Part shown: positions 1-64,000 of the stretch, one piece after another
Position numbering within the stretch: the first letter of the stretch is position 1
How the letters are laid out: each line of letters opens with the position of its first letter
Assembly: GCA_965219455.1 (NCBI GenBank)
Contig: OZ244744.1
Location: forward strand, 2,016,001 to 2,080,000
DNA length: 64,000 nt
Source of the DNA: Candidatus Latescibacterota bacterium
Lineage (GTDB): Bacteria > Latescibacterota > UBA2968 > GCA-2709665
Direction of reading: 5' to 3'
The notes under the pieces: generated by a model
What the model was told of the DNA's origin: nothing
What the model saw: only the letters and a program-made list of their open reading frames with translations
Databases searched by the model: none
Translations under genes and position numbers: made by a program

Positions 1-1700
1 TCGTGCGCCGGGCGGTGGAGGTGTTGCGGGTCGAGACCGGGCGGATGGTCCGGCATATGGATACGGGCGAGGCCGGCTGGAGCCGGCGATACCATTACCA
101 CGATTGCTGGGTGCCGGTTTTCGGCGCCGGCGTCGGCTGCCTGGCCTTGATGCCGTACGCGCCCGAAGCCGGGGCCTGGTTATCCACGGTTGAAAGAGAG
201 GTTGAACGGATCGTCTCCATCCAGGGTGAGGACGGCGCATGGAACGAGGGCGTGGCCCCGTTGAATTACGCGCTGGCGCCCATGCTGTTCTACCTGGAGG
301 GCCGGAAACGGATCTTCGGTGAGAATGCGTTTGATATTGCATGGCTGAAGGCGCTGGCGCGCTGGCGCGCGTACCACCTTCTGCCGGACGGAAGCCACGT
401 ATTTCTGGACGATTCGACGCCCAGCGGCCGGTATCACGGGGAGACCGGCGGGGTCGTGGCTTTCCAGCTGTACAAGCTCGCGGCGGAGTTCAACGACGGC
501 CTGGCGCAGTGGCAGGCGGAGCGGGAGGCGTCCCGGACGTTTCTGAAGGATTACCACGACTACGGCTGGAGCTTTCTGTGGTACGATCCGCGGGTTCGGG
601 CGGAACCTCCGGACGGCCTGCCTGCATCGGCTTTTTTCCCGTCATTGGGTCAGTTTTTTTCGCGCGCCGGGTTTGACGAGGGCGCGTCGGTACTGAGCTT
701 CGAGTGTACCGTTCCGGGCGGTCCGCTGGCGCAGGCCCGGCGAGATTCGTGGCTTCCGATACAGACCATTACGCACAATAAACACGCCCACTACCGGGAC
801 CGCGCCAGTTTTACGTTTTTTGTCAACGGACACTATTTTTTCAGACCATCGGGATATTTTCGATTCGACACCGCGTTCAAGAATGCGCTCACCTTTGGCG
901 GGCGGGGACAGTCGGTCGACCCCGACACCGGCGGTGAGGTGACGGGCCTTTATTCCGGCGAGAACGATGTATATTCGGCCGTGCGGTGTGAGGCGGCGGC
1001 GGCGTATCCCGACGTGCCGGACCTGTTCTCCTTCGAACGCACCGTGCTGCACGTCAGGAACCGCCACGCCGTGTTCATCCTGGATCGCGTCCGGTTCTCC
1101 GGCCGTGAGCCCCGCCCCGTGGAAACCCATTTTCACGTGGGGCAAGAGGTCGAAACCCGGATCGGAACGGACGGATCGCTCCGGCTGCAGGCGCCTTCCG
1201 GGCAGGCATGCCGCCTCTATCAGGCCAGTTCGCAGGCGTCGACATTCGAACGAATCCCGCAGCCGGTGGATCCCTACTGGAAGGCGTATCTGTCCGGCTA
1301 CGACATTCCACCGGAAGATCTGGAAGCGATGGATCAGGCGGATCTTCGCTTCCGTTTCGGGATGGCCGGCGAGACGTCGCTCGATGTCCTGTGGGTGATT
1401 CTTCCTCATGGCGGGGATTGCGTTGTCAGACAGCGGGCCGATGGTTCGATGATTGCTATGTGGTATATGGCACCCGATCATCCGCCACAGTTGGTTCTGG
1501 TGCCCTTACTGGAGGACGGCGAGACGCCTGTTCGGGGACCGGCGCTTCCGCAACGGCCGGAGAGGATATTTGTGCTCGGAGGGCCGTCCGGAGGCCGGAT
1601 CAGACTCGCCCTGGAGCACCAGGATGGCGAACGATGGGGTACGGTGTTGGGCGAGGGCCGGGAATATGACCTGACGGAGGCCGGGACGGTTCGTGTTTAA
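1..1700 (+). CDS. Heparinase II/III-like (DUF4962-type) oligosaccharide lyase-like protein, 5' truncated by window
   Basis: ORF open from the window edge; DGAWNEG..Y, F.DS, LAQW, LWYDP, HAH.D..SF and HNAL-like (FKNAL) motifs typical of this family. Confidence 0.6.
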   Translation, partial: VRRAVEVLRVETGRMVRHMDTGEAGWSRRYHYHDCWVPVFGAGVGCLALMPYAPEAGAWLSTVEREVERIVSIQGEDGAWNEGVAPLNYALAPMLFYLEGRKRIFGENAFDIAWLKALARWRAYHLLPDGSHVFLDDSTPSGRYHGETGGVVAFQLYKLAAEFNDGLAQWQAEREASRTFLKDYHDYGWSFLWYDPRVRAEPPDGLPASAFFPSLGQFFSRAGFDEGASVLSFECTVPGGPLAQARRDSWLPIQTITHNKHAHYRDRASFTFFVNGHYFFRPSGYFRFDTAFKNALTFGGRGQSVDPDTGGEVTGLYSGENDVYSAVRCEAAAAYPDVPDLFSFERTVLHVRNRHAVFILDRVRFSGREPRPVETHFHVGQEVETRIGTDGSLRLQAPSGQACRLYQASSQASTFERIPQPVDPYWKAYLSGYDIPPEDLEAMDQADLRFRFGMAGETSLDVLWVILPHGGDCVVRQRADGSMIAMWYMAPDHPPQLVLVPLLEDGETPVRGPALPQRPERIFVLGGPSGGRIRLALEHQDGERWGTVLGEGREYDLTEAGTVRV

Positions 1701-1757
1701 AGAAACAGAGGGCGCCGTCGCAGGGTCCGTTTCGAATCCGGGACGGAGGTAGAAGCT

Positions 1758-2348
1758 GTGAGAATCAGCGGGGTCTGGGAACGGCAGCAGGAGCACGTCC
1801 CCGTCGTTATGGTCCGGGAAGACCTGGCCGACCTGCCCTCATATCCGCTTCCCCGGGGTTACGTCATCCGCTACTACAGGGCCGGCGAAGACCACCTCTG
1901 GGCCGAAATCGAGATCTCTGTGGCGTCGTTCGATTCGGTGGACGGGGCACTGGCCTACTTCGAGCGCGAGTTCGGACCGGGCCGCGACCGGATGGAGGCC
2001 AGGTGTCTGTATCTGGAAGACCCGAACGGCCGCGCGGTCGGTACGAGCACGGCCTGGTACAACGACGCGTTCAACGGAAGGGACTACGGCCGCATCCACT
2101 GGGTCGCAGTCCGTCCCGAGTATCAGGGCCGGGGTCTGGCCAAGCCGCTTCTCGCGGCCTCCCTGCGACGGATCTCGGACTTCCACGATCGCGCCTACCT
2201 GACCACCCAGACCACCAGCGCCCGCGCGATCAACCTCTACCTGGACTTCGGTTTTGTGCCATTCGAAACCTGCGATCGGTGCGCCGCGGGCTGGGCGTGG
2301 CTCGCCTCCGTCCTGGACCACCCGTCTCTCGCAGGGTACAGAGAATGA
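1758..2348 (+). CDS. GNAT family N-acetyltransferase
   Basis: HWVAVRPEYQGRGLAK acetyl-CoA motif A; AINLYLDFGF motif; GGAGG upstream of GTG. Confidence 0.85.
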   Translation: MRISGVWERQQEHVPVVMVREDLADLPSYPLPRGYVIRYYRAGEDHLWAEIEISVASFDSVDGALAYFEREFGPGRDRMEARCLYLEDPNGRAVGTSTAWYNDAFNGRDYGRIHWVAVRPEYQGRGLAKPLLAASLRRISDFHDRAYLTTQTTSARAINLYLDFGFVPFETCDRCAAGWAWLASVLDHPSLAGYRE

Positions 2349-2452
2349 GTGGGTGAAGGCGGCAATGTTTTCCCCAGCGGTCGGGCGAGGGCTCGTCGCT
2401 GTTCAACTTTGATATTGGAATAGCAATCACTTTTTTAAAGGAGACCCCTTAA

Positions 2453-3328
2453 ATGGCCGGTAAACCCTATTCGCCGGAAGGGAAAACGGTTGTTCGGAAA
2501 CATGACATCATCGAAGGCCTGCGGAAGATGGGGGTGGCGCCAGGTGATACCGTGTTTTTTCACAATTCCCTGAGCAGTATGGGATACGTGGAGGGCGGCG
2601 CTGAAACCGTCATCGAAGCCTTCCTCGAGGCGGTAGGGTCACGGGGTACGGTTGCGGTGCATACGTGTCACTTCAACGGATGGCACTACGACTATGCCCG
2701 CACCAGAAGGAAACCGGCGTTCGACGTGCGCCGCTCGCCGTCCAGGATGGGGCGGATCACGGAGGTGTTCCGTCAACATCCGGGAGCGGTGAGATGCCTG
2801 GACTCCAGCAACCCGATGTGTGCGATCGGGAACCACGCGGATTACCTGGCGGAAGGCGCGATTCGCTGCTTCACGCCGTGCGGACGGGATACGGCCTGGG
2901 GGAAGCTCGGTGAACTGGATGCGCACTATATGTTCCTGGGTACCGGATGGAACAGTTGCACGATGATGCACGCCTGCGAGGAATACGGGCATGCGCCTTA
3001 CGCCTTGATGGACGAGCCGTCCCGCCTGGAGGTGGCGGACGAACGGGGCCGGAACCATCTCCACGTCCAGAAGGTGCATACGCCGAACGTGCCGCGAGAT
3101 TATTTTCTGATGGAACCTGAAATGCAGAAACGGGAGCTTGTTCAGTACGGGCAAATTGGCGATGCGAAAGTGACCAAAATGAACGCCAGAGAACTGATTG
3201 ACGAGGGCACCCGGTGTATCGTGGAAGATCCCGGCTTCTTGCTGAAGGACCGCAGCTTTATCGAGCAGTGCCGGGATCATCAGAGGGGGCTGATTCCTCC
3301 GGGTTACCGGGGCGCCTCGGACGTGTAA
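2453..3328 (+). CDS. AAC(3)/YokD family N-acetyltransferase
   Basis: GDTVFFHNSLSSMGYVEGGAETVIEAFLEAVG, MGRITE.FR, SCTMMHACEE; AAGGAG RBS. Confidence 0.9.
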   Translation: MAGKPYSPEGKTVVRKHDIIEGLRKMGVAPGDTVFFHNSLSSMGYVEGGAETVIEAFLEAVGSRGTVAVHTCHFNGWHYDYARTRRKPAFDVRRSPSRMGRITEVFRQHPGAVRCLDSSNPMCAIGNHADYLAEGAIRCFTPCGRDTAWGKLGELDAHYMFLGTGWNSCTMMHACEEYGHAPYALMDEPSRLEVADERGRNHLHVQKVHTPNVPRDYFLMEPEMQKRELVQYGQIGDAKVTKMNARELIDEGTRCIVEDPGFLLKDRSFIEQCRDHQRGLIPPGYRGASDV

Positions 3329-3354
3329 CCGGATGACAGCCGACGGAGGCCGGG

Positions 3355-4050
3355 ATGCAGATTCTGCCGGATATCTATCTCGCGGACGGGTTTGCTTATG
3401 CGCAACACGCGAATTTCTATGTGTTGCATAGCGATGCGGGCACGATCGTGGTCGACGCCGGGTCGGTGCCCGCCGACCTGGATCGAGCCGAAGCACAGTT
3501 GGGCGTATGGGGGATCTCGCTGGAGAAAGTCGATTTCCTGTTCTTGACGCATAGCCATTACGATCACATCGGCAATGCGGCCGCAATTCGGGAGCGGGGC
3601 GCGTTCGTAATCGCCGGGCCGGGCGACGCGGAAGGGATTGAGAGATCGGACGCGCGCACCATTCCGTACGCCGCGGGATTCCGGTTGCCGGCCTGCAGGG
3701 TGGACCGGGTGGTCGAGGACGGCGACACGATCGAAGCCTGTGGATTCCGGTTTGACGTCATTCATGCGCCGGGCCACACGAACGGATGTGTCATCTTTCA
3801 GTTCCAACACGTGGAAAAGACGATCTGGCTGGCCGGCGACGTGCTGTTCTGCGGAAATACCAGCTATCAGCCTGAGTTGGGCTGGCAGGGGGGCGAGGAA
3901 TTCGACAAACCCACGTATATACGGACCCTGAAGCGACTTTCGGAACGGCACGTGGATTGCATCCTGTCCGGACACCATATGCCGTATCTACGGGAAGGCT
4001 ATCGACTGGTCGGGCGCGCGTACGCGAAGGCGTTGATCGAATGGCGCTAA
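3355..4050 (+). CDS. MBL-fold metallo-hydrolase
   Basis: THSHYDHIG, PGHT, AGD and SGH metal-binding motifs. Confidence 0.9.
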   Translation: MQILPDIYLADGFAYAQHANFYVLHSDAGTIVVDAGSVPADLDRAEAQLGVWGISLEKVDFLFLTHSHYDHIGNAAAIRERGAFVIAGPGDAEGIERSDARTIPYAAGFRLPACRVDRVVEDGDTIEACGFRFDVIHAPGHTNGCVIFQFQHVEKTIWLAGDVLFCGNTSYQPELGWQGGEEFDKPTYIRTLKRLSERHVDCILSGHHMPYLREGYRLVGRAYAKALIEWR

Positions 4051-4187
4051 GCGCGAGTCCGGCGCGAAGGATTGAGAGGCCGGATTCCGCGGCATACTTC
4101 TCCGGCGTGGAGCCGGGACCGTCGCATGTAACCGAGGCAGAAATCTTGTGGCAGGTAGCGGGCACACCACTGTAGCGAAGAGGAGAG

Positions 4188-5753
4188 ATGGCCGCGATGC
4201 TATCCCAACAGGATATCGCTGATGGCGCAAGGGCCCTGGGGTTGCTGCCGGGCACGATCGTGATGGTGCATTCGTCTCTGAGCAGCCTGGGACCCGTATC
4301 CGGCGGCGCTAACGCGGTGATCGACGCTTTGGTGGAGGTACTGGGGCAGCATGGGACGTTGTTGATGCCCACGCATCCGGCGCGGGACGGACGCACGTTC
4401 GATCCGGAGACAGTACCCTCGGACATGGGCGTCATCAGCGAGACGTTTCGGTTGCGGCCGGGCGTGTTGCGAAGCCGGCATCCCTATCATCCGGTAGCGG
4501 GGTACGGAGCGAGGGCGGAGGAGATCCTGTCCGATCATGAGAAGAGCGCAGCGCCCGATGGACCGGAAACGCCGTATGGCCGCCTGATTCCTCTTGGCGG
4601 AAAGGTGTTGCACCTGGGATGCGACCTGGATACGATGACGCTGCTGCATACGGTAGAGGCGGAGCTGGACCTGCCCTACCTGCGTGAATTGGAAATGATG
4701 TATGTCGATGCCTCCGGCGGTATTCGTACGTTGTCGATACGCCGTTGTCCAGGCGGTCACCGCGGCGGCGTGTTGAAATTCGATCGGATGTTCACAGCCG
4801 AGGGCGCGATGGTGACGGGTGCAGTCGGACCGGCGGTCTGCCGCCTGATCGACGCCCCGGGAGCCGCGGCCATCATGCGGCGCGAAATGTCGCGCGATCC
4901 CGGGTTTGCGCTGGACGAGAATCCGAACTGCGCCGATTGCGTGGGATACCGGGAGAAGATCGCGAGATCGTCCGCCGTCCGTCCGTCGGTCCGGCACGAT
5001 GCGCCATCCACATCGGGGGAATCCCTGAAGTCTATGCTGGAGAATGAGGATTTCAGCCTGAGCGTGCCGCTTTGGGCGGTGGATGCCAATCCCGATAAAA
5101 CGCTTGATTCGGTCGCGAAGGCGGGGGTTTCACAGGTCGAAATGCATACGAATCACCTGGTCCATATGGCTATCCTTGGCGAAGGACTGGAGGATCGGGG
5201 CCTCAACGTTGTTGTATCGCGCACACCGTTCGCATCTTCCGCGATGCTGGCGGAGGCTTGTGAAATTGCAGCCGGTTTCGATGCAAAGCACCTGCATGTC
5301 CGGCTGCCTGAGGACCTCGATCGGGCGGACCTGAACGGTGCACTTGAACGGCTCTCCCGGGTCGCCGATGACAATGGGATGGACGTGCTTGTGGGGAATC
5401 CCGCGGGTGTGAACCCGTCGGATATCGCCGGAGGGTTGAGAGAGATCGGGTCGGCCAGGTTGCAGATGGCGTACGATCCGGCGGCCGTCGCGCTTTCGGG
5501 TGGAAGCCCGTTCTATATGGGTCTGTATAAGGGACCGATCCGCCGGTTTGTGGGGCACGTCGACTTCAGGGACGTTGTGGCGGCCAGCGGGGATCCGGCG
5601 GTTCCGGGGCGGGGCAACGCGGAACCCGTAGAGATTCTTTCCAATCTCAGATGTCGAAGTTTCGATGGAATCTTCTGCCTCTGGCCGTTGCCCGGCCGCG
5701 CAGGATTCTGGAATGCGGTGAACCGTTTTCGGAATATCATGGAGCGTATCTAA
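4188..5753 (+). CDS. AAC(3) family acetyltransferase fused to a degenerate xylose-isomerase/AP-endonuclease-2-like TIM barrel
   Basis: N-terminal VHSSLSSLGPVSGGA, MGVISETFR, SRHP, MTLLHTVE; linker CADC; C-terminal YDPAA, HVDFRD, PGRGNA, FDG resemble the AP_endonuc_2 fold. Confidence 0.75.
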   Translation: MAAMLSQQDIADGARALGLLPGTIVMVHSSLSSLGPVSGGANAVIDALVEVLGQHGTLLMPTHPARDGRTFDPETVPSDMGVISETFRLRPGVLRSRHPYHPVAGYGARAEEILSDHEKSAAPDGPETPYGRLIPLGGKVLHLGCDLDTMTLLHTVEAELDLPYLRELEMMYVDASGGIRTLSIRRCPGGHRGGVLKFDRMFTAEGAMVTGAVGPAVCRLIDAPGAAAIMRREMSRDPGFALDENPNCADCVGYREKIARSSAVRPSVRHDAPSTSGESLKSMLENEDFSLSVPLWAVDANPDKTLDSVAKAGVSQVEMHTNHLVHMAILGEGLEDRGLNVVVSRTPFASSAMLAEACEIAAGFDAKHLHVRLPEDLDRADLNGALERLSRVADDNGMDVLVGNPAGVNPSDIAGGLREIGSARLQMAYDPAAVALSGGSPFYMGLYKGPIRRFVGHVDFRDVVAASGDPAVPGRGNAEPVEILSNLRCRSFDGIFCLWPLPGRAGFWNAVNRFRNIMERI

Positions 5754-5841
5754 CGAGCGGATTGCGTCTCGGCGGTCCGTAGGTACGGCCGCCACAGCGA
5801 CCTGCGGATGCCAGGAACGCGATTGATTGGGAAGGTGAAAC

Positions 5842-7542
5842 ATGTCGGAGAACGAAGACCTGCCGGAGATTGTTGTAGAGAAAAACGTCCCGGTCGAAAT
5901 GCCGGACGGGATCAAACTTCGTGCCAACATATTTCGGCCCGATGCCCCGGGCCGGTATCCCGGCCTCCTGATGCGAACCCCGTATGGAAAGGCCCAGGGC
6001 GGATTCGAGCGTTTCGTGCGGTCCGGTTATGCGGTGGTCACCCAGGATTCCCGCGGCCGCTATGCGTCGGAAGGGACGTATATTCCCTATACGGTTGAGG
6101 GCGGCACCCCCGATGCTCAGGATGGCTACGAGAGTGTCGAGTGGCTGGCGCGGCAGCCGTTCTGTAACGGAAGGGTCGGCACGTTCGGGGGGTCTTACAA
6201 CGCCTGGATGCAGTGGATGCTTGCAAAGCTCCGGCCGCCGCACCTGGTCGCCATGTGCGCCTGGTCGATTCCACTTGAAAACACCGAGGTCGACTGGTGG
6301 GGCGCCTTCCGACCCGGGCGGCGGATCAAGTGGTGGATGGGAACGATCGCGCCGGATCTCCGCAGGCGGGAGGGTGCACCTGGACCGCACCGGAAGGAAG
6401 AGGCACTGGAAATCTGGGAGAACATCGAGCAGATGCGGTGGCTATACTTTATGCCATGGTTGGACTTTCCACGTTATCTGCCCGAAGGAATGGCAGGGTA
6501 CGCCGAGGACTGGTTGCGGCATCCGAACCGCAGGTGCTGGAAATTCGACGAGGTGCACCGGGAGGTGGAAGTCCCTAACCTGGATTTCAGCGGGTGGTAC
6601 GACCATTGCGGAGGAACGATGGCGCACCTCGGGCTGATGCAGAAACATGGCCGGTCGGAAATTGCAAGAACGCAGACGCGGCTCGTTATCGGTCCCTGGA
6701 ACCACAGCGGACTGGGAAACCGGCGCCAGGGCGGGATCGACTTCGGGCCTGAGGCCCAAATGGATATGCAGGATCGGATGATCCGGTGGTTCGACCGCTG
6801 GCTGAAGGAAACCGATAACGGCATGGACCGGGAACCGCCGGTGCGGTACTTCGTGATGGGCTCGGGCAAATGGAAGTCGGCGGCGACCTGGCCCCCCGGG
6901 GGAGCGATTGGGACGGACTACTATCTGGACAGCGACGGCGACGCGCACCTGGCCGCGGGGTCCGGACGTCTGCAGGATGGACCCGGAGCTGGCCGGAAAC
7001 CCGATAGGTACGAGTACGATCCGAACGACCCGGTACCCACCCTCTGGTCGCGGGCGTTGTTTACGGAGCCTTCGGACAGGAAGATACTTGATTACCGCCA
7101 GGACATCCTGATCTTTCGGACGCCTCCCCTGGAGGTTGAAGTGGAAACCGTGGGGTATCCCGAATTGGTGCTGTACGCGGGGACTTCGGCGGCGGATACC
7201 GATTTTTTCGCCCGTCTTGTGGACGAAGTTCCGGACGGCCCGGCGACGGACGTCGCCTATGGGATGGTCCGCGCACGGCACCGGCTGTCGATGGACGAGG
7301 AGAATTTCATCACCCCGGGAGAGGTGACAGAGTATCGTATCCGCATGACGCCGACGGCCTGCAGGTTTCTCGCGGGGCACCGGATCCGCCTGGAAATCAC
7401 AAGCAGCGATTTTCCGAACCACGACCGGAATCACAATACCGGCGGGAACGACCTCGCCGAGACCGAACTGTTGACGGCGACACAGGTAGTCCATCACACC
7501 GCGAAATACCCCTCACGTTTGATCCTGAAGGTTGTGGACTGA
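5842..7542 (+). CDS. CocE/NonD family hydrolase
   Basis: RTPYGK, QDSRGRYASEG, GGSY nucleophile elbow, GWYD, IGPWNH, GHRIRLEITSSDFP. Confidence 0.95.
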   Translation: MSENEDLPEIVVEKNVPVEMPDGIKLRANIFRPDAPGRYPGLLMRTPYGKAQGGFERFVRSGYAVVTQDSRGRYASEGTYIPYTVEGGTPDAQDGYESVEWLARQPFCNGRVGTFGGSYNAWMQWMLAKLRPPHLVAMCAWSIPLENTEVDWWGAFRPGRRIKWWMGTIAPDLRRREGAPGPHRKEEALEIWENIEQMRWLYFMPWLDFPRYLPEGMAGYAEDWLRHPNRRCWKFDEVHREVEVPNLDFSGWYDHCGGTMAHLGLMQKHGRSEIARTQTRLVIGPWNHSGLGNRRQGGIDFGPEAQMDMQDRMIRWFDRWLKETDNGMDREPPVRYFVMGSGKWKSAATWPPGGAIGTDYYLDSDGDAHLAAGSGRLQDGPGAGRKPDRYEYDPNDPVPTLWSRALFTEPSDRKILDYRQDILIFRTPPLEVEVETVGYPELVLYAGTSAADTDFFARLVDEVPDGPATDVAYGMVRARHRLSMDEENFITPGEVTEYRIRMTPTACRFLAGHRIRLEITSSDFPNHDRNHNTGGNDLAETELLTATQVVHHTAKYPSRLILKVVD

Positions 7543-7600
7543 TTCGGCGGCAAGCGACGCGGATACGCGAGAAAACCGGGATAGGCGGCGCGAAAATCAA

Positions 7601-8818
7601 ATGAGTTCAACATTCAAATGGCGCCTCTGTCATCCGGAGGTCGAATCGACAGATGGCGACGTGCCGTGCGCGAGGGAGGCGCCGGGCGCCATGCTGGCCT
7701 ACCATGGACGGATCTTCATGTTTGGTGGCGGTACGCTCAGATACGGCGCGTCGTCCGGACAGGGCAACAAGTCCACGCTGGGCGCACTGAATGACCTGTG
7801 GGCGTACGATCCGTCGATCGGGAAATGGACCCGGCTGGAAGAAAACGACGGTGCGACCGGGTTCGATATCTCGGCAGACCGTCCGTGCGCACGCATGTTG
7901 CCGGCATGGGTTGAGATAGACGACCGGTTCTATTTGTTCGGCGGGTTGTCGATCCTGAGCGAGGGATGGAAGTTCACCCTGTTGAACGACCTGTGGATGT
8001 ACGATCCTTCGGAAGCGCGCTGGACGCTGCTGGAGCCCGACGACGGCCTCCTGATGGAGCACCCTGACTGCGCGGGTCGGGGTCGACCGACCACCATGGG
8101 TGGGTTCGGAACGGCCGTTATCGGGAGGAAGATCTATCTGTTCGGCGGATGGGGCCACCGGGCGCCGCTTCCACCGACGGTGGAGACCGCGGTGCTGAGC
8201 AGGCAACTCTGGACTTATGATACCGGTACGGGGACGTGGGAGCGGATCGAAGCGGCGGATGACGCGGCCTGGCCGCCGAAGCGGTACGTCGCGTCGATGA
8301 CGGCCTGCCAGGGTCGTATATATCTTTGGGGAGGACGGGATACGCAGGACCGGGATCCGCAATTCTATAACGATCTCTGGCGGTTCGATCCGGATACCCG
8401 GGTATGGACCTGTCTCGCGAAAAATGACTTCGAGGCGGCAAACCGGCCTTCCGCCCGCTACGGCCAGGGTTCGGCCCGGATAGGAGATCGATGGTACGTT
8501 TTCGGCGGGTTCGGACCGCGGGGGACCTTCATGCCGGAAGAAGTGAATGGACCGCAACTGAACGATCTCTGGTGTGTGAATCTGAATTCCGGAGACTGGA
8601 CCTGCCTCCAGGCGCACGACGGATCGAAAGACTACTCGGAATCCGCGGCGTATCCGGGCGTACGGCGGGTGCCGGGCATGGTGGCCGTGGATGAATCGGT
8701 GTACCTGTTCGGCGGGCTGGACCTGGCGAGCGGGCCGAACAACGACGGGCCCGTGACGGGCTTTAACGACTTATGGGTCGGGCGCGAAGCGTCAGCGCGC
8801 TTTGCGATAGACAATTAG
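7601..8818 (+). CDS. Kelch-repeat beta-propeller protein
   Basis: Six repeats of (Y/F)LFGG; most followed by (L)NDLW..W; ATG at 7601 chosen to avoid overlap with the upstream gene. Confidence 0.85.
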   Translation: MSSTFKWRLCHPEVESTDGDVPCAREAPGAMLAYHGRIFMFGGGTLRYGASSGQGNKSTLGALNDLWAYDPSIGKWTRLEENDGATGFDISADRPCARMLPAWVEIDDRFYLFGGLSILSEGWKFTLLNDLWMYDPSEARWTLLEPDDGLLMEHPDCAGRGRPTTMGGFGTAVIGRKIYLFGGWGHRAPLPPTVETAVLSRQLWTYDTGTGTWERIEAADDAAWPPKRYVASMTACQGRIYLWGGRDTQDRDPQFYNDLWRFDPDTRVWTCLAKNDFEAANRPSARYGQGSARIGDRWYVFGGFGPRGTFMPEEVNGPQLNDLWCVNLNSGDWTCLQAHDGSKDYSESAAYPGVRRVPGMVAVDESVYLFGGLDLASGPNNDGPVTGFNDLWVGREASARFAIDN

Positions 8819-10371
8819 CCTCAATGCGAAAATAATGTTGATGAATTTCGGGGTATTGAAGACTAAGCGAGAATGCGAATAAGTCTATATTTTTCAATAG
8901 GAAAAGGCCTTCCATTTTGGTATATTGGGAAGCGACAAACGACCCATTTAACCCAAAACGAAAGGCCACGTACAGTGAGACGAAAGAAAGCGGATTTGCA
9001 CGCGCGTGTCAACGACAATTTGAAGATGGAATTCACCGGTGAAGGCCTCACCTCGTATGCGGGTTTGGAACTGTTGATGCGATATTTGCGAAACGTGGAT
9101 TGGAACAGGCAGTTGCGCCGTCACCTGGGCAGTGTGGGCTTTGGCGGCGATTTCGGTGTGGTGAGCCTGTGCCGTGTTCTGTTGGGTTTGCTGTGGGTAG
9201 GCGGCCGTCGGTTGCGGCATCTGGATTTCTTGAAAGGAGATCCCCTGCTGCAGCGGTTTTGCGGTCTGACGGATCTACCGACCCCCCGCAGCGTGAGTAC
9301 GTTTCTGAGACGGTTTTCCGACAAGGGTCTCAACGCCCTGAAAGCCCTCAACGCCGACGTGGTTGCCCATAAGATCAACCTGTTGCGCGCCCGAAAATTG
9401 ACGATCGACGTGGACGGCACCGTCTTGTGCACCGGAAAACGCGTCGGCGGTGCCCGCCGCGGGTATAATCCGCATCATCGCAAAGTCCCCAGTTACTATC
9501 CGATCACCGCCTACCTGGCCGACAGTGGTCATTTTCTGGGCGTGCACAACCGGGCAGGCAACGTCAATGATGGCAGCGCCTCCATCCTGTTTCTAAAGGA
9601 CGTGTTTTCCCAGATCAAAGAGACCTTGGGACACGCCTACACTCTGCGATTCCGCATGGATGGCGCCTTTTTCAAAGAGGATGTGGTGAACACGCTCATC
9701 AAGAACAAGGCCTCGTATGCCATCAAGGTACCCTTCTGGAAAGGCCTGGACTTACAGCACAAAATCCGTCAATGCAGCAACTGGCAGCGCATCGAGAAGG
9801 GCGTCGACGGCTTCACGTCAACGCTGACGGTCAAAAAATGGAAACGCACCCTCAACATTGCCATCTTTCGAAAACGCGTGATGCATCAAACCCGAAAGAA
9901 CTACCAGTTGGACCTGTTCGATCCCGATGATGGCACCTTCGAATACAGTGCGGTGGCTACCAATCTACCCTTCAAGTTGCGCGCGCTCTGGCGCTTCATG
10001 GCAGGCCGTGGTGCCCACGAAAAAGCCATTGGCGAACTCAAGACCGGACTTAGCTTCGATACCATCCCCACGCACCATTACCACGCCAATAGTGCCTGGC
10101 AACAGTTCGTCATTCTCGCGCACAACCTCCTGGTCAACTTCCAAATCGAAACCGGACTCACAAAACGCAATCGCACCTTGAAAAATACCAACCGATGGCC
10201 GCTCAAATCCATACGTACTCTCCGGTTCGAGCTCATCAACCGAGCCGGACACCTCGTGCGACCCGAAGGGCGTCTAACCCTGCGCCTCCAACGCAACAAG
10301 CACACCGAAAAACAATACCGTAAAATCTGCAACGCGCTCCAGAAAGCCGCCTGATTTATTTCACATTGAGG
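8819..10371 (+). mobile_element. IS1380-family insertion sequence (1553 bp), apparently complete
   Basis: Terminal IRs CCTCAATGCGAAAATAA (from 8819) and TTATTTCACATTGAGG (to 10371); TTAG direct repeat at 8815-8818 and 10372-10375; single transposase ORF. Confidence 0.92.
8975..10354 (+). CDS. IS1380 family DDE transposase
   Basis: LTSYAGL, TIDVDGT, GYNP, RMDGAF, RGAHEKAIGELK, ANSAW, TLRFELI motifs; GTG at 8975 is the likely start (ORF track starts at 8873). Confidence 0.92.
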   Translation: MRRKKADLHARVNDNLKMEFTGEGLTSYAGLELLMRYLRNVDWNRQLRRHLGSVGFGGDFGVVSLCRVLLGLLWVGGRRLRHLDFLKGDPLLQRFCGLTDLPTPRSVSTFLRRFSDKGLNALKALNADVVAHKINLLRARKLTIDVDGTVLCTGKRVGGARRGYNPHHRKVPSYYPITAYLADSGHFLGVHNRAGNVNDGSASILFLKDVFSQIKETLGHAYTLRFRMDGAFFKEDVVNTLIKNKASYAIKVPFWKGLDLQHKIRQCSNWQRIEKGVDGFTSTLTVKKWKRTLNIAIFRKRVMHQTRKNYQLDLFDPDDGTFEYSAVATNLPFKLRALWRFMAGRGAHEKAIGELKTGLSFDTIPTHHYHANSAWQQFVILAHNLLVNFQIETGLTKRNRTLKNTNRWPLKSIRTLRFELINRAGHLVRPEGRLTLRLQRNKHTEKQYRKICNALQKAA

Positions 10372-10388
10372 TTAGTGACGGGAGATCG

Positions 10389-11213
10389 ATGATGAAGCTG
10401 ATGATTATGACGGATCTGGAGGGTGTGGCTGGCATTTTGAATTTCGAGGACTGGTGCGTGCCGGGCGCAATGTATTACGATAAAGCGAAGAGACTCCTGA
10501 CGCTGGAGGTCAACGCCGCGGTGGACGGGTTTTGCGAAGGCGGCGCGGAAGCAATCCTGGTGGTCGACGGGCACGGGCACGGCGCGATGGATCCTGAGCT
10601 GCTGGACGAGCGCGCTCAGGTGATGCGGGGCCACGCGGATCCGATCTGGCCCTGGAGTCTGGACGGGTCTTACCAGGGCCTGGCATACGTGGGGCAGCAC
10701 GCGAAGGCGGGTACACCCTATTCGCACCTGACCCATACGGGAAGTTTCGCCTGCGTGGACTATGCGATCAACGGGATTTCGATTGGTGAATACGGGCAAC
10801 TCGTGTTGTGTGCGATGGAACTGGGAGTGCCCACGATTTTCGCGGCGGGCGAACAGGCGTTTGCGAAGGAGGCGGAGGCGCTTACGCCCGGCGTGGTAAC
10901 GGTGAGCGTCAAGCGTGGTCTGCTTCCCGACGGTCTGGATGATCTGGATGCCGAAGCGTACGGCCGCGCCAAGCTGAGCGCCGTCAACCTCGCGCCGGCG
11001 AGGTCCCGCGCGCTGATCCGAGAGAGCGCCCTGAAAGCGATCGCAAAGCTGAAGATGAATCCGGCGGCTTTCCGATACCCGGAAATGAATCCGCCTTACG
11101 TTCGTACCGCACGCTACAGAAAGCGCGGCGAGACCCCGGGATTCCGTACCCGCGACGAGCACCCCGACAGCATTGTCGGATTGATGAATATGGCGTCAAC
11201 GAAGGTGGCGTAG
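10389..11213 (+). CDS. M55 family metallopeptidase (D-aminopeptidase DppA-like)
   Basis: MTDLEGVAG, EVNAAVDG, VVDGHG, HAKAG, LTHT, IGEYG. Confidence 0.92.
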   Translation: MMKLMIMTDLEGVAGILNFEDWCVPGAMYYDKAKRLLTLEVNAAVDGFCEGGAEAILVVDGHGHGAMDPELLDERAQVMRGHADPIWPWSLDGSYQGLAYVGQHAKAGTPYSHLTHTGSFACVDYAINGISIGEYGQLVLCAMELGVPTIFAAGEQAFAKEAEALTPGVVTVSVKRGLLPDGLDDLDAEAYGRAKLSAVNLAPARSRALIRESALKAIAKLKMNPAAFRYPEMNPPYVRTARYRKRGETPGFRTRDEHPDSIVGLMNMASTKVA

Positions 11214-11286
11214 CGCGTCTGGGGTGAATCAGACTGGACGAGGACGAACCGCGGAATGGAATAATCGAGTGACATGGAATGCTGAC

Positions 11287-11919
11287 ATGGTGCAAATAAC
11301 ACACGAATTCGACGCGCCCGGGCCGCAGCCGAACGGCATGCAGGCCACGCGGGACGGAATCTGGTTTCTGGATCAGAAAACGAACCAGGCGGCCCTGGTT
11401 TCCTTCGCGGGCGAAACGTTAAAGACGCTGGAAACAGCGTCGGACCGCGGGAGCGGGATTACGGATACGGGGTCGGCGCTGTGGCTGGCCTCCACGTATG
11501 ACAGGAAGATCCTCCGTGTGGATCGCGATACGGGCGAGACACTGGACCATTTCGATACCCCCGGCGCGGCCGTGACGGGGGCCCACGGCCTGGAGTTGCG
11601 CGACGGCCGCCTGTGGATGGCCGTTCCGCCGGCGGCGACGATATATGAGGTGGATCCGGAGCGCGGCTTCGAAGTGGTACGCTCGATTCCCGCTCCTGGG
11701 AAAAGGCCGCACGGTATCGCGTGGGAGGGCAGCGACCTCTGGTGTGTCGAAACCAATCAACGTGCTATTTACCGGTTGAACTCGGCGAATGGAGCGATCC
11801 GCGAAAAGATCGAGATTCCCGAAGACGACCCTGAGCCGCACGGGATGACGATGTGGGACGGGGCGTTCTGGTACTGTGACGCCGGTTCCCGGGCGGTGTG
11901 CCGGGTGACGGCGGGATAA
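11287..11919 (+). CDS. Beta-propeller repeat protein (glutaminyl cyclase/Vgb-like repeats)
   Basis: Repeated APG..(P/A)HG(L/I/M).W.G..LW units. Confidence 0.65.
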   Translation: MVQITHEFDAPGPQPNGMQATRDGIWFLDQKTNQAALVSFAGETLKTLETASDRGSGITDTGSALWLASTYDRKILRVDRDTGETLDHFDTPGAAVTGAHGLELRDGRLWMAVPPAATIYEVDPERGFEVVRSIPAPGKRPHGIAWEGSDLWCVETNQRAIYRLNSANGAIREKIEIPEDDPEPHGMTMWDGAFWYCDAGSRAVCRVTAG

Positions 11920-12028
11920 AGCAGGCAAGTCCGTTTCGGTTCTTGTGATTTCGTCGGAATGCCGCGAGGGCATTCCCGGGGGTGCCGGCCGACGGTGTGC
12001 GGCTCCTTGTCTCCCGTCTGAACGAGAG

Positions 12029-13033
12029 ATGGTCATGGGCGAGAAAAACGAAGACGGGGCGCGCGTTTTCGCGCTGTCGGACGTCCACGTGGACTCGGGG
12101 CTGAATCTGACCTGGATCCAGGCGCTCTCCGAGTCCGATTTCCAGCGGGATGTATTGATTCTGGCCGGAGACGTGAGCGACCGCATGGACCGGTTGGCGT
12201 CTGCACTGGCCCGTTTGCGCTCCAGGTTCGCGAGCGTTTTTTTTGTACCGGGAAACCATGAATTGTGGATCCGGGGAACGGGGGCGCCCCGCGGGTCTCT
12301 GGGCAAATTCGATCAGGTGCTTGCCCTTTGCGACAGTCTCGACGTCAGGACGCGACCCGGCAGGGTCGGAAATAGCGAAGGCGTGTGGATCGTCCCTCTC
12401 TTTTCGTGGTATATGAAACCCGAGGAGGGAACCGACAGTTTATATGTACCCAAGGCGGGCGAAGATATGACACTGTCAATGTGGAGCGATAACCATTTCG
12501 TCAGATGGCCGGGGACGGCGAGGCCGGCCGCGGAATTTTTCCTTCGCGCAAACGAGAGATACGTCTTGCGGGAATACGATGCGCCGGTAATTTCGTTCAG
12601 CCACTTCCTGCCAAGACGGGAACTGATATTCGGCATACCCGAACAATGGCTGTCCGGCAAATCGTTGGCGGATCCCCATCCCGGGTTCAACTTCAGCCGG
12701 GTGGCCGGGTGCGGGCGTCTGGATGCACAGGTTCGGCGACTCGGGTCGACCATTCACGTTTACGGTCATCAGCATCGAAACCGTTTTCGCAAGATTGACG
12801 GCATCACCTATGTTTCTCACTGTTTGGGATACCCGCGGGAGAGGGAGACGGGACATATTCGAGGGCTTGAAGGCGGTCCCAGGCTGGTCTGGGATTCCAG
12901 CGGACCGGCGCCCGATCCGGAAACGCCACACCCGCTGCCAGACCTGGCACGGGACGGCGCTGTCCGTCGATCCCCGGCGAGCGCGGGGGATACCTCCTCG
13001 GACAATCCTTTGAAAAAGACGGAAACAGCGTAA
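12029..13033 (+). CDS. Calcineurin-like metallophosphoesterase
   Basis: SDVH, AGD, PGNHE, SHFLP, GHQH. Confidence 0.9.
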   Translation: MVMGEKNEDGARVFALSDVHVDSGLNLTWIQALSESDFQRDVLILAGDVSDRMDRLASALARLRSRFASVFFVPGNHELWIRGTGAPRGSLGKFDQVLALCDSLDVRTRPGRVGNSEGVWIVPLFSWYMKPEEGTDSLYVPKAGEDMTLSMWSDNHFVRWPGTARPAAEFFLRANERYVLREYDAPVISFSHFLPRRELIFGIPEQWLSGKSLADPHPGFNFSRVAGCGRLDAQVRRLGSTIHVYGHQHRNRFRKIDGITYVSHCLGYPRERETGHIRGLEGGPRLVWDSSGPAPDPETPHPLPDLARDGAVRRSPASAGDTSSDNPLKKTETA

Positions 13034-13091
13034 ACCGACCGCATCAAGTCCGAACAGGGCAATCATCGATACGAGTTGGGGGCGGTAGTGT

Positions 13092-13586
13092 ATGAAACGG
13101 CTTTATGTGATCCGGCATGCAAAATCGAGCTGGAGCGATCAGGGGCTGAGTGATTTCGATCGCCCGCTGAACAAACGTGGCAAGCGGGACGCGCCTATTA
13201 TGGGCACGCGCCTGAAAAAAAACGGGGCGAAACCCGACATTGTCGTCTCAAGCCCTGCAAAACGTGCCGTAAAAACGGCCCGCGCGATTGCGAAGGCATT
13301 GGGATTCTCGACAGGGAAAATCATAGAGGAGATGGCGATTTACCATGCGAGCCTGCACGACCTGATTGCCGTGGTGAGGGAAATCCCGGAATTTTGTGGT
13401 GAAGTGATTATGGTAGGACATAATCCGGGCTTCTCGGAGCTGGCCGGTTTTCTTGCTTCAGATTCGGACGTTTATATGCAAACCTGCGCCGTGTGTTGCG
13501 TGGATCTGGAGGTCGATTCCTGGGCGCAGGTATCGGGCGGTGTCGGGCGGATGGTATCGTACGATTATCCGAAGAAATACACATAG
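13092..13586 (+). CDS. SixA-like histidine phosphatase
   Basis: RHAKSSW, DFDRPLNKRG, SSPAKRA, VGHNP. Confidence 0.92.
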   Translation: MKRLYVIRHAKSSWSDQGLSDFDRPLNKRGKRDAPIMGTRLKKNGAKPDIVVSSPAKRAVKTARAIAKALGFSTGKIIEEMAIYHASLHDLIAVVREIPEFCGEVIMVGHNPGFSELAGFLASDSDVYMQTCAVCCVDLEVDSWAQVSGGVGRMVSYDYPKKYT

Positions 13587-13592
13587 ACTGCG

Positions 13593-14345
13593 ATGATCGA
13601 CCTTACGATTGAAAACGGAATTGCCTGGCTGACGCTGAACCGGCCCGAGGTGTTGAACGCAATGGATCTCGGAAGTGTGCGGGCGCTGGCCGCGCACCTG
13701 GAAGGGATGCACGAACGGGAGGACGTCCGTATAGTGGTCACCGAAGGCGCGGGTCGGGCGTTCTGTGCGGGGAGTGATCTGACCGACCTGGCGGCGTTGT
13801 CTCCCGCGGAGGCCGCGGCCGTGGAACGGGAACATGAGAATGCATTCGCCCTGTTGGATGCGATACCCCAACCGACCGTCGCCATGTTGCACGGTTACGT
13901 GCTCGGCGGCGGGGTGGGTATGGCGCTGTATCATGACTTCCGGATCGCAGCTGTATCGGCAAGGCTGGGGATGCCGGAAGTGAAACTGGGATGGACGCCG
14001 CCGTGGGGAATGGGACGGCTGGTCGACGTCGTTGGCGGATCGGCGGCAAGGTGGATCGCGATGGGGTGCGAAACGGTAACGGGCGACGAGGCAAAGTGTC
14101 TCGGCCTGGTGCACGACTGCGTTGCGGACGACGTATTGAGGGATCGGGTCAGGGCATTTGCGCTTCGTCTCGCGTCGTTTCCGCCGGTGGCGCTGAGAGA
14201 GACCAAGGCCCTGCTGAACCGGATATCCTCGCCCCGCGACGCAAAGTGGGATGCCGCCGCGTCAGAGGCCTTTGAGCTTTGTTTCGGTACGGACGAAGCG
14301 CGCGCGAACGTGGCCGCGTTCATTGCGCGGAAGAAAAACACATGA
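13593..14345 (+). CDS. Enoyl-CoA hydratase/isomerase family protein
   Basis: LNRPEVLNA, AFCAGSDL, LGGG, MPEVKLG. Confidence 0.92.
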   Translation: MIDLTIENGIAWLTLNRPEVLNAMDLGSVRALAAHLEGMHEREDVRIVVTEGAGRAFCAGSDLTDLAALSPAEAAAVEREHENAFALLDAIPQPTVAMLHGYVLGGGVGMALYHDFRIAAVSARLGMPEVKLGWTPPWGMGRLVDVVGGSAARWIAMGCETVTGDEAKCLGLVHDCVADDVLRDRVRAFALRLASFPPVALRETKALLNRISSPRDAKWDAAASEAFELCFGTDEARANVAAFIARKKNT

Positions 14346-15916
14346 TGGACGTTGCGGCGGATCGAACGCTGTACCTGGATTTCGCGGGTTTCGCCGGGAA
14401 ACAGCCGGATCGGGAGTGGATGTTGTACGAACGGGGCGACGGGCGCGTTTTCCGATGGACGTACGCCGCGTTCCTGCAAAGCGTTCATCAGGCGGCCAAT
14501 CTCCTGCGTGAGATGGGAATCCGCGAGGGAGACGTTTTCAATCTGCATCTGTCCAACCACCCCGCCTACGCGCAGTTGATTCTTGCCGCATCGCACCTGG
14601 GTGCAACGGCAATGCCCACGAATCCGGCTTCTACCGCGGATGAACTGGCGTATCTGGTGGGGCATTCCGAGAGCAAGGTGATGTTTACCGAGGCAGGATG
14701 CCTGGAGGCGGCGAACCGGGTTGCGGCGGATTCGAATATCGTTCCGGTGGTGTGCAATACGGGCGAAGAGGTTCCCGGCGAATGCCCGGTTTATGAAGAA
14801 GCGCTGTCCGGACAGAGCGTCGAACCGCCGGATGGGGCCGGCGCGGCGGAGCGTGTCGTGCAACTCCTGTATACTTCGGGTACCACGTCGCGGCCCAAAG
14901 GGGTGATGCTGACCAACGCCTGCTTCGTCTACGGCGCCGAAGTGTTCGCCGCGTGTTCCGGATTGCAGCGGCAGGACCGGCACCTGGTGGCGCTTCCGCT
15001 CTTTCACGCGGGGGCGCAATGCCACGCGTTGTGGCCGTCCCTGGTGACCGGCGCGAGCGTGGCGGTGATGGCCCGTTTCAGCGCGAGCCGGTTTTTTGAA
15101 CAGGCCATCGAATACGGCTGCACGATGGCCGCCATGTTCGGGGCATTGTTGCGGATGCTGCTGAACCAGCCGGAGCGGAAGACCGACGCGGCCCATGGGA
15201 TACGGAACATCACGTTCGCCCAGAATCTGACTCCGGCGCAGTACGAGGCCTGGCCTCGGCGGTTCAGGTCGTCGTTGCAGCAGCTATGGGGGATGACGGA
15301 AACGTGCGGGCTCCCGGTAATGAGTCCGTTGAAGGGCGGGCGCAACCTCGCTGCAATGGGGAAGCCGGTGCCCGGGTATGAAGTGAAGGTGGTGGACGAA
15401 ACGGGTGAGGAGGCGGGTGCAGGCGCGCCGGGCGAGGTGATTGTGAAGGGGATACCGGGACGAACGATCATGCTGGGTTATCTGACGAATCCCGGGGCAA
15501 CGGCCGAAACCCTGCGATGCCATCCGGACGGGACCTGGCTGTATTCAGGGGATACGGTACGTGCGGACGAAGACGGGTTTCTGTATTTTCTGGATCGGGG
15601 GAAGGATCTGATCAGGCGTGCCGGAGAAAATATCTCCAGCATCGAAGTGGAGGGCGTGATTCTGGAATGCGAAGGTGTCACCGATGTCTGCGTGGTGGGC
15701 CTGCCTGATGAGATTCGGGATGAACGCGTCGTCGCGGCCGTCGTGTCGAAACCTGAAGCGGATCCGAGCGAAGAAACAATACGGACGTATTGCGCAAAAC
15801 GTCTCGCGGCGTTCAAGGTGCCGGACACGATCGAGTTTGTGGATGCGTTGCCGAGAACGTCGGTCGGCAAAATTCAGAAGCAGGTTGTACGGGACCGGTT
15901 GGCATCCGCGTCGTGA
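14342..15916 (+). CDS. AMP-dependent acyl-CoA ligase (CaiC-like)
   Basis: YTSGTTSRPKG, WGMTE, SGD, DRGKDLIRRAGENISSIEVE, PRTSVGKIQK; ATGA overlap with the hydratase. Confidence 0.9.
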   Translation: MMDVAADRTLYLDFAGFAGKQPDREWMLYERGDGRVFRWTYAAFLQSVHQAANLLREMGIREGDVFNLHLSNHPAYAQLILAASHLGATAMPTNPASTADELAYLVGHSESKVMFTEAGCLEAANRVAADSNIVPVVCNTGEEVPGECPVYEEALSGQSVEPPDGAGAAERVVQLLYTSGTTSRPKGVMLTNACFVYGAEVFAACSGLQRQDRHLVALPLFHAGAQCHALWPSLVTGASVAVMARFSASRFFEQAIEYGCTMAAMFGALLRMLLNQPERKTDAAHGIRNITFAQNLTPAQYEAWPRRFRSSLQQLWGMTETCGLPVMSPLKGGRNLAAMGKPVPGYEVKVVDETGEEAGAGAPGEVIVKGIPGRTIMLGYLTNPGATAETLRCHPDGTWLYSGDTVRADEDGFLYFLDRGKDLIRRAGENISSIEVEGVILECEGVTDVCVVGLPDEIRDERVVAAVVSKPEADPSEETIRTYCAKRLAAFKVPDTIEFVDALPRTSVGKIQKQVVRDRLASAS

Positions 15917-15988
15917 CACAGACCGCGTGGTAAGAAGCCAACCGCATGGGCGCCCGTTACTTTTTAAACAACACCGGGGGATAACCTT

Positions 15989-16789
15989 ATGCAGGGGATG
16001 ATTTCGCAGGACCAGTGGAGCGATTACCACCGGGACGGGTTTTTGAAAATCGGCAGGCAGTGCAGCAGCGGGGAACTGGCCGGGCTACAGCGGCGAATCG
16101 ACGAGATTATGCTGGGCGAGGCGCCGCTGGATTATGGACGGTTGACGATGCAACTGGATCAGAACACGGACCATTATGAAGATGTGAAGGGAGGAGGAAT
16201 CGGCCATCAGGGCGCGAGTCTGGGTTATCGGAAGATTCAGGGACTGGAGTACGATGCATTATTTCTGACTTATTTGGAGAAGCCGATTTTCAGGGAAATC
16301 TGCGCGTATGTCTACGGAGCCCATGCGACCATCGCCTGTTTCCGGGCGATGTTCATGAACAAACCGGCGCAACAGGGTTCCGACCTGCCCTGGCATCAGG
16401 ACGGCGGGGGTTCGTGGCATCTGGATCGGGACCCGCTGGTCACCGTCTGGACGGCGCTGGATCCGGCCAAACCGGAGAATGGATGCGTGCAGGTGGTGCC
16501 GGGTTCGCATCAGTTGGGAATCCTGAGCGAGCAGGGACATACCATTACGGGGGAACAGGAACGGGAATTGTGTACCGACGACAGGATCGTGGACCTGACG
16601 ATGGAGCCCGGAGAGGTCGTGGTTCTCCACAACTGGCTGCTGCACCGGTCCGGCGTGAACCGGGTGGATATAGCCAGGCGGGCGTTCAGCGTGTGTTATA
16701 TCGACGCGCGAACCCGGTCAAGCCGCAAGTCCTCATTCTCGACGATCTTTGGAGAGGACGCATTGATGCCCGAACAGGTCGCGGCGTAG
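15989..16789 (+). CDS. Phytanoyl-CoA dioxygenase (PhyH) family protein
   Basis: PWHQD, WTALD....NGC..VVPGSH, LLHRSG.N. Confidence 0.92.
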   Translation: MQGMISQDQWSDYHRDGFLKIGRQCSSGELAGLQRRIDEIMLGEAPLDYGRLTMQLDQNTDHYEDVKGGGIGHQGASLGYRKIQGLEYDALFLTYLEKPIFREICAYVYGAHATIACFRAMFMNKPAQQGSDLPWHQDGGGSWHLDRDPLVTVWTALDPAKPENGCVQVVPGSHQLGILSEQGHTITGEQERELCTDDRIVDLTMEPGEVVVLHNWLLHRSGVNRVDIARRAFSVCYIDARTRSSRKSSFSTIFGEDALMPEQVAA

Positions 16790-16802
16790 CCAGGAGACAG
16801 AT

Positions 16803-17939
16803 ATGATCATTGATTCACACGCGTATTGTTTCGAGCCGGGGGATACGCCGGCCGGTTTCGAAAACAGCGATGCGCATTTGACTTGGATCCAGGAGGCTCA
16901 GGGCCTGCACCAGCAGCCGGCATGGCGCGTGAGGGACCGGGCGCCGGCGACTTCGGACGGATTGATCCCGCCGGATTACGGGTCCTGGAGGGAATTGCCC
17001 GACGTGGACTTTCGCGTGGACAGACAGACGGGGCGCGTGGTCTGGACGATCGACGGAGAGGATTATACAAAGCAGTTTTATCCGCCCAATCTGCGGAACC
17101 TGGAGTATACGCCACACAGTCTGATCGCGGAGATGGATTACGCGGACGTCGACGTGGCGCTCATCCACACGAATCCGATGTTGTCCCGAAACAGTGAATT
17201 CCTGGCCGATTGCGTGCGACAATACCCGGACCGGCTCCGGTCCATGGCGCCCGTGGACGAGTGGCGCATCCGTACCGAGACGGATGCCGTGATTCAGGAA
17301 CTCCAGACAGCCATTCAGGAACACGGGCTCCACGCCATCAAGTTCAACGCCCGGCCGGCCTATTTCGCCGGCCCGGAGCCGTGGGATGCGGCATCCTGCC
17401 ATCCGTTCTGGGATGCGGCGACGTCTCTCGGCGTGCCGATTTTTTTTACGCTGGGATCCGGGCCGGGGGACGTGACGCGGCGCATGACGCCGGAAGATGC
17501 CCGCCAGGGGTATCTGGAGGAGCAAAAAACGTTCGTCCGATGGATGGAACGCTATCCCGATACGGTTGTGAATCTGACGCACGGATTCCCCTGGCGCGCG
17601 TTTGTCTCGGACGGTGAATTTATCCCGATGCCGCGGGAGATCTGGTTGCCGTTCGAAAACCCGAATTGCAATCTCGAGGTCTGCTTCCCTGTCCGAATCG
17701 GAGACTGGTTCGACTTTCCGTACCGGGAGGTGTGGCCGGTGCTGGAGGCAATGGTCGCCAATGTGGGCGCGGATCACCTGAACTGGGGTACGGATATGCC
17801 GTTTCAGAATCGGTTCTGTACGTACCGGCAGTCGAGGCGATGGATTGAGAAGTATTGCGAGTATTTGAGCGACGACGACCTGAGGATGATTATGGGCGGG
17901 ACTACCGCGAGGATTCTGGGGCTGGATTCAAATATATAA
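16803..17939 (+). CDS. Amidohydrolase_2 family protein
   Basis: IIDSHA, YPDR, NLTHG, WGTDMP. Confidence 0.85.
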   Translation: MIIDSHAYCFEPGDTPAGFENSDAHLTWIQEAQGLHQQPAWRVRDRAPATSDGLIPPDYGSWRELPDVDFRVDRQTGRVVWTIDGEDYTKQFYPPNLRNLEYTPHSLIAEMDYADVDVALIHTNPMLSRNSEFLADCVRQYPDRLRSMAPVDEWRIRTETDAVIQELQTAIQEHGLHAIKFNARPAYFAGPEPWDAASCHPFWDAATSLGVPIFFTLGSGPGDVTRRMTPEDARQGYLEEQKTFVRWMERYPDTVVNLTHGFPWRAFVSDGEFIPMPREIWLPFENPNCNLEVCFPVRIGDWFDFPYREVWPVLEAMVANVGADHLNWGTDMPFQNRFCTYRQSRRWIEKYCEYLSDDDLRMIMGGTTARILGLDSNI

Positions 17940-17957
17940 TATAAGAGGAACGCGCGC

Positions 17958-19793
17958 ATGGTGTGGAAAGGTGCCGAGCAGGAGATGAACTGGGATCTGA
18001 CGAGCTATTTCCCGGCGTTCAACGGGCCGGTGATGGCCAGTTTCAAGAAAGCCCTGGAGAGGGATACGCAGGATCTGTTGGGTAAAGCGAGGGCGCTGCC
18101 GCCGCTGGCGGAGGCCAACGTGGATACGTGGGAGGACATCTTCCTCCGAAGCGAGGACCTGTTTATGCGGCTGCGTCATCTCGGATCGTACGTGGGATGT
18201 CTGACGGCGGCCGACGCGCGGAACGAGGCGTATCTGAAGGAGGAAGCCGCCCTGACGCTCCAATACGCCGAGGGTTCAAAACTGCAGACCGAGCTGTTGC
18301 GGGGTTTGAAAACGGCATCCGACTGCAGCTTCGAGACCCTCGCCGGCCGGGAGGCGCTATCGGACGCCGGCCATTTCCTTGGACGGATGCGCCGGGAGGC
18401 GCGGTATACGATGGATTCGGAGCGCGAGGCGCTCGCCGCCGACCTGAGGGTGGACGGTATATCGGCGTGGGGCCGGCTTTACGATACCCTGTCCGGGAAG
18501 CTCGAGTTTGAAATGAGGTTTCCGGATGAACGGACCGAGACCCTGCCCATTTCCCAGCGGCGGTCGTTGATGGAAAATCCGGACCGGCGGGTCCGCAAGG
18601 CTGCATTCGAGGGCGGCAACGCCGCGTGGGAGGGGGTTGAAGACGTAACGGCGGCCGCATTGAATGCGATATCAGGCGCGCGACTCACGTTGAACAAGTA
18701 CCGGGAGGTCCCGCATTTTCTGGAGGTGGCCCTGTTCCAGTCCGCCATTACGCGGAAGACACTGGATGCGATGTTCGAAGCGATATTTTCCGAAATCGAG
18801 GTTGGGCGCCGGATCCTGCGTTTCAGGGCGAAGGCGATGGGCGTGCAAAAGGTTGCCTGGTTTGACCTCGGAGCGCCGCTGTCCTTTTCCGATGTGTCGC
18901 CGATGGATTGGGACGAAGGAAAATCCCTGGTGCAGGGTGCGTTCGCCAGGGCCTATCCGGCCCTGGGGGAGTTTACGCAGGACATGTACGACAGGCGGTG
19001 GATCGACTATGAACCGCGCGCGGGAAAACGTCCGGGTGGTTTTTGTACCGGTTCGTCGATGATCTCGGAGTCGCGGATTTTTATGACGTACAACCGGACA
19101 ATGGGTGACGCACTGACCCTGGCTCACGAGGCCGGACACGCGTTTCACAGCCACGTCATGCGCGATCTGCGTCCGTTTGCGCGGGGGTACCCAATGACGT
19201 TGGCGGAGTCGGCGTCCACGTTCGCGGAGATGATCCTGGCTGACGGGGTCCTTTCGGACCCGGAAGTGGATGATCTACAAAAGGCCGTGGTTCTGGATTC
19301 GGAAGTGGGCCACGCCGGCGCCTATCTCATGGACATTCCGGTGCGGTTTGAGTTTGAAAAGGCGCTTTACGAAGAGCGCGGCAGCGGAGAACTGAGCGTA
19401 TCTCAGTTGAAAGCGCTGATGACCGAAAAGCAGCGGGGTGTATTCGGCGACATGCTTCAGGAGGGGGGCGAGGATCCCTATTTCTGGGCATCCAAGCTGC
19501 ATTTCTACATTACGGGAGTCACGTTTTACAATTTCCCTTATACATTCGGCTATCTGTTGAGCCGGGGTCTGTTTGCGGCGTTCAAGAAGGAAGGCCCGGA
19601 TTTCCTGCCCCGGTACGAGAGGTTTTTGCGTTTAACGGGCAGCGACACAGCTGAAAACGTGGCGAAACGAAGCATCGGCAGTGACCTCGAACAGCCGGAT
19701 TTCTGGGTGCGGGCGATCCGCAGCCTTGAGGCGCCGCTGGCACAACTGGAGGTGCTGTTGCCCCGTGTACTGCCCGCGGGCGACGAGGGATAA
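17958..19793 (+). CDS. M3 family oligoendopeptidase (PepF-like)
   Basis: GKRPGGFCT, LAHEAGHAFH, LAESASTFAE, FYNFPYTFG. Confidence 0.95.
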   Translation: MVWKGAEQEMNWDLTSYFPAFNGPVMASFKKALERDTQDLLGKARALPPLAEANVDTWEDIFLRSEDLFMRLRHLGSYVGCLTAADARNEAYLKEEAALTLQYAEGSKLQTELLRGLKTASDCSFETLAGREALSDAGHFLGRMRREARYTMDSEREALAADLRVDGISAWGRLYDTLSGKLEFEMRFPDERTETLPISQRRSLMENPDRRVRKAAFEGGNAAWEGVEDVTAAALNAISGARLTLNKYREVPHFLEVALFQSAITRKTLDAMFEAIFSEIEVGRRILRFRAKAMGVQKVAWFDLGAPLSFSDVSPMDWDEGKSLVQGAFARAYPALGEFTQDMYDRRWIDYEPRAGKRPGGFCTGSSMISESRIFMTYNRTMGDALTLAHEAGHAFHSHVMRDLRPFARGYPMTLAESASTFAEMILADGVLSDPEVDDLQKAVVLDSEVGHAGAYLMDIPVRFEFEKALYEERGSGELSVSQLKALMTEKQRGVFGDMLQEGGEDPYFWASKLHFYITGVTFYNFPYTFGYLLSRGLFAAFKKEGPDFLPRYERFLRLTGSDTAENVAKRSIGSDLEQPDFWVRAIRSLEAPLAQLEVLLPRVLPAGDEG

Positions 19794-19846
19794 TCGTTGG
19801 CGTTCAGACCGTCGTGGTGCCTGGAAATCACAGAGAGGAAGAGGAG

Positions 19847-20833
19847 ATGGGCGACAACGTTCGTTGGGGCATCCTGAGCACGGGATCCATTGCAAGGTCG
19901 TTCGCGAAGGGCCTCGAGGCGGTTCCCGGCGCGGAACTGGTCGCCGTGGGTTCACGGACGCAGGAAGCGGCGGATGCATTCGGAGACGAATTCGGCATTC
20001 CGCGGCGGCTCCCGAGCTACGCGGCCCTGGCGAACGATCCGGACGTGGACGTTATCTACGTTGCCACGCCCCATTCACTCCACAAGGAGAACAGCATCCT
20101 GTGTCTCAAGGCGGGCAAACCGGTATTGTGCGAGAAGCCCTTCACGATCAATCGTTCGGAGGCGGCGGAAGTCGTTGCGGTTGCGCGTGAAGAAGGGCTT
20201 TTTCTGATGGAAGCCATGTGGACGCGCTTCCTGCCGATTATGTACCAGGTGAGGCAGTGGTTGCGCGACGACGCCATCGGCGATGTCCGTCTGGTTTCGG
20301 CGGACTTCGGGTTTGGATCCAGTCCCGGCACGACAAAGTCCCGCCTCTACGATCCGGCCCTGGGCGGCGGCGCGCTGATGGACGTGGGGATCTACTCTCT
20401 GTCGTTCGCGTCCATGGTGTTCCGGCGCGAGCCGTCGAGGGTTCTGAGTATGGCGCACATCGGGAAGTTGGCGGTGGACGAACAGGCCGGGATGATGCTC
20501 GGGTACGACGCGGGAGAGATGGCGATGCTGTTTACGTCGATCCAGTGCAGCACGACTCACTGGGCTCATATTATGGGTACCAAAGGGATGATCCGCATTC
20601 ATCCGCCGTACTGGCGTGGAACGACCGCGACGCTGGTGAGAAACGGCAAGGAGACGGTCGTCGAGCGCCGGTACGATGGGAATGGTTACAACTGCCAGGC
20701 CGAAGCGGTGGGACGTTATTTGCGTGACGGGAAACTGGAAAGCGACGTCATTCCTCTGGATGAGACCGTTGCGATTATGGGTACGATGGATACGGTTCGG
20801 GATCGGATAGGGCTGAAATTCCCGATGGAATAA
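19847..20833 (+). CDS. Gfo/Idh/MocA family oxidoreductase
   Basis: RWGILSTGSIA, YVATPH..H, CEKP, MEAMWTRF, GGGALMDVGIY; GAGGAG RBS. Confidence 0.95.
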   Translation: MGDNVRWGILSTGSIARSFAKGLEAVPGAELVAVGSRTQEAADAFGDEFGIPRRLPSYAALANDPDVDVIYVATPHSLHKENSILCLKAGKPVLCEKPFTINRSEAAEVVAVAREEGLFLMEAMWTRFLPIMYQVRQWLRDDAIGDVRLVSADFGFGSSPGTTKSRLYDPALGGGALMDVGIYSLSFASMVFRREPSRVLSMAHIGKLAVDEQAGMMLGYDAGEMAMLFTSIQCSTTHWAHIMGTKGMIRIHPPYWRGTTATLVRNGKETVVERRYDGNGYNCQAEAVGRYLRDGKLESDVIPLDETVAIMGTMDTVRDRIGLKFPME

Positions 20834-20871
20834 ACGTGGAAACATAGTGCCACGGGCTATACCCTGGTTTT

Positions 20872-20911
20872 CCTCCCCCTTTCCTTTAGGAGAGGGGGCC
20901 GGGGGGAGAGG
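20872..20911. repeat. REP-like palindromic intergenic element
   Basis: CCTCCCCCTTTCCTTTAGGAGAGGGGGCCGGGGGGAGAGG, a hairpin-forming repeat of the CCCTCTCCC...GGGAGAGGG type. Confidence 0.6.
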
Positions 20912-21021
20912 TCCGAGGACGGCTGAACGCTGATACCTGTTTTTCCTGACCGCTGATCGCTGGCGGCCAGGAATTGTGACGCGATACATACCATTTATAA
21001 TATTATTATACTAAATTAAAT

Positions 21022-22002
21022 ATGGAGAAACCGATGAAGTATGGGCGCGTTGAAGGGATTGACACGCCGGTTTCCCGGCTCGTTCAGGGCACGTTGATGC
21101 TGTCGACGGACGACCTGGAGGCGAACATCGGGTTTCTTGACGGGATCCTGGCGCTGGGTTGCAACAGTTTCGATACCGCGCAGATATATGGAAACGGACA
21201 GGCGGAGCGTACGCTGGGTGCCTGGATGGATCGACGCGGCAATCGAAGCGACGTATTCATTCTGAGCAAGGGCGGCCATCCCAATGCGGACCGCCGTCGG
21301 GTGACGGTGTTCGACGTGGCGTCCGATCTGTTTGATTCCCTGGCTCGGCTCAGGACGGATTACATCGACCTCTACCTGCTTCATCGGGACGATCCGGAGT
21401 TGCCGGTGGGGCCGCTCGTGGAGGCGCTGAACGAGCACATGTCCGAAGGGCGCATCCGGGCGTTCGGCGGATCCAACTGGTCGGTGAAGCGCATCGATGA
21501 AGCGAATTTATATGCGCAGAATCACGGCCTGAGGCCCTTCGTGGCCAGCAGTCCGAATTTCAGCCTCGCCGTGCGCATGAAAGAGATCTGGGAGGGCTGT
21601 CTGAGTATCTCCGGTCCTCGAGGGGCCGAGGAACGCGCCTGGTACCGGAAATCGCAGATGCCCGTGTTTTCCTGGTCCAGCCTGGCGCAGGGCTTTTTCT
21701 CCGGACTCCTTTCGCGCGGGAACGTCACGGAGATGGCGAATGAAATGACGGAAGGGTGCGCACAGGTCTACGGATACGAGGAGAACTTCAAGCGGCTGGA
21801 CCGCGCGGTCGAACTTGCCAACGAGCGAGGAAAGACCGTGGCGCAGGTCGCGCTCGCGTTTCTCTTCAACCAGCCTCTGAACGTCTTCACTGTGTCGGGC
21901 TGCAGGTCGGTCGAGGAAAGCCGTCTGAACCAGGAGGCCATGGAAATCCGGCTTTCGCCGGAGGAACTGGACTGGCTGGATCTGCGACGGGACAGCCGAT
22001 GA
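21022..22002 (+). CDS. Aldo/keto reductase
   Basis: FDTAQIYG, LSKG, YIDLYLLHRDD, GGSNW, WSSLAQG. Confidence 0.93.
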   Translation: MEKPMKYGRVEGIDTPVSRLVQGTLMLSTDDLEANIGFLDGILALGCNSFDTAQIYGNGQAERTLGAWMDRRGNRSDVFILSKGGHPNADRRRVTVFDVASDLFDSLARLRTDYIDLYLLHRDDPELPVGPLVEALNEHMSEGRIRAFGGSNWSVKRIDEANLYAQNHGLRPFVASSPNFSLAVRMKEIWEGCLSISGPRGAEERAWYRKSQMPVFSWSSLAQGFFSGLLSRGNVTEMANEMTEGCAQVYGYEENFKRLDRAVELANERGKTVAQVALAFLFNQPLNVFTVSGCRSVEESRLNQEAMEIRLSPEELDWLDLRRDSR

Positions 22003-22242
22003 CGGATAACGTGCAACCGGAGATGGATCTATTCGTCTAAATCCTCAGGATCGGTTTCGTGTCGAAAAACGGGCAGGGTATCCGAGGATCCCGAACCGGT
22101 TTTCCAGGAAATATCCGGCCGAACTGCAAAAAAGCGTCTCCTGCGGCGCTTTGGGCTTGACACAAATAGGCAATAGGGCTAAATATTCGATGTATCATGG
22201 TCGGACCTCAATCACGCATGGATTTGCGCGGGCAATGGAACG

Positions 22243-23892
22243 ATGCCAGGGACAAATTTGAAAACGTTGTTGATTGAAGACAACCCACTGCACACGCGGC
22301 TGATCCGAGAACTGCTCGCCGAGTCAAAGAGCCCGGAATTCGAGGTGGATGCGGCGGATACGCTCACGGAAGGGCTGAACCGGCTTTCAGCGGACGATCA
22401 CGAGTTGCTGCTACTGGACCTGGTGCTCCCCGACAGCGAGGACCTGGACACCTACTACCGCGTGCGCGCCGCATATCCGGACCTGACGGTTGTGATCCTT
22501 TCCAGCATGAAGGATATCAAACTGGCGGCCCGTGCCGTCGAAGCGGGGGCGCAGGATTATCTGGTCAAGTCCCAATTGAACGGCCCCCTTCTGGTACGGT
22601 CGATCCGATACGCCGTAGAACGCAGCCGGGCACTGCACGCCGAATGGGAGTCGCCGATGTTCCGGCTGGCGCAGCAACAGTTTCTGAAGGCCGCCCACCT
22701 GATGGAACTGGACGACAACATCCGGCAGCGGCTTTTGTTTCCCCAGCGTACCCACATGGTCACCTTTCCGTTCCGGCGCGACGAGCACGAGTACGTGGAA
22801 ACGGTCTCGGGTTATCGGATCCAGCATCTGTTGACGATGGGACCCACCAAGGGCGGCGTGCGTTACCATCACGACGTGAACCTGGGCGAGGTGACCGCCC
22901 TGGCGATGTGGATGACCTGGAAGTGCGCCCTGATGAACCTGCCGTTTGGCGGCGCCAAAGGGGGCGTGAGGATTGATCCGACCGTACTCTCACGCTCCGA
23001 ACTGCAGCGCCTGACGCGTCGCTATACGTCGGAGATCATCGACGTTATCGGACCACAGAAGGATATCCCTGCGCCGGATATGGGCACCGACGAACACGTG
23101 ATGGCCTGGATGATGGACACATACAGCCACCAGATGGGACATACCGTGCCGGCGGTCGTGACCGGCAAACCGGTGGTGCTGGGCGGCTCCGAAGGACGCC
23201 GCGAGGCGACGGGACGGGGGTTGGTGTATCTGGTGGAGGAGGCGGCCAAACATATCGGGATGGACCTGCGCCGTGCGACCGCCGTCGTCCAGGGGTTTGG
23301 AAACGTGGGAAGCAATGCGGCGAGATTCCTGGAAGCCTGCGGGGTCAAACTCGTGGGCGTCAGTGACGTGACCACCGGCATTTACAACCCCGATGGTCTT
23401 TCCTTGGATTCGCTGCTGCAACACACGGAAGAAAACCGGTTTCTGGAAGGTTACGCCGGCGGAGATGCCGTGAGCAATCAGGAATTGCTCGAGATACCGT
23501 GCGACATTCTAGTACCCGCAGCCCTGCAGAATCAGATCACAGCGGACAATGCCGAACGGATCACGTGCAGGATCCTGGCCGAAGGCGCCAACGGCCCCAC
23601 CACACTAGAGGCGGACGAGATTCTGCAGGAAAAGGGGACCTTTATCCTGCCGGACGTGCTCGGCAATGCCGGAGGGGTTACGGTTTCCTATTTCGAATGG
23701 GTGCAGGATACGCAGAATTACATGTGGACGCTGGAGGAGATCAACGATAAACTCCGGAAGATTCTGCTCCACGCGTTCCAACGGACCATGCGAAGATCGC
23801 AACGGGACGGGCTGGATATCCGTACGGCGGCGCTCATTGAAGGGATCCACCGTGTAACGCAGGCGAAACTCCTGAGGGGTATCTTCCCATAG
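22243..23892 (+). CDS. Response-regulator receiver domain fused to a Glu/Leu/Phe/Val (glutamate) dehydrogenase
   Basis: aa ~5-125 REC (LLIED, LLLLDLVLPD, VILSS, AQDYLVK); remainder GDH (GPTKGGVRY, MTWKCA, GGAKGG, DIPAPDMGT, VVTGKP, QGFGNVG, EGANGP, NAGGVTVSYFEW). Confidence 0.93.
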   Translation: MPGTNLKTLLIEDNPLHTRLIRELLAESKSPEFEVDAADTLTEGLNRLSADDHELLLLDLVLPDSEDLDTYYRVRAAYPDLTVVILSSMKDIKLAARAVEAGAQDYLVKSQLNGPLLVRSIRYAVERSRALHAEWESPMFRLAQQQFLKAAHLMELDDNIRQRLLFPQRTHMVTFPFRRDEHEYVETVSGYRIQHLLTMGPTKGGVRYHHDVNLGEVTALAMWMTWKCALMNLPFGGAKGGVRIDPTVLSRSELQRLTRRYTSEIIDVIGPQKDIPAPDMGTDEHVMAWMMDTYSHQMGHTVPAVVTGKPVVLGGSEGRREATGRGLVYLVEEAAKHIGMDLRRATAVVQGFGNVGSNAARFLEACGVKLVGVSDVTTGIYNPDGLSLDSLLQHTEENRFLEGYAGGDAVSNQELLEIPCDILVPAALQNQITADNAERITCRILAEGANGPTTLEADEILQEKGTFILPDVLGNAGGVTVSYFEWVQDTQNYMWTLEEINDKLRKILLHAFQRTMRRSQRDGLDIRTAALIEGIHRVTQAKLLRGIFP

Positions 23893-24052
23893 TGTCCCGT
23901 CCCAGAAATATGTTACCATTCATCCGCCGATTCATCCCGTCTCGCTACGTTGCCTTCGCTCGCCGACCTTGGGCAGGGCGCCTTGCTCAGGCGCCTTGCC
24001 AGCCGGGCGACTCGGCGGCCGAATTTCGGCAATCTATTTCTGGGACAGAACA
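23893..24052. mobile_element. MITE-like element, 160 bp
   Basis: 18-bp TIRs TGTCCCGTCCCAGAAATA / TATTTCTGGGACAGAACA (16/18 match); ATAG direct repeats at 23889-23892 and 24053-24056; no ORF. Confidence 0.75.
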
Positions 24053-24067
24053 ATAGGAAGGTCTGAA

Positions 24068-27000
24068 ATGGACGATTATGCCGACCCGCGTCTGGTGCGG
24101 CTGGCCGCGATAGCCGCGCAAACGGCGAATCTTATCGTTGTAATGCTGTCCCTCCTGGTTCTCTGCGGATGGCTGGTCAGCGCACCCGTCGCCGAATGGA
24201 TGTCTCTATTGACGGCGGGGATGTTCGTACTCACGGGCGTGGCGCTGTGGCTGCTGCGCAGCGGGAGGTCGTCCGACAGGCGGCAGTTCCTGGGGAAGGC
24301 AATCGGCGCCGTGGTGGTGGTCTTCGCGTTTCTGGAAATGGTTGGTGCGGGCCCCGTATTTATCGGTTTCGAGGCCGGCGCGGGGCATATGTTGCGCGAT
24401 GAGGCGTGTAATTTCGCCCTGATCGGTCTGGCCTTGTTTCTCTGGCGATTTAAAATCAGAGGAAGCGCATGGCCGGCGCTGACGTGTCTGTCTGTCGCTT
24501 CAATCGTATCGATCGGTTATGCAATTGGACATTTTTACCTGACGCTCTCGCCCCGGGAAGTGACATGGGATATTCAGATGAGCGCCGTCACAACGCTCAC
24601 ATTCGGCCTGCTGTGCATTGGCCTGTTTTTATCCCGACCGGACCTGGAACCAACGACAACCATCGTCAGCTCGACCGCTGGCGGTTCGATGGCGCGCCGG
24701 TTGCTGCCTCCCGCTTTCCTGATTCCGCTGGCTCTGGGCTGGCTCTGGCCTCACAGCGAAGTGATATTGGGCTTCGAATCCGGAATGTCTCTGTTCTCCC
24801 TGGGGGTGATCGTAGCGCTGAACATTCTGATCTGGTGGTACGCCCGGTCGCTCGCGTATCTGGACTCCGAACGGAAGCGCTCAGAACAGGCATTGCGTGA
24901 GAGCGAAGCCCGGCTCAAGCTGGCAATGGAAGCCGCCCACATGGGGAGTTGGGATTCCAACCTGCTGACCGGAGAACTGGTCTGGTCGGATCTGGTGGCG
25001 CCGTTGTTCGGCCTTAAACCGGAAGTGTTCGAAGGTACGCGCGAGGCGTTCTATGGACTCGTGCACCCCGAAGACCGGGCGATGGTTCGCAGTGCGGTGC
25101 GGCGCACGATCAGGGAAGGGGTGGATTTCGAGGTCGAGCACCGGGTTGTATGGCCGGACGGGACGGTTCGGTGGCTGGGAAATAAAGGCCGCGTTTTCGG
25201 CGACGGCGCGGGGCAGTATGTACATATGATTGGTACGGTGCGGGATATCACGCTACGCAAGCGAACCGAGATACAGCTGCAGGAAAAGAACCGGCAACTC
25301 GAGAAAACCGCGGCTGCCGAGCGTGAAGCGAACGAAGCGCTGAAGAAGAGCTCGGTCGCCCTGGAGCGTTCAAGGGCGGAGCTGCAGAAAGCAAAAGACG
25401 CCGCGGAAAAGGCGAATCGCGCAAAAAGCGAGTTTCTGGCCAATATGAGCCACGAGATCCGTACGCCGATGAATGGCATCATGGGCATGACGGAGCTTCT
25501 GGGCAACACGGAGTTGACGCCTCAACAGCGCGAGTATCTCAAGTTGAGCAGGCAGTCTTCGGAGGCCTTACTGGCACTTCTGAACGATATTCTCGATTTC
25601 TCCAAACTCGAGGTGGACCGGCTGGAACTGGAGGCGATCGGCTTCGACCTCCGCGATACGCTGGGGGACACCGTTCAGACCCTTGCGGTTAAAGCCACAC
25701 AGAAGGGGCTGGAACTGGCGTGCCATATTGCACCGGAGGTTCCGGACAGGCTGGTGGGGGACCCGGGCCGTTTGCGGCAGATCGTGATCAACCTGGTGGA
25801 CAACGCCATAAAGTTCACGGAGAAAGGCGACGTGCTGGTTGACGTAAAGGTGGACGCACGGGAGGAAGAGAAGCTCTGTCTGAGGTTCTTTGTTCGGGAT
25901 ACCGGCATCGGGATCGCACCCGAAGATCGGCGGATCATTTTCGACTCTTTCAGCCAGGTAGACTCTTCTACTTCCCGGCGGTTTGGAGGAACGGGGCTGG
26001 GCCTGGCGATTTCATCCCAACTGGCCACGATGATGGGTGGACGCATGTGGGTGGAGAGCGCGCATGACAAAGGGAGCACGTTTTATTTCACAGCGCTCTT
26101 CGAGGCCCAACCCCAGCCGGCGAAGCGGTCGGCGGCCGATCTCCAGTCCCTGGTGGGTCTCCGGGCGCTGGTGGTGGATAACAACCGTACAAACCGGTTT
26201 ATCTTCGAGGAGATGCTGGGAACCTGGGGTATGAAAATTGACGTGGCGGATTCGGGGCCGGCCGCGCTCGAGACACTGCGGGAGGCTGGCGAGGCGGATT
26301 CGCCGTTCCACCTTTTCTTACTGGACGCAATGATGCCCGGTATGGACGGGTTCGCGCTGGCCGAGCGAATACGCCGGGATCCGGATGTGAAAAACGTACC
26401 GATTCTGATACTTTCGTCCGCGGGAAGAACACGCGACGCGGTGCGATGTGACGCCTTGGGGCTTGCGCGATGTCTGACAAAGCCGGTCAAGCAGTCCGAC
26501 CTGCTCGATGCCGCGCTGGCAGCCCTGAACGTAAGCGTTATCGAGCCCGTAGATATCGCAAAGATTGCGGAACCGTTGCCGCCCGCCCATAGGCGCCGCG
26601 TCCTGTTGGCAGAGGACGGCATGGTCAACCAGAAGGTGATTGTGGACCTGCTCGGGCCGCGCGGGCACCAGGTTACCGCCGTCAACAACGGCAAGGAAGT
26701 ACTCGCGGCGCTGGAGAACGACACATTCGACCTGATCCTGATGGATATTCAGATGCCGGAGATGGATGGGTTGGAGGCAACACGGATTATCAGGGAACGG
26801 GAAACGTCGACGGGGGCGCATATTCGAATTGCGGCGATGACGGCCCACGTGATGCAGGGAGACCGAGAGCGGTGTCTGGAACAGGGGATGGACGACTACC
26901 TTTCCAAGCCGATCCGGGCGGGACATCTCTTCGATGTTGTGGAGAATAACGGCTCATCCGGCAGCGTATCGCAGGCGGAGCCCGGCGATGATGCTGTCGC

Positions 27001-27340
27001 TCTGGATTGGCAGGGAGCCCTGGAACAGGTTGGCGGCAACGAGGCGCTTCTGGGTGAACTGGCCGGCCTGTTTGTTACGGAGTACGCGAAGCACCTTGAA
27101 GAAATGAAACGGGCGATCGCAAACGGTGATGGATCGCGGCTGCGGCGCGCGGCCCACACACTGAAGGGGTCGGCGGCTATTTTCCTTGCCGATCCGACCG
27201 TCGAGGCGGCGTTGCGGCTGGAAACCATGGCGCGCGAAGGGGATCTTGAAGACGCGAATGAAGCGCTCGCCGCGCTGGAACGGGCAGCGGACGGGTTGCT
27301 GCCGGCGCTGAAAGAAAAAGCTGCCGCGGTTGTTGCGTAG
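24068..27340 (+). CDS. Membrane-bound hybrid sensor histidine kinase (TM-PAS-HisKA-HATPase-REC-REC-HPt)
   Basis: Several hydrophobic helices; PAS/PAC (VHPEDR, PDGTVRW); MSHEIRTP; NAIKFT, DTGIG, GGTGLGL; two REC domains (LLDAMMP, LMDIQMP); AHTLKGS HPt; start moved to the ATG after the MITE. Confidence 0.95.
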   Translation: MDDYADPRLVRLAAIAAQTANLIVVMLSLLVLCGWLVSAPVAEWMSLLTAGMFVLTGVALWLLRSGRSSDRRQFLGKAIGAVVVVFAFLEMVGAGPVFIGFEAGAGHMLRDEACNFALIGLALFLWRFKIRGSAWPALTCLSVASIVSIGYAIGHFYLTLSPREVTWDIQMSAVTTLTFGLLCIGLFLSRPDLEPTTTIVSSTAGGSMARRLLPPAFLIPLALGWLWPHSEVILGFESGMSLFSLGVIVALNILIWWYARSLAYLDSERKRSEQALRESEARLKLAMEAAHMGSWDSNLLTGELVWSDLVAPLFGLKPEVFEGTREAFYGLVHPEDRAMVRSAVRRTIREGVDFEVEHRVVWPDGTVRWLGNKGRVFGDGAGQYVHMIGTVRDITLRKRTEIQLQEKNRQLEKTAAAEREANEALKKSSVALERSRAELQKAKDAAEKANRAKSEFLANMSHEIRTPMNGIMGMTELLGNTELTPQQREYLKLSRQSSEALLALLNDILDFSKLEVDRLELEAIGFDLRDTLGDTVQTLAVKATQKGLELACHIAPEVPDRLVGDPGRLRQIVINLVDNAIKFTEKGDVLVDVKVDAREEEKLCLRFFVRDTGIGIAPEDRRIIFDSFSQVDSSTSRRFGGTGLGLAISSQLATMMGGRMWVESAHDKGSTFYFTALFEAQPQPAKRSAADLQSLVGLRALVVDNNRTNRFIFEEMLGTWGMKIDVADSGPAALETLREAGEADSPFHLFLLDAMMPGMDGFALAERIRRDPDVKNVPILILSSAGRTRDAVRCDALGLARCLTKPVKQSDLLDAALAALNVSVIEPVDIAKIAEPLPPAHRRRVLLAEDGMVNQKVIVDLLGPRGHQVTAVNNGKEVLAALENDTFDLILMDIQMPEMDGLEATRIIRERETSTGAHIRIAAMTAHVMQGDRERCLEQGMDDYLSKPIRAGHLFDVVENNGSSGSVSQAEPGDDAVALDWQGALEQVGGNEALLGELAGLFVTEYAKHLEEMKRAIANGDGSRLRRAAHTLKGSAAIFLADPTVEAALRLETMAREGDLEDANEALAALERAADGLLPALKEKAAAVVA

Positions 27341-27351
27341 TGGATCGAATG

Positions 27352-27538
27352 CGGAGTCCGCCGGTTGCATTGATGACGAGAAAGCAGATTGGTTTTAACT
27401 AAAGATGATGCCCCCTTTGGGGGCATCTTTTGGTATATTGGGAATGCGAACACTACCTTTGACGTGTCCCCAACCATTCACGGATCCTCAGAATTGGTGC
27501 GCATTTACGTAAAGGTTCCATAACACCGAATTTATGAG
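27352..27538 (+). repeat. Dispersed repeat copy 1 (integrase-tail/terminator/att-like module)
   Basis: Aligns by eye with 28700-28832 and 31695-31883; reads RSPPVALM in one frame; GC hairpin; ends at TAAC-N7-TTAT. Confidence 0.75.
27407..27431 (+). terminator. Rho-independent terminator-like hairpin inside repeat copy 1
   Basis: GATGCCCCC-TTT-GGGGGCATC followed by TTTT. Confidence 0.65.
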
Positions 27539-27696
27539 TGGATTCAGCGCATCTGGAAAATATCTCGTGCTGCTTAATTCAACATTCCAGATCGCAAGAA
27601 ATATGGAGGTCTCCCTCTGTGCTTCTTTTTTCGCGAATCCATCATCTTCCACCCCCGCACAATGGCTTATCGAACCTTAGAGGAAGCGTGTGTGAA

Positions 27697-27721
27697 GGTG
27701 GGGCAGACATTCCTGTCTGCC
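27697..27721 (+). repeat. REP sequence
   Basis: GGTGGGGCAGACATTCCTGTCTGCC hairpin with a GTGG foot. Confidence 0.8.
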
Positions 27722-27729
27722 ATTCTCAT

Positions 27730-27945
27730 TGTCCTTCTGCCGCAATACAACCAGAAGAAATGCTTGCGCCGCCGTTATGGAGCCAATACTCGTCGTCGCG
27801 CTTGAGCCACATCTCAAGCACTTCGTGGAAGGTACGGCGTGTGGCCACGGGCGATCGCATCAGCCAGGCGAAAGGTGATCCAATAGATAGTGTCGTCCTT
27901 TTCCAATGGGGGAGACAGCTGCGAGTCGTGGCGTGCCAGTACACA
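27730..27945 (-). pseudogene. REP-associated tyrosine transposase (RAYT) relic, frameshifted and internally deleted
   Basis: LPHW (one frame), TIYWITFRLADAI (another frame) and WLHNGG..C match the RAYT N-terminus; no HUH motif left; flanked by inverted REPs; boundaries approximate. Confidence 0.65.
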
Positions 27946-27974
27946 GGATTCCGAGGTTCCGGTTTGAAGTATAT

Positions 27975-28000
27975 GAGCAGACAGGAATGTCTGCTCCACC
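27975..28000 (-). repeat. REP sequence (inverted partner of 27697-27721)
   Basis: Reverse complement GGTGGAGCAGACATTCCTGTCTGCTC. Confidence 0.8.
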
Positions 28001-28071
28001 TTTTCAAGCCTACCCTTCCTGCCAATAAAGTGTGAGGCAACTTTCCCTCCGAGTTTGATTTAGAATATTGG

Positions 28072-28101
28072 GCCGAGCGGAGAATCTATGAAGAAGGCTA
28101 A
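28072..28101 (+). pseudogene. BrnT-like toxin, C-terminal stub only
   Basis: AERRIYEEG-stop overlapping the start of the next gene, as BrnT C-termini typically do. Confidence 0.5.
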
Positions 28102-28315
28102 TGCGGAAGAGCTTCGTCCTGAATATTGCCGTGAAGATCTCGGTCCCGGCGTCCGTGGAAAGTATCTGGAATCTTTCCGACCGGGGACCAACCTGGTTTT
28201 GCTGCAACCTGACGTCGCGAAGGCATTTCCAACCGAGGAAGCCGTAAATGATGCGCTTCGGTCGTTTATGAACGCGGATGATGGTCCGGTTGACGCCCGG
28301 ACGGGCGGCGAATGA
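28088..28315 (+). CDS. BrnA-like antitoxin
   Basis: ELRPEY, GVRGKY, LQPDVAKAFP...AVNDALR. Confidence 0.7.
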   Translation: MKKANAEELRPEYCREDLGPGVRGKYLESFRPGTNLVLLQPDVAKAFPTEEAVNDALRSFMNADDGPVDARTGGE

Positions 28316-28374
28316 AATTTCGCTATGCTGGGTGAATCCGAGAAGTCAATTTAAACTTGATCCGGAGGACTGTG

Positions 28375-28593
28375 ATGACTCAACTTCTCGAGAAAGCGAT
28401 TTCGGAAATCAAGAAGCTTTCCAATGATGAGCAAGACGCGATTGCGGCCGTCCTGATGGCGGAGTTGGAGTCAGAACGCCAGTGGGAACGTGCATTTGAC
28501 TCGACGGCAGAGCAGTTGTCAGGTCTTGCAAATGAGGCTCTCGATGAATACCGAACAGGCAAGACTGAACCGTTCGAATCGCACGGCTCATGA
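28375..28593 (+). CDS. Putative antitoxin (addiction-module type)
   Basis: MTQLLEKA...EQDAIA....EL..E..W...F...LA.EAL.EY..G.T pattern; GGAGG RBS; ATGA coupling to a toxin-like ORF. Confidence 0.65.
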   Translation: MTQLLEKAISEIKKLSNDEQDAIAAVLMAELESERQWERAFDSTAEQLSGLANEALDEYRTGKTEPFESHGS

Positions 28594-28721
28594 TATCCCG
28601 GACAACCCGTCGTTTTCGTGACGCGCTACTCGATCTTCCCCGACCCGTCCAGGTTCAGGCTGCCGCTGCACGGTCAACTAACAGGATAACTCAATTTTCC
28701 GGAGCCCACCGGATGCATTGA
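28590..28721 (+). pseudogene. Truncated ParE/RelE-like toxin
   Basis: MISRTTRRFRDALLDLPRPVQVQA.. N-terminus, then runs into repeat copy 2 and stops after 43 aa. Confidence 0.6.
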
Positions 28722-28832
28722 TGACACCATAGAGCAGATTGGTTTTAAGTAAGTATGATGCCCCCTTTGGGGGCATTTCTTGGTATATTGGGAATACGAA
28801 CATTACAGGATGATTCGATCCTGAACATTGGT
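28700..28832 (+). repeat. Dispersed repeat copy 2 (3'-truncated)
   Basis: Highly similar to copy 1 over ~105 bp including the ATGCCCCCTTTGGGGGCAT hairpin; reads RSPPDALMTP-stop. Confidence 0.75.
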
Positions 28833-28949
28833 ATATCCAGAGACCTGGAACACACTGTCACAACGGCTCGGCAAACCCGAAATTCGGCACGAACGGAAGA
28901 AGCGCATATACGCGCAGAAACAAAGAATGTCCTCCCCCCAGTTTTCTTC

Positions 28950-28981
28950 TTGTATAACATCATTTATGATGTATATTCTAC
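28950..28981 (+). promoter_or_regulatory. Putative TA promoter with operator palindrome
   Basis: TTGTAT (28950) ... TATATT (28972) with ACATCAT-TT-ATGATGT between; ATG at 28982 without an RBS. Confidence 0.55.
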
Positions 28982-29371
28982 ATGAACCGAAAATGGCGCA
29001 TCCTCTATTACATAGCTGAAAACGGATACTGCCCCGTTCAAGAGTTCATTGATAGTCGCTCAGATCGAGACCAGGCCAAGACGTTCAGTTGGCTTGCTCA
29101 ATTGGAAATAGACGGACCGAGCCTACCCAGGCCATATACGGATCTCTTGGACAGCGGAATCCACGAACTCAGACTAACGCTTTCTGGCGACCAGGTGCGC
29201 ATCCTCTACTTTTTCTGTTTCAGAGATTTCATTGTATTGACCCACGCTTTTGTGAAGCGTACCCGGCGCGTACCGGTCGCTGAAATTCACCTCGCCAAGA
29301 AGTATCGTGAGGATTTCCTTTCTCGATTTGACGAGGGTAGTTTAAAGGAGGAACTGGATGAGGAGCTTTAG
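28982..29371 (+). CDS. Type II toxin, RelE/ParE (Gp49/HigB-like)
   Basis: CPVQEFI, LPRPY..L..GIHELR, RILYFF, LTHAFVKRT. Confidence 0.88.
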   Translation: MNRKWRILYYIAENGYCPVQEFIDSRSDRDQAKTFSWLAQLEIDGPSLPRPYTDLLDSGIHELRLTLSGDQVRILYFFCFRDFIVLTHAFVKRTRRVPVAEIHLAKKYREDFLSRFDEGSLKEELDEEL

Positions 29372-29648
29372 ACGTCATCTGGACGAAAAGCTCAAAGATG
29401 AGCGATTCAGGCGACTGTATGACGAAGAGCGACAGCTTACCGAGCTGTCGTTGAAGATACACCAAATGCGAGCGCAGCTGGGTCTTTCGCAGCAGGAGGT
29501 TGCCAGAAGAGCGAAGGTCACACAACAGCAATTGTCAAAGGTTGAGAATGGGATCAATTGCAATTTGACAACGTTTTTGAAGGTATGCCATGCTCTGGAT
29601 CTGACGGTAGAGTTAGAACGACCCAACGCCAGACAGCAGGTGAGTTGA
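29358..29648 (+). CDS. XRE-family HTH antitoxin (HigA-like)
   Basis: LSQQEVARRAKVTQQQLSKVENG HTH; overlaps the toxin gene. Confidence 0.88.
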   Translation: MRSFRRHLDEKLKDERFRRLYDEERQLTELSLKIHQMRAQLGLSQQEVARRAKVTQQQLSKVENGINCNLTTFLKVCHALDLTVELERPNARQQVS

Positions 29649-29801
29649 TTCTGTGTGGAAGTGAAGCCGCCTACGCCGGTTCATTAGCTCTCTGAAACTC
29701 TTAGATGCCAGGTGAGGAGACGTCCTCGCGCCGTATTTCCAGAAGAAGATATCGATATTTTGCAGGGCGAGCCCTGGACCTGGATTCCTGGAGGTTTGGA
29801 C

Positions 29802-30017
29802 ATGAGAAATGAATTCACCGCGATGATCGAACACGACGGCGAATGGATCATTGCCTTTTGTCCTGAGATCCCCGGCGCCAATGGACAGGGAAAGAACAGG
29901 GACGATGCACTTGCGAGCTTACGAGAAGCGATATCGCTCATCCTGGAGGATCGGCGGGAGGACGGACTTCGCGCTGTGCCTGCAGAGGCGGAACGTGAAA
30001 TTGTCGTGATCGAATGA
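29802..30017 (+). CDS. HicB family antitoxin
   Basis: MRNEFTAMIE.DG.W.IA.CPEIPGANGQG....A..SLREAI; GGAGG RBS. Confidence 0.85.
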   Translation: MRNEFTAMIEHDGEWIIAFCPEIPGANGQGKNRDDALASLREAISLILEDRREDGLRAVPAEAEREIVVIE

Positions 30018-30024
30018 AACGACA

Positions 30025-30074
30025 CCCTTCGGCAGCCTTTCGACCCTTCGACAGGCTCAGGGACCACAAGCTCA
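30025..30074 (+). repeat. CCCTTCGACAGGCTCAGG-type REP-like repeat
   Basis: 47/50 identical to 31557-31606; related inverted unit at 32724-32743. Confidence 0.8.
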
Positions 30075-30180
30075 AGACAATGCTCAGGGTGCAGTCTCAA
30101 ACGCCGAGCTAAGTGTACGAAGACCGTGAGACGTCAAAGGAAACCGGACAAAGGCAATGACATTACAATGGAGGATCTGA

Positions 30181-30765
30181 ATGGCTGGCTGGCTAGAATT
30201 GACATTCCCGGTTGAAGCTGGCAAGGGATCTGTGATTGTTATCGATGACGAACGTGTCCATTTGCTCGCAGATCCCCTCCGGCGGCGCATCCTCGAAACT
30301 CTTGGCGAGGGGAAATCCGTGGAGGAGATTTCATCGATATTGGGTATGACCGATACCCGGGTCCTCCGTCACCTGCAACGACTCGCGGAATCAGATGTCG
30401 TACATCTTCAAGAAACGGGCAGCGATCCCAGGGCCTGGCGATGCATCCCTGTGGCGGGCAAGATTCGAATCCGGGACACACTTGATGAGACGGCCAAAAC
30501 CTCCCTGCCTGTACCTTCGGAGGTTGCCTGTCAGTTTAATCAGGCGTTTCGCGAAAGTGCGGACGGCATATTCGGTCCGAATTTCCAAAGCTCTGTCAAC
30601 CATAACCGGGCTCGACTCTCGGAAGAACAGGCGGCCGAATTCAACCGTCGGCTCCTGGACCTGATAGAGGAGTACTTTCCACCTGGCAGAGGCGATCCCA
30701 CCGGAATCAAGTATGGCTTTTTCGGCGTGCTGACCCCGATTGATCTTCCTCCTATCGAGTCGTGA
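30181..30765 (+). CDS. ArsR-like winged-helix regulator
   Basis: LADPLRRRIL.....KSVEEIS......V..HLQRL; C-terminal LSEEQAAEF...L..LIEEY. Confidence 0.8.
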   Translation: MAGWLELTFPVEAGKGSVIVIDDERVHLLADPLRRRILETLGEGKSVEEISSILGMTDTRVLRHLQRLAESDVVHLQETGSDPRAWRCIPVAGKIRIRDTLDETAKTSLPVPSEVACQFNQAFRESADGIFGPNFQSSVNHNRARLSEEQAAEFNRRLLDLIEEYFPPGRGDPTGIKYGFFGVLTPIDLPPIES

Positions 30766-30916
30766 CAGAAAGGTATTTGCACCCATCTTGCGTGCGAATG
30801 TCCCACATCCTTTCACAACACGGTTACTTCTGTGACCGCGGAGTTCACCCCCAACCCGGCGCGGTTCGGGGGCACTGAACCGTTACGCGCCATTGCAGTT
30901 CGACGGAGATCAAGAA

Positions 30917-31441
30917 ATGACAACCTTCTATCTCATTCGGCATGGAGAACCCAATTGGGATTTAGCTGCCGGAGAGGATCTCAAAGGCGCCCAGGTGGGG
31001 TGGGCAGCCCATATCGTTCCGTTGACCGAGACTGGCATCAGCCAGATTGAGAATGCTTCAAGAACCCTGTCAACTGAAGATCCTGAGCTCATTATTTCGT
31101 CGCCAATGTCTCGGTCGCTGCAGTCGGCTGCCATACTCAGCCGCATACTCGAACTTCCACTTCGAGTCGAGTTTGATCTGCACGAATGGATTTGTGGATG
31201 GCGCGATTCGCTTGAGCTTGTCGGCGAAACCGTGGCAGAAATGCAAAAGCTGGGAGGCGAGTGGCCTCCGGGTGAGACAAGAGATTGGGAGCCGATGTCC
31301 AGTGTGCGCGACCGTGTCAATCGTGTTTTAGGACAATACCGGACCTTCCATCGTGTTGTCGTTGCGTGTCATGAAACCGTTATTCTCTCGCTCACCGGAA
31401 AGAGGATGGGGTTTGCTGAATTTGTAAGGATAGAAAAGTAG
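30917..31441 (+). CDS. Histidine phosphatase (phosphoglycerate mutase) family protein
   Basis: LIRHGE, PLTETG, SSPMSR..QSA, DLHEW, VACH. Confidence 0.88.
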   Translation: MTTFYLIRHGEPNWDLAAGEDLKGAQVGWAAHIVPLTETGISQIENASRTLSTEDPELIISSPMSRSLQSAAILSRILELPLRVEFDLHEWICGWRDSLELVGETVAEMQKLGGEWPPGETRDWEPMSSVRDRVNRVLGQYRTFHRVVVACHETVILSLTGKRMGFAEFVRIEK

Positions 31442-31556
31442 CAGCTTTGTAATCCGAAACCGGGGATCACCATGCCACCGGCTGGCGCATCCAGTGACAC
31501 AACCGGTTGTGCTGCTGTTCGAACGCCTCGGCTATTTCAAATAAAAATAGCACTTG

Positions 31557-31606
31557 CCCTTCGGCCGCCCTTCGACCCTTCGACAGGCTCTGGGACCACA
31601 AGCTCA
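31557..31606 (+). repeat. CCCTTCGACAGGCTC-type REP-like repeat, second copy
   Basis: 47/50 identical to 30025-30074. Confidence 0.8.
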
Positions 31607-31694
31607 GCGTGTAAGCTCAACGGCCCCGCCCGGGGTACGCAAACCGGACGATGTCATACGCAAGTGGGTCGGGCATCGGGATAATCCGCATCTT

Positions 31695-31883
31695 CGGAGC
31701 CCGGTGGACGCATTGATTAACGAAATGTAGACAGGGTTTAGTTAGTGACGATGCCTCCGATAGGTGCATTTTTAAATATGTTCGGAATGCATGAATCTGG
31801 GAGTGATACGTTGCCGAACGTACGGAGATCCTCAGATTTGATGCCTATTGCCGTAAAGGTTCGGTAACATCGTGGTTATAGGC
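31695..31883 (+). repeat. Dispersed repeat copy 3 (most diverged)
   Basis: Reads RSPVDALINEM-stop; 31827-31880 matches 27483-27536 at 41/54 ungapped positions; ends GTTATAGGC. Confidence 0.7.
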
Positions 31884-31954
31884 CATCAGCTAAGACACAA
31901 AGGGGCGCAGGCCCCGTAACACAACCCATATTTTCGCATTCAAAGTCACAGAAA

Positions 31955-32416
31955 ATGGATATGGCAAAACAGAAGATTTATTTGGATTCAACTGTTCCAA
32001 GCGCATATTACGATTCAAGAACCCCAGAGCGCCAAGGACAGACCCTTCAGTTTTGGGAATTACTTTTACCAGATTTTGAGGCGGTTATTTCAAGCGCTGT
32101 CTTGTCAGAAATTCGCGGCACTCCAGATGCTGAAAGAAGAAGGTAATTGGAAAACCTCGTAATGGAATTCGGAGTTTTGGTGTTCGATGAAGAAGCCGAT
32201 ACTCTGGCTCAAGAATATGTCCGAAGGGGTGTTTTTCCGGAAAAATACATAGATGATGCCAACCACGTTGCTATTGCAGTGACCAATGGAATTGAGTATT
32301 TTTGCAGTTGGAACTTCACACATCTCGTAAAAGTAAACACGCGACGCGAAGTTAATACGATCAATGCATTGAAGGGCTATGGACCGATAGAGATTATTGC
32401 TCCGCCAGAGTTATAG
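31955..32416 (+). pseudogene. PIN-domain (VapC-like) toxin with an in-frame TAA at 32144-32146
   Basis: IYLDSTVPS ... DDANHVAIA ... SWNFTHLV ... PPEL; the two ORFs 31955-32146 and 32147-32416 are in the same frame. Confidence 0.8.
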
Positions 32417-32426
32417 GAGGTCATCC

Positions 32427-32612
32427 ATGAGGGAAGTGACCCAGGCAGAGAAGGAGAAGATCCGGGAGGATGTTCGGAAGGAATTTCCGAATGATGAAAT
32501 GATGCAGGAAATACACTTCATTCGGCAAGTACATTATTTACAGACTAAAGATTCATCAATAGAAGAACGCCTTCGCTTTTTTGAAGGTCCAATTCAGAAG
32601 ACATCGGTATAG
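32427..32612 (+). CDS. Small hypothetical protein, probable partner of the PIN toxin
   Basis: AGGAGG RBS; 61 aa; directly follows the PIN gene. Confidence 0.6.
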   Translation: MREVTQAEKEKIREDVRKEFPNDEMMQEIHFIRQVHYLQTKDSSIEERLRFFEGPIQKTSV

Positions 32613-32820
32613 TTGGATAAGAAATTGGCGATGGTGCGTCCGAGATGCGGCAGCCCTCTATCGTTTTATGCGAAGGGGGCTGTCAGCGTATAACACGCAC
32701 GGTTAAGCTACGTTCACGGAGTTTATCCTGAGCTTGCCAAGGGCGCGACGGTTTTCGGCAACAACCCGCGCGGGTCCGCAAACCGTGAAACGCTAAAGGA
32801 AAAATGGCCCTGGAAGGAAC

Positions 32821-33549
32821 ATGAAGATCGCGGTACTGACTGATGTCCACGGCAATTTGCCGGCACTACAGGTTGCACTGAAATCAATTCGGCGAGAGGG
32901 TGTCGATGCGATTTTTCATACAGGCGATGCCATCGGTATTGGCCCATTCCCGGCAGAATGCCTGGAACTGCTGCTGAGCACGCCTGGTATGAATCTGATT
33001 TGCGGTAATCATGACTCCTGGTTTTCGAGCGGGCTTCCAAGACCATCCAGGATGAGCGACGGCGAGTTGAAACATCAGGAGTGGGTACATTCCTGCCTTG
33101 ATCCATCACTGCGTTATACAGTGAGACAATGGCCGTACCTGATTCAAGATGCGTATAAAGGCGTTCGAATATCGTTTCTTCACTACGGCCTTACAGAGTC
33201 GCAGGTTGACTTCACGTCCGTCATCCAGAACCCTCGTCCTGTGGACCTGGACAAAGTCTTCGCGGATATAAAATCCGATCTCGTATTCTATGGCCACAAT
33301 CATTCAGCTTCAGATTTAGTGGGGACGGCCAGATACGTAAATCCCGGTTCTCTGGGCTGCCATTCTGAACCCATTGCGCGGTTCGCCATCCTGGAGTGCG
33401 AGAGAGGGAGATACGAATTGAATCTGCGCCACGTTCCTTACGATGATAGCGCCCTATTCCAGCAGTTTGAAAGTCGCGATGTTCCCGAACGGCATTTCAT
33501 CTATAATACATTCTTCGGTGGACGGAATGCACCAACCCGCCCCGGATGA
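32821..33549 (+). CDS. Metallophosphoesterase (YfcE-like)
   Basis: DVHGN, TGD, GNHD, GHNH, VNPGSLG. Confidence 0.9.
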   Translation: MKIAVLTDVHGNLPALQVALKSIRREGVDAIFHTGDAIGIGPFPAECLELLLSTPGMNLICGNHDSWFSSGLPRPSRMSDGELKHQEWVHSCLDPSLRYTVRQWPYLIQDAYKGVRISFLHYGLTESQVDFTSVIQNPRPVDLDKVFADIKSDLVFYGHNHSASDLVGTARYVNPGSLGCHSEPIARFAILECERGRYELNLRHVPYDDSALFQQFESRDVPERHFIYNTFFGGRNAPTRPG

Positions 33550-33664
33550 GATATCCTCTGACATGGTTGAAGAATGGCAATCAAACGACTGGTGAATCAA
33601 CTACCGAACATAATAGTATCTTTCGCTGAATGACGTCCGGTGCTTTCGGGCATCTGGGAATACC

Positions 33665-34468
33665 ATGACGGTCAATCGTATGCCAGTTCGGATTAAGGCC
33701 TTTTGCGTCGGGCAGGCAAAGTCCGGAACGGCATCTCTCGTCGGCCTGCTTTCAGCCAATTACCGCGCGGCCCATGAACCCGAGCGCCCGGAGTTACTCA
33801 GTATGATACTCCGCGAATCCCGGGGTGAACTCTCCGCCGAGGCCTTCCGTAGGTTTCTCCTTGAGCGTGACGTCCGGCTCAACCTGGAGTATGATGTCTC
33901 GTGGCCAAACCAATTTATCATAGACCATTTGCTGCACGTCTTCCCGGCCTCGAAGTTCATCGTTCTCATTCGCGACAGCTATACGTGGCTCCAATCGGCC
34001 ATCGGGCACGTCATCAGCCGGGAGATGCCCTCTGAAATCTTAAACTTTCTCCCCTGGTGGATCAAACCGGAACGCTATCCCCACTCGCGTCAGGATCGCG
34101 CGCTTGCAGAGCGCGGGCTTTTTTCTATTGCGGCCTACCTGCACGCCTGGAACGGGCATGTCGACAGGTGCACCCGGCTGATCCCTGAGGACCGGCGGCT
34201 TTTACTTCGGACCCATGAACTGGCTCGTTCGCATGGGCGATTGGCGGACTTCCTGGAAATACCCGAGGATTCACTCGACGCCGACAAAGGGCATCAAAAC
34301 AGCAGCACCTGGCCGGACCGGATCGAGTCCCTCGTCGATCCGTTCTACATCGACGAGATGGTCCAATCGATATGTGCAGACAACATGGCCCGTCATTTTC
34401 CTGAAATAAGAAGAGCTCAGGATGTGTCGCGGCTATGGGAAGCCGTGCCGCGTGAGCCTGCGACCTGA
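33665..34468 (+). CDS. Sulfotransferase-like P-loop protein
   Basis: GQAKSGTASL (5'-PSB-like), AHEP, FIVLIRD...WLQS (3'-PB-like). Confidence 0.7.
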   Translation: MTVNRMPVRIKAFCVGQAKSGTASLVGLLSANYRAAHEPERPELLSMILRESRGELSAEAFRRFLLERDVRLNLEYDVSWPNQFIIDHLLHVFPASKFIVLIRDSYTWLQSAIGHVISREMPSEILNFLPWWIKPERYPHSRQDRALAERGLFSIAAYLHAWNGHVDRCTRLIPEDRRLLLRTHELARSHGRLADFLEIPEDSLDADKGHQNSSTWPDRIESLVDPFYIDEMVQSICADNMARHFPEIRRAQDVSRLWEAVPREPAT

Positions 34469-34524
34469 TCCGGGTTCGCGAACGGCCGGACCGTTTTTCA
34501 AAATGCAGGAAAACGAGTAAAACA

Positions 34525-35307
34525 ATGGTCCGTACTGCGGTTCAAACGATTCTATTCGATCTTGACGAAACCCTCATTCTCGAAAAACCGGTCGCGATCA
34601 GAGCTCTCGAGCAGACCGGTCAACGCGCGCATGATGAAGCGGATGTGCCGCCGTCTCAACTCAGGGAGGCTGTTCTTGAGCGCGCCGGCGAAATCTGGCG
34701 CTCTACGCCGGTAATCGACTACTGCCGCCGCGTCGGTATCAGTTCCTGGGAAGGCTTGTGGTGCGAGTTCGCCGGGGAAAATGAGAACCTCGTCTGGCTG
34801 CGTGAGTGGTCACCAAAGTACCGGTTTGAGACGTGGTCACGGGCGCTGAACGACATGGGTGTCGATGACGAGCGGCTGGCTCGAACCCTTGCCGACGATT
34901 TCGTTGAGATCCGGAGAGGCCTTTTCGAGCACTTTCCGGAGACTATCGCAATTCTAGGAGACCTCAAAGGAGCCGTGCGTTTGGTTCTGGCCACCAATGG
35001 AGCGTCCGATCTTCAGAGACTGAAGCTCGAGACAAGTGGTCTGGCGGGTTATTTTGACGACGTTCTTGTCTCGGGAGACATCGGATTCGCCAAACCCCAT
35101 CCTCATTTCTTTGAGAACGCGCTTCGACTTGCGGATGCCGGCCCGGAGGAAACACTGATGGTAGGAGACAGTCTACAAAAAGACGTTGGCGGAGCGCAAA
35201 AGGCCGGAATCAGGGGAATCTGGGTGAATCGGAAAGACAGGGAACCCGTCGAGGTCCAGCCATTCGCGGAAATCAGCAACCTGCTGGCGTTGCGCAGCTT
35301 CATTTGA
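34525..35307 (+). CDS. HAD family hydrolase
   Basis: FDLDETL, TNG, KPHP, VGDSLQKDV.GA..AG. Confidence 0.92.
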   Translation: MVRTAVQTILFDLDETLILEKPVAIRALEQTGQRAHDEADVPPSQLREAVLERAGEIWRSTPVIDYCRRVGISSWEGLWCEFAGENENLVWLREWSPKYRFETWSRALNDMGVDDERLARTLADDFVEIRRGLFEHFPETIAILGDLKGAVRLVLATNGASDLQRLKLETSGLAGYFDDVLVSGDIGFAKPHPHFFENALRLADAGPEETLMVGDSLQKDVGGAQKAGIRGIWVNRKDREPVEVQPFAEISNLLALRSFI

Positions 35308-35313
35308 GCGCGC

Positions 35314-35510
35314 AAGCCGCTCATCAGGCTCACGATGGAACATCTGGCATGAATAAGCGCGACTTTGATCAACTGGCAGCCAGCGTCCAGCAGGCCGGAG
35401 CAATCAAGCGCGGCAAGTTGAAGCCAGGGCGCACGACGCACATGGTCCCCGCCGATATCAGGATGATCCGAAAGAGACTGGATAGGTCTCAACAGGAACC
35501 GTTTTCTTAA
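35314..35510 (+). pseudogene. TA remnant: possible toxin tail plus truncated NadS/HigA-like HTH antitoxin
   Basis: KPLIRLTMEHLA-stop overlapping (ATGA) MNKRDFDQLAASVQQAGAIKRG...DIRMIRKRLDRSQQE from 35349, which stops at the start of the HTH. Confidence 0.6.
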
Positions 35511-35522
35511 ATCGAGACATGA

Positions 35523-36332
35523 ATGAGCAAGTACGTCAGAAACTTCTACGACTCAGCGCAGGAACGCGAGTGGGAACGGTTGGAAACGGGGCTTTCGCGA
35601 ATCGAGTTCGCATCCACCCTGCGACTCATCGAGAAATACTTTCCGGACAGCGGCGCCGTATGTGACATCGGGAGCGGACCGGGCCGTTACTCTATCGAGC
35701 TCGCCAAACGAGGGTACCAGGTGACGCTTTTGGACCTTTCCGGGAAGCTGCTGGAGAGAGCAGAGCAGGCGTTTGCTTCAGGAGGAATCAGTGCGAAACA
35801 GTTTGTTCAAGGAGATGCATGCGATCTGAACCTCTTTGAGGACGAATCATTCGATGCCGCCCTCCTTCTCGGTCCTCTTTATCACCTGATCGAGAGGGGT
35901 GATCGGTCTCAGGCCTTGAGCGAGATGATTCGCATTCTGAAACCGGGCGGCCGGGCAATTGTCGCCTTTCTCAATTCGTGGGGCTTACTCAGAAGCGGAA
36001 TAGTCGGTTTCCCACAGCGCTTCAGCAATCCCGACTTTCTGCGGAGCATGCTCGGTGAAAAGACGTTTGAAGATCATGAACGCTCCGGTTTCACGGAAAG
36101 TCACTGGTCCAACCCCGAGATCGCTGGCACAGAAATCCAGGATGCAGGGCTGCGAATTGTCAGCTATGCTGGCGTTGAAGGCTTCGTCGGAGGCATGGCT
36201 CCACTACTTGAGTCGCTCAGGAAGAATGAACCGGCGGCATACGAAAACGTTCTGGAATTCGCGGCGGAAACGTCGGAACTGCCCCAGTTCAGAGATGCAA
36301 CAAACCATGTGCACTTCGTCGTGGAGAAGTAG
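35523..36332 (+). CDS. Class I SAM-dependent methyltransferase
   Basis: CDIGSGPGRY, LLDLS, GDACDL, FDAALLLGPLYHL, ILKPGG. Confidence 0.92.
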   Translation: MSKYVRNFYDSAQEREWERLETGLSRIEFASTLRLIEKYFPDSGAVCDIGSGPGRYSIELAKRGYQVTLLDLSGKLLERAEQAFASGGISAKQFVQGDACDLNLFEDESFDAALLLGPLYHLIERGDRSQALSEMIRILKPGGRAIVAFLNSWGLLRSGIVGFPQRFSNPDFLRSMLGEKTFEDHERSGFTESHWSNPEIAGTEIQDAGLRIVSYAGVEGFVGGMAPLLESLRKNEPAAYENVLEFAAETSELPQFRDATNHVHFVVEK

Positions 36333-36487
36333 CGCACGTTGGCCCGATATCTTGATATCGACCAGAAACAGGCGCTCAGTACCGGGTCATAATATCGCTT
36401 TACAAGGAGACATCGAAACGGGTAGAACCGCCGTACGTGCAAGCCGCCGTCTATGGTCTTTTTCGATCTTCGGATGTTGTTTTTTTC

Positions 36488-36522
36488 TTGACAATTGTAC
36501 CAAATTTGGTACAATTACAGTT
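36488..36522 (+). promoter_or_regulatory. Sigma70-type promoter with a perfect 24-bp palindromic operator
   Basis: TTGACA (36488) - 16 bp - TACAAT (36510); AATTGTACCAAATTTGGTACAATT at 36493-36516; ATG at 36523. Confidence 0.75.
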
Positions 36523-36873
36523 ATGAACAGACACAGACCACTACCCGTTCGCTTCTACTGTACGACGATGGGACATGAACCGGTTAGAACGTGGCTGCGC
36601 AGGCTGGATCGCGAGGCGAAGAGGATCATTGGTACGGACATCAAGACCGTTCAATACCGGTGGCCTCTTGGAATGCCGCTGGTCCGAAAGCTCCAGAACG
36701 ATCTATGGGAGGTCCGTAGCACACTGCCCGATTCTATAGCCCGAGTTGTCTTTACCGTCTACGGTGGCACAATTCTGCTGTTACACGGTTTTATGAAAAA
36801 AAGTCGGAAGACTTCCGCCAGTGATCTCCATTTGGCACGCACCGGGTTAAAGACGCTACGGGAGGTAAAATGA
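36523..36873 (+). CDS. Type II toxin, RelE/ParE (Gp49-like)
   Basis: FY.T..G.EPVRTWL, WPLGMPLVRKL...LWEVRS, LLHGFMKKSRKT; start moved from the ORF-track position 36055. Confidence 0.9.
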   Translation: MNRHRPLPVRFYCTTMGHEPVRTWLRRLDREAKRIIGTDIKTVQYRWPLGMPLVRKLQNDLWEVRSTLPDSIARVVFTVYGGTILLLHGFMKKSRKTSASDLHLARTGLKTLREVK

Positions 36874-37148
36874 GTAAACATGTCGGCAGCAGCTTTGACG
36901 ATTTCCTGATTGAAGAGGACCTTCTCGGTGAAGCGGAGGCTGCGGCAACGAAACGCGTTATCGCTTACCAGTTGAGTCAGTTCATGGAGGAGAACAAGCT
37001 GTCCAAGTCGGCGATGGCCAGACGCATGCAGACCAGTCGTTCGGCACTGGACCGTCTGCTTGACTCGTCCAATCCCTCCGTAACGCTGCGGACAATGGAC
37101 CGCGCGGCGCGTGCGCTGGGAAAGCAACTCCGCATCGTCCTGACCTGA
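36870..37148 (+). CDS. XRE-family HTH antitoxin
   Basis: HVGSSFDDFL, SKSAMARRMQTSRSALDRLLD..N.SVTL.T. Confidence 0.9.
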   Translation: MSKHVGSSFDDFLIEEDLLGEAEAAATKRVIAYQLSQFMEENKLSKSAMARRMQTSRSALDRLLDSSNPSVTLRTMDRAARALGKQLRIVLT

Positions 37149-37253
37149 TTTCGCAATGTGACGAGTCCGGTACGTCTCTGCATACTTTCGCGGCGCCTGT
37201 CAGCGCACGACTGGCCGATACGCGAAAATCGGCATTGACACATCCCCCTTTCT

Positions 37254-37928
37254 ATGAGTCATTCCGTCCGCAGCCATCTTCGTCTTGAGGTCGATGCCTA
37301 CGACGAGACCATCCGCCGGTTCATCCCGGGCTACGAGGAAGGCCTGAACAGGATCGCCGGCGAAGTCGCCGCAATCCGCCCGGCCCTCGTGCTGGACCTC
37401 GGAACGGGAACGGGGGCCCTGGCCGAAGCGATGCTCGAGCACGAACGCGTAGGCGCCGTGGAAGCCATCGACGTCGATCCGAAGATGCTGGACCGGGCGC
37501 GCATCCGGCTGCTGCGTTTCGGGACCCGCGTGCGTTTCCGCGAATGTTCTTTCGAAGCACCCCTACCCGCGTGCAACGCCGTGGCCGCCTGCCTTGCCCT
37601 GCACCACATTCCGGCGATGCGACGCAAGCGTGCCCTGTACGAGCACATTTTCCGGTCGCTCCGTCCCGGCGGGGTGTTCGTGACCACAGACGTGACGATG
37701 ACCGCGGACCCGGAGGATCGTGAGAGGTGCTACCGTATCTGGACGGCCCACCTCGTTTCACGGGGCATCGACGAAAAGCGCGCCCGTGAGCATTTCGACG
37801 AGTGGGCCTCCGAAGATACCTACTTCCCGGTCGGCGAAGAACTCGCTGCCATGCGTGAAGCCGGATTTGACGCCGAATGCGCCTGGAAGGACCCGCCGAA
37901 CACGCTCCTGGTGGGACGCAAGAAATAG
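37254..37928 (+). CDS. Class I SAM-dependent methyltransferase
   Basis: LDLGTGTG, IDVDPKML, LALHHI, LRPGG. Confidence 0.9.
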   Translation: MSHSVRSHLRLEVDAYDETIRRFIPGYEEGLNRIAGEVAAIRPALVLDLGTGTGALAEAMLEHERVGAVEAIDVDPKMLDRARIRLLRFGTRVRFRECSFEAPLPACNAVAACLALHHIPAMRRKRALYEHIFRSLRPGGVFVTTDVTMTADPEDRERCYRIWTAHLVSRGIDEKRAREHFDEWASEDTYFPVGEELAAMREAGFDAECAWKDPPNTLLVGRKK

Positions 37929-38056
37929 GACATCGGGGCGGGGCTCGATTTGAGACTCGCTCGACACGGCACAAAATACTCGGGGAGCATACCAGCCACC
38001 AGAACGACCCATCCCGACTTCAGGGTTCAATTCGTCGAAACCCATGTTGAGAGCCC

Positions 38057-39094
38057 ATGAACGAACATCCTCTCCGTTTTCTGCACGCCGCCAGACTGGC
38101 CCTGGAAAACTACGATGTAGGGGAAGTCGACATCGACGAGAAAAAAGAGGTGGGCCATATAGGCTTTTCCGGTTACCACATGGTCAAGTTCCGTGCAGAC
38201 GGGGCATCTGGCAGTTTCCTCATCACCGTGTATTATGCCGACGGGGACCGGGACATCCATAACTATCGAACATCGATCCATTCCCACCTTCTCTGGCTCG
38301 AAGCCTTGGACCGCGACACCGATCTGGTCATTCAGAAACCCATCCGTAGCGGGTCAGGCGACTTTATCACCGACGTCCAGTCCAATGCCGAAAATTCCTT
38401 TCTCGTCACGCTTCTGTGCTGGGTCGAAGGTGAGTTGGTCTGGGACAACTACGGGGATGAATTGTTCGTTGACCTGCCGTCGGGAATACTTCACAAAGTG
38501 GGATCGGTCCTTGGCAAACTCCACCGGCACAGCAGTCAGTGGACCCCTCCCGAAAGCTTCTTTCGTCCCGGGAGCGAATCTGAAAAACTGCAAATCGACC
38601 TGAATCGTCTGCGTCCTGCTGCAGACGACGGTCGCATCCGCGCCCGTGATTTCACGGTTCTGGAACGGGCTGTGTGCCACATCATCGAACATGCCGCGCT
38701 AATGGAAAGGTCACCGGAATTCAGGGGATTGCTTCACGGGGATTTCTCGTGCGGCAACAGCATCGTACATCGGGACGAGATCCGTCCCATCGATTTTGAC
38801 TGGTGTCGGTTCGGGTACTTTATGGCCGACGTGGGATGGTGCTTCGCCGTGAACCCCATGAATGCTGCGCTTTGTCAAGCTTTTCTCAACGGTTACAGGC
38901 AACAACACGCGCTACCCGACAATTATCTACAGATTATCGAAAGTTTCTTTATCGAGTCCTGCATTCGCCTGCTGTCTTGGCGCGCAATGGATCCGGAAGA
39001 GGAATTCCCGACACTGTCCCGCTTCGGGGAAGGCGCCTGCCGGAAATATCTCGAAGGCGAACCGTTCGTCCTTGAATGGATGGAGGACGTCTGA
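38057..39094 (+). CDS. APH/homoserine-kinase-II-like phosphotransferase
   Basis: LGKLH, LLHGDF..GN, PIDFDWC.FGY. Confidence 0.88.
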   Translation: MNEHPLRFLHAARLALENYDVGEVDIDEKKEVGHIGFSGYHMVKFRADGASGSFLITVYYADGDRDIHNYRTSIHSHLLWLEALDRDTDLVIQKPIRSGSGDFITDVQSNAENSFLVTLLCWVEGELVWDNYGDELFVDLPSGILHKVGSVLGKLHRHSSQWTPPESFFRPGSESEKLQIDLNRLRPAADDGRIRARDFTVLERAVCHIIEHAALMERSPEFRGLLHGDFSCGNSIVHRDEIRPIDFDWCRFGYFMADVGWCFAVNPMNAALCQAFLNGYRQQHALPDNYLQIIESFFIESCIRLLSWRAMDPEEEFPTLSRFGEGACRKYLEGEPFVLEWMEDV

Positions 39095-39123
39095 ATATGG
39101 GGTACAGGACCAGACTAATATCG

Positions 39124-39176
39124 CACGACGCCCGTCGGCGTCGTGAATTACGGGCAGGATTGAAACCTGCCCCTAC
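39124..39176 (-). repeat. Hairpin plus GTAG-foot REP
   Basis: CACGACGCC..GGCGTCGTG hairpin, then reverse complement GTAGGGGCAGGTTTCAATCCTGCCCG. Confidence 0.7.
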
Positions 39177-39239
39177 GGCTGAAGTGTATGCCCGCGTCAC
39201 ACACCGGCTTCGAGCCAGTATTGACCAGGAGGTGGGGCG

Positions 39240-39893
39240 ATGACAGTGTCCGCAGGTTTCATTCAGGCTTTTTTCCTTCTATCCGTGATGTCACCCATAG
39301 CCGCGGATGATCAGCAGGGATCGGAGGGGGATTACGGTCGTGCCCGGATTGGCGGCATGAGGGGCTCAATCAAGTGGGTATCCTTGCTTCACGGCGAGGG
39401 TCTGGAGGGCTGGCGGCCAGGCGACGACAGGGTATGGTCCCGGGAGGGAGACGCCGTAATCGCAAAAGCGGGAGGACAGGATGATGCCACCAGGCTCGTC
39501 AAGGGAGACAGTACGTGGTCACACTATGAGTTCAAGGTCCAGGTTACGCTGGTTAAAGGCGCCAACGTGCAGATCCGCTTCGGCATAACCGAAGAGAGCC
39601 GGGAGTATATGGTCGATTATCTCGGTGGCTGGAAGGCGCTGGCGATCAGCACCTACGAGCGCGGCAAACGCGGCGTCACCAAGCTGGACGTCATCAATCT
39701 GGTCCTCGAGCGAGGACGGGAATACGATCTGGTTCTGGCGGTTCGAGGATATTCCGTTACCACCTACGTAAACGGTAAGCTCGTCAACCGGTTGACGCTC
39801 GAGACGAATCCGAATGGAGCGGTTGCGCTGGGCACCTGGGGGCACCACGCGGTTGCTCGATTCAGGGATCCGAAAATCAGACACTACAACTGA
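39240..39893 (+). CDS. DUF1080 (3-keto-disaccharide hydrolase) domain secreted protein
   Basis: Signal-peptide-like N-terminus; WVSL..G..LEGW, W..Y, YVNG, G.VAL, ARFRD..IR. Confidence 0.7.
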   Translation: MTVSAGFIQAFFLLSVMSPIAADDQQGSEGDYGRARIGGMRGSIKWVSLLHGEGLEGWRPGDDRVWSREGDAVIAKAGGQDDATRLVKGDSTWSHYEFKVQVTLVKGANVQIRFGITEESREYMVDYLGGWKALAISTYERGKRGVTKLDVINLVLERGREYDLVLAVRGYSVTTYVNGKLVNRLTLETNPNGAVALGTWGHHAVARFRDPKIRHYN

Positions 39894-40110
39894 CACGCAA
39901 TGCCCCAAACGGTTCAGCAGGAAATGACTGGACAGCGGACGCTTAATACCCCAAGACCCGGTCAAAGATCGCAAAGTGCCCAACGGAAGGATATCCCAAG
40001 GTCAAGAGGAATGCGGCGGCGGCAGATGTGATCCGTGAAGAATGTGGAAGGACCGTCGCACAGAACGTATCTTCTCAATCTCGAATCTGATTCAAACTAT
40101 GGAGCGCTTT

Positions 40111-40749
40111 ATGTCAAATACCGACGCCGCCCAACGCCATGCTTCATTTGTAGAGATAACCGACGACCCGAACCTGCCGGACGTTCTCCTGATCGGAGAT
40201 TCGATTTCGATGGGGTATACGATCCCGACTCGAGAACGCCTCAAAGGCAGGGCAAACGTCCACCGACCGGCTGACAATTGCGGACCGACCAGCCGCGGAC
40301 TGGCGCAGTTGGACGAATGGCTGGGCAATCGGAAGTGGGACGTCATTCACTTCAATTTTGGCTTGCATGACCTGAAATACGTCGATTCCCGGGGCGGACT
40401 CGCCGAAGCCGGAAGAGGGAGATTGTCCACGTCCATCGACCAGTATAAGGAAAATCTGGGGAAGCTGGTTGAAAGGCTGAAGGCGACGGGAGCGAAGCTG
40501 ATCTGGGCGACAACGACCCCCGTACCAGCGGGCGCGAATGGTCGAAGGATGGGAGACGCAGCGGAATATAACGCCGCCGCGACTGAAATCGTGAACGAAC
40601 CTGGCATTACAGTCAACGATCTCCATGCTTTCGCCCTGCCGCGACTGAAGGAACTTCAGCTGCCAGAAAACGTGCACTTCACACAAGAGGGTTCGGAGAT
40701 TCTGGCAGATCTGGTCGCCAGAGCAATTCTGGAGCGCCTGAGCGAATGA
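40111..40749 (+). CDS. SGNH/GDSL hydrolase
   Basis: IGDSIS.GY, HFNFGLHD, WATTTP, NVHF. Confidence 0.9.
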   Translation: MSNTDAAQRHASFVEITDDPNLPDVLLIGDSISMGYTIPTRERLKGRANVHRPADNCGPTSRGLAQLDEWLGNRKWDVIHFNFGLHDLKYVDSRGGLAEAGRGRLSTSIDQYKENLGKLVERLKATGAKLIWATTTPVPAGANGRRMGDAAEYNAAATEIVNEPGITVNDLHAFALPRLKELQLPENVHFTQEGSEILADLVARAILERLSE

Positions 40750-40811
40750 CGCCGGCGTCCTCTTGCACTCAGAGGAGTTTAAAACGTCGAATTCAAGAGG
40801 CCGTAACTGAT

Positions 40812-41576
40812 ATGGCGACTACATACCCGATTCTGGAATTCGACGATGAACGGGAAGCCGTCATCGAGCCGTCGAAAGTGATCAGGCATCGCGACGTTCC
40901 CGAACGCTGCATTATTTGTTACTTTCCAAGGACAATCGAACACGTGAGACAACAACTGGCGCTACGACCCCTGCGCCCTGTCAAGTGTGTTATGGGCGAG
41001 ATTCCCGTCTATTCAGGCACATATGAAGGACAGAAGCTTGTAATTCTTCCAGGAGCAGTTGGCGCACCCCTCGCTGCCGGCTGCCTTGAGGAAATCATCG
41101 CTCGAGGTGGCCGCAAGTTCATCGTGTGTGGAAGCGCGGGGGTTCTTGACCGTTCGATCGAAAGCGGAAACATCGTTGTACCGACATCCGCCCTGCGGGA
41201 CGAAGGCACATCGTATCACTATCTGCCACCGAGTCGGGAGGTCCATCCGACCCCCGGTGCAGTGGAAGCGGTTTTCGAGACCCTCAAGGCGCATGGCTGC
41301 AGGTACTTCACAGGAAAAACCTGGACTACGGATGCGTTTTACCGGGAGACCAGATCAAGAATAACCAGACGTCGCGGCGATGGATGCGTAACGGTTGAAA
41401 TGGAAGCCGCAGCCTACTTCGCAGTCGCCCAATTTCGCGGCGTTCAATTGGCGCAACTGCTCTATGGATCGGACGACGTCAGCGGCGCCGAATGGGATCC
41501 CAGGAATATGGGAAAAGAGAATTCCGTTAGAGAAGCGCTCTTCTGGCTGGCGTTGAATGCCTGTCTCAGACTTTGA
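40812..41576 (+). CDS. Nucleoside phosphorylase (PNP/UDP family)
   Basis: VGAP, GSAG, RDEGTSYHY, WTTDAFYRET, VEME. Confidence 0.92.
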   Translation: MATTYPILEFDDEREAVIEPSKVIRHRDVPERCIICYFPRTIEHVRQQLALRPLRPVKCVMGEIPVYSGTYEGQKLVILPGAVGAPLAAGCLEEIIARGGRKFIVCGSAGVLDRSIESGNIVVPTSALRDEGTSYHYLPPSREVHPTPGAVEAVFETLKAHGCRYFTGKTWTTDAFYRETRSRITRRRGDGCVTVEMEAAAYFAVAQFRGVQLAQLLYGSDDVSGAEWDPRNMGKENSVREALFWLALNACLRL

Positions 41577-41700
41577 TTGTCAGAGTGTCCTGAACGCAAG
41601 GCCAGTGTTACGCATTTTCGTAAAGTGTCTAATGCGGGTTGCAACGAATTAATGTACTTCGCCCTGTAAATTCCCACGAGACAGCAGGGAGCCCGGATTC

Positions 41701-42708
41701 TTGATTCCATTCGACGCGCTTACGTACAGAGGGCAACTACGCCGCCTTCGACACCTCGCGCTCGATGCGCTTGAGTCGTACGATTTGGGGGGATTCTCGC
41801 TTCGGCCGATACAACACCGGGAAAACGCGACGTTCCTGGTAAGGGCGGGAGGCCGTAGATACCTTTTGCGCGTCAGCCGGCCCGGGTACAGAGAACAGGC
41901 CGTCATTCGATCGGAGCTGGAATGGCTGGATGCAATCACACGGGATACGGACCTCGTCGTGCCCGCGCCTGTCGCCAACCGCGAGGGAAAGCTGCTGACG
42001 GTCGCCGTGGCGCCGGGTGTCCCGGAACCGAGAGTCTGCGCGCTTTTTCGGTGGGTGAAAGGCCGGTTTTGCAGCCAGCACGACCTGACCGGGCGACATC
42101 TGGAAATGGTCGGCCGCCTCACGGGCAAATTGCACTGCCACGCCTCGGGTTTCGCCCCTTCGCCCGGCTTCACCCGCATCCGCTGGGACTGTGAGTGTCT
42201 GCTCGGCGGCGCCACCGGTGGTACGATCGACCGCGCAAAATCAGTGCTCGATTCGGAAGGACGGGCCATCGTTGACGGGGCTGTAGAGATAACGCACTGC
42301 GCGATGGTGCAATTGGGAGAAGCGTCGTCCGTTTTCGGTCTCATACACCGGGACCTGCACCAGATGAACTACGTATTCCTGAAGGGCGAAGCGCGCGCCA
42401 TCGACTTTGACGATTGCGGATGGGGCTACTATCTCGGTGATATGGGTTCAACCCTCGGCCCACTCGTAAGCCGGAGTGATTTCGCCTCGCTGCGCGCCGC
42501 TTTTCTTCGAGGTTACAGGAGCGTCCGACCCCTCGATGCCACCCACGAGCGCCTGCTGACCTCCTTTCTGATCGCCGACCGTCTGAAGATCGCCGTCTGG
42601 ATGGCCGGCCGCTGGGACAACCCGGGCCTGCGAGACAGCATCGCGGGATTCGTACGGGACCGGGTCGACCAGATGGACAATATGATGCGATGGAATCCAG
42701 GAGTATGA
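41701..42708 (+). CDS. APH/homoserine-kinase-II-like phosphotransferase
   Basis: ENATF, SELEWL, GLIHRDLH..N, IDFDDCGWGYY. Confidence 0.88.
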   Translation: MIPFDALTYRGQLRRLRHLALDALESYDLGGFSLRPIQHRENATFLVRAGGRRYLLRVSRPGYREQAVIRSELEWLDAITRDTDLVVPAPVANREGKLLTVAVAPGVPEPRVCALFRWVKGRFCSQHDLTGRHLEMVGRLTGKLHCHASGFAPSPGFTRIRWDCECLLGGATGGTIDRAKSVLDSEGRAIVDGAVEITHCAMVQLGEASSVFGLIHRDLHQMNYVFLKGEARAIDFDDCGWGYYLGDMGSTLGPLVSRSDFASLRAAFLRGYRSVRPLDATHERLLTSFLIADRLKIAVWMAGRWDNPGLRDSIAGFVRDRVDQMDNMMRWNPGV

Positions 42709-42709
42709 T

Positions 42710-43153
42710 TTGTCGACACCGAAAGAGGAGATAATCTTGCCCGGCTCCCCGATCGTCTACAGCGAAACCCGGGACATTCGACTCGATGCCATATTGAGGC
42801 TCTATTCCGCCAACGAATGGTCGTCCGCGAGCAAGCCGAACGAGCTTCGCAATGCATTGATGGACTCCCACTCTCTGCTGACAGCGTGGGATGACGACCG
42901 TCTCATCGGACTGGGCAATGCCATCTCGGACGGTCATCTCGTTGTGTATTATCCACACCTTCTGGTGGATCCCGAATTTCAGCGGAAAGGTATCGGATCG
43001 GAGTTGATGAGAAGGCTGATGGCAAAATACGAAGGCTTCCACCAGCACGTGCTCATTGCGGATGGCCGGGCGATCGACTTCTACAGAAAGTGCGGGTTTA
43101 CCAGGGCCGGCAAGACGGAGCCGATGTGGATCTACTCCGGTAAGGATCACTAA
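42710..43153 (+). CDS. GNAT family N-acetyltransferase
   Basis: LLVDPEFQRKGIG, FYRKCGF; start codon uncertain (TTG). Confidence 0.85.
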   Translation: MSTPKEEIILPGSPIVYSETRDIRLDAILRLYSANEWSSASKPNELRNALMDSHSLLTAWDDDRLIGLGNAISDGHLVVYYPHLLVDPEFQRKGIGSELMRRLMAKYEGFHQHVLIADGRAIDFYRKCGFTRAGKTEPMWIYSGKDH

Positions 43154-43283
43154 ACCAGGGCGCGCGACGGGGATGGGAGACCCAGGGCAGACGTCACCGT
43201 TCCACGCAGGTTGGCTTTCTCAGAGTGTGGGCGCACGTGCGATGGACGCATATCGCGGATGATTCGGCGGCGCAACTTAGCGT

Positions 43284-43455
43284 CTGCCATTGAACAAGAT
43301 TCCACCCCTGGAGTGAAAATATGACACCCCGTGTAATTGAAGCTCGCTATGTAGACGACTATGTGATCTGGCTCAGATTCGATGATGGTCGTGGGAAAAT
43401 GAAGCAAGTTTTGCGCCTGAATTTCTATATGATAATGTTAAGGATCATCGAATGA
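43284..43455 (+). pseudogene. DUF4160/DUF2442 TA-like pair, junction fragment only
   Basis: LPLNKIPPLE-stop (43284-43316), then MTPRVIEARYVDDYVIWLRFDDG from 43321, losing similarity after ~24 aa. Confidence 0.6.
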
Positions 43456-45275
43456 ATTTCCTAATCAGAGAAATGACAAAAGAGTTTCGAAACGTTTGTG
43501 CCAGCGTGGCAATGGTTGTCCGTACTGCCCCAAGTCAGACAGTGCGCCTGGTTGTCCTAACGCTAGGCCTCGGGTCAGGACCAGCTGCGATCCTGTACAT
43601 TCAGAAGATAGTCATTGATGAAGTCGTGGAGCACAAGGACTATTCAGTTGATGCATCTTTGTCAGTTGCACTTATCGTGGGGATGATTGCCTTTGTTACA
43701 TGCAATCTTCTGATGGACTCCATCGAGACGATTCGGGGATTCCGAGTGCAGATTTTTGGGCGGGTTGTTGAGGGCAGAATAAAGGAGAGGGTATATCATA
43801 AGGTCGCAATGTTTAACGATATAGCACTTTTTGAGACACCCGAGCTATTGAACGAACTCGAGCTTGCGCTTCGCGGAGTTGGTAGACTAAGGAGTCTTAC
43901 CGCCGTAGTTGGGAATCTTTTGATCGGAACGTTCATGGTGATTCCTGTATTGGTTCTGTCAGCTTCGATCGAGTGGTGGGTTCCGATCGTGATTTTCGGC
44001 CTGATGGTGCCGTCTGTTTGTGTTCAGCTCTATTACGACGAAAAGGCGTGGAACGTAGAGGCGCGACAAGCAAGCCTTCAAAGGCAGGTCGGGATCTTCG
44101 AAAGGATCCTGACTTCGAAGGAATTCGCAAAGGAGCTTCGGTTGTTCGGGATCCAGTCGTTGATCCTCGATCGTTGGAAGGATAAGTTTTGGTCTGCCTT
44201 CAGAGAAAGCTACGAGGTGACGAGGCGTGGAACTTATCAGATTCTATTTTGGTCGCTACTCAGCGTTGTCGGCGTAGGTGCGCCGTTCGTGTACGTTGTT
44301 CTCGCAGTCTTGGATGGGCGTTTTTCGGTCGGCGATTTAGCGCTCTACGTTGGTCTTGTGTACCAGGTACAGCGCAGCATCTTCATCCTGGTCGACAATA
44401 CGTCCAGGCTTCGGACTGTTGGGTTAGCTATCGGGCCTATCTTTCGCATTCTCAATCTTGAACCGGAACTGAAGGATCAAGGCGGAGAAATCGTTGAACG
44501 AGATGAAACAGCCATTGACATTGACGGACTGTCCTTCTCGTATCCCGGTGAGACTCGTCTTGTACTGAAAGACATTAATCTGAGACTGCGAGCCGGGGAG
44601 ACAGTTGCAATTGTTGGAGAGAACGGAGCAGGAAAAACCACGCTTGTAAAGTTGCTATGTCGGCTCTTCGACCCTGTGAAGGGATCAATTTCCTGGAATG
44701 GTATGGATATCAGGGGAATTGGCTTAGCGGATCTAAGACGAAGAATCGGTACGGTGATGCAGGACTTCGCGCGGTTTCCGCTTTCGGGGGCAGAGAACAT
44801 TGGCATCGGTTCAATTGACAACCTGTGTGATAGGGATGCTATTGAAGCCGCAGCCACCGGTGCCGGACTTCGTGAGGTCCTTAAGACGCGGCCAGGATTT
44901 ATGGACAAGCACTTAACAAGGGAACTCGATGACGGTATTGAACTATCTGGGGGGGAGTGGCAGCGGGTAGCACTTGCTCGAGCCTTCATGAGGCTGTCGC
45001 GATGCAGCTTGGTAATCCTGGACGAGCCTACTGCGGCCCTGGATCCGAAAACGGAGTATGAAATACACTCCGTTCTGGCAGACATTGCTAAGAACAAAAC
45101 TTCCGTGATTATTACACATCGGCTTTCCCTCGCTCGATTTTCTGACAGGATCGTTGTCCTTGAAGATGGTAGAGTCGTGGAGGAGGGCACGCATGAGGAG
45201 TTGATGTCGATCAAAGGCGTGTACTCATCAATGTTCAGGCGGCAAGCAATTCGTTACACGGATAATCTGGCATAG
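43452..45275 (+). CDS. ABC transporter ATP-binding/permease fusion (exporter)
   Basis: N-terminal TM helices; GENGAGKT, LSGGEWQR, ILDEPT, ITHRL. Confidence 0.95.
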   Translation: MNFLIREMTKEFRNVCASVAMVVRTAPSQTVRLVVLTLGLGSGPAAILYIQKIVIDEVVEHKDYSVDASLSVALIVGMIAFVTCNLLMDSIETIRGFRVQIFGRVVEGRIKERVYHKVAMFNDIALFETPELLNELELALRGVGRLRSLTAVVGNLLIGTFMVIPVLVLSASIEWWVPIVIFGLMVPSVCVQLYYDEKAWNVEARQASLQRQVGIFERILTSKEFAKELRLFGIQSLILDRWKDKFWSAFRESYEVTRRGTYQILFWSLLSVVGVGAPFVYVVLAVLDGRFSVGDLALYVGLVYQVQRSIFILVDNTSRLRTVGLAIGPIFRILNLEPELKDQGGEIVERDETAIDIDGLSFSYPGETRLVLKDINLRLRAGETVAIVGENGAGKTTLVKLLCRLFDPVKGSISWNGMDIRGIGLADLRRRIGTVMQDFARFPLSGAENIGIGSIDNLCDRDAIEAAATGAGLREVLKTRPGFMDKHLTRELDDGIELSGGEWQRVALARAFMRLSRCSLVILDEPTAALDPKTEYEIHSVLADIAKNKTSVIITHRLSLARFSDRIVVLEDGRVVEEGTHEELMSIKGVYSSMFRRQAIRYTDNLA

Positions 45276-45483
45276 TTATGAGTAAAGCAAGGTTACGGCC
45301 TGAATGGGAAGTTTTGGTTTTCTGTAACCTGTGAAAGAGAGAAAGCGGATCTCCATCTCGGCCTTTTGACTCAATACCGCCGGTTTGTTTTTCCGTAATG
45401 TGTTGTTGGGTCAAAATCAGCGAAGTCAGAATGCGACAGAATTGTGACTTCCCGGATTCCGGTGGGTCGAAAGAAAGGCTGCG

Positions 45484-46818
45484 ATGAACGAAAGCGATTC
45501 AGGCATCCGCAGGGTGTCCTCAACTTTCCGGGCAACCCTTCGACGCGAGCTTGGCGCCTGGGTGGACGAGGGCGTTGTCGATTCCGATCAGTCCGCCGCG
45601 ATATCGAAGCGCTACGGACTGGGCGAGGTTGCGGAGAAATCCGGCGGCCTGCTTGTACAGGCGCTCTATCTGATCGGAGCCTGCCTGATCGGAGGGGGCG
45701 CGATCAGCTTCGTGGCGTCAAGATGGGAAGCAATCCCCGTACCCTTGAGAATGGCGCTCCTTGTCGGTACGCTGCTTGCCTGCGAAGTCGCAGGGTTCTA
45801 CCTGTGGAAGGTGTCGGGAACCCGCAGAAAGCTCGGGGAGGCCCTCATCGTGCTGGGCGGGCTGGTCTTTGGAGCGAACGTGGTACTGATCGCGCAGATG
45901 TTCAATCTGCACGGCGAACCTTACGGCGCCCTTGGAGTCTGGGCGCTCGGAACGGCGGTCATTGCCTATGCGACGATGAGCGGACCCTGTATGTTCCTGA
46001 CGTGCGCGACGAGTTTCGCCTGGTTCTGCGGCCACACGGCCGGGAACCCGCACGCATTCTGCTGGTATTCACTCACAATCGTGGTCGCAGGGCTTCCGTT
46101 TCTGTTGCGTCGCAGTGCCGCGGCCTTTACCGGCGTGATTTTGGCGGCAGGGGCGGCAACCGCCGTGTGCGCGGGGTTCGACAGCGGCGAGTACTGGCCG
46201 GCCGTTCTCGCCGTTGCCGTAACCGCCACGTTCCTCTTCGGCCTGGGGCTTCGGCTGCATAGGATCGAATCCGCGCGGCTGATGGGGATGATCGCGAGGA
46301 TTGTCGGGTTGGCGGGGATTCTGCTGCTCGCGTACATCATCTCCTTCCAGGAAGTCGCAAGCGAACTTTCAACGCGCACGTGGCGGTCCGCCGGATGGTT
46401 GTGGACGGTACCGCTCGGGCTGGTGTGCATCGCGACAATTGCCGTTTGGGTCTCCGTGATCCGGACGCCTCCGGAGAGGGCCGACCTGAGGCACCGCTCA
46501 ACAGCGGTACTCGTTGCCGGCGTCCTCCTGGCCTCAGGTATGTTGACCATGCATGCTGTCGTGATATCCCTGGGGGCTCATCTGGCCGTCACCGCAATCG
46601 GGGTCAGTCTTCTGTGTACGGCGGTAAAGGTCCATCGAAGGACATCCTTCTGGACGGGTCTGTTGCTCCTGGCGTGGGTTGTCTTCCACAACTTTATACA
46701 GTGGGAAACGCATCTGCTCCTCAAGTCACTGGTCTTCATCCTGTGCGGTATCGGGCTGATTCTCGGTGGGATCCGGTTTGAGCGGCATCTCAAACAGGGG
46801 GGATCTGATAATGGTTAA
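45484..46818 (+). CDS. DUF2157 domain membrane protein
   Basis: W.DEG.VD..Q...I..RY, FVA..W..IP, GANVVLIAQMFNL; multiple TM helices. Confidence 0.85.
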   Translation: MNESDSGIRRVSSTFRATLRRELGAWVDEGVVDSDQSAAISKRYGLGEVAEKSGGLLVQALYLIGACLIGGGAISFVASRWEAIPVPLRMALLVGTLLACEVAGFYLWKVSGTRRKLGEALIVLGGLVFGANVVLIAQMFNLHGEPYGALGVWALGTAVIAYATMSGPCMFLTCATSFAWFCGHTAGNPHAFCWYSLTIVVAGLPFLLRRSAAAFTGVILAAGAATAVCAGFDSGEYWPAVLAVAVTATFLFGLGLRLHRIESARLMGMIARIVGLAGILLLAYIISFQEVASELSTRTWRSAGWLWTVPLGLVCIATIAVWVSVIRTPPERADLRHRSTAVLVAGVLLASGMLTMHAVVISLGAHLAVTAIGVSLLCTAVKVHRRTSFWTGLLLLAWVVFHNFIQWETHLLLKSLVFILCGIGLILGGIRFERHLKQGGSDNG

Positions 46819-47473
46819 GAGATCCATCTGGTTCGGAGCCGCGCTACTCGTGCAAATCGGGATCCTTGCAGCCCTGCCCCTGGGCCGGAATGACCTGGGC
46901 CGGAATGAACCGGGAAAGGGGATCTGGCTTTCCGCAAAGGTCACCAATTTGAGGGATGCGATGCGAGGGTCGGGTATACGCCTGAATTATGACATCGAAC
47001 GGCTTGAAGTGCGCCGCAAGCGGGGGGAGACAGTCTATGCAACGCTGCGGAGACAGTCGGATTCCACGTGGTCGGTCGAGACGGCATGGGCAGATCGGCC
47101 GTTGGACGTATCGCCGGCATCGATTCTGATCCGCGGCAAGACCGCGCGACGATGGGAACCCGTTCATGTAAACCTGCGGCAGAAGAGCGACGGTACCTGG
47201 CTCGCGGATTCGGTGGCAATCGGACAGGTGGACACGCCGTTCGGAAACGTCGAGTCACACCGGGCCGTGGCGACTGCTTCGGTCCCGCAGGACTACGTGG
47301 ACCTGGGAATCGGATACTGCGATGTCACGGAAAATCTGCGAAAGCGGATCGTCCAGGACATCCGGAAGCATCCCGGGGATTTCGCGGCGCTCGTCCGGGT
47401 CGACCCGCAGGGGCGCGCGTCGCTCTTGGGTTTTCGTGTCCGGGATCGGGAGTTCAGATTGGGGACGTGGTAA
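46811..47473 (+). CDS. GDYXXLXY-like membrane-anchored protein (degenerate motif)
   Basis: Follows DUF2157; DAMRGSGIRLNYDI, GETVY..L, IRGK, LVRVD..G.A. Confidence 0.65.
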   Translation: MVKRSIWFGAALLVQIGILAALPLGRNDLGRNEPGKGIWLSAKVTNLRDAMRGSGIRLNYDIERLEVRRKRGETVYATLRRQSDSTWSVETAWADRPLDVSPASILIRGKTARRWEPVHVNLRQKSDGTWLADSVAIGQVDTPFGNVESHRAVATASVPQDYVDLGIGYCDVTENLRKRIVQDIRKHPGDFAALVRVDPQGRASLLGFRVRDREFRLGTW

Positions 47474-47476
47474 GCT

Positions 47477-47515
47477 GAACACGAGTCGCCCCTACAAGAT
47501 CAGGGGTGGGGCGAT
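47477..47515. repeat. Degenerate GTAG-type REP pair
   Basis: TCGCCCCTAC ... GTGGGGCGA inverted arrangement right after the stop codon. Confidence 0.45.
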
Positions 47516-47593
47516 TTTATATAGCGGGTTAGAGGAACATCATGGCAGCGAAATATACCAAACGGAAACATCTGGAGATGAATTGGGCGGGAT

Positions 47594-47884
47594 GTGACGA
47601 AGGCCATCGTTATCTGGAGCCTGAGAGTCACTCGGAATTACGGCGACACGAGGCCGGAATATTCACCGTTTCAAATTGACGATTTCGTCTCTAAGGAATC
47701 CGACGAAGTTGAGTTTCCCCATACGCTGGCGGACATCCTGAATGCCATCGCGCAAGCCGGCTTTGTCCTGGAGCAAATGGTGGAATGCAACCCGGACGAA
47801 GCGGGTTTTCCGATCGACGGATTGAAATATACCGCCGGGAAGCTACCGCATGATTTCTATGTGACTGCCAGGAAAATAGCTTGA
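47594..47884 (+). pseudogene. C-terminal fragment of a class I methyltransferase
   Basis: EFPHTLADILNAIAQAGF.LE...E and ARK resemble methyltransferase C-termini; no SAM-binding motif I upstream. Confidence 0.45.
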
Positions 47885-47954
47885 ACCGCCTGCAAGATTC
47901 CACTCCGGCTCGAGCAACGGTATCACGGCCCCTCTTAGTCCACGCCCCCCTTCC

Positions 47955-49814
47955 CTATCCGCATTCCCCGTAGCTGTAGACGTGGGATCCGTTCCCGAAG
48001 TAGATGCGTCCGTTCAGCCAGTCCCCTCCGAAGCCGATGGGTACGGGAGACGCAGCCACCAACCTGAGGCTGTGGTCGGACGGGTCTACGCGGACGATTC
48101 CCTTCACAAAGAGCATGTAGACACTGCCCGCCGGCGTGGTCACGAAGACACGGGGGCCCTGCTGCCTTGCCGTCAGTCCGAAATTTTCTGCGGTGCCTTC
48201 GCTGCGCACGGTCTTTCTGGTTACCGGATCAAACGCAAAGAAGCATTCCCCGTCTGCAACCCCATAGACCAGGCCGCCCGGACCCGGGCAGAGATCCGTG
48301 TACGATTGCACGCCGGGGAAAACGACCTCGCGCCACAGGATTCGCCTGCTTTCCGGATCCATCAGGTAGAGTTCGGCTTCTTCCGCCTTCCGCTCGCCCC
48401 CTGTTCCGGGATCGGTTGTGGAGCCGCCCAGGAGATTGCCGTTCGCAAGGGCAACCAGGCTCATCGTGCTGTGATCGGGAAGAAGCTCGGTGTGGTCAAG
48501 CAGGACGCGCGACCCGGTCTCCCGGTCCCAGAATAAGATCCCGCCGCCCGTGCGGCCGTAGTCCGGCGTGCCCGACAGAATGACGGTCTTCCCGTCAGGA
48601 TGGGCGAGCAGCGTGTGCGGGCGGTTGATGGCGGGTTTGCATTCGGTCAGGAAACGTGGATTGGAACCGGGGTTGTCCTTTTCGGTAGGGACCCAGGGAC
48701 TGGCAGGGTCCCATTCCAGCAGAAAACCGCCTGTGTAGCCTCCCGCGAAGAACCGGTCCGTCTGCCGGGCAACCGTGTTCCACTGCCCAAGGTTGGGGCG
48801 ATTCGTCCAACTGTCGTTTTCGGGATCGTACCTGAAGAAACGCGCGGGAAAAGTGGTGCCCCCGCAGATGGTGTTGTCCGGAGCCGCGGAAAGGCCCATC
48901 ACGTGGGCGCCTTCAGTGGTGTAGTCGAAGTCGACTTTCCGGATCTCGCCGGATTCGGGATTCTCCACGGACAGGGTGCGGTTGGCCAGATTGCACGCCG
49001 CGACGCGTTTGCCGTCCGGAAAGTCCCGGTGGAAGAGTCCCTGGCTACCCGTGACGATCGGTTTTTCGTTCTGCTCTTCTAACGCCCCGACCGGGTTACG
49101 CCTGCCATTGTAGAGTTCAAACCAGTCAGGGTCATTGTCGCCGGCATGCCCGTATACCTTACCGTTCAGGTCGCGGTAGACGTGGCCGCTCCCGTGGACG
49201 CGTTCGCTTTCGGTGAGCATGGGTTCCGCGGCGCCGGAATCCGGATCCAGGCTGATGATCTGGCTGGCGGTGCTGCCGATGCCGAAGTAGATCCATCCCG
49301 CGCTGTCGGCGGCAACCGAACGCGGGTATTGCCGCCAGTTCTGTTCGTAGACGTGACCGTAATCCCTGAACGCGCGGGTTCGGGGATCGTAAGACAGAAC
49401 GCCGCTATCCGGATGGGTGGCCGCCCAGATTAGGCCGCTGTCGTCCTCGGTCATCCCCATCGCCATCTGCGGTACGGTCTCGTGGTAGAATGTAAACGCC
49501 CGCTCAGCGGGATCGAAGGCAAGGAAGTAGCTGTGAAAATGGGTACAGAAGAGGTTGCCGCTGGAGAGAATTGACGAAAACGGGCATGCATTGAAGTCAT
49601 CGCCCGGTGGAAAAGGCAGGGGGTACTGTTCGCTTGCGCCCGTTTCGGCGTCGATCAACAGCAGGGCGTAGCAGCCGCGATGATCGTACAGCCAGACCAG
49701 AACGACGTTCCGACCCTGCCCGTCCACGGTGGCGGCGAGCCCCCGGCTGTTGGCGATGTCCGTCGCGACGCCGTGGTGGCGGAAACCGTTGCCGAGTTCC
49801 TCTGAGACGTGCAT
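47955..49814 (-). CDS. Hypothetical beta-propeller repeat protein
   Basis: 619 aa with repeated G.(I/V)(Y/W).G and (Y/F)DP units. Confidence 0.7.
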   Translation of the reverse strand: MHVSEELGNGFRHHGVATDIANSRGLAATVDGQGRNVVLVWLYDHRGCYALLLIDAETGASEQYPLPFPPGDDFNACPFSSILSSGNLFCTHFHSYFLAFDPAERAFTFYHETVPQMAMGMTEDDSGLIWAATHPDSGVLSYDPRTRAFRDYGHVYEQNWRQYPRSVAADSAGWIYFGIGSTASQIISLDPDSGAAEPMLTESERVHGSGHVYRDLNGKVYGHAGDNDPDWFELYNGRRNPVGALEEQNEKPIVTGSQGLFHRDFPDGKRVAACNLANRTLSVENPESGEIRKVDFDYTTEGAHVMGLSAAPDNTICGGTTFPARFFRYDPENDSWTNRPNLGQWNTVARQTDRFFAGGYTGGFLLEWDPASPWVPTEKDNPGSNPRFLTECKPAINRPHTLLAHPDGKTVILSGTPDYGRTGGGILFWDRETGSRVLLDHTELLPDHSTMSLVALANGNLLGGSTTDPGTGGERKAEEAELYLMDPESRRILWREVVFPGVQSYTDLCPGPGGLVYGVADGECFFAFDPVTRKTVRSEGTAENFGLTARQQGPRVFVTTPAGSVYMLFVKGIVRVDPSDHSLRLVAASPVPIGFGGDWLNGRIYFGNGSHVYSYGECG

Positions 49815-49879
49815 AGTTGATATCCTCGCACTGAATGTAGCAATATTTGCTTATTGGAGTTAATTCATCGATGGCAGCT

Positions 49880-51235
49880 TCAGCACGCGTCCGAGAGCTG
49901 TCCTTCCATCTCCTTTCGAAGGCGGAAAACGTCGCTTTCATTGTCGAGGTCCACGTCGGCTCGAAGGATCGGCTGTCCCGCTGCGACCCCGCGTTTCAGC
50001 ATGAGTGCGTGGGCCAGACCGATGGGCAAGACGCCGTTCTCGACGGCGGCGGCCGCCGTCATGAGTCTGCCGTAAACACGGTACCCTCCCTCCCCGTCCA
50101 GGGTCTCCCCTGCAGTGAGATCGCGCTTGGCCGTGGCAACGACGTCTGCGACAAACGCACGGGGGGAGCCGGTCGCTTCGCCGTGCACCCCGGCCCGCAT
50201 CACGCTGGTGGCAAGTTCCATGCCGACCAGATGGTAGGGACGGTAGATGGCCGTATAACGTCCTGAGGCATCCGTCGGCAGGCCGTATTCGGCGAAACAC
50301 CGAGGTATATAATCGCCCGCCCCTTCGATGGTGACGTACACACCCCAGCGCAGGTGCGGGTCGACCGGCGTTCCGTCCGGTTGCACGCAGGAGACGACTT
50401 CGACCGTTCCCTTGTGCGAGAGTTGACCGCCCGCGCTCCGGGGCCGGCAGACCTCCGGCAGGCGGTCGATTTCGCATGGCGGGAAGTTCAGACCCTCCGG
50501 CTGCGGTTCCAGCCCCGTGGCATTTGAGACAGCGGCCATTTCAATGGCCGATTTCGTTCCGTCCAGGAAGGAATTGAACATCCTGGGGTTCATCCCGCCG
50601 CGAGCCGCGGTTTCCGCGTCAATCCCGTAGTGGTCCCAGACGGTATCGGGCGTCGATGCATGGTAGGCGGGCCGATGTTTCGTGCCTTTACCGGCGCAGA
50701 CGACGTCGAATCCGTTGGTCCTCGCCCATTCGACGAGTTCACAAATCAAAGCAGGCTGGTCGCCATAGGCAAGCGAGTAGACGAGGCCGGCGGATTCCGC
50801 CCGTTGCGCCAGTACGGGTCCCGCGAGGACGTCCGCTTCGACGTTGACCATGACAAGGTGGCGGCCTTCGTCGATGGCTTTAAGGGCGTAGTGGATGCCG
50901 GCAATCGGGTTGCCGGTGGCTTCGACCACCACGTCGAGGCCGGCCGCGCAAACCAGGGCATCGCCGTCGTCGGTGAGGTGGGTGGCCCCGGTCTTAAGGG
51001 CATTGTCGAAGTCCGTTGCGGCGAATTGGCCGGGCGGCCACTCCGCGCGCCCGAGGGCTTCGCGCGCCCGGTCAATGGAGAGATCGGCCACGCCCAGGAC
51101 ATGCAGATCCGGAATGCGCCTGGCCTGGGCCATGAACATCGTGCCGAATTTTCCGGCGCCGATGAGACCCACCCGAACGGGATTACCGGGTTCGGCGCGC
51201 GCCGGACTCCTTCGCGGGCTGCGAACGTTATGCAT
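49880..51235 (-). CDS. NAD(P)H-dependent oxidoreductase, homoserine-dehydrogenase-like with C-terminal SAF domain
   Basis: VGLIGAGKFG, EATG, VNVEAD, GDQP, DGTKSAIEM, RPYHL, AKRDL.AGE.LDGEGG. Confidence 0.9.
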   Translation of the reverse strand: MHNVRSPRRSPARAEPGNPVRVGLIGAGKFGTMFMAQARRIPDLHVLGVADLSIDRAREALGRAEWPPGQFAATDFDNALKTGATHLTDDGDALVCAAGLDVVVEATGNPIAGIHYALKAIDEGRHLVMVNVEADVLAGPVLAQRAESAGLVYSLAYGDQPALICELVEWARTNGFDVVCAGKGTKHRPAYHASTPDTVWDHYGIDAETAARGGMNPRMFNSFLDGTKSAIEMAAVSNATGLEPQPEGLNFPPCEIDRLPEVCRPRSAGGQLSHKGTVEVVSCVQPDGTPVDPHLRWGVYVTIEGAGDYIPRCFAEYGLPTDASGRYTAIYRPYHLVGMELATSVMRAGVHGEATGSPRAFVADVVATAKRDLTAGETLDGEGGYRVYGRLMTAAAAVENGVLPIGLAHALMLKRGVAAGQPILRADVDLDNESDVFRLRKEMEGQLSDAC

Positions 51236-51334
51236 AGCGCACCTTGAAATGCGAAAAGCCTTGCGGGCCGCGGAGAAATACGATGGATCCAGTCCCGGAT
51301 TGAATTACAGGTTCACCCGAGACCGGATATGCCG

Positions 51335-52153
51335 CTAACGACCGTTCTCGAAGCAGACGCCCATGTCCTCCAGGAACTGTTCGGGCTCTACCCTGCGATA
51401 CCTTTCCACGCAACCATGCACGCTACCGGGGTTTTCAACTTCATCCTGAGTGGGGAACTGCCGCGTTGACAGACCTTCAAGTCGGGACAGCCTGTAACGG
51501 CTTGTCTGTACAACCTCGTTCACGTTCGATCTGGCGCGGATTTCGACATCGGGTTCCGCGGATCTGTAGTAATGCACGGATTTCAGGTGCGTCCGCATCA
51601 TCTTGAACGCGTAATCCGGAAGACGCGACTCGCGCCCGCCGGGAACGAAGGACTCGAGCCAGAAGAGTCGATCGATCTGGAGATCGAACGCTTTCTTCAG
51701 TGCGCCTGAAACGCTGCCGTCGGACGAAACCCACTTCGAGTCGGGCCAGACGTCCAGGTTGCCCCACGGCCATCCCAGACGTTCCTTATCCAGTGCAAGG
51801 CGTCCGCTGCCGGTATTGACGCCTTCCTTCGAAATGTCGAGAATGGCGAAGTGCTGCGGATAAATGAAGAAGTCATCCGTCCGTGCCCGCCAGGCATCGT
51901 AAAAGGCCGTGGTTAGCGCCAGAATCGCGTACGAGGTGTGGAGGATGCCGTCTTCGAGGCAGGGCGAGACGATTCCCGTGCGATCTGACTCGCGGTAGTC
52001 GGGACAGAATTCCTCGAAGGGGATGGACGTAAGGCCGTTCCCCCCGCACTTCCAATATTCGAAATCCCGGGCGGAAATGACTTTGCTGGTATGCATATCG
52101 GGTAACCTCGCGAACAGCAATAAACCGGCACTACGTTCGCGCGAGTCTTCCAC
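51335..52153 (-). CDS. Hypothetical protein
   Basis: Long ORF in operon orientation with a normal globular composition; no recognised motif; start uncertain. Confidence 0.65.
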   Translation of the reverse strand: MEDSRERSAGLLLFARLPDMHTSKVISARDFEYWKCGGNGLTSIPFEEFCPDYRESDRTGIVSPCLEDGILHTSYAILALTTAFYDAWRARTDDFFIYPQHFAILDISKEGVNTGSGRLALDKERLGWPWGNLDVWPDSKWVSSDGSVSGALKKAFDLQIDRLFWLESFVPGGRESRLPDYAFKMMRTHLKSVHYYRSAEPDVEIRARSNVNEVVQTSRYRLSRLEGLSTRQFPTQDEVENPGSVHGCVERYRRVEPEQFLEDMGVCFENGR

Positions 52154-52176
52154 GCGCGGCGCGGATTCGGGAATCC

Positions 52177-52896
52177 TCAGTTCGCCTCGCCGGGGGAAAC
52201 AGCGTCGTTTTGAGGGACGTCACGCGATTCCCGGATCTGGCCCCTCCGCACCACCGACCTCATGGATCGATACATCGCGTAGACGGAAATCAGGGCCCAG
52301 ACCAGAGCGATCGGATAAGCCAGAAGCGGCGTGTCCCAATGCCGTGCGAGGATGCCCGCATCGGTGCGCTCGGTATACATCCAGAGATCGGTACGGAAGT
52401 CGTAGAGGCTGTATAGACAGAGCATCACGCCGAGCCACGTGGACACCCAACGCGCGACGCCTGGCAGCAGGACGGCCCCGATCAGAAGAAGGAGGCCGCT
52501 CGCGATACCGAACATGAAATCGATGCTGATCAGCGGTGTGTAGACTACCGTCATCCCGATGGCGAGGCCGCCAATCCCGGCAAGAAGAATGCGCTGCAGC
52601 AGCGGCCAGGAACTGACGTAGATGAAAAAGGCGCCCAGAAACGCGGAACCGACGTAGCCCGCAGAGGCGATGATCGGAAAAATGCCGCCCCGGCTCTGCG
52701 CGTGGCCGGATTCGTCCCAGTTGACGCGGATTTCGAGGACTTCGCCCCCGGTAGCGATGGTGGCCCCCGCGTGGCACATTTCGTGTACGAGGACCATAAA
52801 AACCCTGAAGGGTTTGATGAAGGGCGTGTCCCAGAACGCGAGAGCGATGATGGCGCAGACGATCGCGGGCCAGAAACGTTTGAAGGTAGTCCGCAT
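52177..52896 (-). CDS. M50 family (M50B-like) membrane metallopeptidase
   Basis: VHEMCHA HExxH, AGYVG, TDA..LA; TM helices. Confidence 0.88.
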   Translation of the reverse strand: MRTTFKRFWPAIVCAIIALAFWDTPFIKPFRVFMVLVHEMCHAGATIATGGEVLEIRVNWDESGHAQSRGGIFPIIASAGYVGSAFLGAFFIYVSSWPLLQRILLAGIGGLAIGMTVVYTPLISIDFMFGIASGLLLLIGAVLLPGVARWVSTWLGVMLCLYSLYDFRTDLWMYTERTDAGILARHWDTPLLAYPIALVWALISVYAMYRSMRSVVRRGQIRESRDVPQNDAVSPGEAN

Positions 52897-52898
52897 TT

Positions 52899-53621
52899 CT
52901 ATTCCTGGTACCGGTTGACAATGCTCAGGTCGGTTTTTCCCGACTCTGCATGGATGAATTTGACGAGCAAGGAGACTTTGTTTTCTTTGTTCAGAACATC
53001 CCAGTAGAAATCGCGGGTCGTTTCAATCCGGTTGTGCAGTTCCACGGCATACGGTTCGCCGGAAAACGCGGGTGGCGGATCTCCGTCGTCCCTGTAAGTG
53101 GTGATGCAGTGGCCGAATCCCGGAATGGCCGTTTCGTAGCTGAAGTATTGTCTGGCAACGATATCGCCGCCTCGGTCTACGGCCTTTAGAATCGAGAGCT
53201 TGTAGTCGGCGCATGAGTGCTCCAGGTTGACGATGCCGGCGATGCGGGGCGTGAAGATGGGAGGATCGGGCTCGATGGTCCGCGTGTTCATGGCGGATTC
53301 GAAGGTGCCGCCGTGCTGTATTGCGTCGAAAATCGTGTCCGTATGATCGCCGTTGGAAACAATGTGACAGGCGCACAGCACTCTGATGGGTCGATAGACA
53401 ACCAGGACGGGATTCTCCAGCGCGGATTCGTCGAAGGCCCGGGTTCTGACCGTATCGTTTTCGGCGACAAAGACCCGGTTCCGGCTCCCCGCGCTTCTGC
53501 CCATAATCCAGTAGACCTGGACGAAGTGCCTGGCGTCGGGAGCCTGGCCGATGATGATGCCCCGTCCCGGATATTGGGAGTTCCCCAGCGCGTCCGGATT
53601 GGTTTCAACGGTCTTTCCCAC
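52899..53621 (-). CDS. IMP cyclohydrolase-like protein (PurO-like)
   Basis: YPGRGII, YWIMGRS..SRNR, IVSNGDHTD, EPD.P.FTPRI, LNKENKVSL; GTG start at 53621 after GAGGAG. Confidence 0.85.
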   Translation of the reverse strand: MGKTVETNPDALGNSQYPGRGIIIGQAPDARHFVQVYWIMGRSAGSRNRVFVAENDTVRTRAFDESALENPVLVVYRPIRVLCACHIVSNGDHTDTIFDAIQHGGTFESAMNTRTIEPDPPIFTPRIAGIVNLEHSCADYKLSILKAVDRGGDIVARQYFSYETAIPGFGHCITTYRDDGDPPPAFSGEPYAVELHNRIETTRDFYWDVLNKENKVSLLVKFIHAESGKTDLSIVNRYQE

Positions 53622-53634
53622 GACGAGGATCTCC

Positions 53635-54525
53635 TCAATTCGTCCCAGGGTCAGACACTTCGACCAGGGTGTCGTAGATCGCTCTTGCAAGAGCGGCGAG
53701 ACTGAGGTCACCGGCCATCCGGTCCGGGCACGTCACGTGTTTGGCCATTATGGCGACCGTATAGGGACCTGTCGGCGAAAAGACGATGCCCACGTCGGCG
53801 CGCACGCCGAGATAGTAACCCGTCTTGTGTGCAACCCTGGTTCCAACCGGCAGTGCGTAGGGGATCACGGTTCTGAGTTGCTGGCGCTTCAGGATGTCCA
53901 GGGCCCCCTCCCGGGACGCTGGCGACAGAATATCGCCCGAATAGAGCAGTTCCAGGAGATCGCACATATCGCGGGGGGAGGATACGTCTGACCGGTCGAG
54001 GTCGTAACCCGCCCCGTCGGGTACGTATTCCGCGTTGAACAGCCGTTCGGTGCAAACGGCATAGGTATGGTCGGGATTGTTCGGATCAAGACCGACGACG
54101 CTGAAGAGCAGTTCTCTGACCGTCATCGGGATACGGGTCTTCAGGAGTCCGAGTTGCCGCATCGTGGTGTTGAGATTGTCTCCGCCAACAAGGTGGTAGA
54201 GAATATCCGTCGCGGTGTTGTCGCTGATGATAATCATCAGCATGGCCAGATCGCGAATCGTGGGGTTCAGACCCCCTGCCATTTCCTTCAGGATACCCGA
54301 GCCGGGAACACGAAGATCCCTGGTGATCTCGATGCGCTTGTCCGGATCGATATCGCCCCGGTCCACCTGGCGGTAGAGTTCGACAAGCAGGGGAACTTTC
54401 AGCGTGCTGGCGGTGAAGAACACGTCCTCAGCATTGTGTTGAATGCGCCGGCCGGTTTCCAGGTGTCTGGCCGACACGCCAACGGTCCCCTCGATCCTCG
54501 AGATGGCGGTTTCGACAGATGTCAT
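53635..54525 (-). CDS. Serine hydrolase, class A beta-lactamase-like fold
   Basis: ASTLK (SxxK), SDN and HKTG motifs; no signal peptide. Confidence 0.88.
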   Translation of the reverse strand: MTSVETAISRIEGTVGVSARHLETGRRIQHNAEDVFFTASTLKVPLLVELYRQVDRGDIDPDKRIEITRDLRVPGSGILKEMAGGLNPTIRDLAMLMIIISDNTATDILYHLVGGDNLNTTMRQLGLLKTRIPMTVRELLFSVVGLDPNNPDHTYAVCTERLFNAEYVPDGAGYDLDRSDVSSPRDMCDLLELLYSGDILSPASREGALDILKRQQLRTVIPYALPVGTRVAHKTGYYLGVRADVGIVFSPTGPYTVAIMAKHVTCPDRMAGDLSLAALARAIYDTLVEVSDPGTN

Positions 54526-54546
54526 TTCAAGTTATCCAATCTGCGC

Positions 54547-54717
54547 TTCGGTTTTTGCCTTTTCTCACGTCTCCCGTCTTGCCTCTACCCGGTTTTCGGT
54601 TTTTGCCTTTCCTCACGTCTTCCGTCTCACGGCCTTCTGATTTCGGGAGAAGGGTTCTGCTGTTTGGTTTTTGGTTCCTGCTTCAAGCTGATTGCTGACC
54701 GCTGATGGCTGATCGCT
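54547..54717. repeat. Intergenic 33-bp direct repeat plus GCTGAnn heptamer array
   Basis: 54547-54579 and 54595-54627 are 31/33 identical; GCTGATT GCTGACC GCTGATG GCTGATC at ~54687-54717. Confidence 0.75.
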
Positions 54718-54718
54718 C

Positions 54719-56632
54719 TTATGGTATCTCCATTGAAAGTGCTTTTTGCTTCAAAACCCCGTAACGACGGGTCTCATACGCCGGCAACTGGCTTTCGCGC
54801 AGGTCAAAACCGAACGCGCGTTTGCTGAGCACAATGATCGGCGGCGCCTGGACGCGTTTGAAATAGTTGAGCCTCACCTGCCGCGCGATCCACTCCAGGT
54901 CTTCAATCCAGCTGTTCACGTCCGGGAACCAGGCCCGGAACTGCTCCCGGTCATCCCACCCGATCTCGTCCAGCAGGATTCCATCCAGGAACCACTGCAG
55001 AAAATCGACGGGGTGTTTCCGATACTCGATGATCTGGCGAAGAATGGCATCGTGGTACCCGTATTTGATCGGATCCCCCAGACCCCGGGTCACGTCCTGG
55101 GCTTCCGACAATTCCGCACTGGGCACCGTCTCCCCGCTAATCAGGTTTTCCGGAATGACCTCGCTTCCAAACACGTGCGCGTTCAGGAACCGCGCCAGTT
55201 GCAGCACCTGTACCTTATACAGGTCTGCAATAGGGGCCACGGCGCCATTCACGTCCCCGTAAAGCGTGGCGTAACCGAGCGCCGTCTCTGTCTTGTTGCC
55301 GTTGTTCGTAAAGACCAGCCCGAACTTCGCGGCCAATCCGGCGAGAATATCCGCCCCCCGGATGCGCGCCTGGAGGTTCTCGTCGACGAGACGGGTATAG
55401 TCGCCCGGCGACCTGGAGAAGCTTACGCCCCTGATCTTCTCGGACAGGTTCTCGTACAGATCCTGGATCGGGCAACTCAGGTAGTCCACCTCGAGGGTCC
55501 GACAGACCTGCCTTGCGTTTTTCTGCGTGATGGACGAATTGAACCGGGTTGGCATATTCACCGCGTACACACGCTCGGGTCCGAAGGCCTGGGCGAGCAT
55601 GCAGGTCACCACGCTCGAATCGATCCCTCCACTGGCGCCCACCAGGAATTGGTTCTCTTTCTCCCGGATATCGTCAAGATGCCGCAGTCCGGTCAGTATG
55701 GCGTCGTAGATCGCGGCGACCTCGTCCTGAGAAGAAGCGGGCGGGTCTCCGCCCTGGCTCGATATAATCTGCTGCCGCCATGGCTGCGCCCGCCTCAGAA
55801 TCTCTCCCGACGCGGAATACACCGTCGAATCGCCGTCGAAAACGATGATATTCTTGCCGTTGTTCTGCGCCCCGACCTGATTGACGTAAAAAACAGGAAT
55901 GGGAGAACGGCGCAGAATCTCCCTGACGACCCGGTTGCGCTTCAGATTCTTCTGCCACGTCCAGGGAGAAGACGACAGATTGAAGAGCGCCTGCGCCCCG
56001 CGGTCGTGGAACACGCGCAGCGTATCCAGAGTATCTTCTCCGTAGCCGTAGTCCTGGCACCATATATCTTCGCAGAGTTGCACGCCGAACGGAAACGTCC
56101 GGCCGTCCCTCAGGCGGACCTTAAAGGGCCGGATCCAGTCGTAAACCGATCTCCCGCAAGCATCGGCGAGTTTCCGGAGCGAGTAGAAGTGGCGGTCGTC
56201 GTCGAAGAACCGGTAGTTCGGATGCAGCGTCTTGGGATGCACCCCGGCGGGCAACCCGGAAGGGACCTCGTTGCGCGTCACATAGCGGCCGTCGGCGCAG
56301 ACGTGGACGGCATTGTACTTTCGTATCCGGCCGTCCTCCCCGATGTTCGCCCGATCCACCGCCACGTTCCCGAAGAGTACGGTAATGTCCTGACTGGCTT
56401 CCCGGATCGTTTCGCTGTATGCCGCGAAATCCTCAACGAGCGCATCCACCTCCCACAGGTCGCCCAGGATATAGCCGGAAATGCAGAGTTCCGAAAAAAC
56501 GATCAGTTCCGCGCCCTCTGCCCTCCCTTTGTCGATGTAATGCAGCATCCGATCCACGTTCAGATCCGGGCGTGCCGCCTTCACATCCATCTGGACCAGA
56601 GCGATTTCGGGCAACGCGTCAACGCCAGTCAT
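54719..56632 (-). CDS. nadE: Glutamine-dependent NAD+ synthetase
   Basis: Nitrilase domain (FSEL..SGY, K..PNY..FD, LCEDIW) plus synthetase domain (SGGIDS, ENLQARIRG, GNKTE, GYATLYGD, PSAEL). Confidence 0.95.
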   Translation of the reverse strand: MTGVDALPEIALVQMDVKAARPDLNVDRMLHYIDKGRAEGAELIVFSELCISGYILGDLWEVDALVEDFAAYSETIREASQDITVLFGNVAVDRANIGEDGRIRKYNAVHVCADGRYVTRNEVPSGLPAGVHPKTLHPNYRFFDDDRHFYSLRKLADACGRSVYDWIRPFKVRLRDGRTFPFGVQLCEDIWCQDYGYGEDTLDTLRVFHDRGAQALFNLSSSPWTWQKNLKRNRVVREILRRSPIPVFYVNQVGAQNNGKNIIVFDGDSTVYSASGEILRRAQPWRQQIISSQGGDPPASSQDEVAAIYDAILTGLRHLDDIREKENQFLVGASGGIDSSVVTCMLAQAFGPERVYAVNMPTRFNSSITQKNARQVCRTLEVDYLSCPIQDLYENLSEKIRGVSFSRSPGDYTRLVDENLQARIRGADILAGLAAKFGLVFTNNGNKTETALGYATLYGDVNGAVAPIADLYKVQVLQLARFLNAHVFGSEVIPENLISGETVPSAELSEAQDVTRGLGDPIKYGYHDAILRQIIEYRKHPVDFLQWFLDGILLDEIGWDDREQFRAWFPDVNSWIEDLEWIARQVRLNYFKRVQAPPIIVLSKRAFGFDLRESQLPAYETRRYGVLKQKALSMEIP

Positions 56633-56687
56633 ATCTGCCGAGCCAAAGATGAAGGTTTGGTTTGACCTTCCCAACCCAACGCATTAC

Positions 56688-57995
56688 CTACGAAATGCCG
56701 AGTGACCGACTCACGCCGGCGTGAATCCGATCCTCGGTGGCGGCCACGTAGGGCCCCGTTCGCTTCCAGTACTGCTGGCTGAACCAGACTTCGTAGCCGC
56801 CTTCAGGAATCTGGCGCCGGACGGGGACGTAGCCGATGATGTCATTGGTATATGCCAGAACCAGGACGTTGTCGAAATGCGGACCCAGTTCCCGTTTCAG
56901 GCGCAAGCCATGCTCGACAGTCATTTCCCCTGCAAGTGTGACCACCGCCAGGGCATTTCCGAAACGTACCGTCTGAACTTCAAACGGGATGGTCGTGGGT
57001 ACGGGGACATTCTTTTCGACGCATTCAAACAGATGTCGCGCCCAGGCCTGAACGAACGCCCGGTCGTCATTCAGGCCGGCTCTCACGAGTTCCATGTCGA
57101 CGGGTTCGGTTTCCAGGTTGAGGATGGTCTGGCTCACGGAAATCGGACCGGTGACCGGCTCGAGCGCGCCCGAGGCGAGGACACGGACCACGGATTCCCC
57201 CAGTTCGATGCCGATGTCGCGGATTTCTTCGACACTCCTGGGTACGAATGTATCAGACGAGGGGTCGACCGGCCTTGTTTTCTGGTCTCCGGCGCAGCCC
57301 TGGAGAAAAAAAGCCGGGGCGCCCGGAACCATTGTTTCTATATGGTCATAGACGAAACAGACGTAGTCGCCGCCGATGAGGGTGCCGCTCCGGCTGGTGG
57401 GGTGGCACGCGTAGCTGAAGATCACGCTTCGACGTTCGCCTTCGGGAGATTCGACGACCAGCACGTGCACGTCGTGGTCGTGAGGCGCATCAGCGTCGGG
57501 TTTCCAATCGACGCCGCCCTTCCCGTCGGGCTTACGGCGGGAAACGGCGATGTCACATTGCCCGGTACCGAAACGAAGCCGGGCGGGCGCCCGGGTTTCC
57601 CATGCGGTTTTCGCACTGCGGGTGACCCGGCTCATGAGTTCCTCGACGTATTCCTCGTCCAGGCCGCCGTGGCGCTGGCGGTCCATTTCCCGGATGCAGG
57701 GGCCGCAGTGGGTGTGGGTTCCGCTGAGAATGATGCTCGACGGCGCTAGGCCCGTCGCCGCCGAGATGCGGGACCGAACCTGTTCCGTGTGTTCGTAGAA
57801 ACCCAGGATCTCAGCGCTGACGATGAGCAATGGGCTGGTGCCGTCGTCTATCGCAATGGCGTTGGCCTTCAGAGGATGATAGACGGCCGTGGAGGGTTCG
57901 GTACGGGCGGCGAACCCGGCCATATGGATACCGACCGGTGGCGTGATGTCATCGCCGCCCACGCCGATCCGGTAGGTGTCGTTGGATATCGTCAT
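56688..57995 (-). CDS. Neutral/alkaline ceramidase N-terminal domain protein
   Basis: DITPP.G..MAGF.AR, THTHCGP, YACHPT, QGCAGD, GYVP...GGYE. Confidence 0.85.
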   Translation of the reverse strand: MTISNDTYRIGVGGDDITPPVGIHMAGFAARTEPSTAVYHPLKANAIAIDDGTSPLLIVSAEILGFYEHTEQVRSRISAATGLAPSSIILSGTHTHCGPCIREMDRQRHGGLDEEYVEELMSRVTRSAKTAWETRAPARLRFGTGQCDIAVSRRKPDGKGGVDWKPDADAPHDHDVHVLVVESPEGERRSVIFSYACHPTSRSGTLIGGDYVCFVYDHIETMVPGAPAFFLQGCAGDQKTRPVDPSSDTFVPRSVEEIRDIGIELGESVVRVLASGALEPVTGPISVSQTILNLETEPVDMELVRAGLNDDRAFVQAWARHLFECVEKNVPVPTTIPFEVQTVRFGNALAVVTLAGEMTVEHGLRLKRELGPHFDNVLVLAYTNDIIGYVPVRRQIPEGGYEVWFSQQYWKRTGPYVAATEDRIHAGVSRSLGIS

Positions 57996-58011
57996 GCGAC
58001 GTGCTCCGTGA

Positions 58012-59013
58012 TTACAGATGGACCGCCTGTTTTGTCCGCGCGGACTCTACGATGGCCAGGCCCACGCGCAGGGCATTGCGCGCTTCCTGCAATGTGCCGT
58101 GCTCGGGATTCCGATGTTCGATGACGCAGTCCGCGAAGTGCGTGAGTTCCTGCTCCAATGCCCCGACGATTCTGCCGTGAAGTTCAGGCGCAAGATAAAG
58201 ATCCGGGCTGGACGTTGCTTCGCCGGTCCATATCCATGAGGCGTCGTTGGGTTCCACGATGTGAGCCGTCCCGTCCGTGCCGACCACTTCGAGGCCTGCG
58301 TCGGACCAGTAGAGCCGGCGGTCGGGCATGAAAAAACTCTGTTCGATGACGCCGACGAGACCGCTTTGGAAAGTGAGCATGGCCCACCACGTATCGGGAC
58401 GGTCCGGTTGGGCCATGCTGCGCGTTCTGGCATAGACTTCCCGGACTTCCTCGCCGGCCATCCAGAGCAACTGGTCAATGGTATGAATGCCAGGCTGCAG
58501 GACGAGGGGATAGGGTTTGAAACGCGGCGCATCCAGGATACCGCGCCAGATGTTTCGGCGGCCGTAGATGGAGACCAGTTCTCCCAGTTCGCCCGCGTCG
58601 ATTTTCTGTTTAATGTTCCCGCGCCGGACGTCGAAACGTTCGAGGAATCCGACCATGAAAACGGCGCCGCTCTTATCCGCCTCGTCGATGAGCCGGTCGT
58701 TTTCATCCGGACTGTCGGTCAGCAGGATCTCGCTGAAGACGTGTTTGCCCCGTTGAAGCGCGGCGAGGGCGATTTCGGTGTGCCGGTCCACCTCGGTGAC
58801 GATGTCGATGGCTTCCACGTCGGGATCGCGCACCAGGTCTCTATAGTCCGTATAGTGCCTGGGTACGTTGTATGTCGAGGCGACATTTCCGGCGCGTTCA
58901 GCCGATCGGGAGCAGACCGCCGTGAGTTCGACATGAGGAAGTTGGGCAAGGACACGGGCGTGCTGGACGCCGAAACGTCCCAGACCGATGACGCCGATTT
59001 TTGTACGGTTCAT
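58012..59013 (-). CDS. Gfo/Idh/MocA family oxidoreductase
   Basis: IGVIGLGRFG..H, GKHVFSE, MVGF..RF, IHTID. Confidence 0.88.
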   Translation of the reverse strand: MNRTKIGVIGLGRFGVQHARVLAQLPHVELTAVCSRSAERAGNVASTYNVPRHYTDYRDLVRDPDVEAIDIVTEVDRHTEIALAALQRGKHVFSEILLTDSPDENDRLIDEADKSGAVFMVGFLERFDVRRGNIKQKIDAGELGELVSIYGRRNIWRGILDAPRFKPYPLVLQPGIHTIDQLLWMAGEEVREVYARTRSMAQPDRPDTWWAMLTFQSGLVGVIEQSFFMPDRRLYWSDAGLEVVGTDGTAHIVEPNDASWIWTGEATSSPDLYLAPELHGRIVGALEQELTHFADCVIEHRNPEHGTLQEARNALRVGLAIVESARTKQAVHL

Positions 59014-60011
59014 GACGCGTTCAGGTTGACAACAACCCTGCCCTTCTGCTGGCCTTTCAGCATTCGCTGAATTTCCGGTTCGAGGGTTTCAAGCGTACAC
59101 TCCGTAACCAGGTCGTCCGACGTTTCGATCTTCCAGGGTCCCGCGATTTTTTTCCAGATATCCTTTCTTTCCGGCATAGGGCACTCGGCGGAGTCGATCC
59201 CTTGCAGGCTGACGCCCCGCAGGATGAACGGGTAGACGCTGGTTTTCAGATCCGCGGAAGCGACGAGGCCACAGCACGCGACCATGCCCCGGCGCCGCGT
59301 GGACTTGAGGGCGGTTGCCAGAATATTGCCTCCCACGGTATCCACGACGCCCGCCCAGCGTTCCGCCAGAAGCGGACGTCCGCCGGCATCGTCGACGTCG
59401 TTTCGATCCACAACCGCGGTTGCGCCGAGGTCGAACAGGAATTGGGCCTCGTGAGTCTTACCCGTGGCGGCGGCCACCATGTACCCCAGCCGGGCGAGGA
59501 TGGCGACGGCGAGGCTGCCGACGCCCCCCGTGGCGCCGGTGACGAGAATCTCGCCTGAGTCGGGGGCGACGCCATGGCCTTCCAGTCTTTGCACCGACAT
59601 GGCAGCGGTGAATCCGGCCGTACCGTAGACCATGGACTCACGCAAGGTGAGACCGTTTGGCAGCGGGACGATCCACCCGGCAGGTACGCGGATATATTGG
59701 CCGAAACCGCCGGGTGTGTTTACACCCAGGTCGTAGCTTGTGGCAATGACTTCATCGCCCGGTCGGAAGCGCCCATCCGTGCTTTCCTCGACAACGCCCG
59801 CGGCGTCGATGCCGGGCGTATGCGGGTAGCGCCTGGTGACGCCGCGATGGCCGGTGGCTGACAGCGCGTCCTTGTAGTTCAGAGACGAGTAGTGCACCCG
59901 GATCAGGACGTCGCCCGCCGGCAGTTCATCGATGGACCGGTGCTCCACCTTGCGGATATAGTCGTTGTTCTCCTGGCTCACGACCAGGCATTTAAGGCTT
60001 CGGTCGGTCAT
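59010..60011 (-). CDS. YhdH/YhfP (AcuI-like) quinone/acryloyl-CoA oxidoreductase
   Basis: YSSLNYKDAL, PGIDAAG, GTAGFTAA, VTGATGGVGS, VDTVGG, PFILRGV.L.GIDS. Confidence 0.93.
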   Translation of the reverse strand: MTDRSLKCLVVSQENNDYIRKVEHRSIDELPAGDVLIRVHYSSLNYKDALSATGHRGVTRRYPHTPGIDAAGVVEESTDGRFRPGDEVIATSYDLGVNTPGGFGQYIRVPAGWIVPLPNGLTLRESMVYGTAGFTAAMSVQRLEGHGVAPDSGEILVTGATGGVGSLAVAILARLGYMVAAATGKTHEAQFLFDLGATAVVDRNDVDDAGGRPLLAERWAGVVDTVGGNILATALKSTRRRGMVACCGLVASADLKTSVYPFILRGVSLQGIDSAECPMPERKDIWKKIAGPWKIETSDDLVTECTLETLEPEIQRMLKGQQKGRVVVNLNAS

Positions 60012-60083
60012 ACCCCTTTCCGTGTCTTTCCACGCCGGATGCGGATTCCTTGTCCGTTGCGCCGCCGGGGCGCGCCCGGTCGT

Positions 60084-61223
60084 TCAGGAGAAGAATCGTG
60101 TGATCCGATAGGCGTCAAGTTCAATTGGAAGATCCCTGCCTATGATGAGGTCGGCGATAAGTTTGCCGCTATACGGGCCCAGTTGCAGGCCGGTGGGCCC
60201 ATGCCCGGTTGCCAGGTAGACGTTTCTCTTTCCGGGAACGGGGCCGAGCACGGGCAACAGATCCTGCGTATACGGACGCAGGCCGACTCGAATTTCACGG
60301 ATTTCGGCTGTAGCCAGGCCGGGCGCCACCCGCAGCGCCTCGGCGAGCACTTCCCTCACCCCGGCGGCCGTGGCGCGGGCGTCGAAACCGGATCCGGTTT
60401 CCCGCGTGGCGCCCACGACCACCCGGTTGTCCGGCCAGGGCACCATGTAGTGGCCTCGAACGGCACTGACGATTGTCCACGACGACGTATCCGCGACAGC
60501 AGGCAGACCCAGGTGGATGATCTGACCACGCTGGGGTTCTACCGGGATCTGTACCCCCAGTTGAAGGCCGAACGCGTGCGACCAGGCGCCGCCCGCGATG
60601 ACCACACCGGCTGCCGAAATGCTCCCTGCATCCGTGAGGACACCGGTGACCGTGTCGTTGTCCATGCGCAAGCCTTCAACACCCGCCTGTTGGATGGTCA
60701 GCCCACGGGCCTCCGCTGCCCGGCGCAGGGCGCCCGTCAGGAGGCGGCCGTCGACGCGGGCGGCCTCGCGATAGTAGATGGCCCCCTGGACGTCGGCCAG
60801 GGCCGGAAACCGGCTGCGGGCTTCTTCGGACGATATTTCGTAGAGATCCTCCGCGGGGGGTTCCCCGCGGCGACTCCGGCGGTTGAAAATGCGGCGGCGC
60901 GAAATGTCAAAGGGCTCCAGTTCGTCGTCTGACACGGCAACGATCATCATGCCGCAGACGGCGAAACCGGTTTCTCCCGCCTGTTCGGCTGTCAGATTCT
61001 CGATCAGTCCGGGATAGTAATCAACGGCAAGAGAGGCCAGGCGCTGCCATAGGTCCGGATCCCGTGTATTGGTGGCCGGAGACAGAATGCCCGCGCCGGC
61101 ATCCGTGGCGCGACCCCTGTCCATACGGTCGACAAGCAGGGTTCGTGCGCCTGCGCAGACGAGATGGTAGGCGGTGGACATCCCCACAATCCCCCCACCG
61201 ATGACAATGGCGTCATAGCTCAT
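60084..61223 (-). CDS. FAD-dependent oxidoreductase (DAO/glycine oxidase family)
   Basis: IGGGIVG, ATDAGAGI, AGGAW, PQRGQ, GLRP, TGHGPTGLQLGP. Confidence 0.92.
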   Translation of the reverse strand: MSYDAIVIGGGIVGMSTAYHLVCAGARTLLVDRMDRGRATDAGAGILSPATNTRDPDLWQRLASLAVDYYPGLIENLTAEQAGETGFAVCGMMIVAVSDDELEPFDISRRRIFNRRSRRGEPPAEDLYEISSEEARSRFPALADVQGAIYYREAARVDGRLLTGALRRAAEARGLTIQQAGVEGLRMDNDTVTGVLTDAGSISAAGVVIAGGAWSHAFGLQLGVQIPVEPQRGQIIHLGLPAVADTSSWTIVSAVRGHYMVPWPDNRVVVGATRETGSGFDARATAAGVREVLAEALRVAPGLATAEIREIRVGLRPYTQDLLPVLGPVPGKRNVYLATGHGPTGLQLGPYSGKLIADLIIGRDLPIELDAYRITRFFS

Positions 61224-61445
61224 CTTGAACCCTGTGTTTATCGAAAACCCGCATACGAAACGTCCGAAGAAAACGCGCCGGCCGAAACGCTCGAGACACC
61301 GGGGCGGTTGTTTCCCGCCGCCGTTCCCGGAGGGGCTGCAAATGCACCGGTGCCGTTCAGAACGGCCGGTCGCCCCTGATGGTGATCCGGTGCATCGTGC
61401 GCCGGTGGCCGGGTTCGCTGAGCTAAATTATCCGCGAAAAAAAAA

Positions 61446-62222
61446 CTAATCCGACATCCCGTCGATTGCGCTCACCTCGTCTTCGGACAGGGTCCAATTG
61501 AAAACATCCAGGTTGGCGCACAGATGCTGTTCCGTGCTGGCTTTCGGAATGACGTTCATGCCCTTCCGGAGCAGCCACTTGAGCGCGACGTGCGCGGACG
61601 TCTTGTCGTGGCTGCGGGCGATATTCGTCAGTACGGGGTCCTGAAGGATATTCTTCTTGCCCAGTGGCGAGTAAGCCGTTACGGCCACGTTGTGTTCCAG
61701 GCACCAATCCAGCACGTCCCGCTGTTCATAGCCCGGATGGTATTTGATCTGGTTGACGCTGATCGGTGCTCCCGAAATGGAGCAGGCCTTTTTCATTTGC
61801 TCGACGGAGAAGTTGCTGACGCCGATGCTTCTGGCCTTGCCCGCGTCGATGATCGCGTTGAAGGCGCCGATTGGTTCTTCCATGGGCACGTCATCCGGCG
61901 GCCAGTGTACCAGCAGCAGGTCCACGTAATCCATCTGGAGATACTGCAGATTCTCATCCGCCTGTTTGATCGCAACGTCATACTTCAGGTAGTCCTGGCC
62001 GACCTTGGTCGTGATGAACAGCTTTGAACGGTCCACGCCGGACTCGCGGAGCGCTTCGCCGATCTCCCGTTGATTCCCGTAGATCCAGGCCGTATCGAAG
62101 TGGGTGTAGCCGAGCTCGAGTGCCTGTTTGATTACCTGCTTACACGGTTCGTCTTTCAGCGGATAGGTGCCGAGGCCCACAACCGGCAACGTGTGACCGG
62201 AAAGCAGGGTCAAGGATTCCAT
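61446..62222 (-). CDS. Aldo/keto reductase (DkgB-like)
   Basis: GLGTY, FDTAWIYGN, ITTKV, LLLVHWP, IGVSNF, AYSPL, IPKA. Confidence 0.93.
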   Translation of the reverse strand: MESLTLLSGHTLPVVGLGTYPLKDEPCKQVIKQALELGYTHFDTAWIYGNQREIGEALRESGVDRSKLFITTKVGQDYLKYDVAIKQADENLQYLQMDYVDLLLVHWPPDDVPMEEPIGAFNAIIDAGKARSIGVSNFSVEQMKKACSISGAPISVNQIKYHPGYEQRDVLDWCLEHNVAVTAYSPLGKKNILQDPVLTNIARSHDKTSAHVALKWLLRKGMNVIPKASTEQHLCANLDVFNWTLSEDEVSAIDGMSD

Positions 62223-62379
62223 CGTCTACTCCCTGGTGTCGAAGTGGCGAAGCGTTATCATCTCACGCACAAAATACAAGGCTGCCAGGCGCGAATAACT
62301 GGTGGCTGCGGCCCGTAAATTACGAAGAAAAACGTATGGACGGCAAGTTGTAACGGAGCCGGGGGCAACGGACAGGACT

Positions 62380-63156
62380 TCAGGGAGGTGTGATGATATT
62401 AGGGCGGTTGTAAGTATCGGGTTCTTCACGGAGCGTGTAACCCAGGTCTTCCAGCCGGTATCGGGGGCGGTAACCGAGGAGCTTCTCCGCCCTGGAAAGG
62501 TCCCAGCGGCGCCTGCTGCTTTCACCAACGAGGGTAATTATCTCGTAGCCGATGTCGGGAGCCTCGAGTGCGAGTTTGTAGGCCTGTATCAGGTCTGGAA
62601 AGGCGAGCCACTGGGGCAGAATGGGTGCATTCCTGAATTCCGGGTCGTCAATATCGAAAGGTTTGGGGATGCGCAGACAGAGTGCGGAGATGCCGTGCAT
62701 TTCCGCGTAGTACTCAGCGATGTTTTCGCCCAGGTATTTCGTGAGGGCGTAGGTTCCTACCGGCTTCGCCGGTGCGTCGCCGTCGACCCACTGCGGCGGG
62801 GGATAGCCCCATACGACGGTAAGGCTGCTGGTGTAGATCACCCGCTTGAGCCGGTGGCGCCGGGCGGCTTCGAAGAGGTTGTAGGTGCCTTTAACGTTGA
62901 TATCCATCCGCTGGCTGTTGAAGGCGTCCTCTTCGTAGTCGCCCTCCCTGCCGGTGGCGATGGCCAGGTGGATGGCCATGTCCATCCCTTCCGCGGCATC
63001 GCAGACCTGCTCGATATCCGTAACGTCCACCTGACGCCAGCGGGAATCGCCCGGGAAAGCGCGCCGGCTCAACAGCCGAAGTTCGTGTTCGCCCTCGAGC
63101 GCGGGTACCAGCTTGCTGCCAATGACGCCCGTAGCGCCGGTGATGAGGATTCTCAT
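62380..63156 (-). CDS. NAD-dependent epimerase/dehydratase (uronate dehydrogenase-like)
   Basis: LITGATGVIG, IHLA, YTSS, YALTK, LLGYRP. Confidence 0.9.
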   Translation of the reverse strand: MRILITGATGVIGSKLVPALEGEHELRLLSRRAFPGDSRWRQVDVTDIEQVCDAAEGMDMAIHLAIATGREGDYEEDAFNSQRMDINVKGTYNLFEAARRHRLKRVIYTSSLTVVWGYPPPQWVDGDAPAKPVGTYALTKYLGENIAEYYAEMHGISALCLRIPKPFDIDDPEFRNAPILPQWLAFPDLIQAYKLALEAPDIGYEIITLVGESSRRRWDLSRAEKLLGYRPRYRLEDLGYTLREEPDTYNRPNIITPP

Positions 63157-64000
63157 GGGTGGATCGGGTTGAATTCCAGGCCGGCGAACACCGGTTTGGG
63201 TGTGATGATCAGTTCCGGTATTCGGGCGTGATGCGTGTTCTTCATCATTACCCTTACCGCGTAGAAACCAAATTTCTCGCTTAAGGATATGATTTCCGGC
63301 GCCTTGTCGTAGGTCATCAGGAATTCCGCACCACTTTCAGCAAGCAATTCGAACAGCTTCGGATGATCAACCTCGTTGTGGGCATAGAGCCGCCTACCCG
63401 CGCGCTTGCCTCCTGCAGTGTACGGCGGGTCCACAAAAACCACAGTGGCGCCATTCGTCACCTTACCACAACCGCGATTGGCAACGAACTCTTCTAGTAA
63501 GCGCATTCCGTCTGTTTCCCGAAATTCAACGCGGTCGGTGTGATCCGCAATTGTCCACAAGCGGTTGACGATTGTTTCCGGATACCATCGGGACGCCACG
63601 CCCTTGCCGTTTTCTCCCGCGCGGGAAAGTGACGCACCGGGAGCGAGTATGCCGCCCCGGCGCGTTCGGTTCAACACGAGAGTACGAAAACCATGTTCCA
63701 GCAGGTTTTGAGGGCGTTTACTCGCAAGCGCGTTTACAGCTTCCCGTGTCGGCTTGAAACGCATTACGTTAGCGCAAAGCTCGGGACCGTATTTCAACGC
63801 CGCGTGCCAAAAAGCAGCCACATCCTGGTCGAGTTCCGCCATGAGGCACCTGTCCACAAGCCCTTCCATTACAGCAGTAAGCGAAACGGTCCCACCCCCC
63901 GCGAACGGTTCGATGAGCAACCGCGGCATCGGCTTGATCCCCCGAAGCCATACACGAATATGTGGGATCAGCCAGGTTTTTCCGCCTGGGTATCGAAGAG
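63153..64000 (-). CDS. Dam-family (D12) DNA adenine methyltransferase, start beyond window
   Basis: Frame stays open to the edge: LRYPGGKTWL, EPFAGGG, LNR, DPPY. Confidence 0.92.
   Translation of the reverse strand, partial: LRYPGGKTWLIPHIRVWLRGIKPMPRLLIEPFAGGGTVSLTAVMEGLVDRCLMAELDQDVAAFWHAALKYGPELCANVMRFKPTREAVNALASKRPQNLLEHGFRTLVLNRTRRGGILAPGASLSRAGENGKGVASRWYPETIVNRLWTIADHTDRVEFRETDGMRLLEEFVANRGCGKVTNGATVVFVDPPYTAGGKRAGRRLYAHNEVDHPKLFELLAESGAEFLMTYDKAPEIISLSEKFGFYAVRVMMKNTHHARIPELIITPKPVFAGLEFNPIHP

Follow-up and report, generated by a model that had tools for sequence, protein, structure and literature searches.

A gene for a complete glutamate dehydrogenase that carries a response-regulator receiver at its N-terminus (REC-GDH; P0001; 549 aa) lies at 22243..23892 on the forward strand of the window, the 64-kb stretch of Candidatus Latescibacterota DNA analysed here, and is followed on the same strand by a gene for an unorthodox hybrid sensor histidine kinase (1090 aa; 24068..27340). 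Between the two sits a 162-bp insertion (23893..24054) that folds into a long hairpin. Pfam analysis assigned three domains to REC-GDH, Response_reg (residues 9-110; E = 1.4e-15), ELFV_dehydrog_N (167-296; E = 1.1e-52) and ELFV_dehydrog (314-546; E = 1.6e-79), and the same three domains were detected in 120 of the 120 best matches. REC-GDH has 90% identity to a database protein, P0003.

The receiver-glutamate dehydrogenase fusion

The receiver domain of REC-GDH (22267..22572, + strand) scored 57.8 bits against the Pfam cutoff of 30.2 (PF00072), placing it within the receiver family. Its active-site set is complete (E12, D13, D59, S87 and K109); we take E12 and D13 to be the acidic pair, D59 (22417-22419) the phospho-acceptor, S87 the Thr/Ser position and K109 the active-site lysine. 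E12, D13, D59 and K109 were invariant in 55 of 55 REC-GDH receivers (that of the window and those of the 54 other loci listed), and position 87 was occupied by serine in 12 of these receivers and by threonine in 43. The linker (residues 114-154; 22582..22704, + strand), delimited from an AlphaFold2 model and invariant alignment columns, is strongly conserved (EW.SPMFRLAQQQFLKAA). In the model (mean pLDDT 88.5, pTM 0.79) helix alpha5 of the receiver (114-135) is continuous with the first helix of the GDH (138-154).

The GDH body (residues 136-549; 22648..23889, + strand) was delimited by Pfam and by sequence and fold matches to the Thermotoga maritima GDH (1b26), which it matched with E = 2.8e-140 over residues 3-416 of 416, its predicted fold having a TM-score of 0.91 on the target (1b26_A). 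Both dehydrogenase domains are full-length (profile positions 1-129 of 129 for PF02812 and 1-241 of 241 for PF00208), and the GPTKGG, GGAKGG (Lys239 at 22957-22959), PAPDMGT and GFGNVG motifs are conserved, the last of these being the dinucleotide fingerprint that starts at 23293. Following the numbering of the Clostridium symbiosum GDH, we take K203, K227, K239 and D279 to be the catalytic and substrate Lys and Asp residues; these four and G351-G356 (GFGNVG) were invariant in 20 of 20 aligned sequences, and in a set of 64 their conservation was 90% or higher. The best solved relatives were all glutamate dehydrogenases except for one entry described as a phosphinothricin dehydrogenase. Scores stayed below every NCBIfam equivalog cutoff for GDHs, among them those for GdhB_Halo (496 bits, cutoff 620) and GdhA_Arch (483 bits, cutoff 750). 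With its intact predicted fold and conserved motifs, the GDH part is genuine and the protein is a predicted enzyme. Over its whole length (residues 136-549) the body can be aligned with the hexameric GDHs of about 50 kDa from T. maritima (1b26), Thermus thermophilus (GdhA/GdhB, 3aoe) and Bacillus subtilis (RocG, 3k92), with E-values from 2.8e-140 to 1e-118, TM-scores on the target of 0.82-0.96 and about 44-52% identity. What sets REC-GDH apart from these hexameric enzymes is an extra 135-residue N-terminal receiver and linker, absent from all 50 of the best structural matches listed (chains of 392-427 residues).

The hybrid kinase and the insertion between the genes

The longest open reading frame of the kinase gene runs from a TTG at 23969 to 27340; we took the ATG at 24068 to be the real start because the eight closest relatives listed all begin at the aligned site (ATGGACGA), with a conserved AGGA(A/C)G ahead of it. 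A conserved ribosome-binding stretch (AGGAAGGTCTGAA; 24055..24067, + strand) aligns with the eight relatives and directly precedes this ATG. The N-terminal polytopic membrane region (residues 1-257; 24068..24838, + strand) contains about six hydrophobic 19-aa segments between residues 23 and 257 in a Kyte-Doolittle hydropathy scan, which is not a topology predictor. This region is presumed to be the sensor; it lies outside known families, having no Pfam match at E-values up to 0.01, and in the ESM Atlas it matched only unnamed clusters (0.94 and 0.90) plus, as a lead, MASE3 (0.83). It is followed by a PAS domain (residues 282-394; 24911..25249, + strand; PAS_3 E = 1.6e-19 over 304-391, PAS E = 1.1e-05) and by the transmitter, HisKA (452-515) and HATPase_c (564-676) at 25421..26095 (+ strand), with the phospho-accepting His462 at 25451-25453. 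The HisKA histidine, the N-box asparagine and the G1 aspartate were invariant in 41 of 41 kinases among the loci listed.

The kinase carries two internal receivers. In the first (residues ~699-815; 26162..26512, + strand; Asp753 at 26324-26326) an asparagine takes the place of the second acidic residue in the window (VVDNN); Asp753 and the lysine were kept in all 41 kinases, of which nine have N and 32 have D at the second acidic position. One acidic residue of this receiver has been lost in the window's clade. The second receiver (residues 845-958; 26600..26941, + strand; Asp893 at 26744-26746) gave the best Response_reg match and has the canonical E-D...D...T...K set, all five positions of which were invariant in 41 of 41 kinases among the loci listed. 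The C-terminal HPt domain (residues 997-1076; 27056..27295, + strand; Pfam Hpt E = 2.3e-14) contains the motif AHTLKGS with phospho-His1030 at 27155-27157, and this histidine and the lysine three residues later were invariant in 44 of 44 HPt domains adjoining a REC-GDH gene in the loci listed. With H462, D753, D893 and H1030 all present and every Pfam domain above its cutoff, the protein is an unorthodox hybrid kinase. This confirmed what an earlier note had read from the letters: a downstream 1090-aa membrane kinase on the same strand in which PAS, HisKA and HATPase domains are followed by two receivers and, at the C-terminus, an HPt domain (AHTLKGS). A GC-rich hairpin with a 9-bp stem and T-runs on both strands (27407..27427) was picked up by a terminator-like scan 67 bp past the kinase stop codon and is likely the end of the transcription unit; it is a consensus match only, of a kind found at 5 sites in the region against 5.0 expected by chance.

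The note had also held that no other response regulator lies in the window, and this stood. Pfam found no REC, HisKA or Hpt match in the 55 other non-overlapping open reading frames of 90 aa or more. Our own REC, kinase and HPt profiles, searched against all 741 stop-to-stop frames no shorter than 50 aa in the 64-kb window, matched only REC-GDH and the kinase.

The intergenic gap is 175 bp (23893-24067), of which 13 bp are left once the insertion is taken out by comparison with relatives; the note had given roughly 15 bp. The 162-bp insertion ends in 18-nt inverted repeats (23893-23910 and 24035-24052) that match at 16 of 18 positions, and it folds as a long hairpin of -73.4 kcal/mol (z = -4.62; 0 of 200 shuffles as stable). 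A TAG/ATAG direct repeat is present at both ends, overlapping the stop codon and being too short to exclude chance. The site is empty in six of the eight closest relatives listed (L001, L002, L004, L006, L007 and L008); L005 has three extra bases, and L003 has a gap of 52 bp in which both ends are common to the window's insertion. Seven of these eight relatives have a gap of 11-16 bp, an operon-like spacing. No second copy was found in the 64-kb window or in the 73 loci listed. Non-coding, short, bounded by terminal inverted repeats and missing from relatives, the insertion is a MITE-like candidate.

Conservation of the pairing across genomes

At least 54 REC-GDH loci exist in genomes of other species, and 49 of the 54 listed had flanks long enough to judge; in the other five (L018, L028, L029, L033 and L053) contig ends made the neighbourhood unjudgeable. 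An HPt-bearing gene adjoined REC-GDH in 44 of the 49 informative loci. Neighbourhood conservation had been proposed beforehand as a test of the idea that REC-GDH receives phosphate from such a kinase, and the outcome was strongly favourable. The neighbour was a full HisKA-HATPase-REC-REC-HPt kinase in 41 of the 49 informative loci listed, lying downstream on the same strand in 31, upstream on the same strand in six and downstream in convergent orientation in four. The remaining three were an upstream REC-HPt gene cut by the contig start (L040), a free-standing REC-HPt protein of 275 aa (L010) and a free-standing HPt protein of 154 aa (L021), each of the latter two being the only signalling neighbour of its REC-GDH. 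Among these linked loci, HPt is the domain that the neighbour always has. Five of the 49 informative loci listed had no adjoining kinase or HPt gene (L015, L027, L048, L049 and L054); REC-GDH can thus occur unlinked, and it is presumably possible for other kinases to serve it. As a negative control, the two GDHs without a receiver nearest to that of the window among the loci listed (L059, 74% identity; L062, 71%) had no HPt kinase adjacent.

The pairing spans at least six labelled phyla, the three gene orders given above and unrelated sensor domains, and the diversity of gene order argues that linkage has been under selection and is not just synteny passed down by descent. Sensor regions of the partner kinases included dCache+HAMP+PAS, PAS_7 x2, PAS_3 x4, CHASE+GAF+PAS_7, GAF+PAS and XylR_N/V4R+PAS_4. 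In one of the 41 full-kinase loci listed (L026) the kinase had no sensor of its own and a separate H-NOX (HNOB) gene was located directly upstream. The kinase core was 42-57% identical to that of the window over approximately residues 270-1089 of the window's kinase (~380-1084 in most loci), and the His, both Asp, Thr/Ser and Lys residues of the phosphorelay were kept in 41 of 41 kinases in the loci listed. Pairwise identities of REC-GDH and of the kinase core were strongly correlated (r = 0.948 over 41 pairs; none of 2000 permutations reached this value), and the correlation was unchanged after removal of the window's close clade (n = 32). We read this as co-inheritance and not as co-evolution of an interface, because shared descent alone predicts it and the REC-GDH tree largely follows phyla. 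The module also occurs in cultured Halomonas, Zobellella, Sinorhizobium/Ensifer, Ruegeria, Gimesia and Enhygromyxa.

A phosphorelay proposed to end on an enzyme

The conserved neighbourhood supports REC-GDH as the receiver for the HPt domain of the adjacent kinase, and we infer that phosphate passes between them. We give a probability of about 0.65 to the reading that the pair makes up a dedicated signalling unit, with an enzyme rather than a transcription factor as its output. A signal would act on the N-terminal membrane and PAS region of the kinase, which would autophosphorylate on His462; the phosphoryl group would then move to an internal receiver, most likely to Asp893 of the second, with Asp753 of the first serving as a second or modulating site, and from there to His1030 in the HPt domain at the C-terminus, which would hand it to Asp59 of the GDH-fused receiver. 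Phosphorylation of Asp59 would change the pairing or orientation of the receivers on the GDH oligomer and with it catalytic activity, an effect to be expected since receiver helix alpha5 runs straight into the first GDH helix. Glutamate, 2-oxoglutarate and ammonium flux could in this way be adjusted in seconds, without new gene expression. We infer in what sequence the phosphoryl group moves, that the HPt domain passes it to REC-GDH, how and in which direction the enzyme responds, and that the two genes of the window are transcribed together across the hairpin.

The flow of information could also run the other way, with REC-GDH as an input or a phosphate sink. The GDH would report the glutamate, 2-oxoglutarate or NAD(P)H state in the style of a trigger enzyme and alter the gain or loss of phosphate by its receiver from the HPt domain, which would tune the phosphate flow of the kinase to another, unlinked response regulator; we consider this reading improbable. 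There are precedents, as the B. subtilis GDH RocG is a trigger enzyme acting on GltC and single-domain receivers are phosphate sinks in some chemotaxis systems, and the layout of the kinase, with two internal receivers and an HPt domain, would permit branching; the five REC-GDH loci without a linked kinase also fit. A second response regulator is not, however, conserved beside the pair, no further REC-bearing gene being found in the flanks of 47 of the 54 loci listed (up to 10 kb per side, less at contig ends), and the receiver is joined to the enzyme by a conserved continuous helix, the usual geometry for controlling a fused effector. The survey covered the flanks, and the main targets of the kinase could be response regulators encoded at other places in these genomes. 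In another reading, adjacency would reflect no more than co-regulation or shared history, with REC-GDH phosphorylated from elsewhere (by another kinase or by small-molecule donors such as acetyl phosphate) and the kinase signalling to an unlinked transcription factor. The orphan REC-GDH genes (5 of the 49 informative loci listed) and the reach of the inspected flanks, at most 10 kb per side, leave some room for this, but an HPt-bearing neighbour in 44 of 49 loci, spread over six or more labelled phyla, three gene orders and unrelated sensors, is hard to account for without a direct functional tie. In L010 and L021, moreover, the sole neighbour with a signalling function is an HPt protein, a type known to pass phosphate on to receivers. 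We hold this account to be very unlikely.

The insertion raises a further doubt, confined to the window's own genome. Since the hairpin separates the two genes, their expression may be uncoupled here, and the module could be decaying, with kinase expression blocked or lowered and REC-GDH running free of the kinase. The -73.4 kcal/mol fold that stands between the end of the REC-GDH frame and the ribosome-binding site of the kinase speaks for this, and a weak terminator-like site lies inside the insertion (24018-24030). Against it, neither reading frame is broken and each has about 90% identity to relatives, the ribosome-binding stretch and start codon of the kinase were left untouched, and the terminator-like site is within chance (5 found, 5.0 expected). 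In L003 both genes remain intact around a shortened form of this insert, a sign that the insertion is not a recent burden but has long been tolerated, and we think the chance of a decaying module slim.

Under the preferred reading of a relay ending on the enzyme, the transmitter core and REC-GDH would form a portable output cassette onto which lineages graft differing sensors. That such a cassette couples diverse signals to GDH catalysis in at least six phyla we favour by a little over even odds; the signals would comprise ligands of Cache and CHASE domains, inputs through GAF and PAS and, via H-NOX, probably nitric oxide. H-NOX-associated histidine kinases are known for nitric-oxide sensing, and the likeness holds for L026 only among the 41 loci, the window kinase having a membrane and PAS sensor.

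The kinases of the BarA/UvrY, ArcB/ArcA, TorS/TorR and EvgS/EvgA systems share with the window kinase the HisKA-HATPase-REC-HPt layout and all phospho-accepting residues, and the His-Asp-His-Asp logic of the BarA/ArcB type, ending on a separate receiver, is expected here too. The window kinase differs from them in its two internal receivers and in a sensor region outside known families, and its presumed terminal receiver is attached to an enzyme instead of a DNA-binding domain. Its best NCBIfam similarities were to BarA (491 bits, cutoff 890), TorS (465 bits, cutoff 676.5) and ArcB (358 bits, cutoff 838); all are below the equivalog cutoffs, and orthology to any of the three was rejected.

Response regulators with enzymatic output include the CheB methylesterase, the PleD and WspR diguanylate cyclases, the HD-GYP protein RpfG and REC-PP2C phosphatases. 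REC-GDH resembles these in having an N-terminal receiver joined through alpha5 to a catalytic domain, an arrangement in which phosphorylation can act on catalysis, but their outputs are signalling enzymes, producing or breaking down messengers or modifying signalling proteins, whereas that of REC-GDH is an oxidoreductase of central metabolism. Another kinase pathway that ends on enzyme activity at the glutamate node, and not on transcription, is that of Actinobacteria, comprising the kinase PknG, the FHA protein GarA/OdhI, GDH and 2-oxoglutarate dehydrogenase. There, Ser/Thr phosphorylation targets a separate inhibitor that binds a different, large class of GDH, while for the window pair we propose a His-Asp phosphorelay whose last receiver is part of the enzyme itself. 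In the passages available from the 2009 P2CS database paper, glutamate dehydrogenase (EC 1.4.1.3) is listed only as a 'Probable' two-component enzyme (PMC2716373), and our literature search found no study of REC-GDH beyond this listing.

The recurrence of the pair across many bacterial groups suggests that an enzyme central to nitrogen metabolism can be switched directly by an outside signal. Descriptions of two-component systems nearly always cast them as controlling genes, motility or second messengers. If true, the relay would let a signal act fast and directly on the reaction that connects amino-acid nitrogen with the TCA cycle, and would be the first known His-Asp phosphorelay to switch an enzyme of primary metabolism at the carbon-nitrogen branch point through a built-in receiver. 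The module is not confined to one genome, and its cultured, tractable hosts make the hypothesis testable at the bench. Many sensors on one fixed output would be a natural example of modular rewiring, REC-GDH would offer a handle on how a receiver domain regulates a large oligomeric enzyme, and the module may be a possible part for the synthetic control of metabolic flux.

The REC-GDH gene and its hybrid kinase

ORF listing and translation identified two genes on the same strand, REC-GDH (22243-23892, +; 549 aa) and a hybrid kinase (24068-27340, +). REC-GDH consists of a receiver domain (residues 9-110; PF00072) followed by both dehydrogenase halves of the Glu/Leu/Phe/Val type (PF02812 at 167-296 and PF00208 at 314-546; Pfam). 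The longest ORF of the kinase gene opens at TTG 23969, and alignment with eight close relatives placed the start at ATG 24068, with a conserved AGGAAGG just 5′, bearing out the length of 1090 aa in the earlier note. The domains described there were likewise recovered by Pfam (PAS, HisKA, HATPase_c, two receivers and a C-terminal Hpt). Phospho-sites predicted from the sequence were His462, Asp753, Asp893 and His1030 of the kinase and Asp59 of REC-GDH. The statement that the 64 kb hold no other response regulator stood, with zero further receiver, kinase or HPt domains detected by Pfam in the remaining 55 window ORFs (90 aa or longer), and domain profiles over all 741 window frames of at least 50 aa matching these two genes only. 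The earlier observation as a whole was thus confirmed. Neither protein reached an NCBIfam equivalog cutoff.

A hydropathy scan of the kinase revealed about six hydrophobic segments between residues 23 and 257, and residues 1-275 matched nothing in Pfam. In the ESM Atlas this sensor region resembled unnamed membrane clusters (0.94 and 0.90), with MASE3 (0.83) too weak to be more than a lead. A consensus scan of 21900-27700 returned zero sigma-70-like promoter sites; by eye, a TTGACA is visible at 22157-22162 with TAAATA 17 nt further on, a pair that fails the rule of that scan.

The gap between the two genes was 175 bp in the window and 11-16 bp in its eight closest relatives (proteins approximately 90% identical), except for one (L003) with 52 bp. 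Junction alignment with these relatives assigned the extra DNA to 23893-24054 (162 bp), lying between the TAG stop of REC-GDH and the ribosome-binding stretch of the kinase, with TAG/ATAG flanks. It carries 18-nt terminal inverted repeats (16/18 positions matching) and folds into a single long hairpin (-73.4 kcal/mol, z = -4.62; 0/200 shuffles as stable). The gap in L003 holds a shortened version with both ends in common with that of the window, and the insertion is therefore not recent. Where the earlier note had placed a MITE, an inverted-repeat, hairpin-forming insertion absent from six of the eight relatives was found, but the name itself is unproven, with one copy in the window and the 73 loci fetched from other genomes; MITE-like is a fair description of it. 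The hairpin might have uncoupled the two genes in this genome, which we consider less likely. Terminator-like sites in the region were no more numerous than expected by chance and the sole one inside the insertion was weak; a much stronger hairpin with T-runs lies at 27407-27427, 3′ of the kinase stop.

Three peptidase genes occur upstream on the strand of REC-GDH (5842-7542, 10389-11213 and 17958-19793, all +), the types identified by Pfam being an S15 X-Pro dipeptidyl peptidase, an M55 D-aminopeptidase and an M3 oligopeptidase, a context hinting that GDH works in peptide and amino-acid catabolism. Judged by ORF sizes only, the M3 peptidase and the three genes up to REC-GDH are apparently syntenic in the closest relative (L004). 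A DDE transposase gene (8873-10354, +; PF13701/PF01609) sits within a long series of genes for peptidases and other enzymes, all on one strand. From 28000 to 34000 the G+C content was 0.50-0.53 compared to 0.58-0.63 on either side, and this stretch may be an acquired island beginning right after the kinase terminator. Two Gp49-like/HTH pairs (HigB/HigA-like toxin-antitoxin; Pfam) were found, one within it (28982-29648) and one just beyond (36055-37148). Pfam matches only, at 4188-5753 (+), 38057-39094 (+), 41701-42708 (+) and 53635-54525 (-), indicated resistance-like families, comprising an aminoglycoside 3-N-acetyltransferase domain protein, two APH-family phosphotransferases and a class-A-type beta-lactamase-family protein.

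Conservation of REC-GDH and its partners

REC-GDH is a large, tight family. The best 120 database matches had an identical three-domain layout and 68-90% identity to the window protein, with Planctomycetota (Gimesia), Latescibacterota, Gemmatimonadota and Oceanospirillales as named sources and automatic annotations such as "response regulator". After clustering at 50%, approximately seven of the best 150 representatives were full-length receiver-GDH fusions. The nearest plain GDHs were 48-54% identical, the match starting at about residue 130. The receivers carried a complete active-site set in 55/55 cases. A FastTree phylogeny grouped REC-GDH mostly by phylum with some mixing, and MAG labels are unreliable; near-identical REC-GDH genes (L001 versus L002 and L008; branch lengths 0.004) came from MAGs labelled Latescibacterota and Gemmatimonadota by their submitters, and phylum labels within the window's clade are inconsistent. 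We make no claim of horizontal transfer as the cause of the approximately 70% identity across phyla.

Seven other database GDHs (P0135, P0136, P0146, P0149, P0189, P0198 and P0223) carried N-terminal extensions of approximately 100-260 residues that are not receivers. That of P0135 has a CTP_transf_1 (cytidylyltransferase) domain and the other six had no Pfam match; GDH may have gained N-terminal regulatory modules several times.

Loci were sought with an alignment (A2) of the N-terminal 194 residues, targeting REC-GDH rather than ordinary GDH genes, and the scan of one genome per species yielded at least 73 loci, of which L001-L054 were REC-GDH and the remainder other receivers or plain GDHs. 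Neighbours were identified by tblastn with the window proteins and by profiles from the window's domains over all stop-to-stop frames of each locus, with a Pfam check on 15 partner proteins. The neighbourhood conservation on which the earlier proposal could be checked was found, an HPt-bearing gene adjoining REC-GDH in 44 of 49 informative loci among the matches listed. A full HisKA-HATPase-REC-REC-HPt kinase lay downstream on the same strand in 31 loci, upstream on the same strand in six (including L011, where it ends at 9989, immediately before the REC-GDH gene) and downstream but convergent in four. Single loci had an upstream REC-HPt truncated where the contig begins (L040), a free-standing REC-HPt (L010) or a free-standing HPt (L021). 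Five loci with adequate flanks had no HPt-bearing neighbour (L015, L027, L048, L049, L054), and five at contig ends fell outside the 49 (L018, L028, L029, L033, L053). The fetched flanks contained no further receiver genes in 47/54 loci, and no HPt kinase adjoined the close GDHs without a receiver (L059, L062).

The REC-HPt of L010 (11613-12440, +) is 275 aa stop-to-stop, and this locus also has a single-domain receiver (13294-13650, -). The HPt-only protein of L021 (1769-2233, +) is 154 aa stop-to-stop. In both, the predicted relay is divided among separate proteins.

In L054, which had no adjacent kinase, the receiver (9950-10339) and GDH (10261-11637, +) are in different frames, reflecting a frameshift or an assembly error. 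Two Gimesia loci (L013:11658-14264, -; L014:11816-14422, -) have a second hybrid kinase, PAS-HisKA/HATPase-REC without HPt, convergent and just downstream of REC-GDH, as well as the HPt kinase upstream; this second kinase may feed the same relay. A larger conserved operon with a third gene was dropped, as 33 neighbouring ORFs from 18 loci had nothing in common by Pfam; they included tryptophan dioxygenase and a permease, a TRAP transporter together with an amidohydrolase, and also MttB, aconitase and peptidases.

Outside the window's clade, partner kinases were 42-57% identical to the window kinase over its residues ~270-1089 (~380-1084 in most loci), with N-terminal sensor regions that were unrelated. 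These were dCache_1+HAMP+PAS in Gimesia, two PAS_7 in Sinorhizobium and Litchfieldella, four PAS_3 in Amphritea, CHASE+GAF+PAS_7 in Cribrihabitans, GAF+PAS in Halomonas, XylR_N/V4R+PAS_4 in Enhygromyxa and an unclassified membrane domain in the window's clade. The kinase of a gammaproteobacterial MAG (L026:11632-13779, -) has no sensor, and directly upstream is an H-NOX (HNOB, heme-NO-binding) gene (L026:13784-14335, -), pointing to GDH control by nitric oxide or some other gas in this lineage. The phosphorelay residues were invariant in 41/41 kinases, except for the second acidic residue of REC1 (Asn in the nine members of the window's clade), and the HPt His in 44/44. Pairwise identities of REC-GDH and the kinase core were strongly correlated (r = 0.948; 0/2000 permutations as high; 41 pairs, from the window and 40 loci without L011), showing that the two genes travel together.

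A proposed phosphorelay to a metabolic enzyme

In the proposed mechanism, a signal would meet the membrane/PAS sensor of the kinase, and His462 would autophosphorylate and hand the phosphate to an internal Asp, the candidates being Asp893 of REC2 (the canonical hybrid-kinase type) and, as a second site, Asp753 of REC1. The phosphate would next pass to His1030 of the HPt and then to Asp59 of REC-GDH. Three points lead us to infer this last step: no receiver other than REC-GDH is conserved next to the HPt, the smallest conserved neighbour is an HPt by itself (L010, L021), and HPt domains are known phosphate donors to separate receivers. Overall, comparative genomics supports reading these genes as a relay.

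The GDH body could be aligned over its full length to hexameric GDHs of solved structure, among them that of Thermotoga maritima (1b26, E 2.8e-140). A confident AlphaFold2 model of REC-GDH from a 64-sequence alignment (pLDDT 88.5, pTM 0.79) has the receiver alpha5 helix (114-135) continuing into the first GDH helix (138-154). The best 50 structural matches were all GDH chains of 392-427 residues, too short for a receiver. Helix linkage is the usual route by which a receiver controls a fused effector, and since the receiver is rigidly joined to GDH through this conserved helix, its phosphorylation would be expected to act on the enzyme. The effect may be activation, inhibition or a change in the assembly of GDH.

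A conserved receiver beside an HPt could also be read with REC-GDH as a metabolic input or phosphate sink instead of an output; set beside the rigid join to the enzyme, we consider this less likely. Complex prediction for the REC of REC-GDH (alignment A6) and the HPt (alignment A5) gave scores of 0.39, 0.42 and 0.38, with 0.48 for one unrelated-protein control, and is neutral on whether the two bind. The identity correlation alone is no proof of interface co-evolution, given that the branching of REC-GDH is in large part that of the phyla. The two genes might also be adjacent without direct phosphate transfer. Next to the recurrence of the HPt as neighbour, adjacency alone also appears less likely than transfer from the HPt to REC-GDH.

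A full-text literature search, with subscription journals largely outside it, returned no study of a GDH fused to a receiver, or of its kinase. In the searched literature the architecture was mentioned only in an enzyme table of the P2CS database paper of 2009 (PMC2716373), where glutamate dehydrogenase (EC 1.4.1.3) has the status of a "Probable" two-component enzyme. GrtK/GrtR, a classical system with transcriptional control of a gdh gene (PMC12918730), was set aside as unrelated. The architecture is thus already catalogued; a description of the conserved pairing with a kinase, or of its significance, appears to be lacking from the searched literature. The system is best described as a putative phosphorelay ending on a response regulator with an enzymatic output, predicted to be a central metabolic dehydrogenase, and the module as a probable fixed output with exchangeable inputs.

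Follow-up and report, generated by a model that had tools for sequence, protein, structure and literature searches.

Bacterial two-component systems are known mainly for the control of transcription, motility and second messengers, and glutamate dehydrogenase (GDH) is known to be regulated by allostery, by partner proteins or through its expression. The window analysed here, a stretch of 64,000 nucleotides from a Candidatus Latescibacterota genome, holds a gene in which a receiver (REC) domain and a GDH are joined, and this raises the question of whether a phosphorelay could end directly on an enzyme of primary metabolism. A preliminary description had read the gene as one continuous ORF of 549 amino acids (P0001), and that is what we find, a single frame running from ATG to TAG with no internal stop codon. 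Its position, and those of the associated features, are collected in Table 1.

Table 1. Features of the REC-GDH locus, in window coordinates
Feature	Position	Strand	Basis
Possible sigma-70-type promoter, TTGACA-17 nt-TAAATA, ~57 nt upstream of ATG	22157..22185	+	read by eye
REC-GDH gene (P0001)	22243..23892	+	ORF reading, Pfam, NCBIfam
Receiver domain, residues 1-133, with E12, D13, D59 (codon 22417-22419), S87, Y106, K109	22243..22641	+	Pfam, AF2 model, conservation
Junction E134-W-E-S-P138, first GDH residues straight after REC helix alpha5	22642..22656	+	alignment with Thermotoga maritima GDH
Complete GDH, residues 134-549: N-terminal helices 138-165, domain I (K203/K227/K239/D279), NAD(P) domain (GFGNVG 351-356)	22642..23889	+	Pfam, NCBIfam, conservation, solved-structure alignment
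Dispersed MITE/REP-like repeat, ~165 nt, between REC-GDH and kinase genes	23890..24056		read depth, genome matches
Hybrid sensor histidine kinase, 1090 aa: PAS_3, HisKA (H462), HATPase_c, two REC, Hpt (H1030)	24068..27340	+	Pfam, motif reading

By profile score, three Pfam domains are matched in P0001 far beyond chance. Response_reg (PF00072) matches residues 9-110 at 57.8 bits against a cut-off of 30.2, and ELFV_dehydrog_N (PF02812, residues 167-296, 177.6 bits) and ELFV_dehydrog (PF00208, residues 314-546, 267.5 bits) both lie above their cut-offs. The canonical residues that had been claimed for the receiver are all present, with the acidic pair E12-D13, D59 within LLLLDLVLP, S87 within VILSS and K109 within DYLVK, and there is in addition Y106. 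We take these to be the counterparts of CheY positions 12/13, 57, 87, 106 and 109, that is the acidic pair, the phospho-acceptor Asp, the Thr/Ser, the aromatic switch and the Lys. An AF2 model built from 79 close sequences gives the receiver a (beta-alpha)5 fold, with strands at residues 5-11, 32-38, 55-59, 82-87 and 105-108 and helices at 15-26, 41-50, 67-77, 89-100 and 114-132. The pLDDT is 80-93 for residues 11-120, and about 73 in the blocks at either end. GDH domain I is poorly modelled (pLDDT <50 at 167-211, 236-246, 268-286 and 299-314), and no inter-domain geometry is taken from the model.

The GDH part is likewise as full as had been described, since every motif named (KGG, WKCA, GGAKGG and GFGNVG) is found together with both GDH Pfam domains. 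The lysines are K203 (PTKGG), K227 (WKCA) and K239 (GGAKGG); these and D279 presumably have the catalytic and substrate roles assigned after Clostridium symbiosum GDH, and GFGNVG occupies residues 351-356. The two best NCBIfam matches both fall short of equivalog level, with 496.4 bits for GdhB_Halo against a cut-off of 620 and 482.6 bits for GdhA_Arch against 750. By superfamily and residues P0001 classes as a GDH, equivalog of neither. Its closest solved relatives are hexameric GDHs, among them T. maritima GDH (1b26 at 471.7 bits, and 2tmg), T. thermophilus GdhA/GdhB (3aoe, 3aog) and B. subtilis RocG (3k92) and GudB (3k8z). Residues 3-416 of the T. maritima enzyme align end to end with P0001 136-549, with the catalytic lysines and GXGXXG in common. 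At E<=1e-20 there are 56 matches to solved sequences, and none of these aligns to the receiver that P0001 carries at its N-terminus; their best aligned stretches all start at query residue 130 or beyond. The closest solved receivers include NtrC1/DctD (1qkk, 1l5y, 1zy2) at ~38-41 bits, a weak and generic similarity. The linker between receiver and GDH is at most about four residues. E134 and W135 occur in 133 of 133 fused proteins, and we considered EW(D/E)SP as a linker motif specific to the fusion; the unfused GDHs at loci L011, L015, L016 and L058 begin with this motif too, and it therefore belongs to the GDH.

The checks suggested in the preliminary description were domain architecture, conservation of the Asp and assembly at the junction, and all three have been run. 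The same three Pfam domains are present in 120 of 120 homologue clusters listed, at 68-90% identity. The full-length fused form is found in 20 of 151 genomes of a phylum sample, each with a single GDH match, and these 20 include 15/15 genomes of the window's genus. An independent contig of 2842 nt from another study (run X2) covers 22000-23742, including the junction near 22640, with no differences. Nothing was found in favour of an artefact, and it would be extremely improbable that assembly or gene calling merged a receiver gene with a GDH gene, given that more than 130 independent sequences show the same one-frame fusion and that several of these lie on contigs of 3.7 to 8 Mb. The listed clusters, the presence throughout the genus and the X2 contig together rule out a misassembly or one-off fusion. 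One candidate, L058, was rejected as a fusion, the apparent full-length match there being made up of an unfused GDH (6986-8275) and, upstream of it, an ordinary REC + LuxR-type regulator gene (5992-6630).

A full-text literature search found no characterised REC-GDH, in agreement with the preliminary description. The architecture itself is less unheard-of than that description implied. It occurs widely and is annotated by both NCBI and JGI, and among the enzyme activities of two-component proteins the 2009 P2CS database paper gives EC 1.4.1.3 (GDH) as 'Probable' (PMC2716373). The 2006 census of response-regulator output domains and the P2CS supplementary tables may list it.

A profile search of the complete, single-contig 5.84-Mb genome gives P0001 as its only PF00208 match, and no large GDH of the PF05088 type was found there. 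GS-like genes and a large GOGAT lie elsewhere in the genome, so glutamate should have a route other than GDH. A search of this genome for a P-II protein found none.

The residues of the receiver are strongly conserved in 133 aligned fused proteins, with E12, D59, Y/F106 and K109 in all 133, D13 in 130 and T/S87 in 129. Judged by this conservation, the phospho-site is under selection. In 79 sequences of the main clade K203, K227, K239, D279 and G351/G353/N354/V355/G356 are invariant. The most conserved helix of the receiver is alpha4 (mean entropy 0.83 bits) and alpha5 has one conserved face, and the N-terminal helices of the GDH are as conserved as catalytic domain I (0.47 and 0.57 vs 0.53 bits). 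From the alignment, we read alpha4, the alpha5 face and these GDH helices as a conserved coupling surface.

In a GDH-only tree a starred branch (97) separates 37 unfused GDHs from the fused ones, and the fused label requires 3 changes compared with a shuffled mean of 20; the tree argues for a single origin of the fusion. Two REC-less GDHs nest within the fused clade. With the query used, no stand-alone orthologue of the receiver, as in a split form, was found in either genome, the best matches scoring 45.4 bits (34% identity) and 76 bits (37%). Five divergent representatives of the 50% clusters keep D59, T87, Y106 and K109 but lack two or all three of the catalytic lysines, so that receiver and GDH fold can persist together without catalysis.

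Downstream of the REC-GDH gene lies that of a hybrid histidine kinase. It starts at an ATG (24068) with an RBS-like aggaagg, in an ORF that itself opens at TTG 23969. There are about seven hydrophobic segments in residues 9-260, and reading of the translation places the H-box HEIRTP at H462, the Hpt motif HTLKG at H1030 and an Asp in each of the two receivers. No Pfam family matches the N-terminal 301 aa of this kinase, or the 312 aa of that at L002, at E<=1. A same-strand kinase of the form HisKA-HATPase-REC-REC-Hpt adjoins REC-GDH in seven of 13 fused loci (the window, L002, L004, L006, L007, L009 and L014), the Hpt being a separate small gene at L009. At one further locus (L008) the adjacent CHASE protein is cut by the end of the contig, two are not assessable, and three (L010, L012 and L013) have no adjacent kinase; the genome of L012 gave no match at E<=1e-60. 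The adjacency spans at least four named phyla, and this conserved linkage is a new observation beside the fusion noted earlier.

The sensor domains of the GDH-adjacent kinases vary (PAS, GAF+PAS, CHASE or none named), and their transmitter cores of ~690 aa are 41-50% identical. In the window's genome the next-best paralogue of the kinase core scores 107.6 bits at 30%. In five of six other genomes (G001, G002, G004, G005 and G159) the GDH-adjacent kinase is the best genome-wide match to the window kinase core, and in the sixth (G003) it is the second of three near-equal paralogues, at 573 bits vs 586 and 542. The genome of L011 contains a strong homologue of the kinase (622 bits, 52%) and a REC-less GDH as its only GDH, so the tie between this kinase family and REC-GDH is not strict. 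Within 6 kb no other REC-containing ORF was found at L002, L004, L007, L009 and L014, and the neighbourhoods of the fused loci yielded no conserved partner candidate besides the kinase.

Because the ~165-nt repeat parts the two genes, their co-transcription is uncertain in the window. In two DNA runs the read depth over the repeat reaches 900-4000, compared with ~19, and loose ends are numerous at 23890-23892 and 24052. It has at least 49 matches in its own genome (40 scored of 199 first-look candidates), mostly at 77-94% identity, and there are three further weak matches on the opposite strand (67-69%). A scan of 21900-24200 gave a single terminator-like hairpin, inside the repeat, which holds the hairpin GCCGAATTTCGGC at 24018-24030. 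The consensus scan of this interval gave no promoter-like sites, and the promoter read by eye is therefore weak. Metatranscriptome contigs X9 and X10 (99-100% identity) match pieces of 22840-23830 only, with none over the receiver part or the intergenic region, and there is no Rfam match in 21000-34000.

The preliminary description had proposed a response regulator whose output is the carbon/nitrogen branch-point reaction, and the in silico results fit a phospho-accepting regulator with a catalytically competent GDH as its output, with phospho-site and catalytic residues conserved and an Hpt kinase adjoining. With the genome's only GDH fused to an intact receiver beside a conserved kinase, a signalling pathway probably switches GDH directly. 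Our main reading of the sequence data, to which we give a probability of about 0.6, is that REC-GDH is a true response regulator with a working GDH as output, on which the phosphorelay from the adjacent kinase would end and so alter activity or hexamer assembly. The kinase would sense a signal through its membrane and PAS input and autophosphorylate at H462, and the phosphoryl group would pass through its receiver or receivers to Hpt H1030 and from there, by a predicted phosphotransfer, to D59 of REC-GDH. Phosphorylation of D59 would alter the alpha4-beta5-alpha5 face of the receiver and, because this face enters the N-terminal helices of the GDH almost without a linker, GDH activity or hexamer assembly might shift in one direction or the other. 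The cell's only GDH could be switched post-translationally in this way, in seconds.

Response regulators with enzymatic outputs include CheB (REC-methylesterase), the REC-GGDEF proteins PleD and WspR, the REC-HD-GYP protein RpfG, REC-PP2C proteins and PorX, whose receiver has a phosphatase-like output. REC-GDH resembles CheB-like regulators in having an N-terminal receiver with a complete phospho-site fused to an enzyme, and by analogy phosphorylation might be expected to lift inhibition, as in CheB, whose receiver covers the active site while unphosphorylated, or to shift oligomerisation. Unlike those signalling enzymes its output is an oxidoreductase of primary metabolism, normally hexameric, and the linker is nearly absent. 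In NtrC1/DctD the alpha4-beta5-alpha5 face and a continuing helix control assembly of the output ring, which is an AAA+ ATPase, as the output of REC-GDH is not. The phosphorelays ArcB/ArcA, BvgS/BvgA and TorS/TorR run from a hybrid kinase with an Hpt to a terminal regulator. The neighbour of REC-GDH has the same parts (H-box His, two receivers with Asp and Hpt His), and there is a terminal receiver protein, but this is an enzyme whereas in those systems it is a transcription factor. In actinobacteria GDH is controlled by GarA/OdhI, a separate FHA protein phosphorylated on Thr, and mammalian GDH is controlled by small-molecule allostery. By analogy GarA/OdhI and the proposed REC-GDH would both exert post-translational phospho-signal control at the 2-oxoglutarate/glutamate node, with the difference that the phospho-acceptor of REC-GDH would be an Asp within the enzyme itself.

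Information could also flow in the opposite direction, with the GDH domain sensing glutamate, 2-oxoglutarate or NAD(P)H and tuning the gain or loss of phosphate by the receiver, so that the protein would feed metabolic information into the relay or drain phosphate from it, besides being a GDH. There is precedent in B. subtilis RocG/GudB, which act as trigger enzymes towards GltC. The relatives that keep the receiver site without the catalytic lysines suggest that the GDH fold has value beyond catalysis, and the kinase homologue in the genome of L011, whose GDH lacks a receiver, suggests that the kinase may have other targets. Yet the five loci searched have no second receiver protein within 6 kb that would be the true output, the catalytic residues do not vary across the window's clade, and P0001 is the sole GDH of its genome; we consider this reading unlikely. 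We are slightly more doubtful that phosphorylation governs partner binding, localisation or hetero-oligomers and not catalytic rate, with REC-GDH moonlighting, for example, as a regulatory subunit as in T. thermophilus GdhA/GdhB. Those chains are among the closest solved relatives and REC-pseudoGDH lineages exist, but with a single GDH-family gene there is no hetero-hexamer partner in the window's genome, and the kinase is the only conserved candidate in the neighbourhood.

The receiver might instead be a constitutive structural or oligomerisation module that is never phosphorylated in vivo. Phosphorylation-independent receivers are known, and the three fused loci that lack an adjacent kinase would be in keeping with one. 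The Asp, the Thr or the Lys is usually missing from atypical receivers, however, whereas here D59, T/S87 and K109 are kept almost throughout, and a kinase bearing an Hpt is the conserved neighbour; we regard a purely structural receiver as very unlikely.

Returning to the response-regulator reading, we propose tentatively, at a little under even odds, that a His-Asp phosphorelay bypasses transcription and switches the sole GDH by aspartyl phosphorylation, with kinase and REC-GDH forming a cassette of two genes, passed on by horizontal transfer among marine and halophilic members of the Planctomycetota, Gemmatimonadota, Pseudomonadota and Myxococcota. We speculate that this serves fast control of the glutamate pool in such bacteria; in a genome without detected P-II, the cassette may allow a quick setting of the pool, to balance carbon and nitrogen or for osmoadaptation by potassium glutamate. 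The catalytically dead REC-pseudoGDH offshoots may be regulatory subunits or sensors controlled by phosphorylation.

If the main reading is true, signals sensed from the environment would reach the glutamate/2-oxoglutarate node directly, with the GDH polypeptide as the terminal acceptor of the phosphorelay. GDH would then be regulated in a new way, and the control of a hexameric metabolic enzyme by a receiver could be studied in a tractable model. Cultured hosts of REC-GDH include Halomonas stenophila, Gimesia species, Lujinxingia vulgaris and Pontibacterium, and the spread of the cassette across phyla, together with its pseudo-enzyme offshoots, would provide natural comparative material.

Within the window there is a single uninterrupted ORF that encodes a protein of 549 amino acids (REC-GDH), with a receiver (REC) followed by a full glutamate dehydrogenase (GDH). 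This is as the preliminary description had proposed, and all the motifs quoted there are found in the translation. Three Pfam domains are present, and the NCBIfam archaeal and haloarchaeal GDH models cover residues 137/141-549 end to end, with scores below their equivalog cut-offs. The closest solved proteins by PDB sequence comparison are hexameric GDHs, residues 136-549 aligning with chain residues 3-416 of Thermotoga maritima 1b26; all 56 PDB sequences that matched leave the receiver unaligned. In the only AF2 model obtained, which is poor in GDH domain I, receiver helix alpha5 (114-132) is followed by the first GDH helix at 138-153, and the joint is therefore about four residues or fewer.

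Coordinates of the features (window positions unless a locus or residues are named)
Feature	Position	Detail
REC-GDH gene	22243-23892 (+)	549 aa
Response_reg	residues 9-110	Pfam, 57.8 bits (cut-off 30.2)
ELFV_dehydrog_N	residues 167-296	Pfam, 177.6 bits
ELFV_dehydrog	residues 314-546	Pfam, 267.5 bits
Dispersed repeat	23890-24056	~165 nt
Hybrid kinase gene	24068-27340 (+)	1090 aa
No ORF of at least 150 aa, either strand	28035-30181	~2.1 kb
L006, CheA-like protein	158-1849	HATPase-CheW-REC
L006, REC-PAS-SpoIIE regulator	8147-10360	PP2C
L011, REC-less GDH	5959-7257	
L015, REC-less GDH	5896-7254	
L012, GXGXG-domain protein	1479-2288	
L058, NarL/LuxR-type response regulator	5992-6630	
L058, unfused GDH	6986-8275	

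The fusion is neither an artefact nor a one-off, but is real and widespread. Response_reg and both ELFV domains occur together in 120/120 of the homologue clusters listed at 90% identity, whose members have 539-566 aa and are 68-90% identical, the named sources including Gimesia maris, Gimesia algae, Pontibacterium, Amphritea, Oceanospirillaceae, Latescibacteria, Gemmatimonadota and Longimicrobiaceae. Misassembly is further countered by a contig of 2842 nt from a sequencing run of another study (X2), which spans 22000-23742 with 0 differences. All 15 genomes of the window's genus carry the fused form (89-92% identity), each with a single GDH match, and the full-length fusion occurs in 20 of 151 sampled genomes of the phylum. 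Among the best 80 species-genome loci, 12 (L002-L010, L012-L014) encode the receiver in frame with the GDH.

The receiver residues are E12, D13, D59, S87, Y106 and K109, a numbering that we take to coincide with that of CheY. E12, D59, Y/F106 and K109 are kept in all 133 fused proteins, D13 in 130 and T/S87 in 129. On the GDH side, K203, K227, K239, D279 and G351/G353/N354/V355/G356 are invariant in 79 of the 133. Selection acts on both halves of the fusion. The alpha4-beta5-alpha5 face is the usual signalling face of receivers. Here alpha4 is the best-conserved receiver helix (mean entropy 0.83 bits vs 1.4-1.8 for alpha1-alpha3), alpha5 bears a conserved stripe (L117, R119, Y123, A124, E126, R127, R129), and conservation in the two N-terminal helices of the GDH (0.47 and 0.57 bits) matches that of catalytic domain I (0.53).

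All three catalytic lysines are kept in 85 of 94 sampled fused proteins. Of the 150 top-ranking 50%-identity representatives, seven are REC-GDHs, and in five of these (P0123, P0137, P0138, P0219, P0248) two or three lysines are replaced while the receiver residues are all kept, leaving the phospho-site intact. These five stand for REC-pseudoGDH lineages, P0272 and P0273 grouping with P0137, and the nucleotide-binding glycine motif is absent in P0138 and P0248. Such lineages may be regulatory subunits or sensors. The GDH subfamily includes two more long proteins, P0134 (CTP_transf_1 + GDH, 607 aa) and P0266 (PGK + HHH + GDH, 1103 aa), which may be gene-call fusions.

The REC-GDH gene is followed immediately, in the same orientation, by the gene of a hybrid kinase. 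This kinase begins with a multi-span membrane region that matched no Pfam family and continues with PAS_3, HisKA (H462), HATPase_c, a pair of receivers and Hpt (H1030). Measured to the likelier ATG, 175 nt separate the two genes, a gap occupied by a partly palindromic repeat containing a GC-rich hairpin. The repeat has at least 49 matches in its own genome (40 scored of 199 candidates), mostly 77-94% identical and on both strands, and a depth of 900-4000 vs ~19 in two DNA runs; it is MITE/REP-like, with dozens of genome copies. No Rfam family matched over 21000-34000. The HisKA-HATPase-REC-REC-Hpt core adjoins REC-GDH, co-oriented, at six further loci: L002 (a MAG), L004 (Gemmatimonadota), L007 (Halomonas stenophila) and L014 (Lujinxingia), and, upstream of the GDH, L006 (Pirellulales) and L009 (Microbulbifer, Hpt being a separate gene). 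In L002, L004 and L007 the gap is 16-31 nt. Sensor domains vary by locus, but the transmitter cores share 41-50% identity across ~690 aa. The L006 kinase has four receiver stretches, and on either side of the kinase and REC-GDH pair there are a CheA-like protein and a PP2C regulator.

The adjacent hybrid kinase is a candidate partner of REC-GDH. In the window's genome its next paralogue scores only 107.6 bits, and in G001, G002, G004, G005 and G159 the GDH-adjacent kinase is the top genome-wide match to the window core by wide margins; in G003 it ranks second of three near-equal paralogues. Four sampled same-family genomes lack the fusion: two give only partial kinase matches (157.8 and 173.3 bits), in another nothing matches at E ≤ 1e-40, and the fourth has hybrid kinases 40% identical. 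No adjacent kinase is present at L010, L012 or L013, a CHASE protein at L008 is interrupted by the contig end, and the L003 and L005 contigs stop too early to judge. The genome of L011 has a kinase homologue of 622 bits, yet its GDH is only REC-less, which counts against a strict tie. At L012, a Planctomycetota MAG, the gene immediately 5' of REC-GDH encodes a protein with the GXGXG domain that glutamate synthase also has.

The best-supported reading of these sequences is a His-Asp-His-Asp relay in which the last acceptor would be D59 of the enzyme itself. The alpha4-beta5-alpha5 face would be coupled to the GDH N-terminal helices, possibly by CheB-like occlusion, cross-subunit receiver pairing or control of hexamer assembly. 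A link to osmoadaptation is speculative. The named hosts are presumably mostly marine or halophilic, a TrkA-type potassium channel gene adjoins the kinase in L002 and L004, and a trehalose-phosphatase gene lies upstream in L005. In Rhodopirellula baltica, a GDH gene (REC-fused or unfused) is reported to be up 10 min or less after a salt shock (PMC2754498).

In a GDH-only tree of 64 rows, a starred branch parts 37 unfused GDHs from the fused set, and the fused label requires three changes, where shuffled labels need 20 on average. The fused clade mixes members of different phyla, and the genus of the window is unlike its sister genera, where the GDHs of all four genomes are unfused (49-50% identity). 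This points to horizontal spread, the unit probably being a two-gene kinase and REC-GDH cassette. The REC-less GDHs of L011 and L015 (70-74% identity) share an IRPFDQPL(D/E)P N-terminal extension and are nested within the fused clade, for which receiver loss is the simplest explanation; they look like secondary losses. In L058, a Gaiellaceae MAG, a response regulator gene lies just 5' of an unfused GDH of the same subfamily, where two-component control may act on GDH transcription.

The window's genome is complete in a single contig. It has one PF00208 match, REC-GDH, and no large PF05088-type GDH, so that REC-GDH is the cell's only GDH. It also has GS-like genes at three loci and a large GOGAT. 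A search for P-II proteins (PF00543), which as a control matched 13 of 14 reference genomes, gave no hit in this 100%-complete genome.

The family is uncharacterised. A full-text literature search, with output-domain censuses and supplementary tables outside its reach, turned up no work on a protein of this kind, in agreement with the preliminary description. Public annotations include the name "response regulator", and in one table of the P2CS paper EC 1.4.1.3 figures among the enzymes of two-component proteins, marked "Probable". The main new result is the kinase partner conserved beside REC-GDH, which is a new output type on a known kind of switch, with a candidate kinase now identified.
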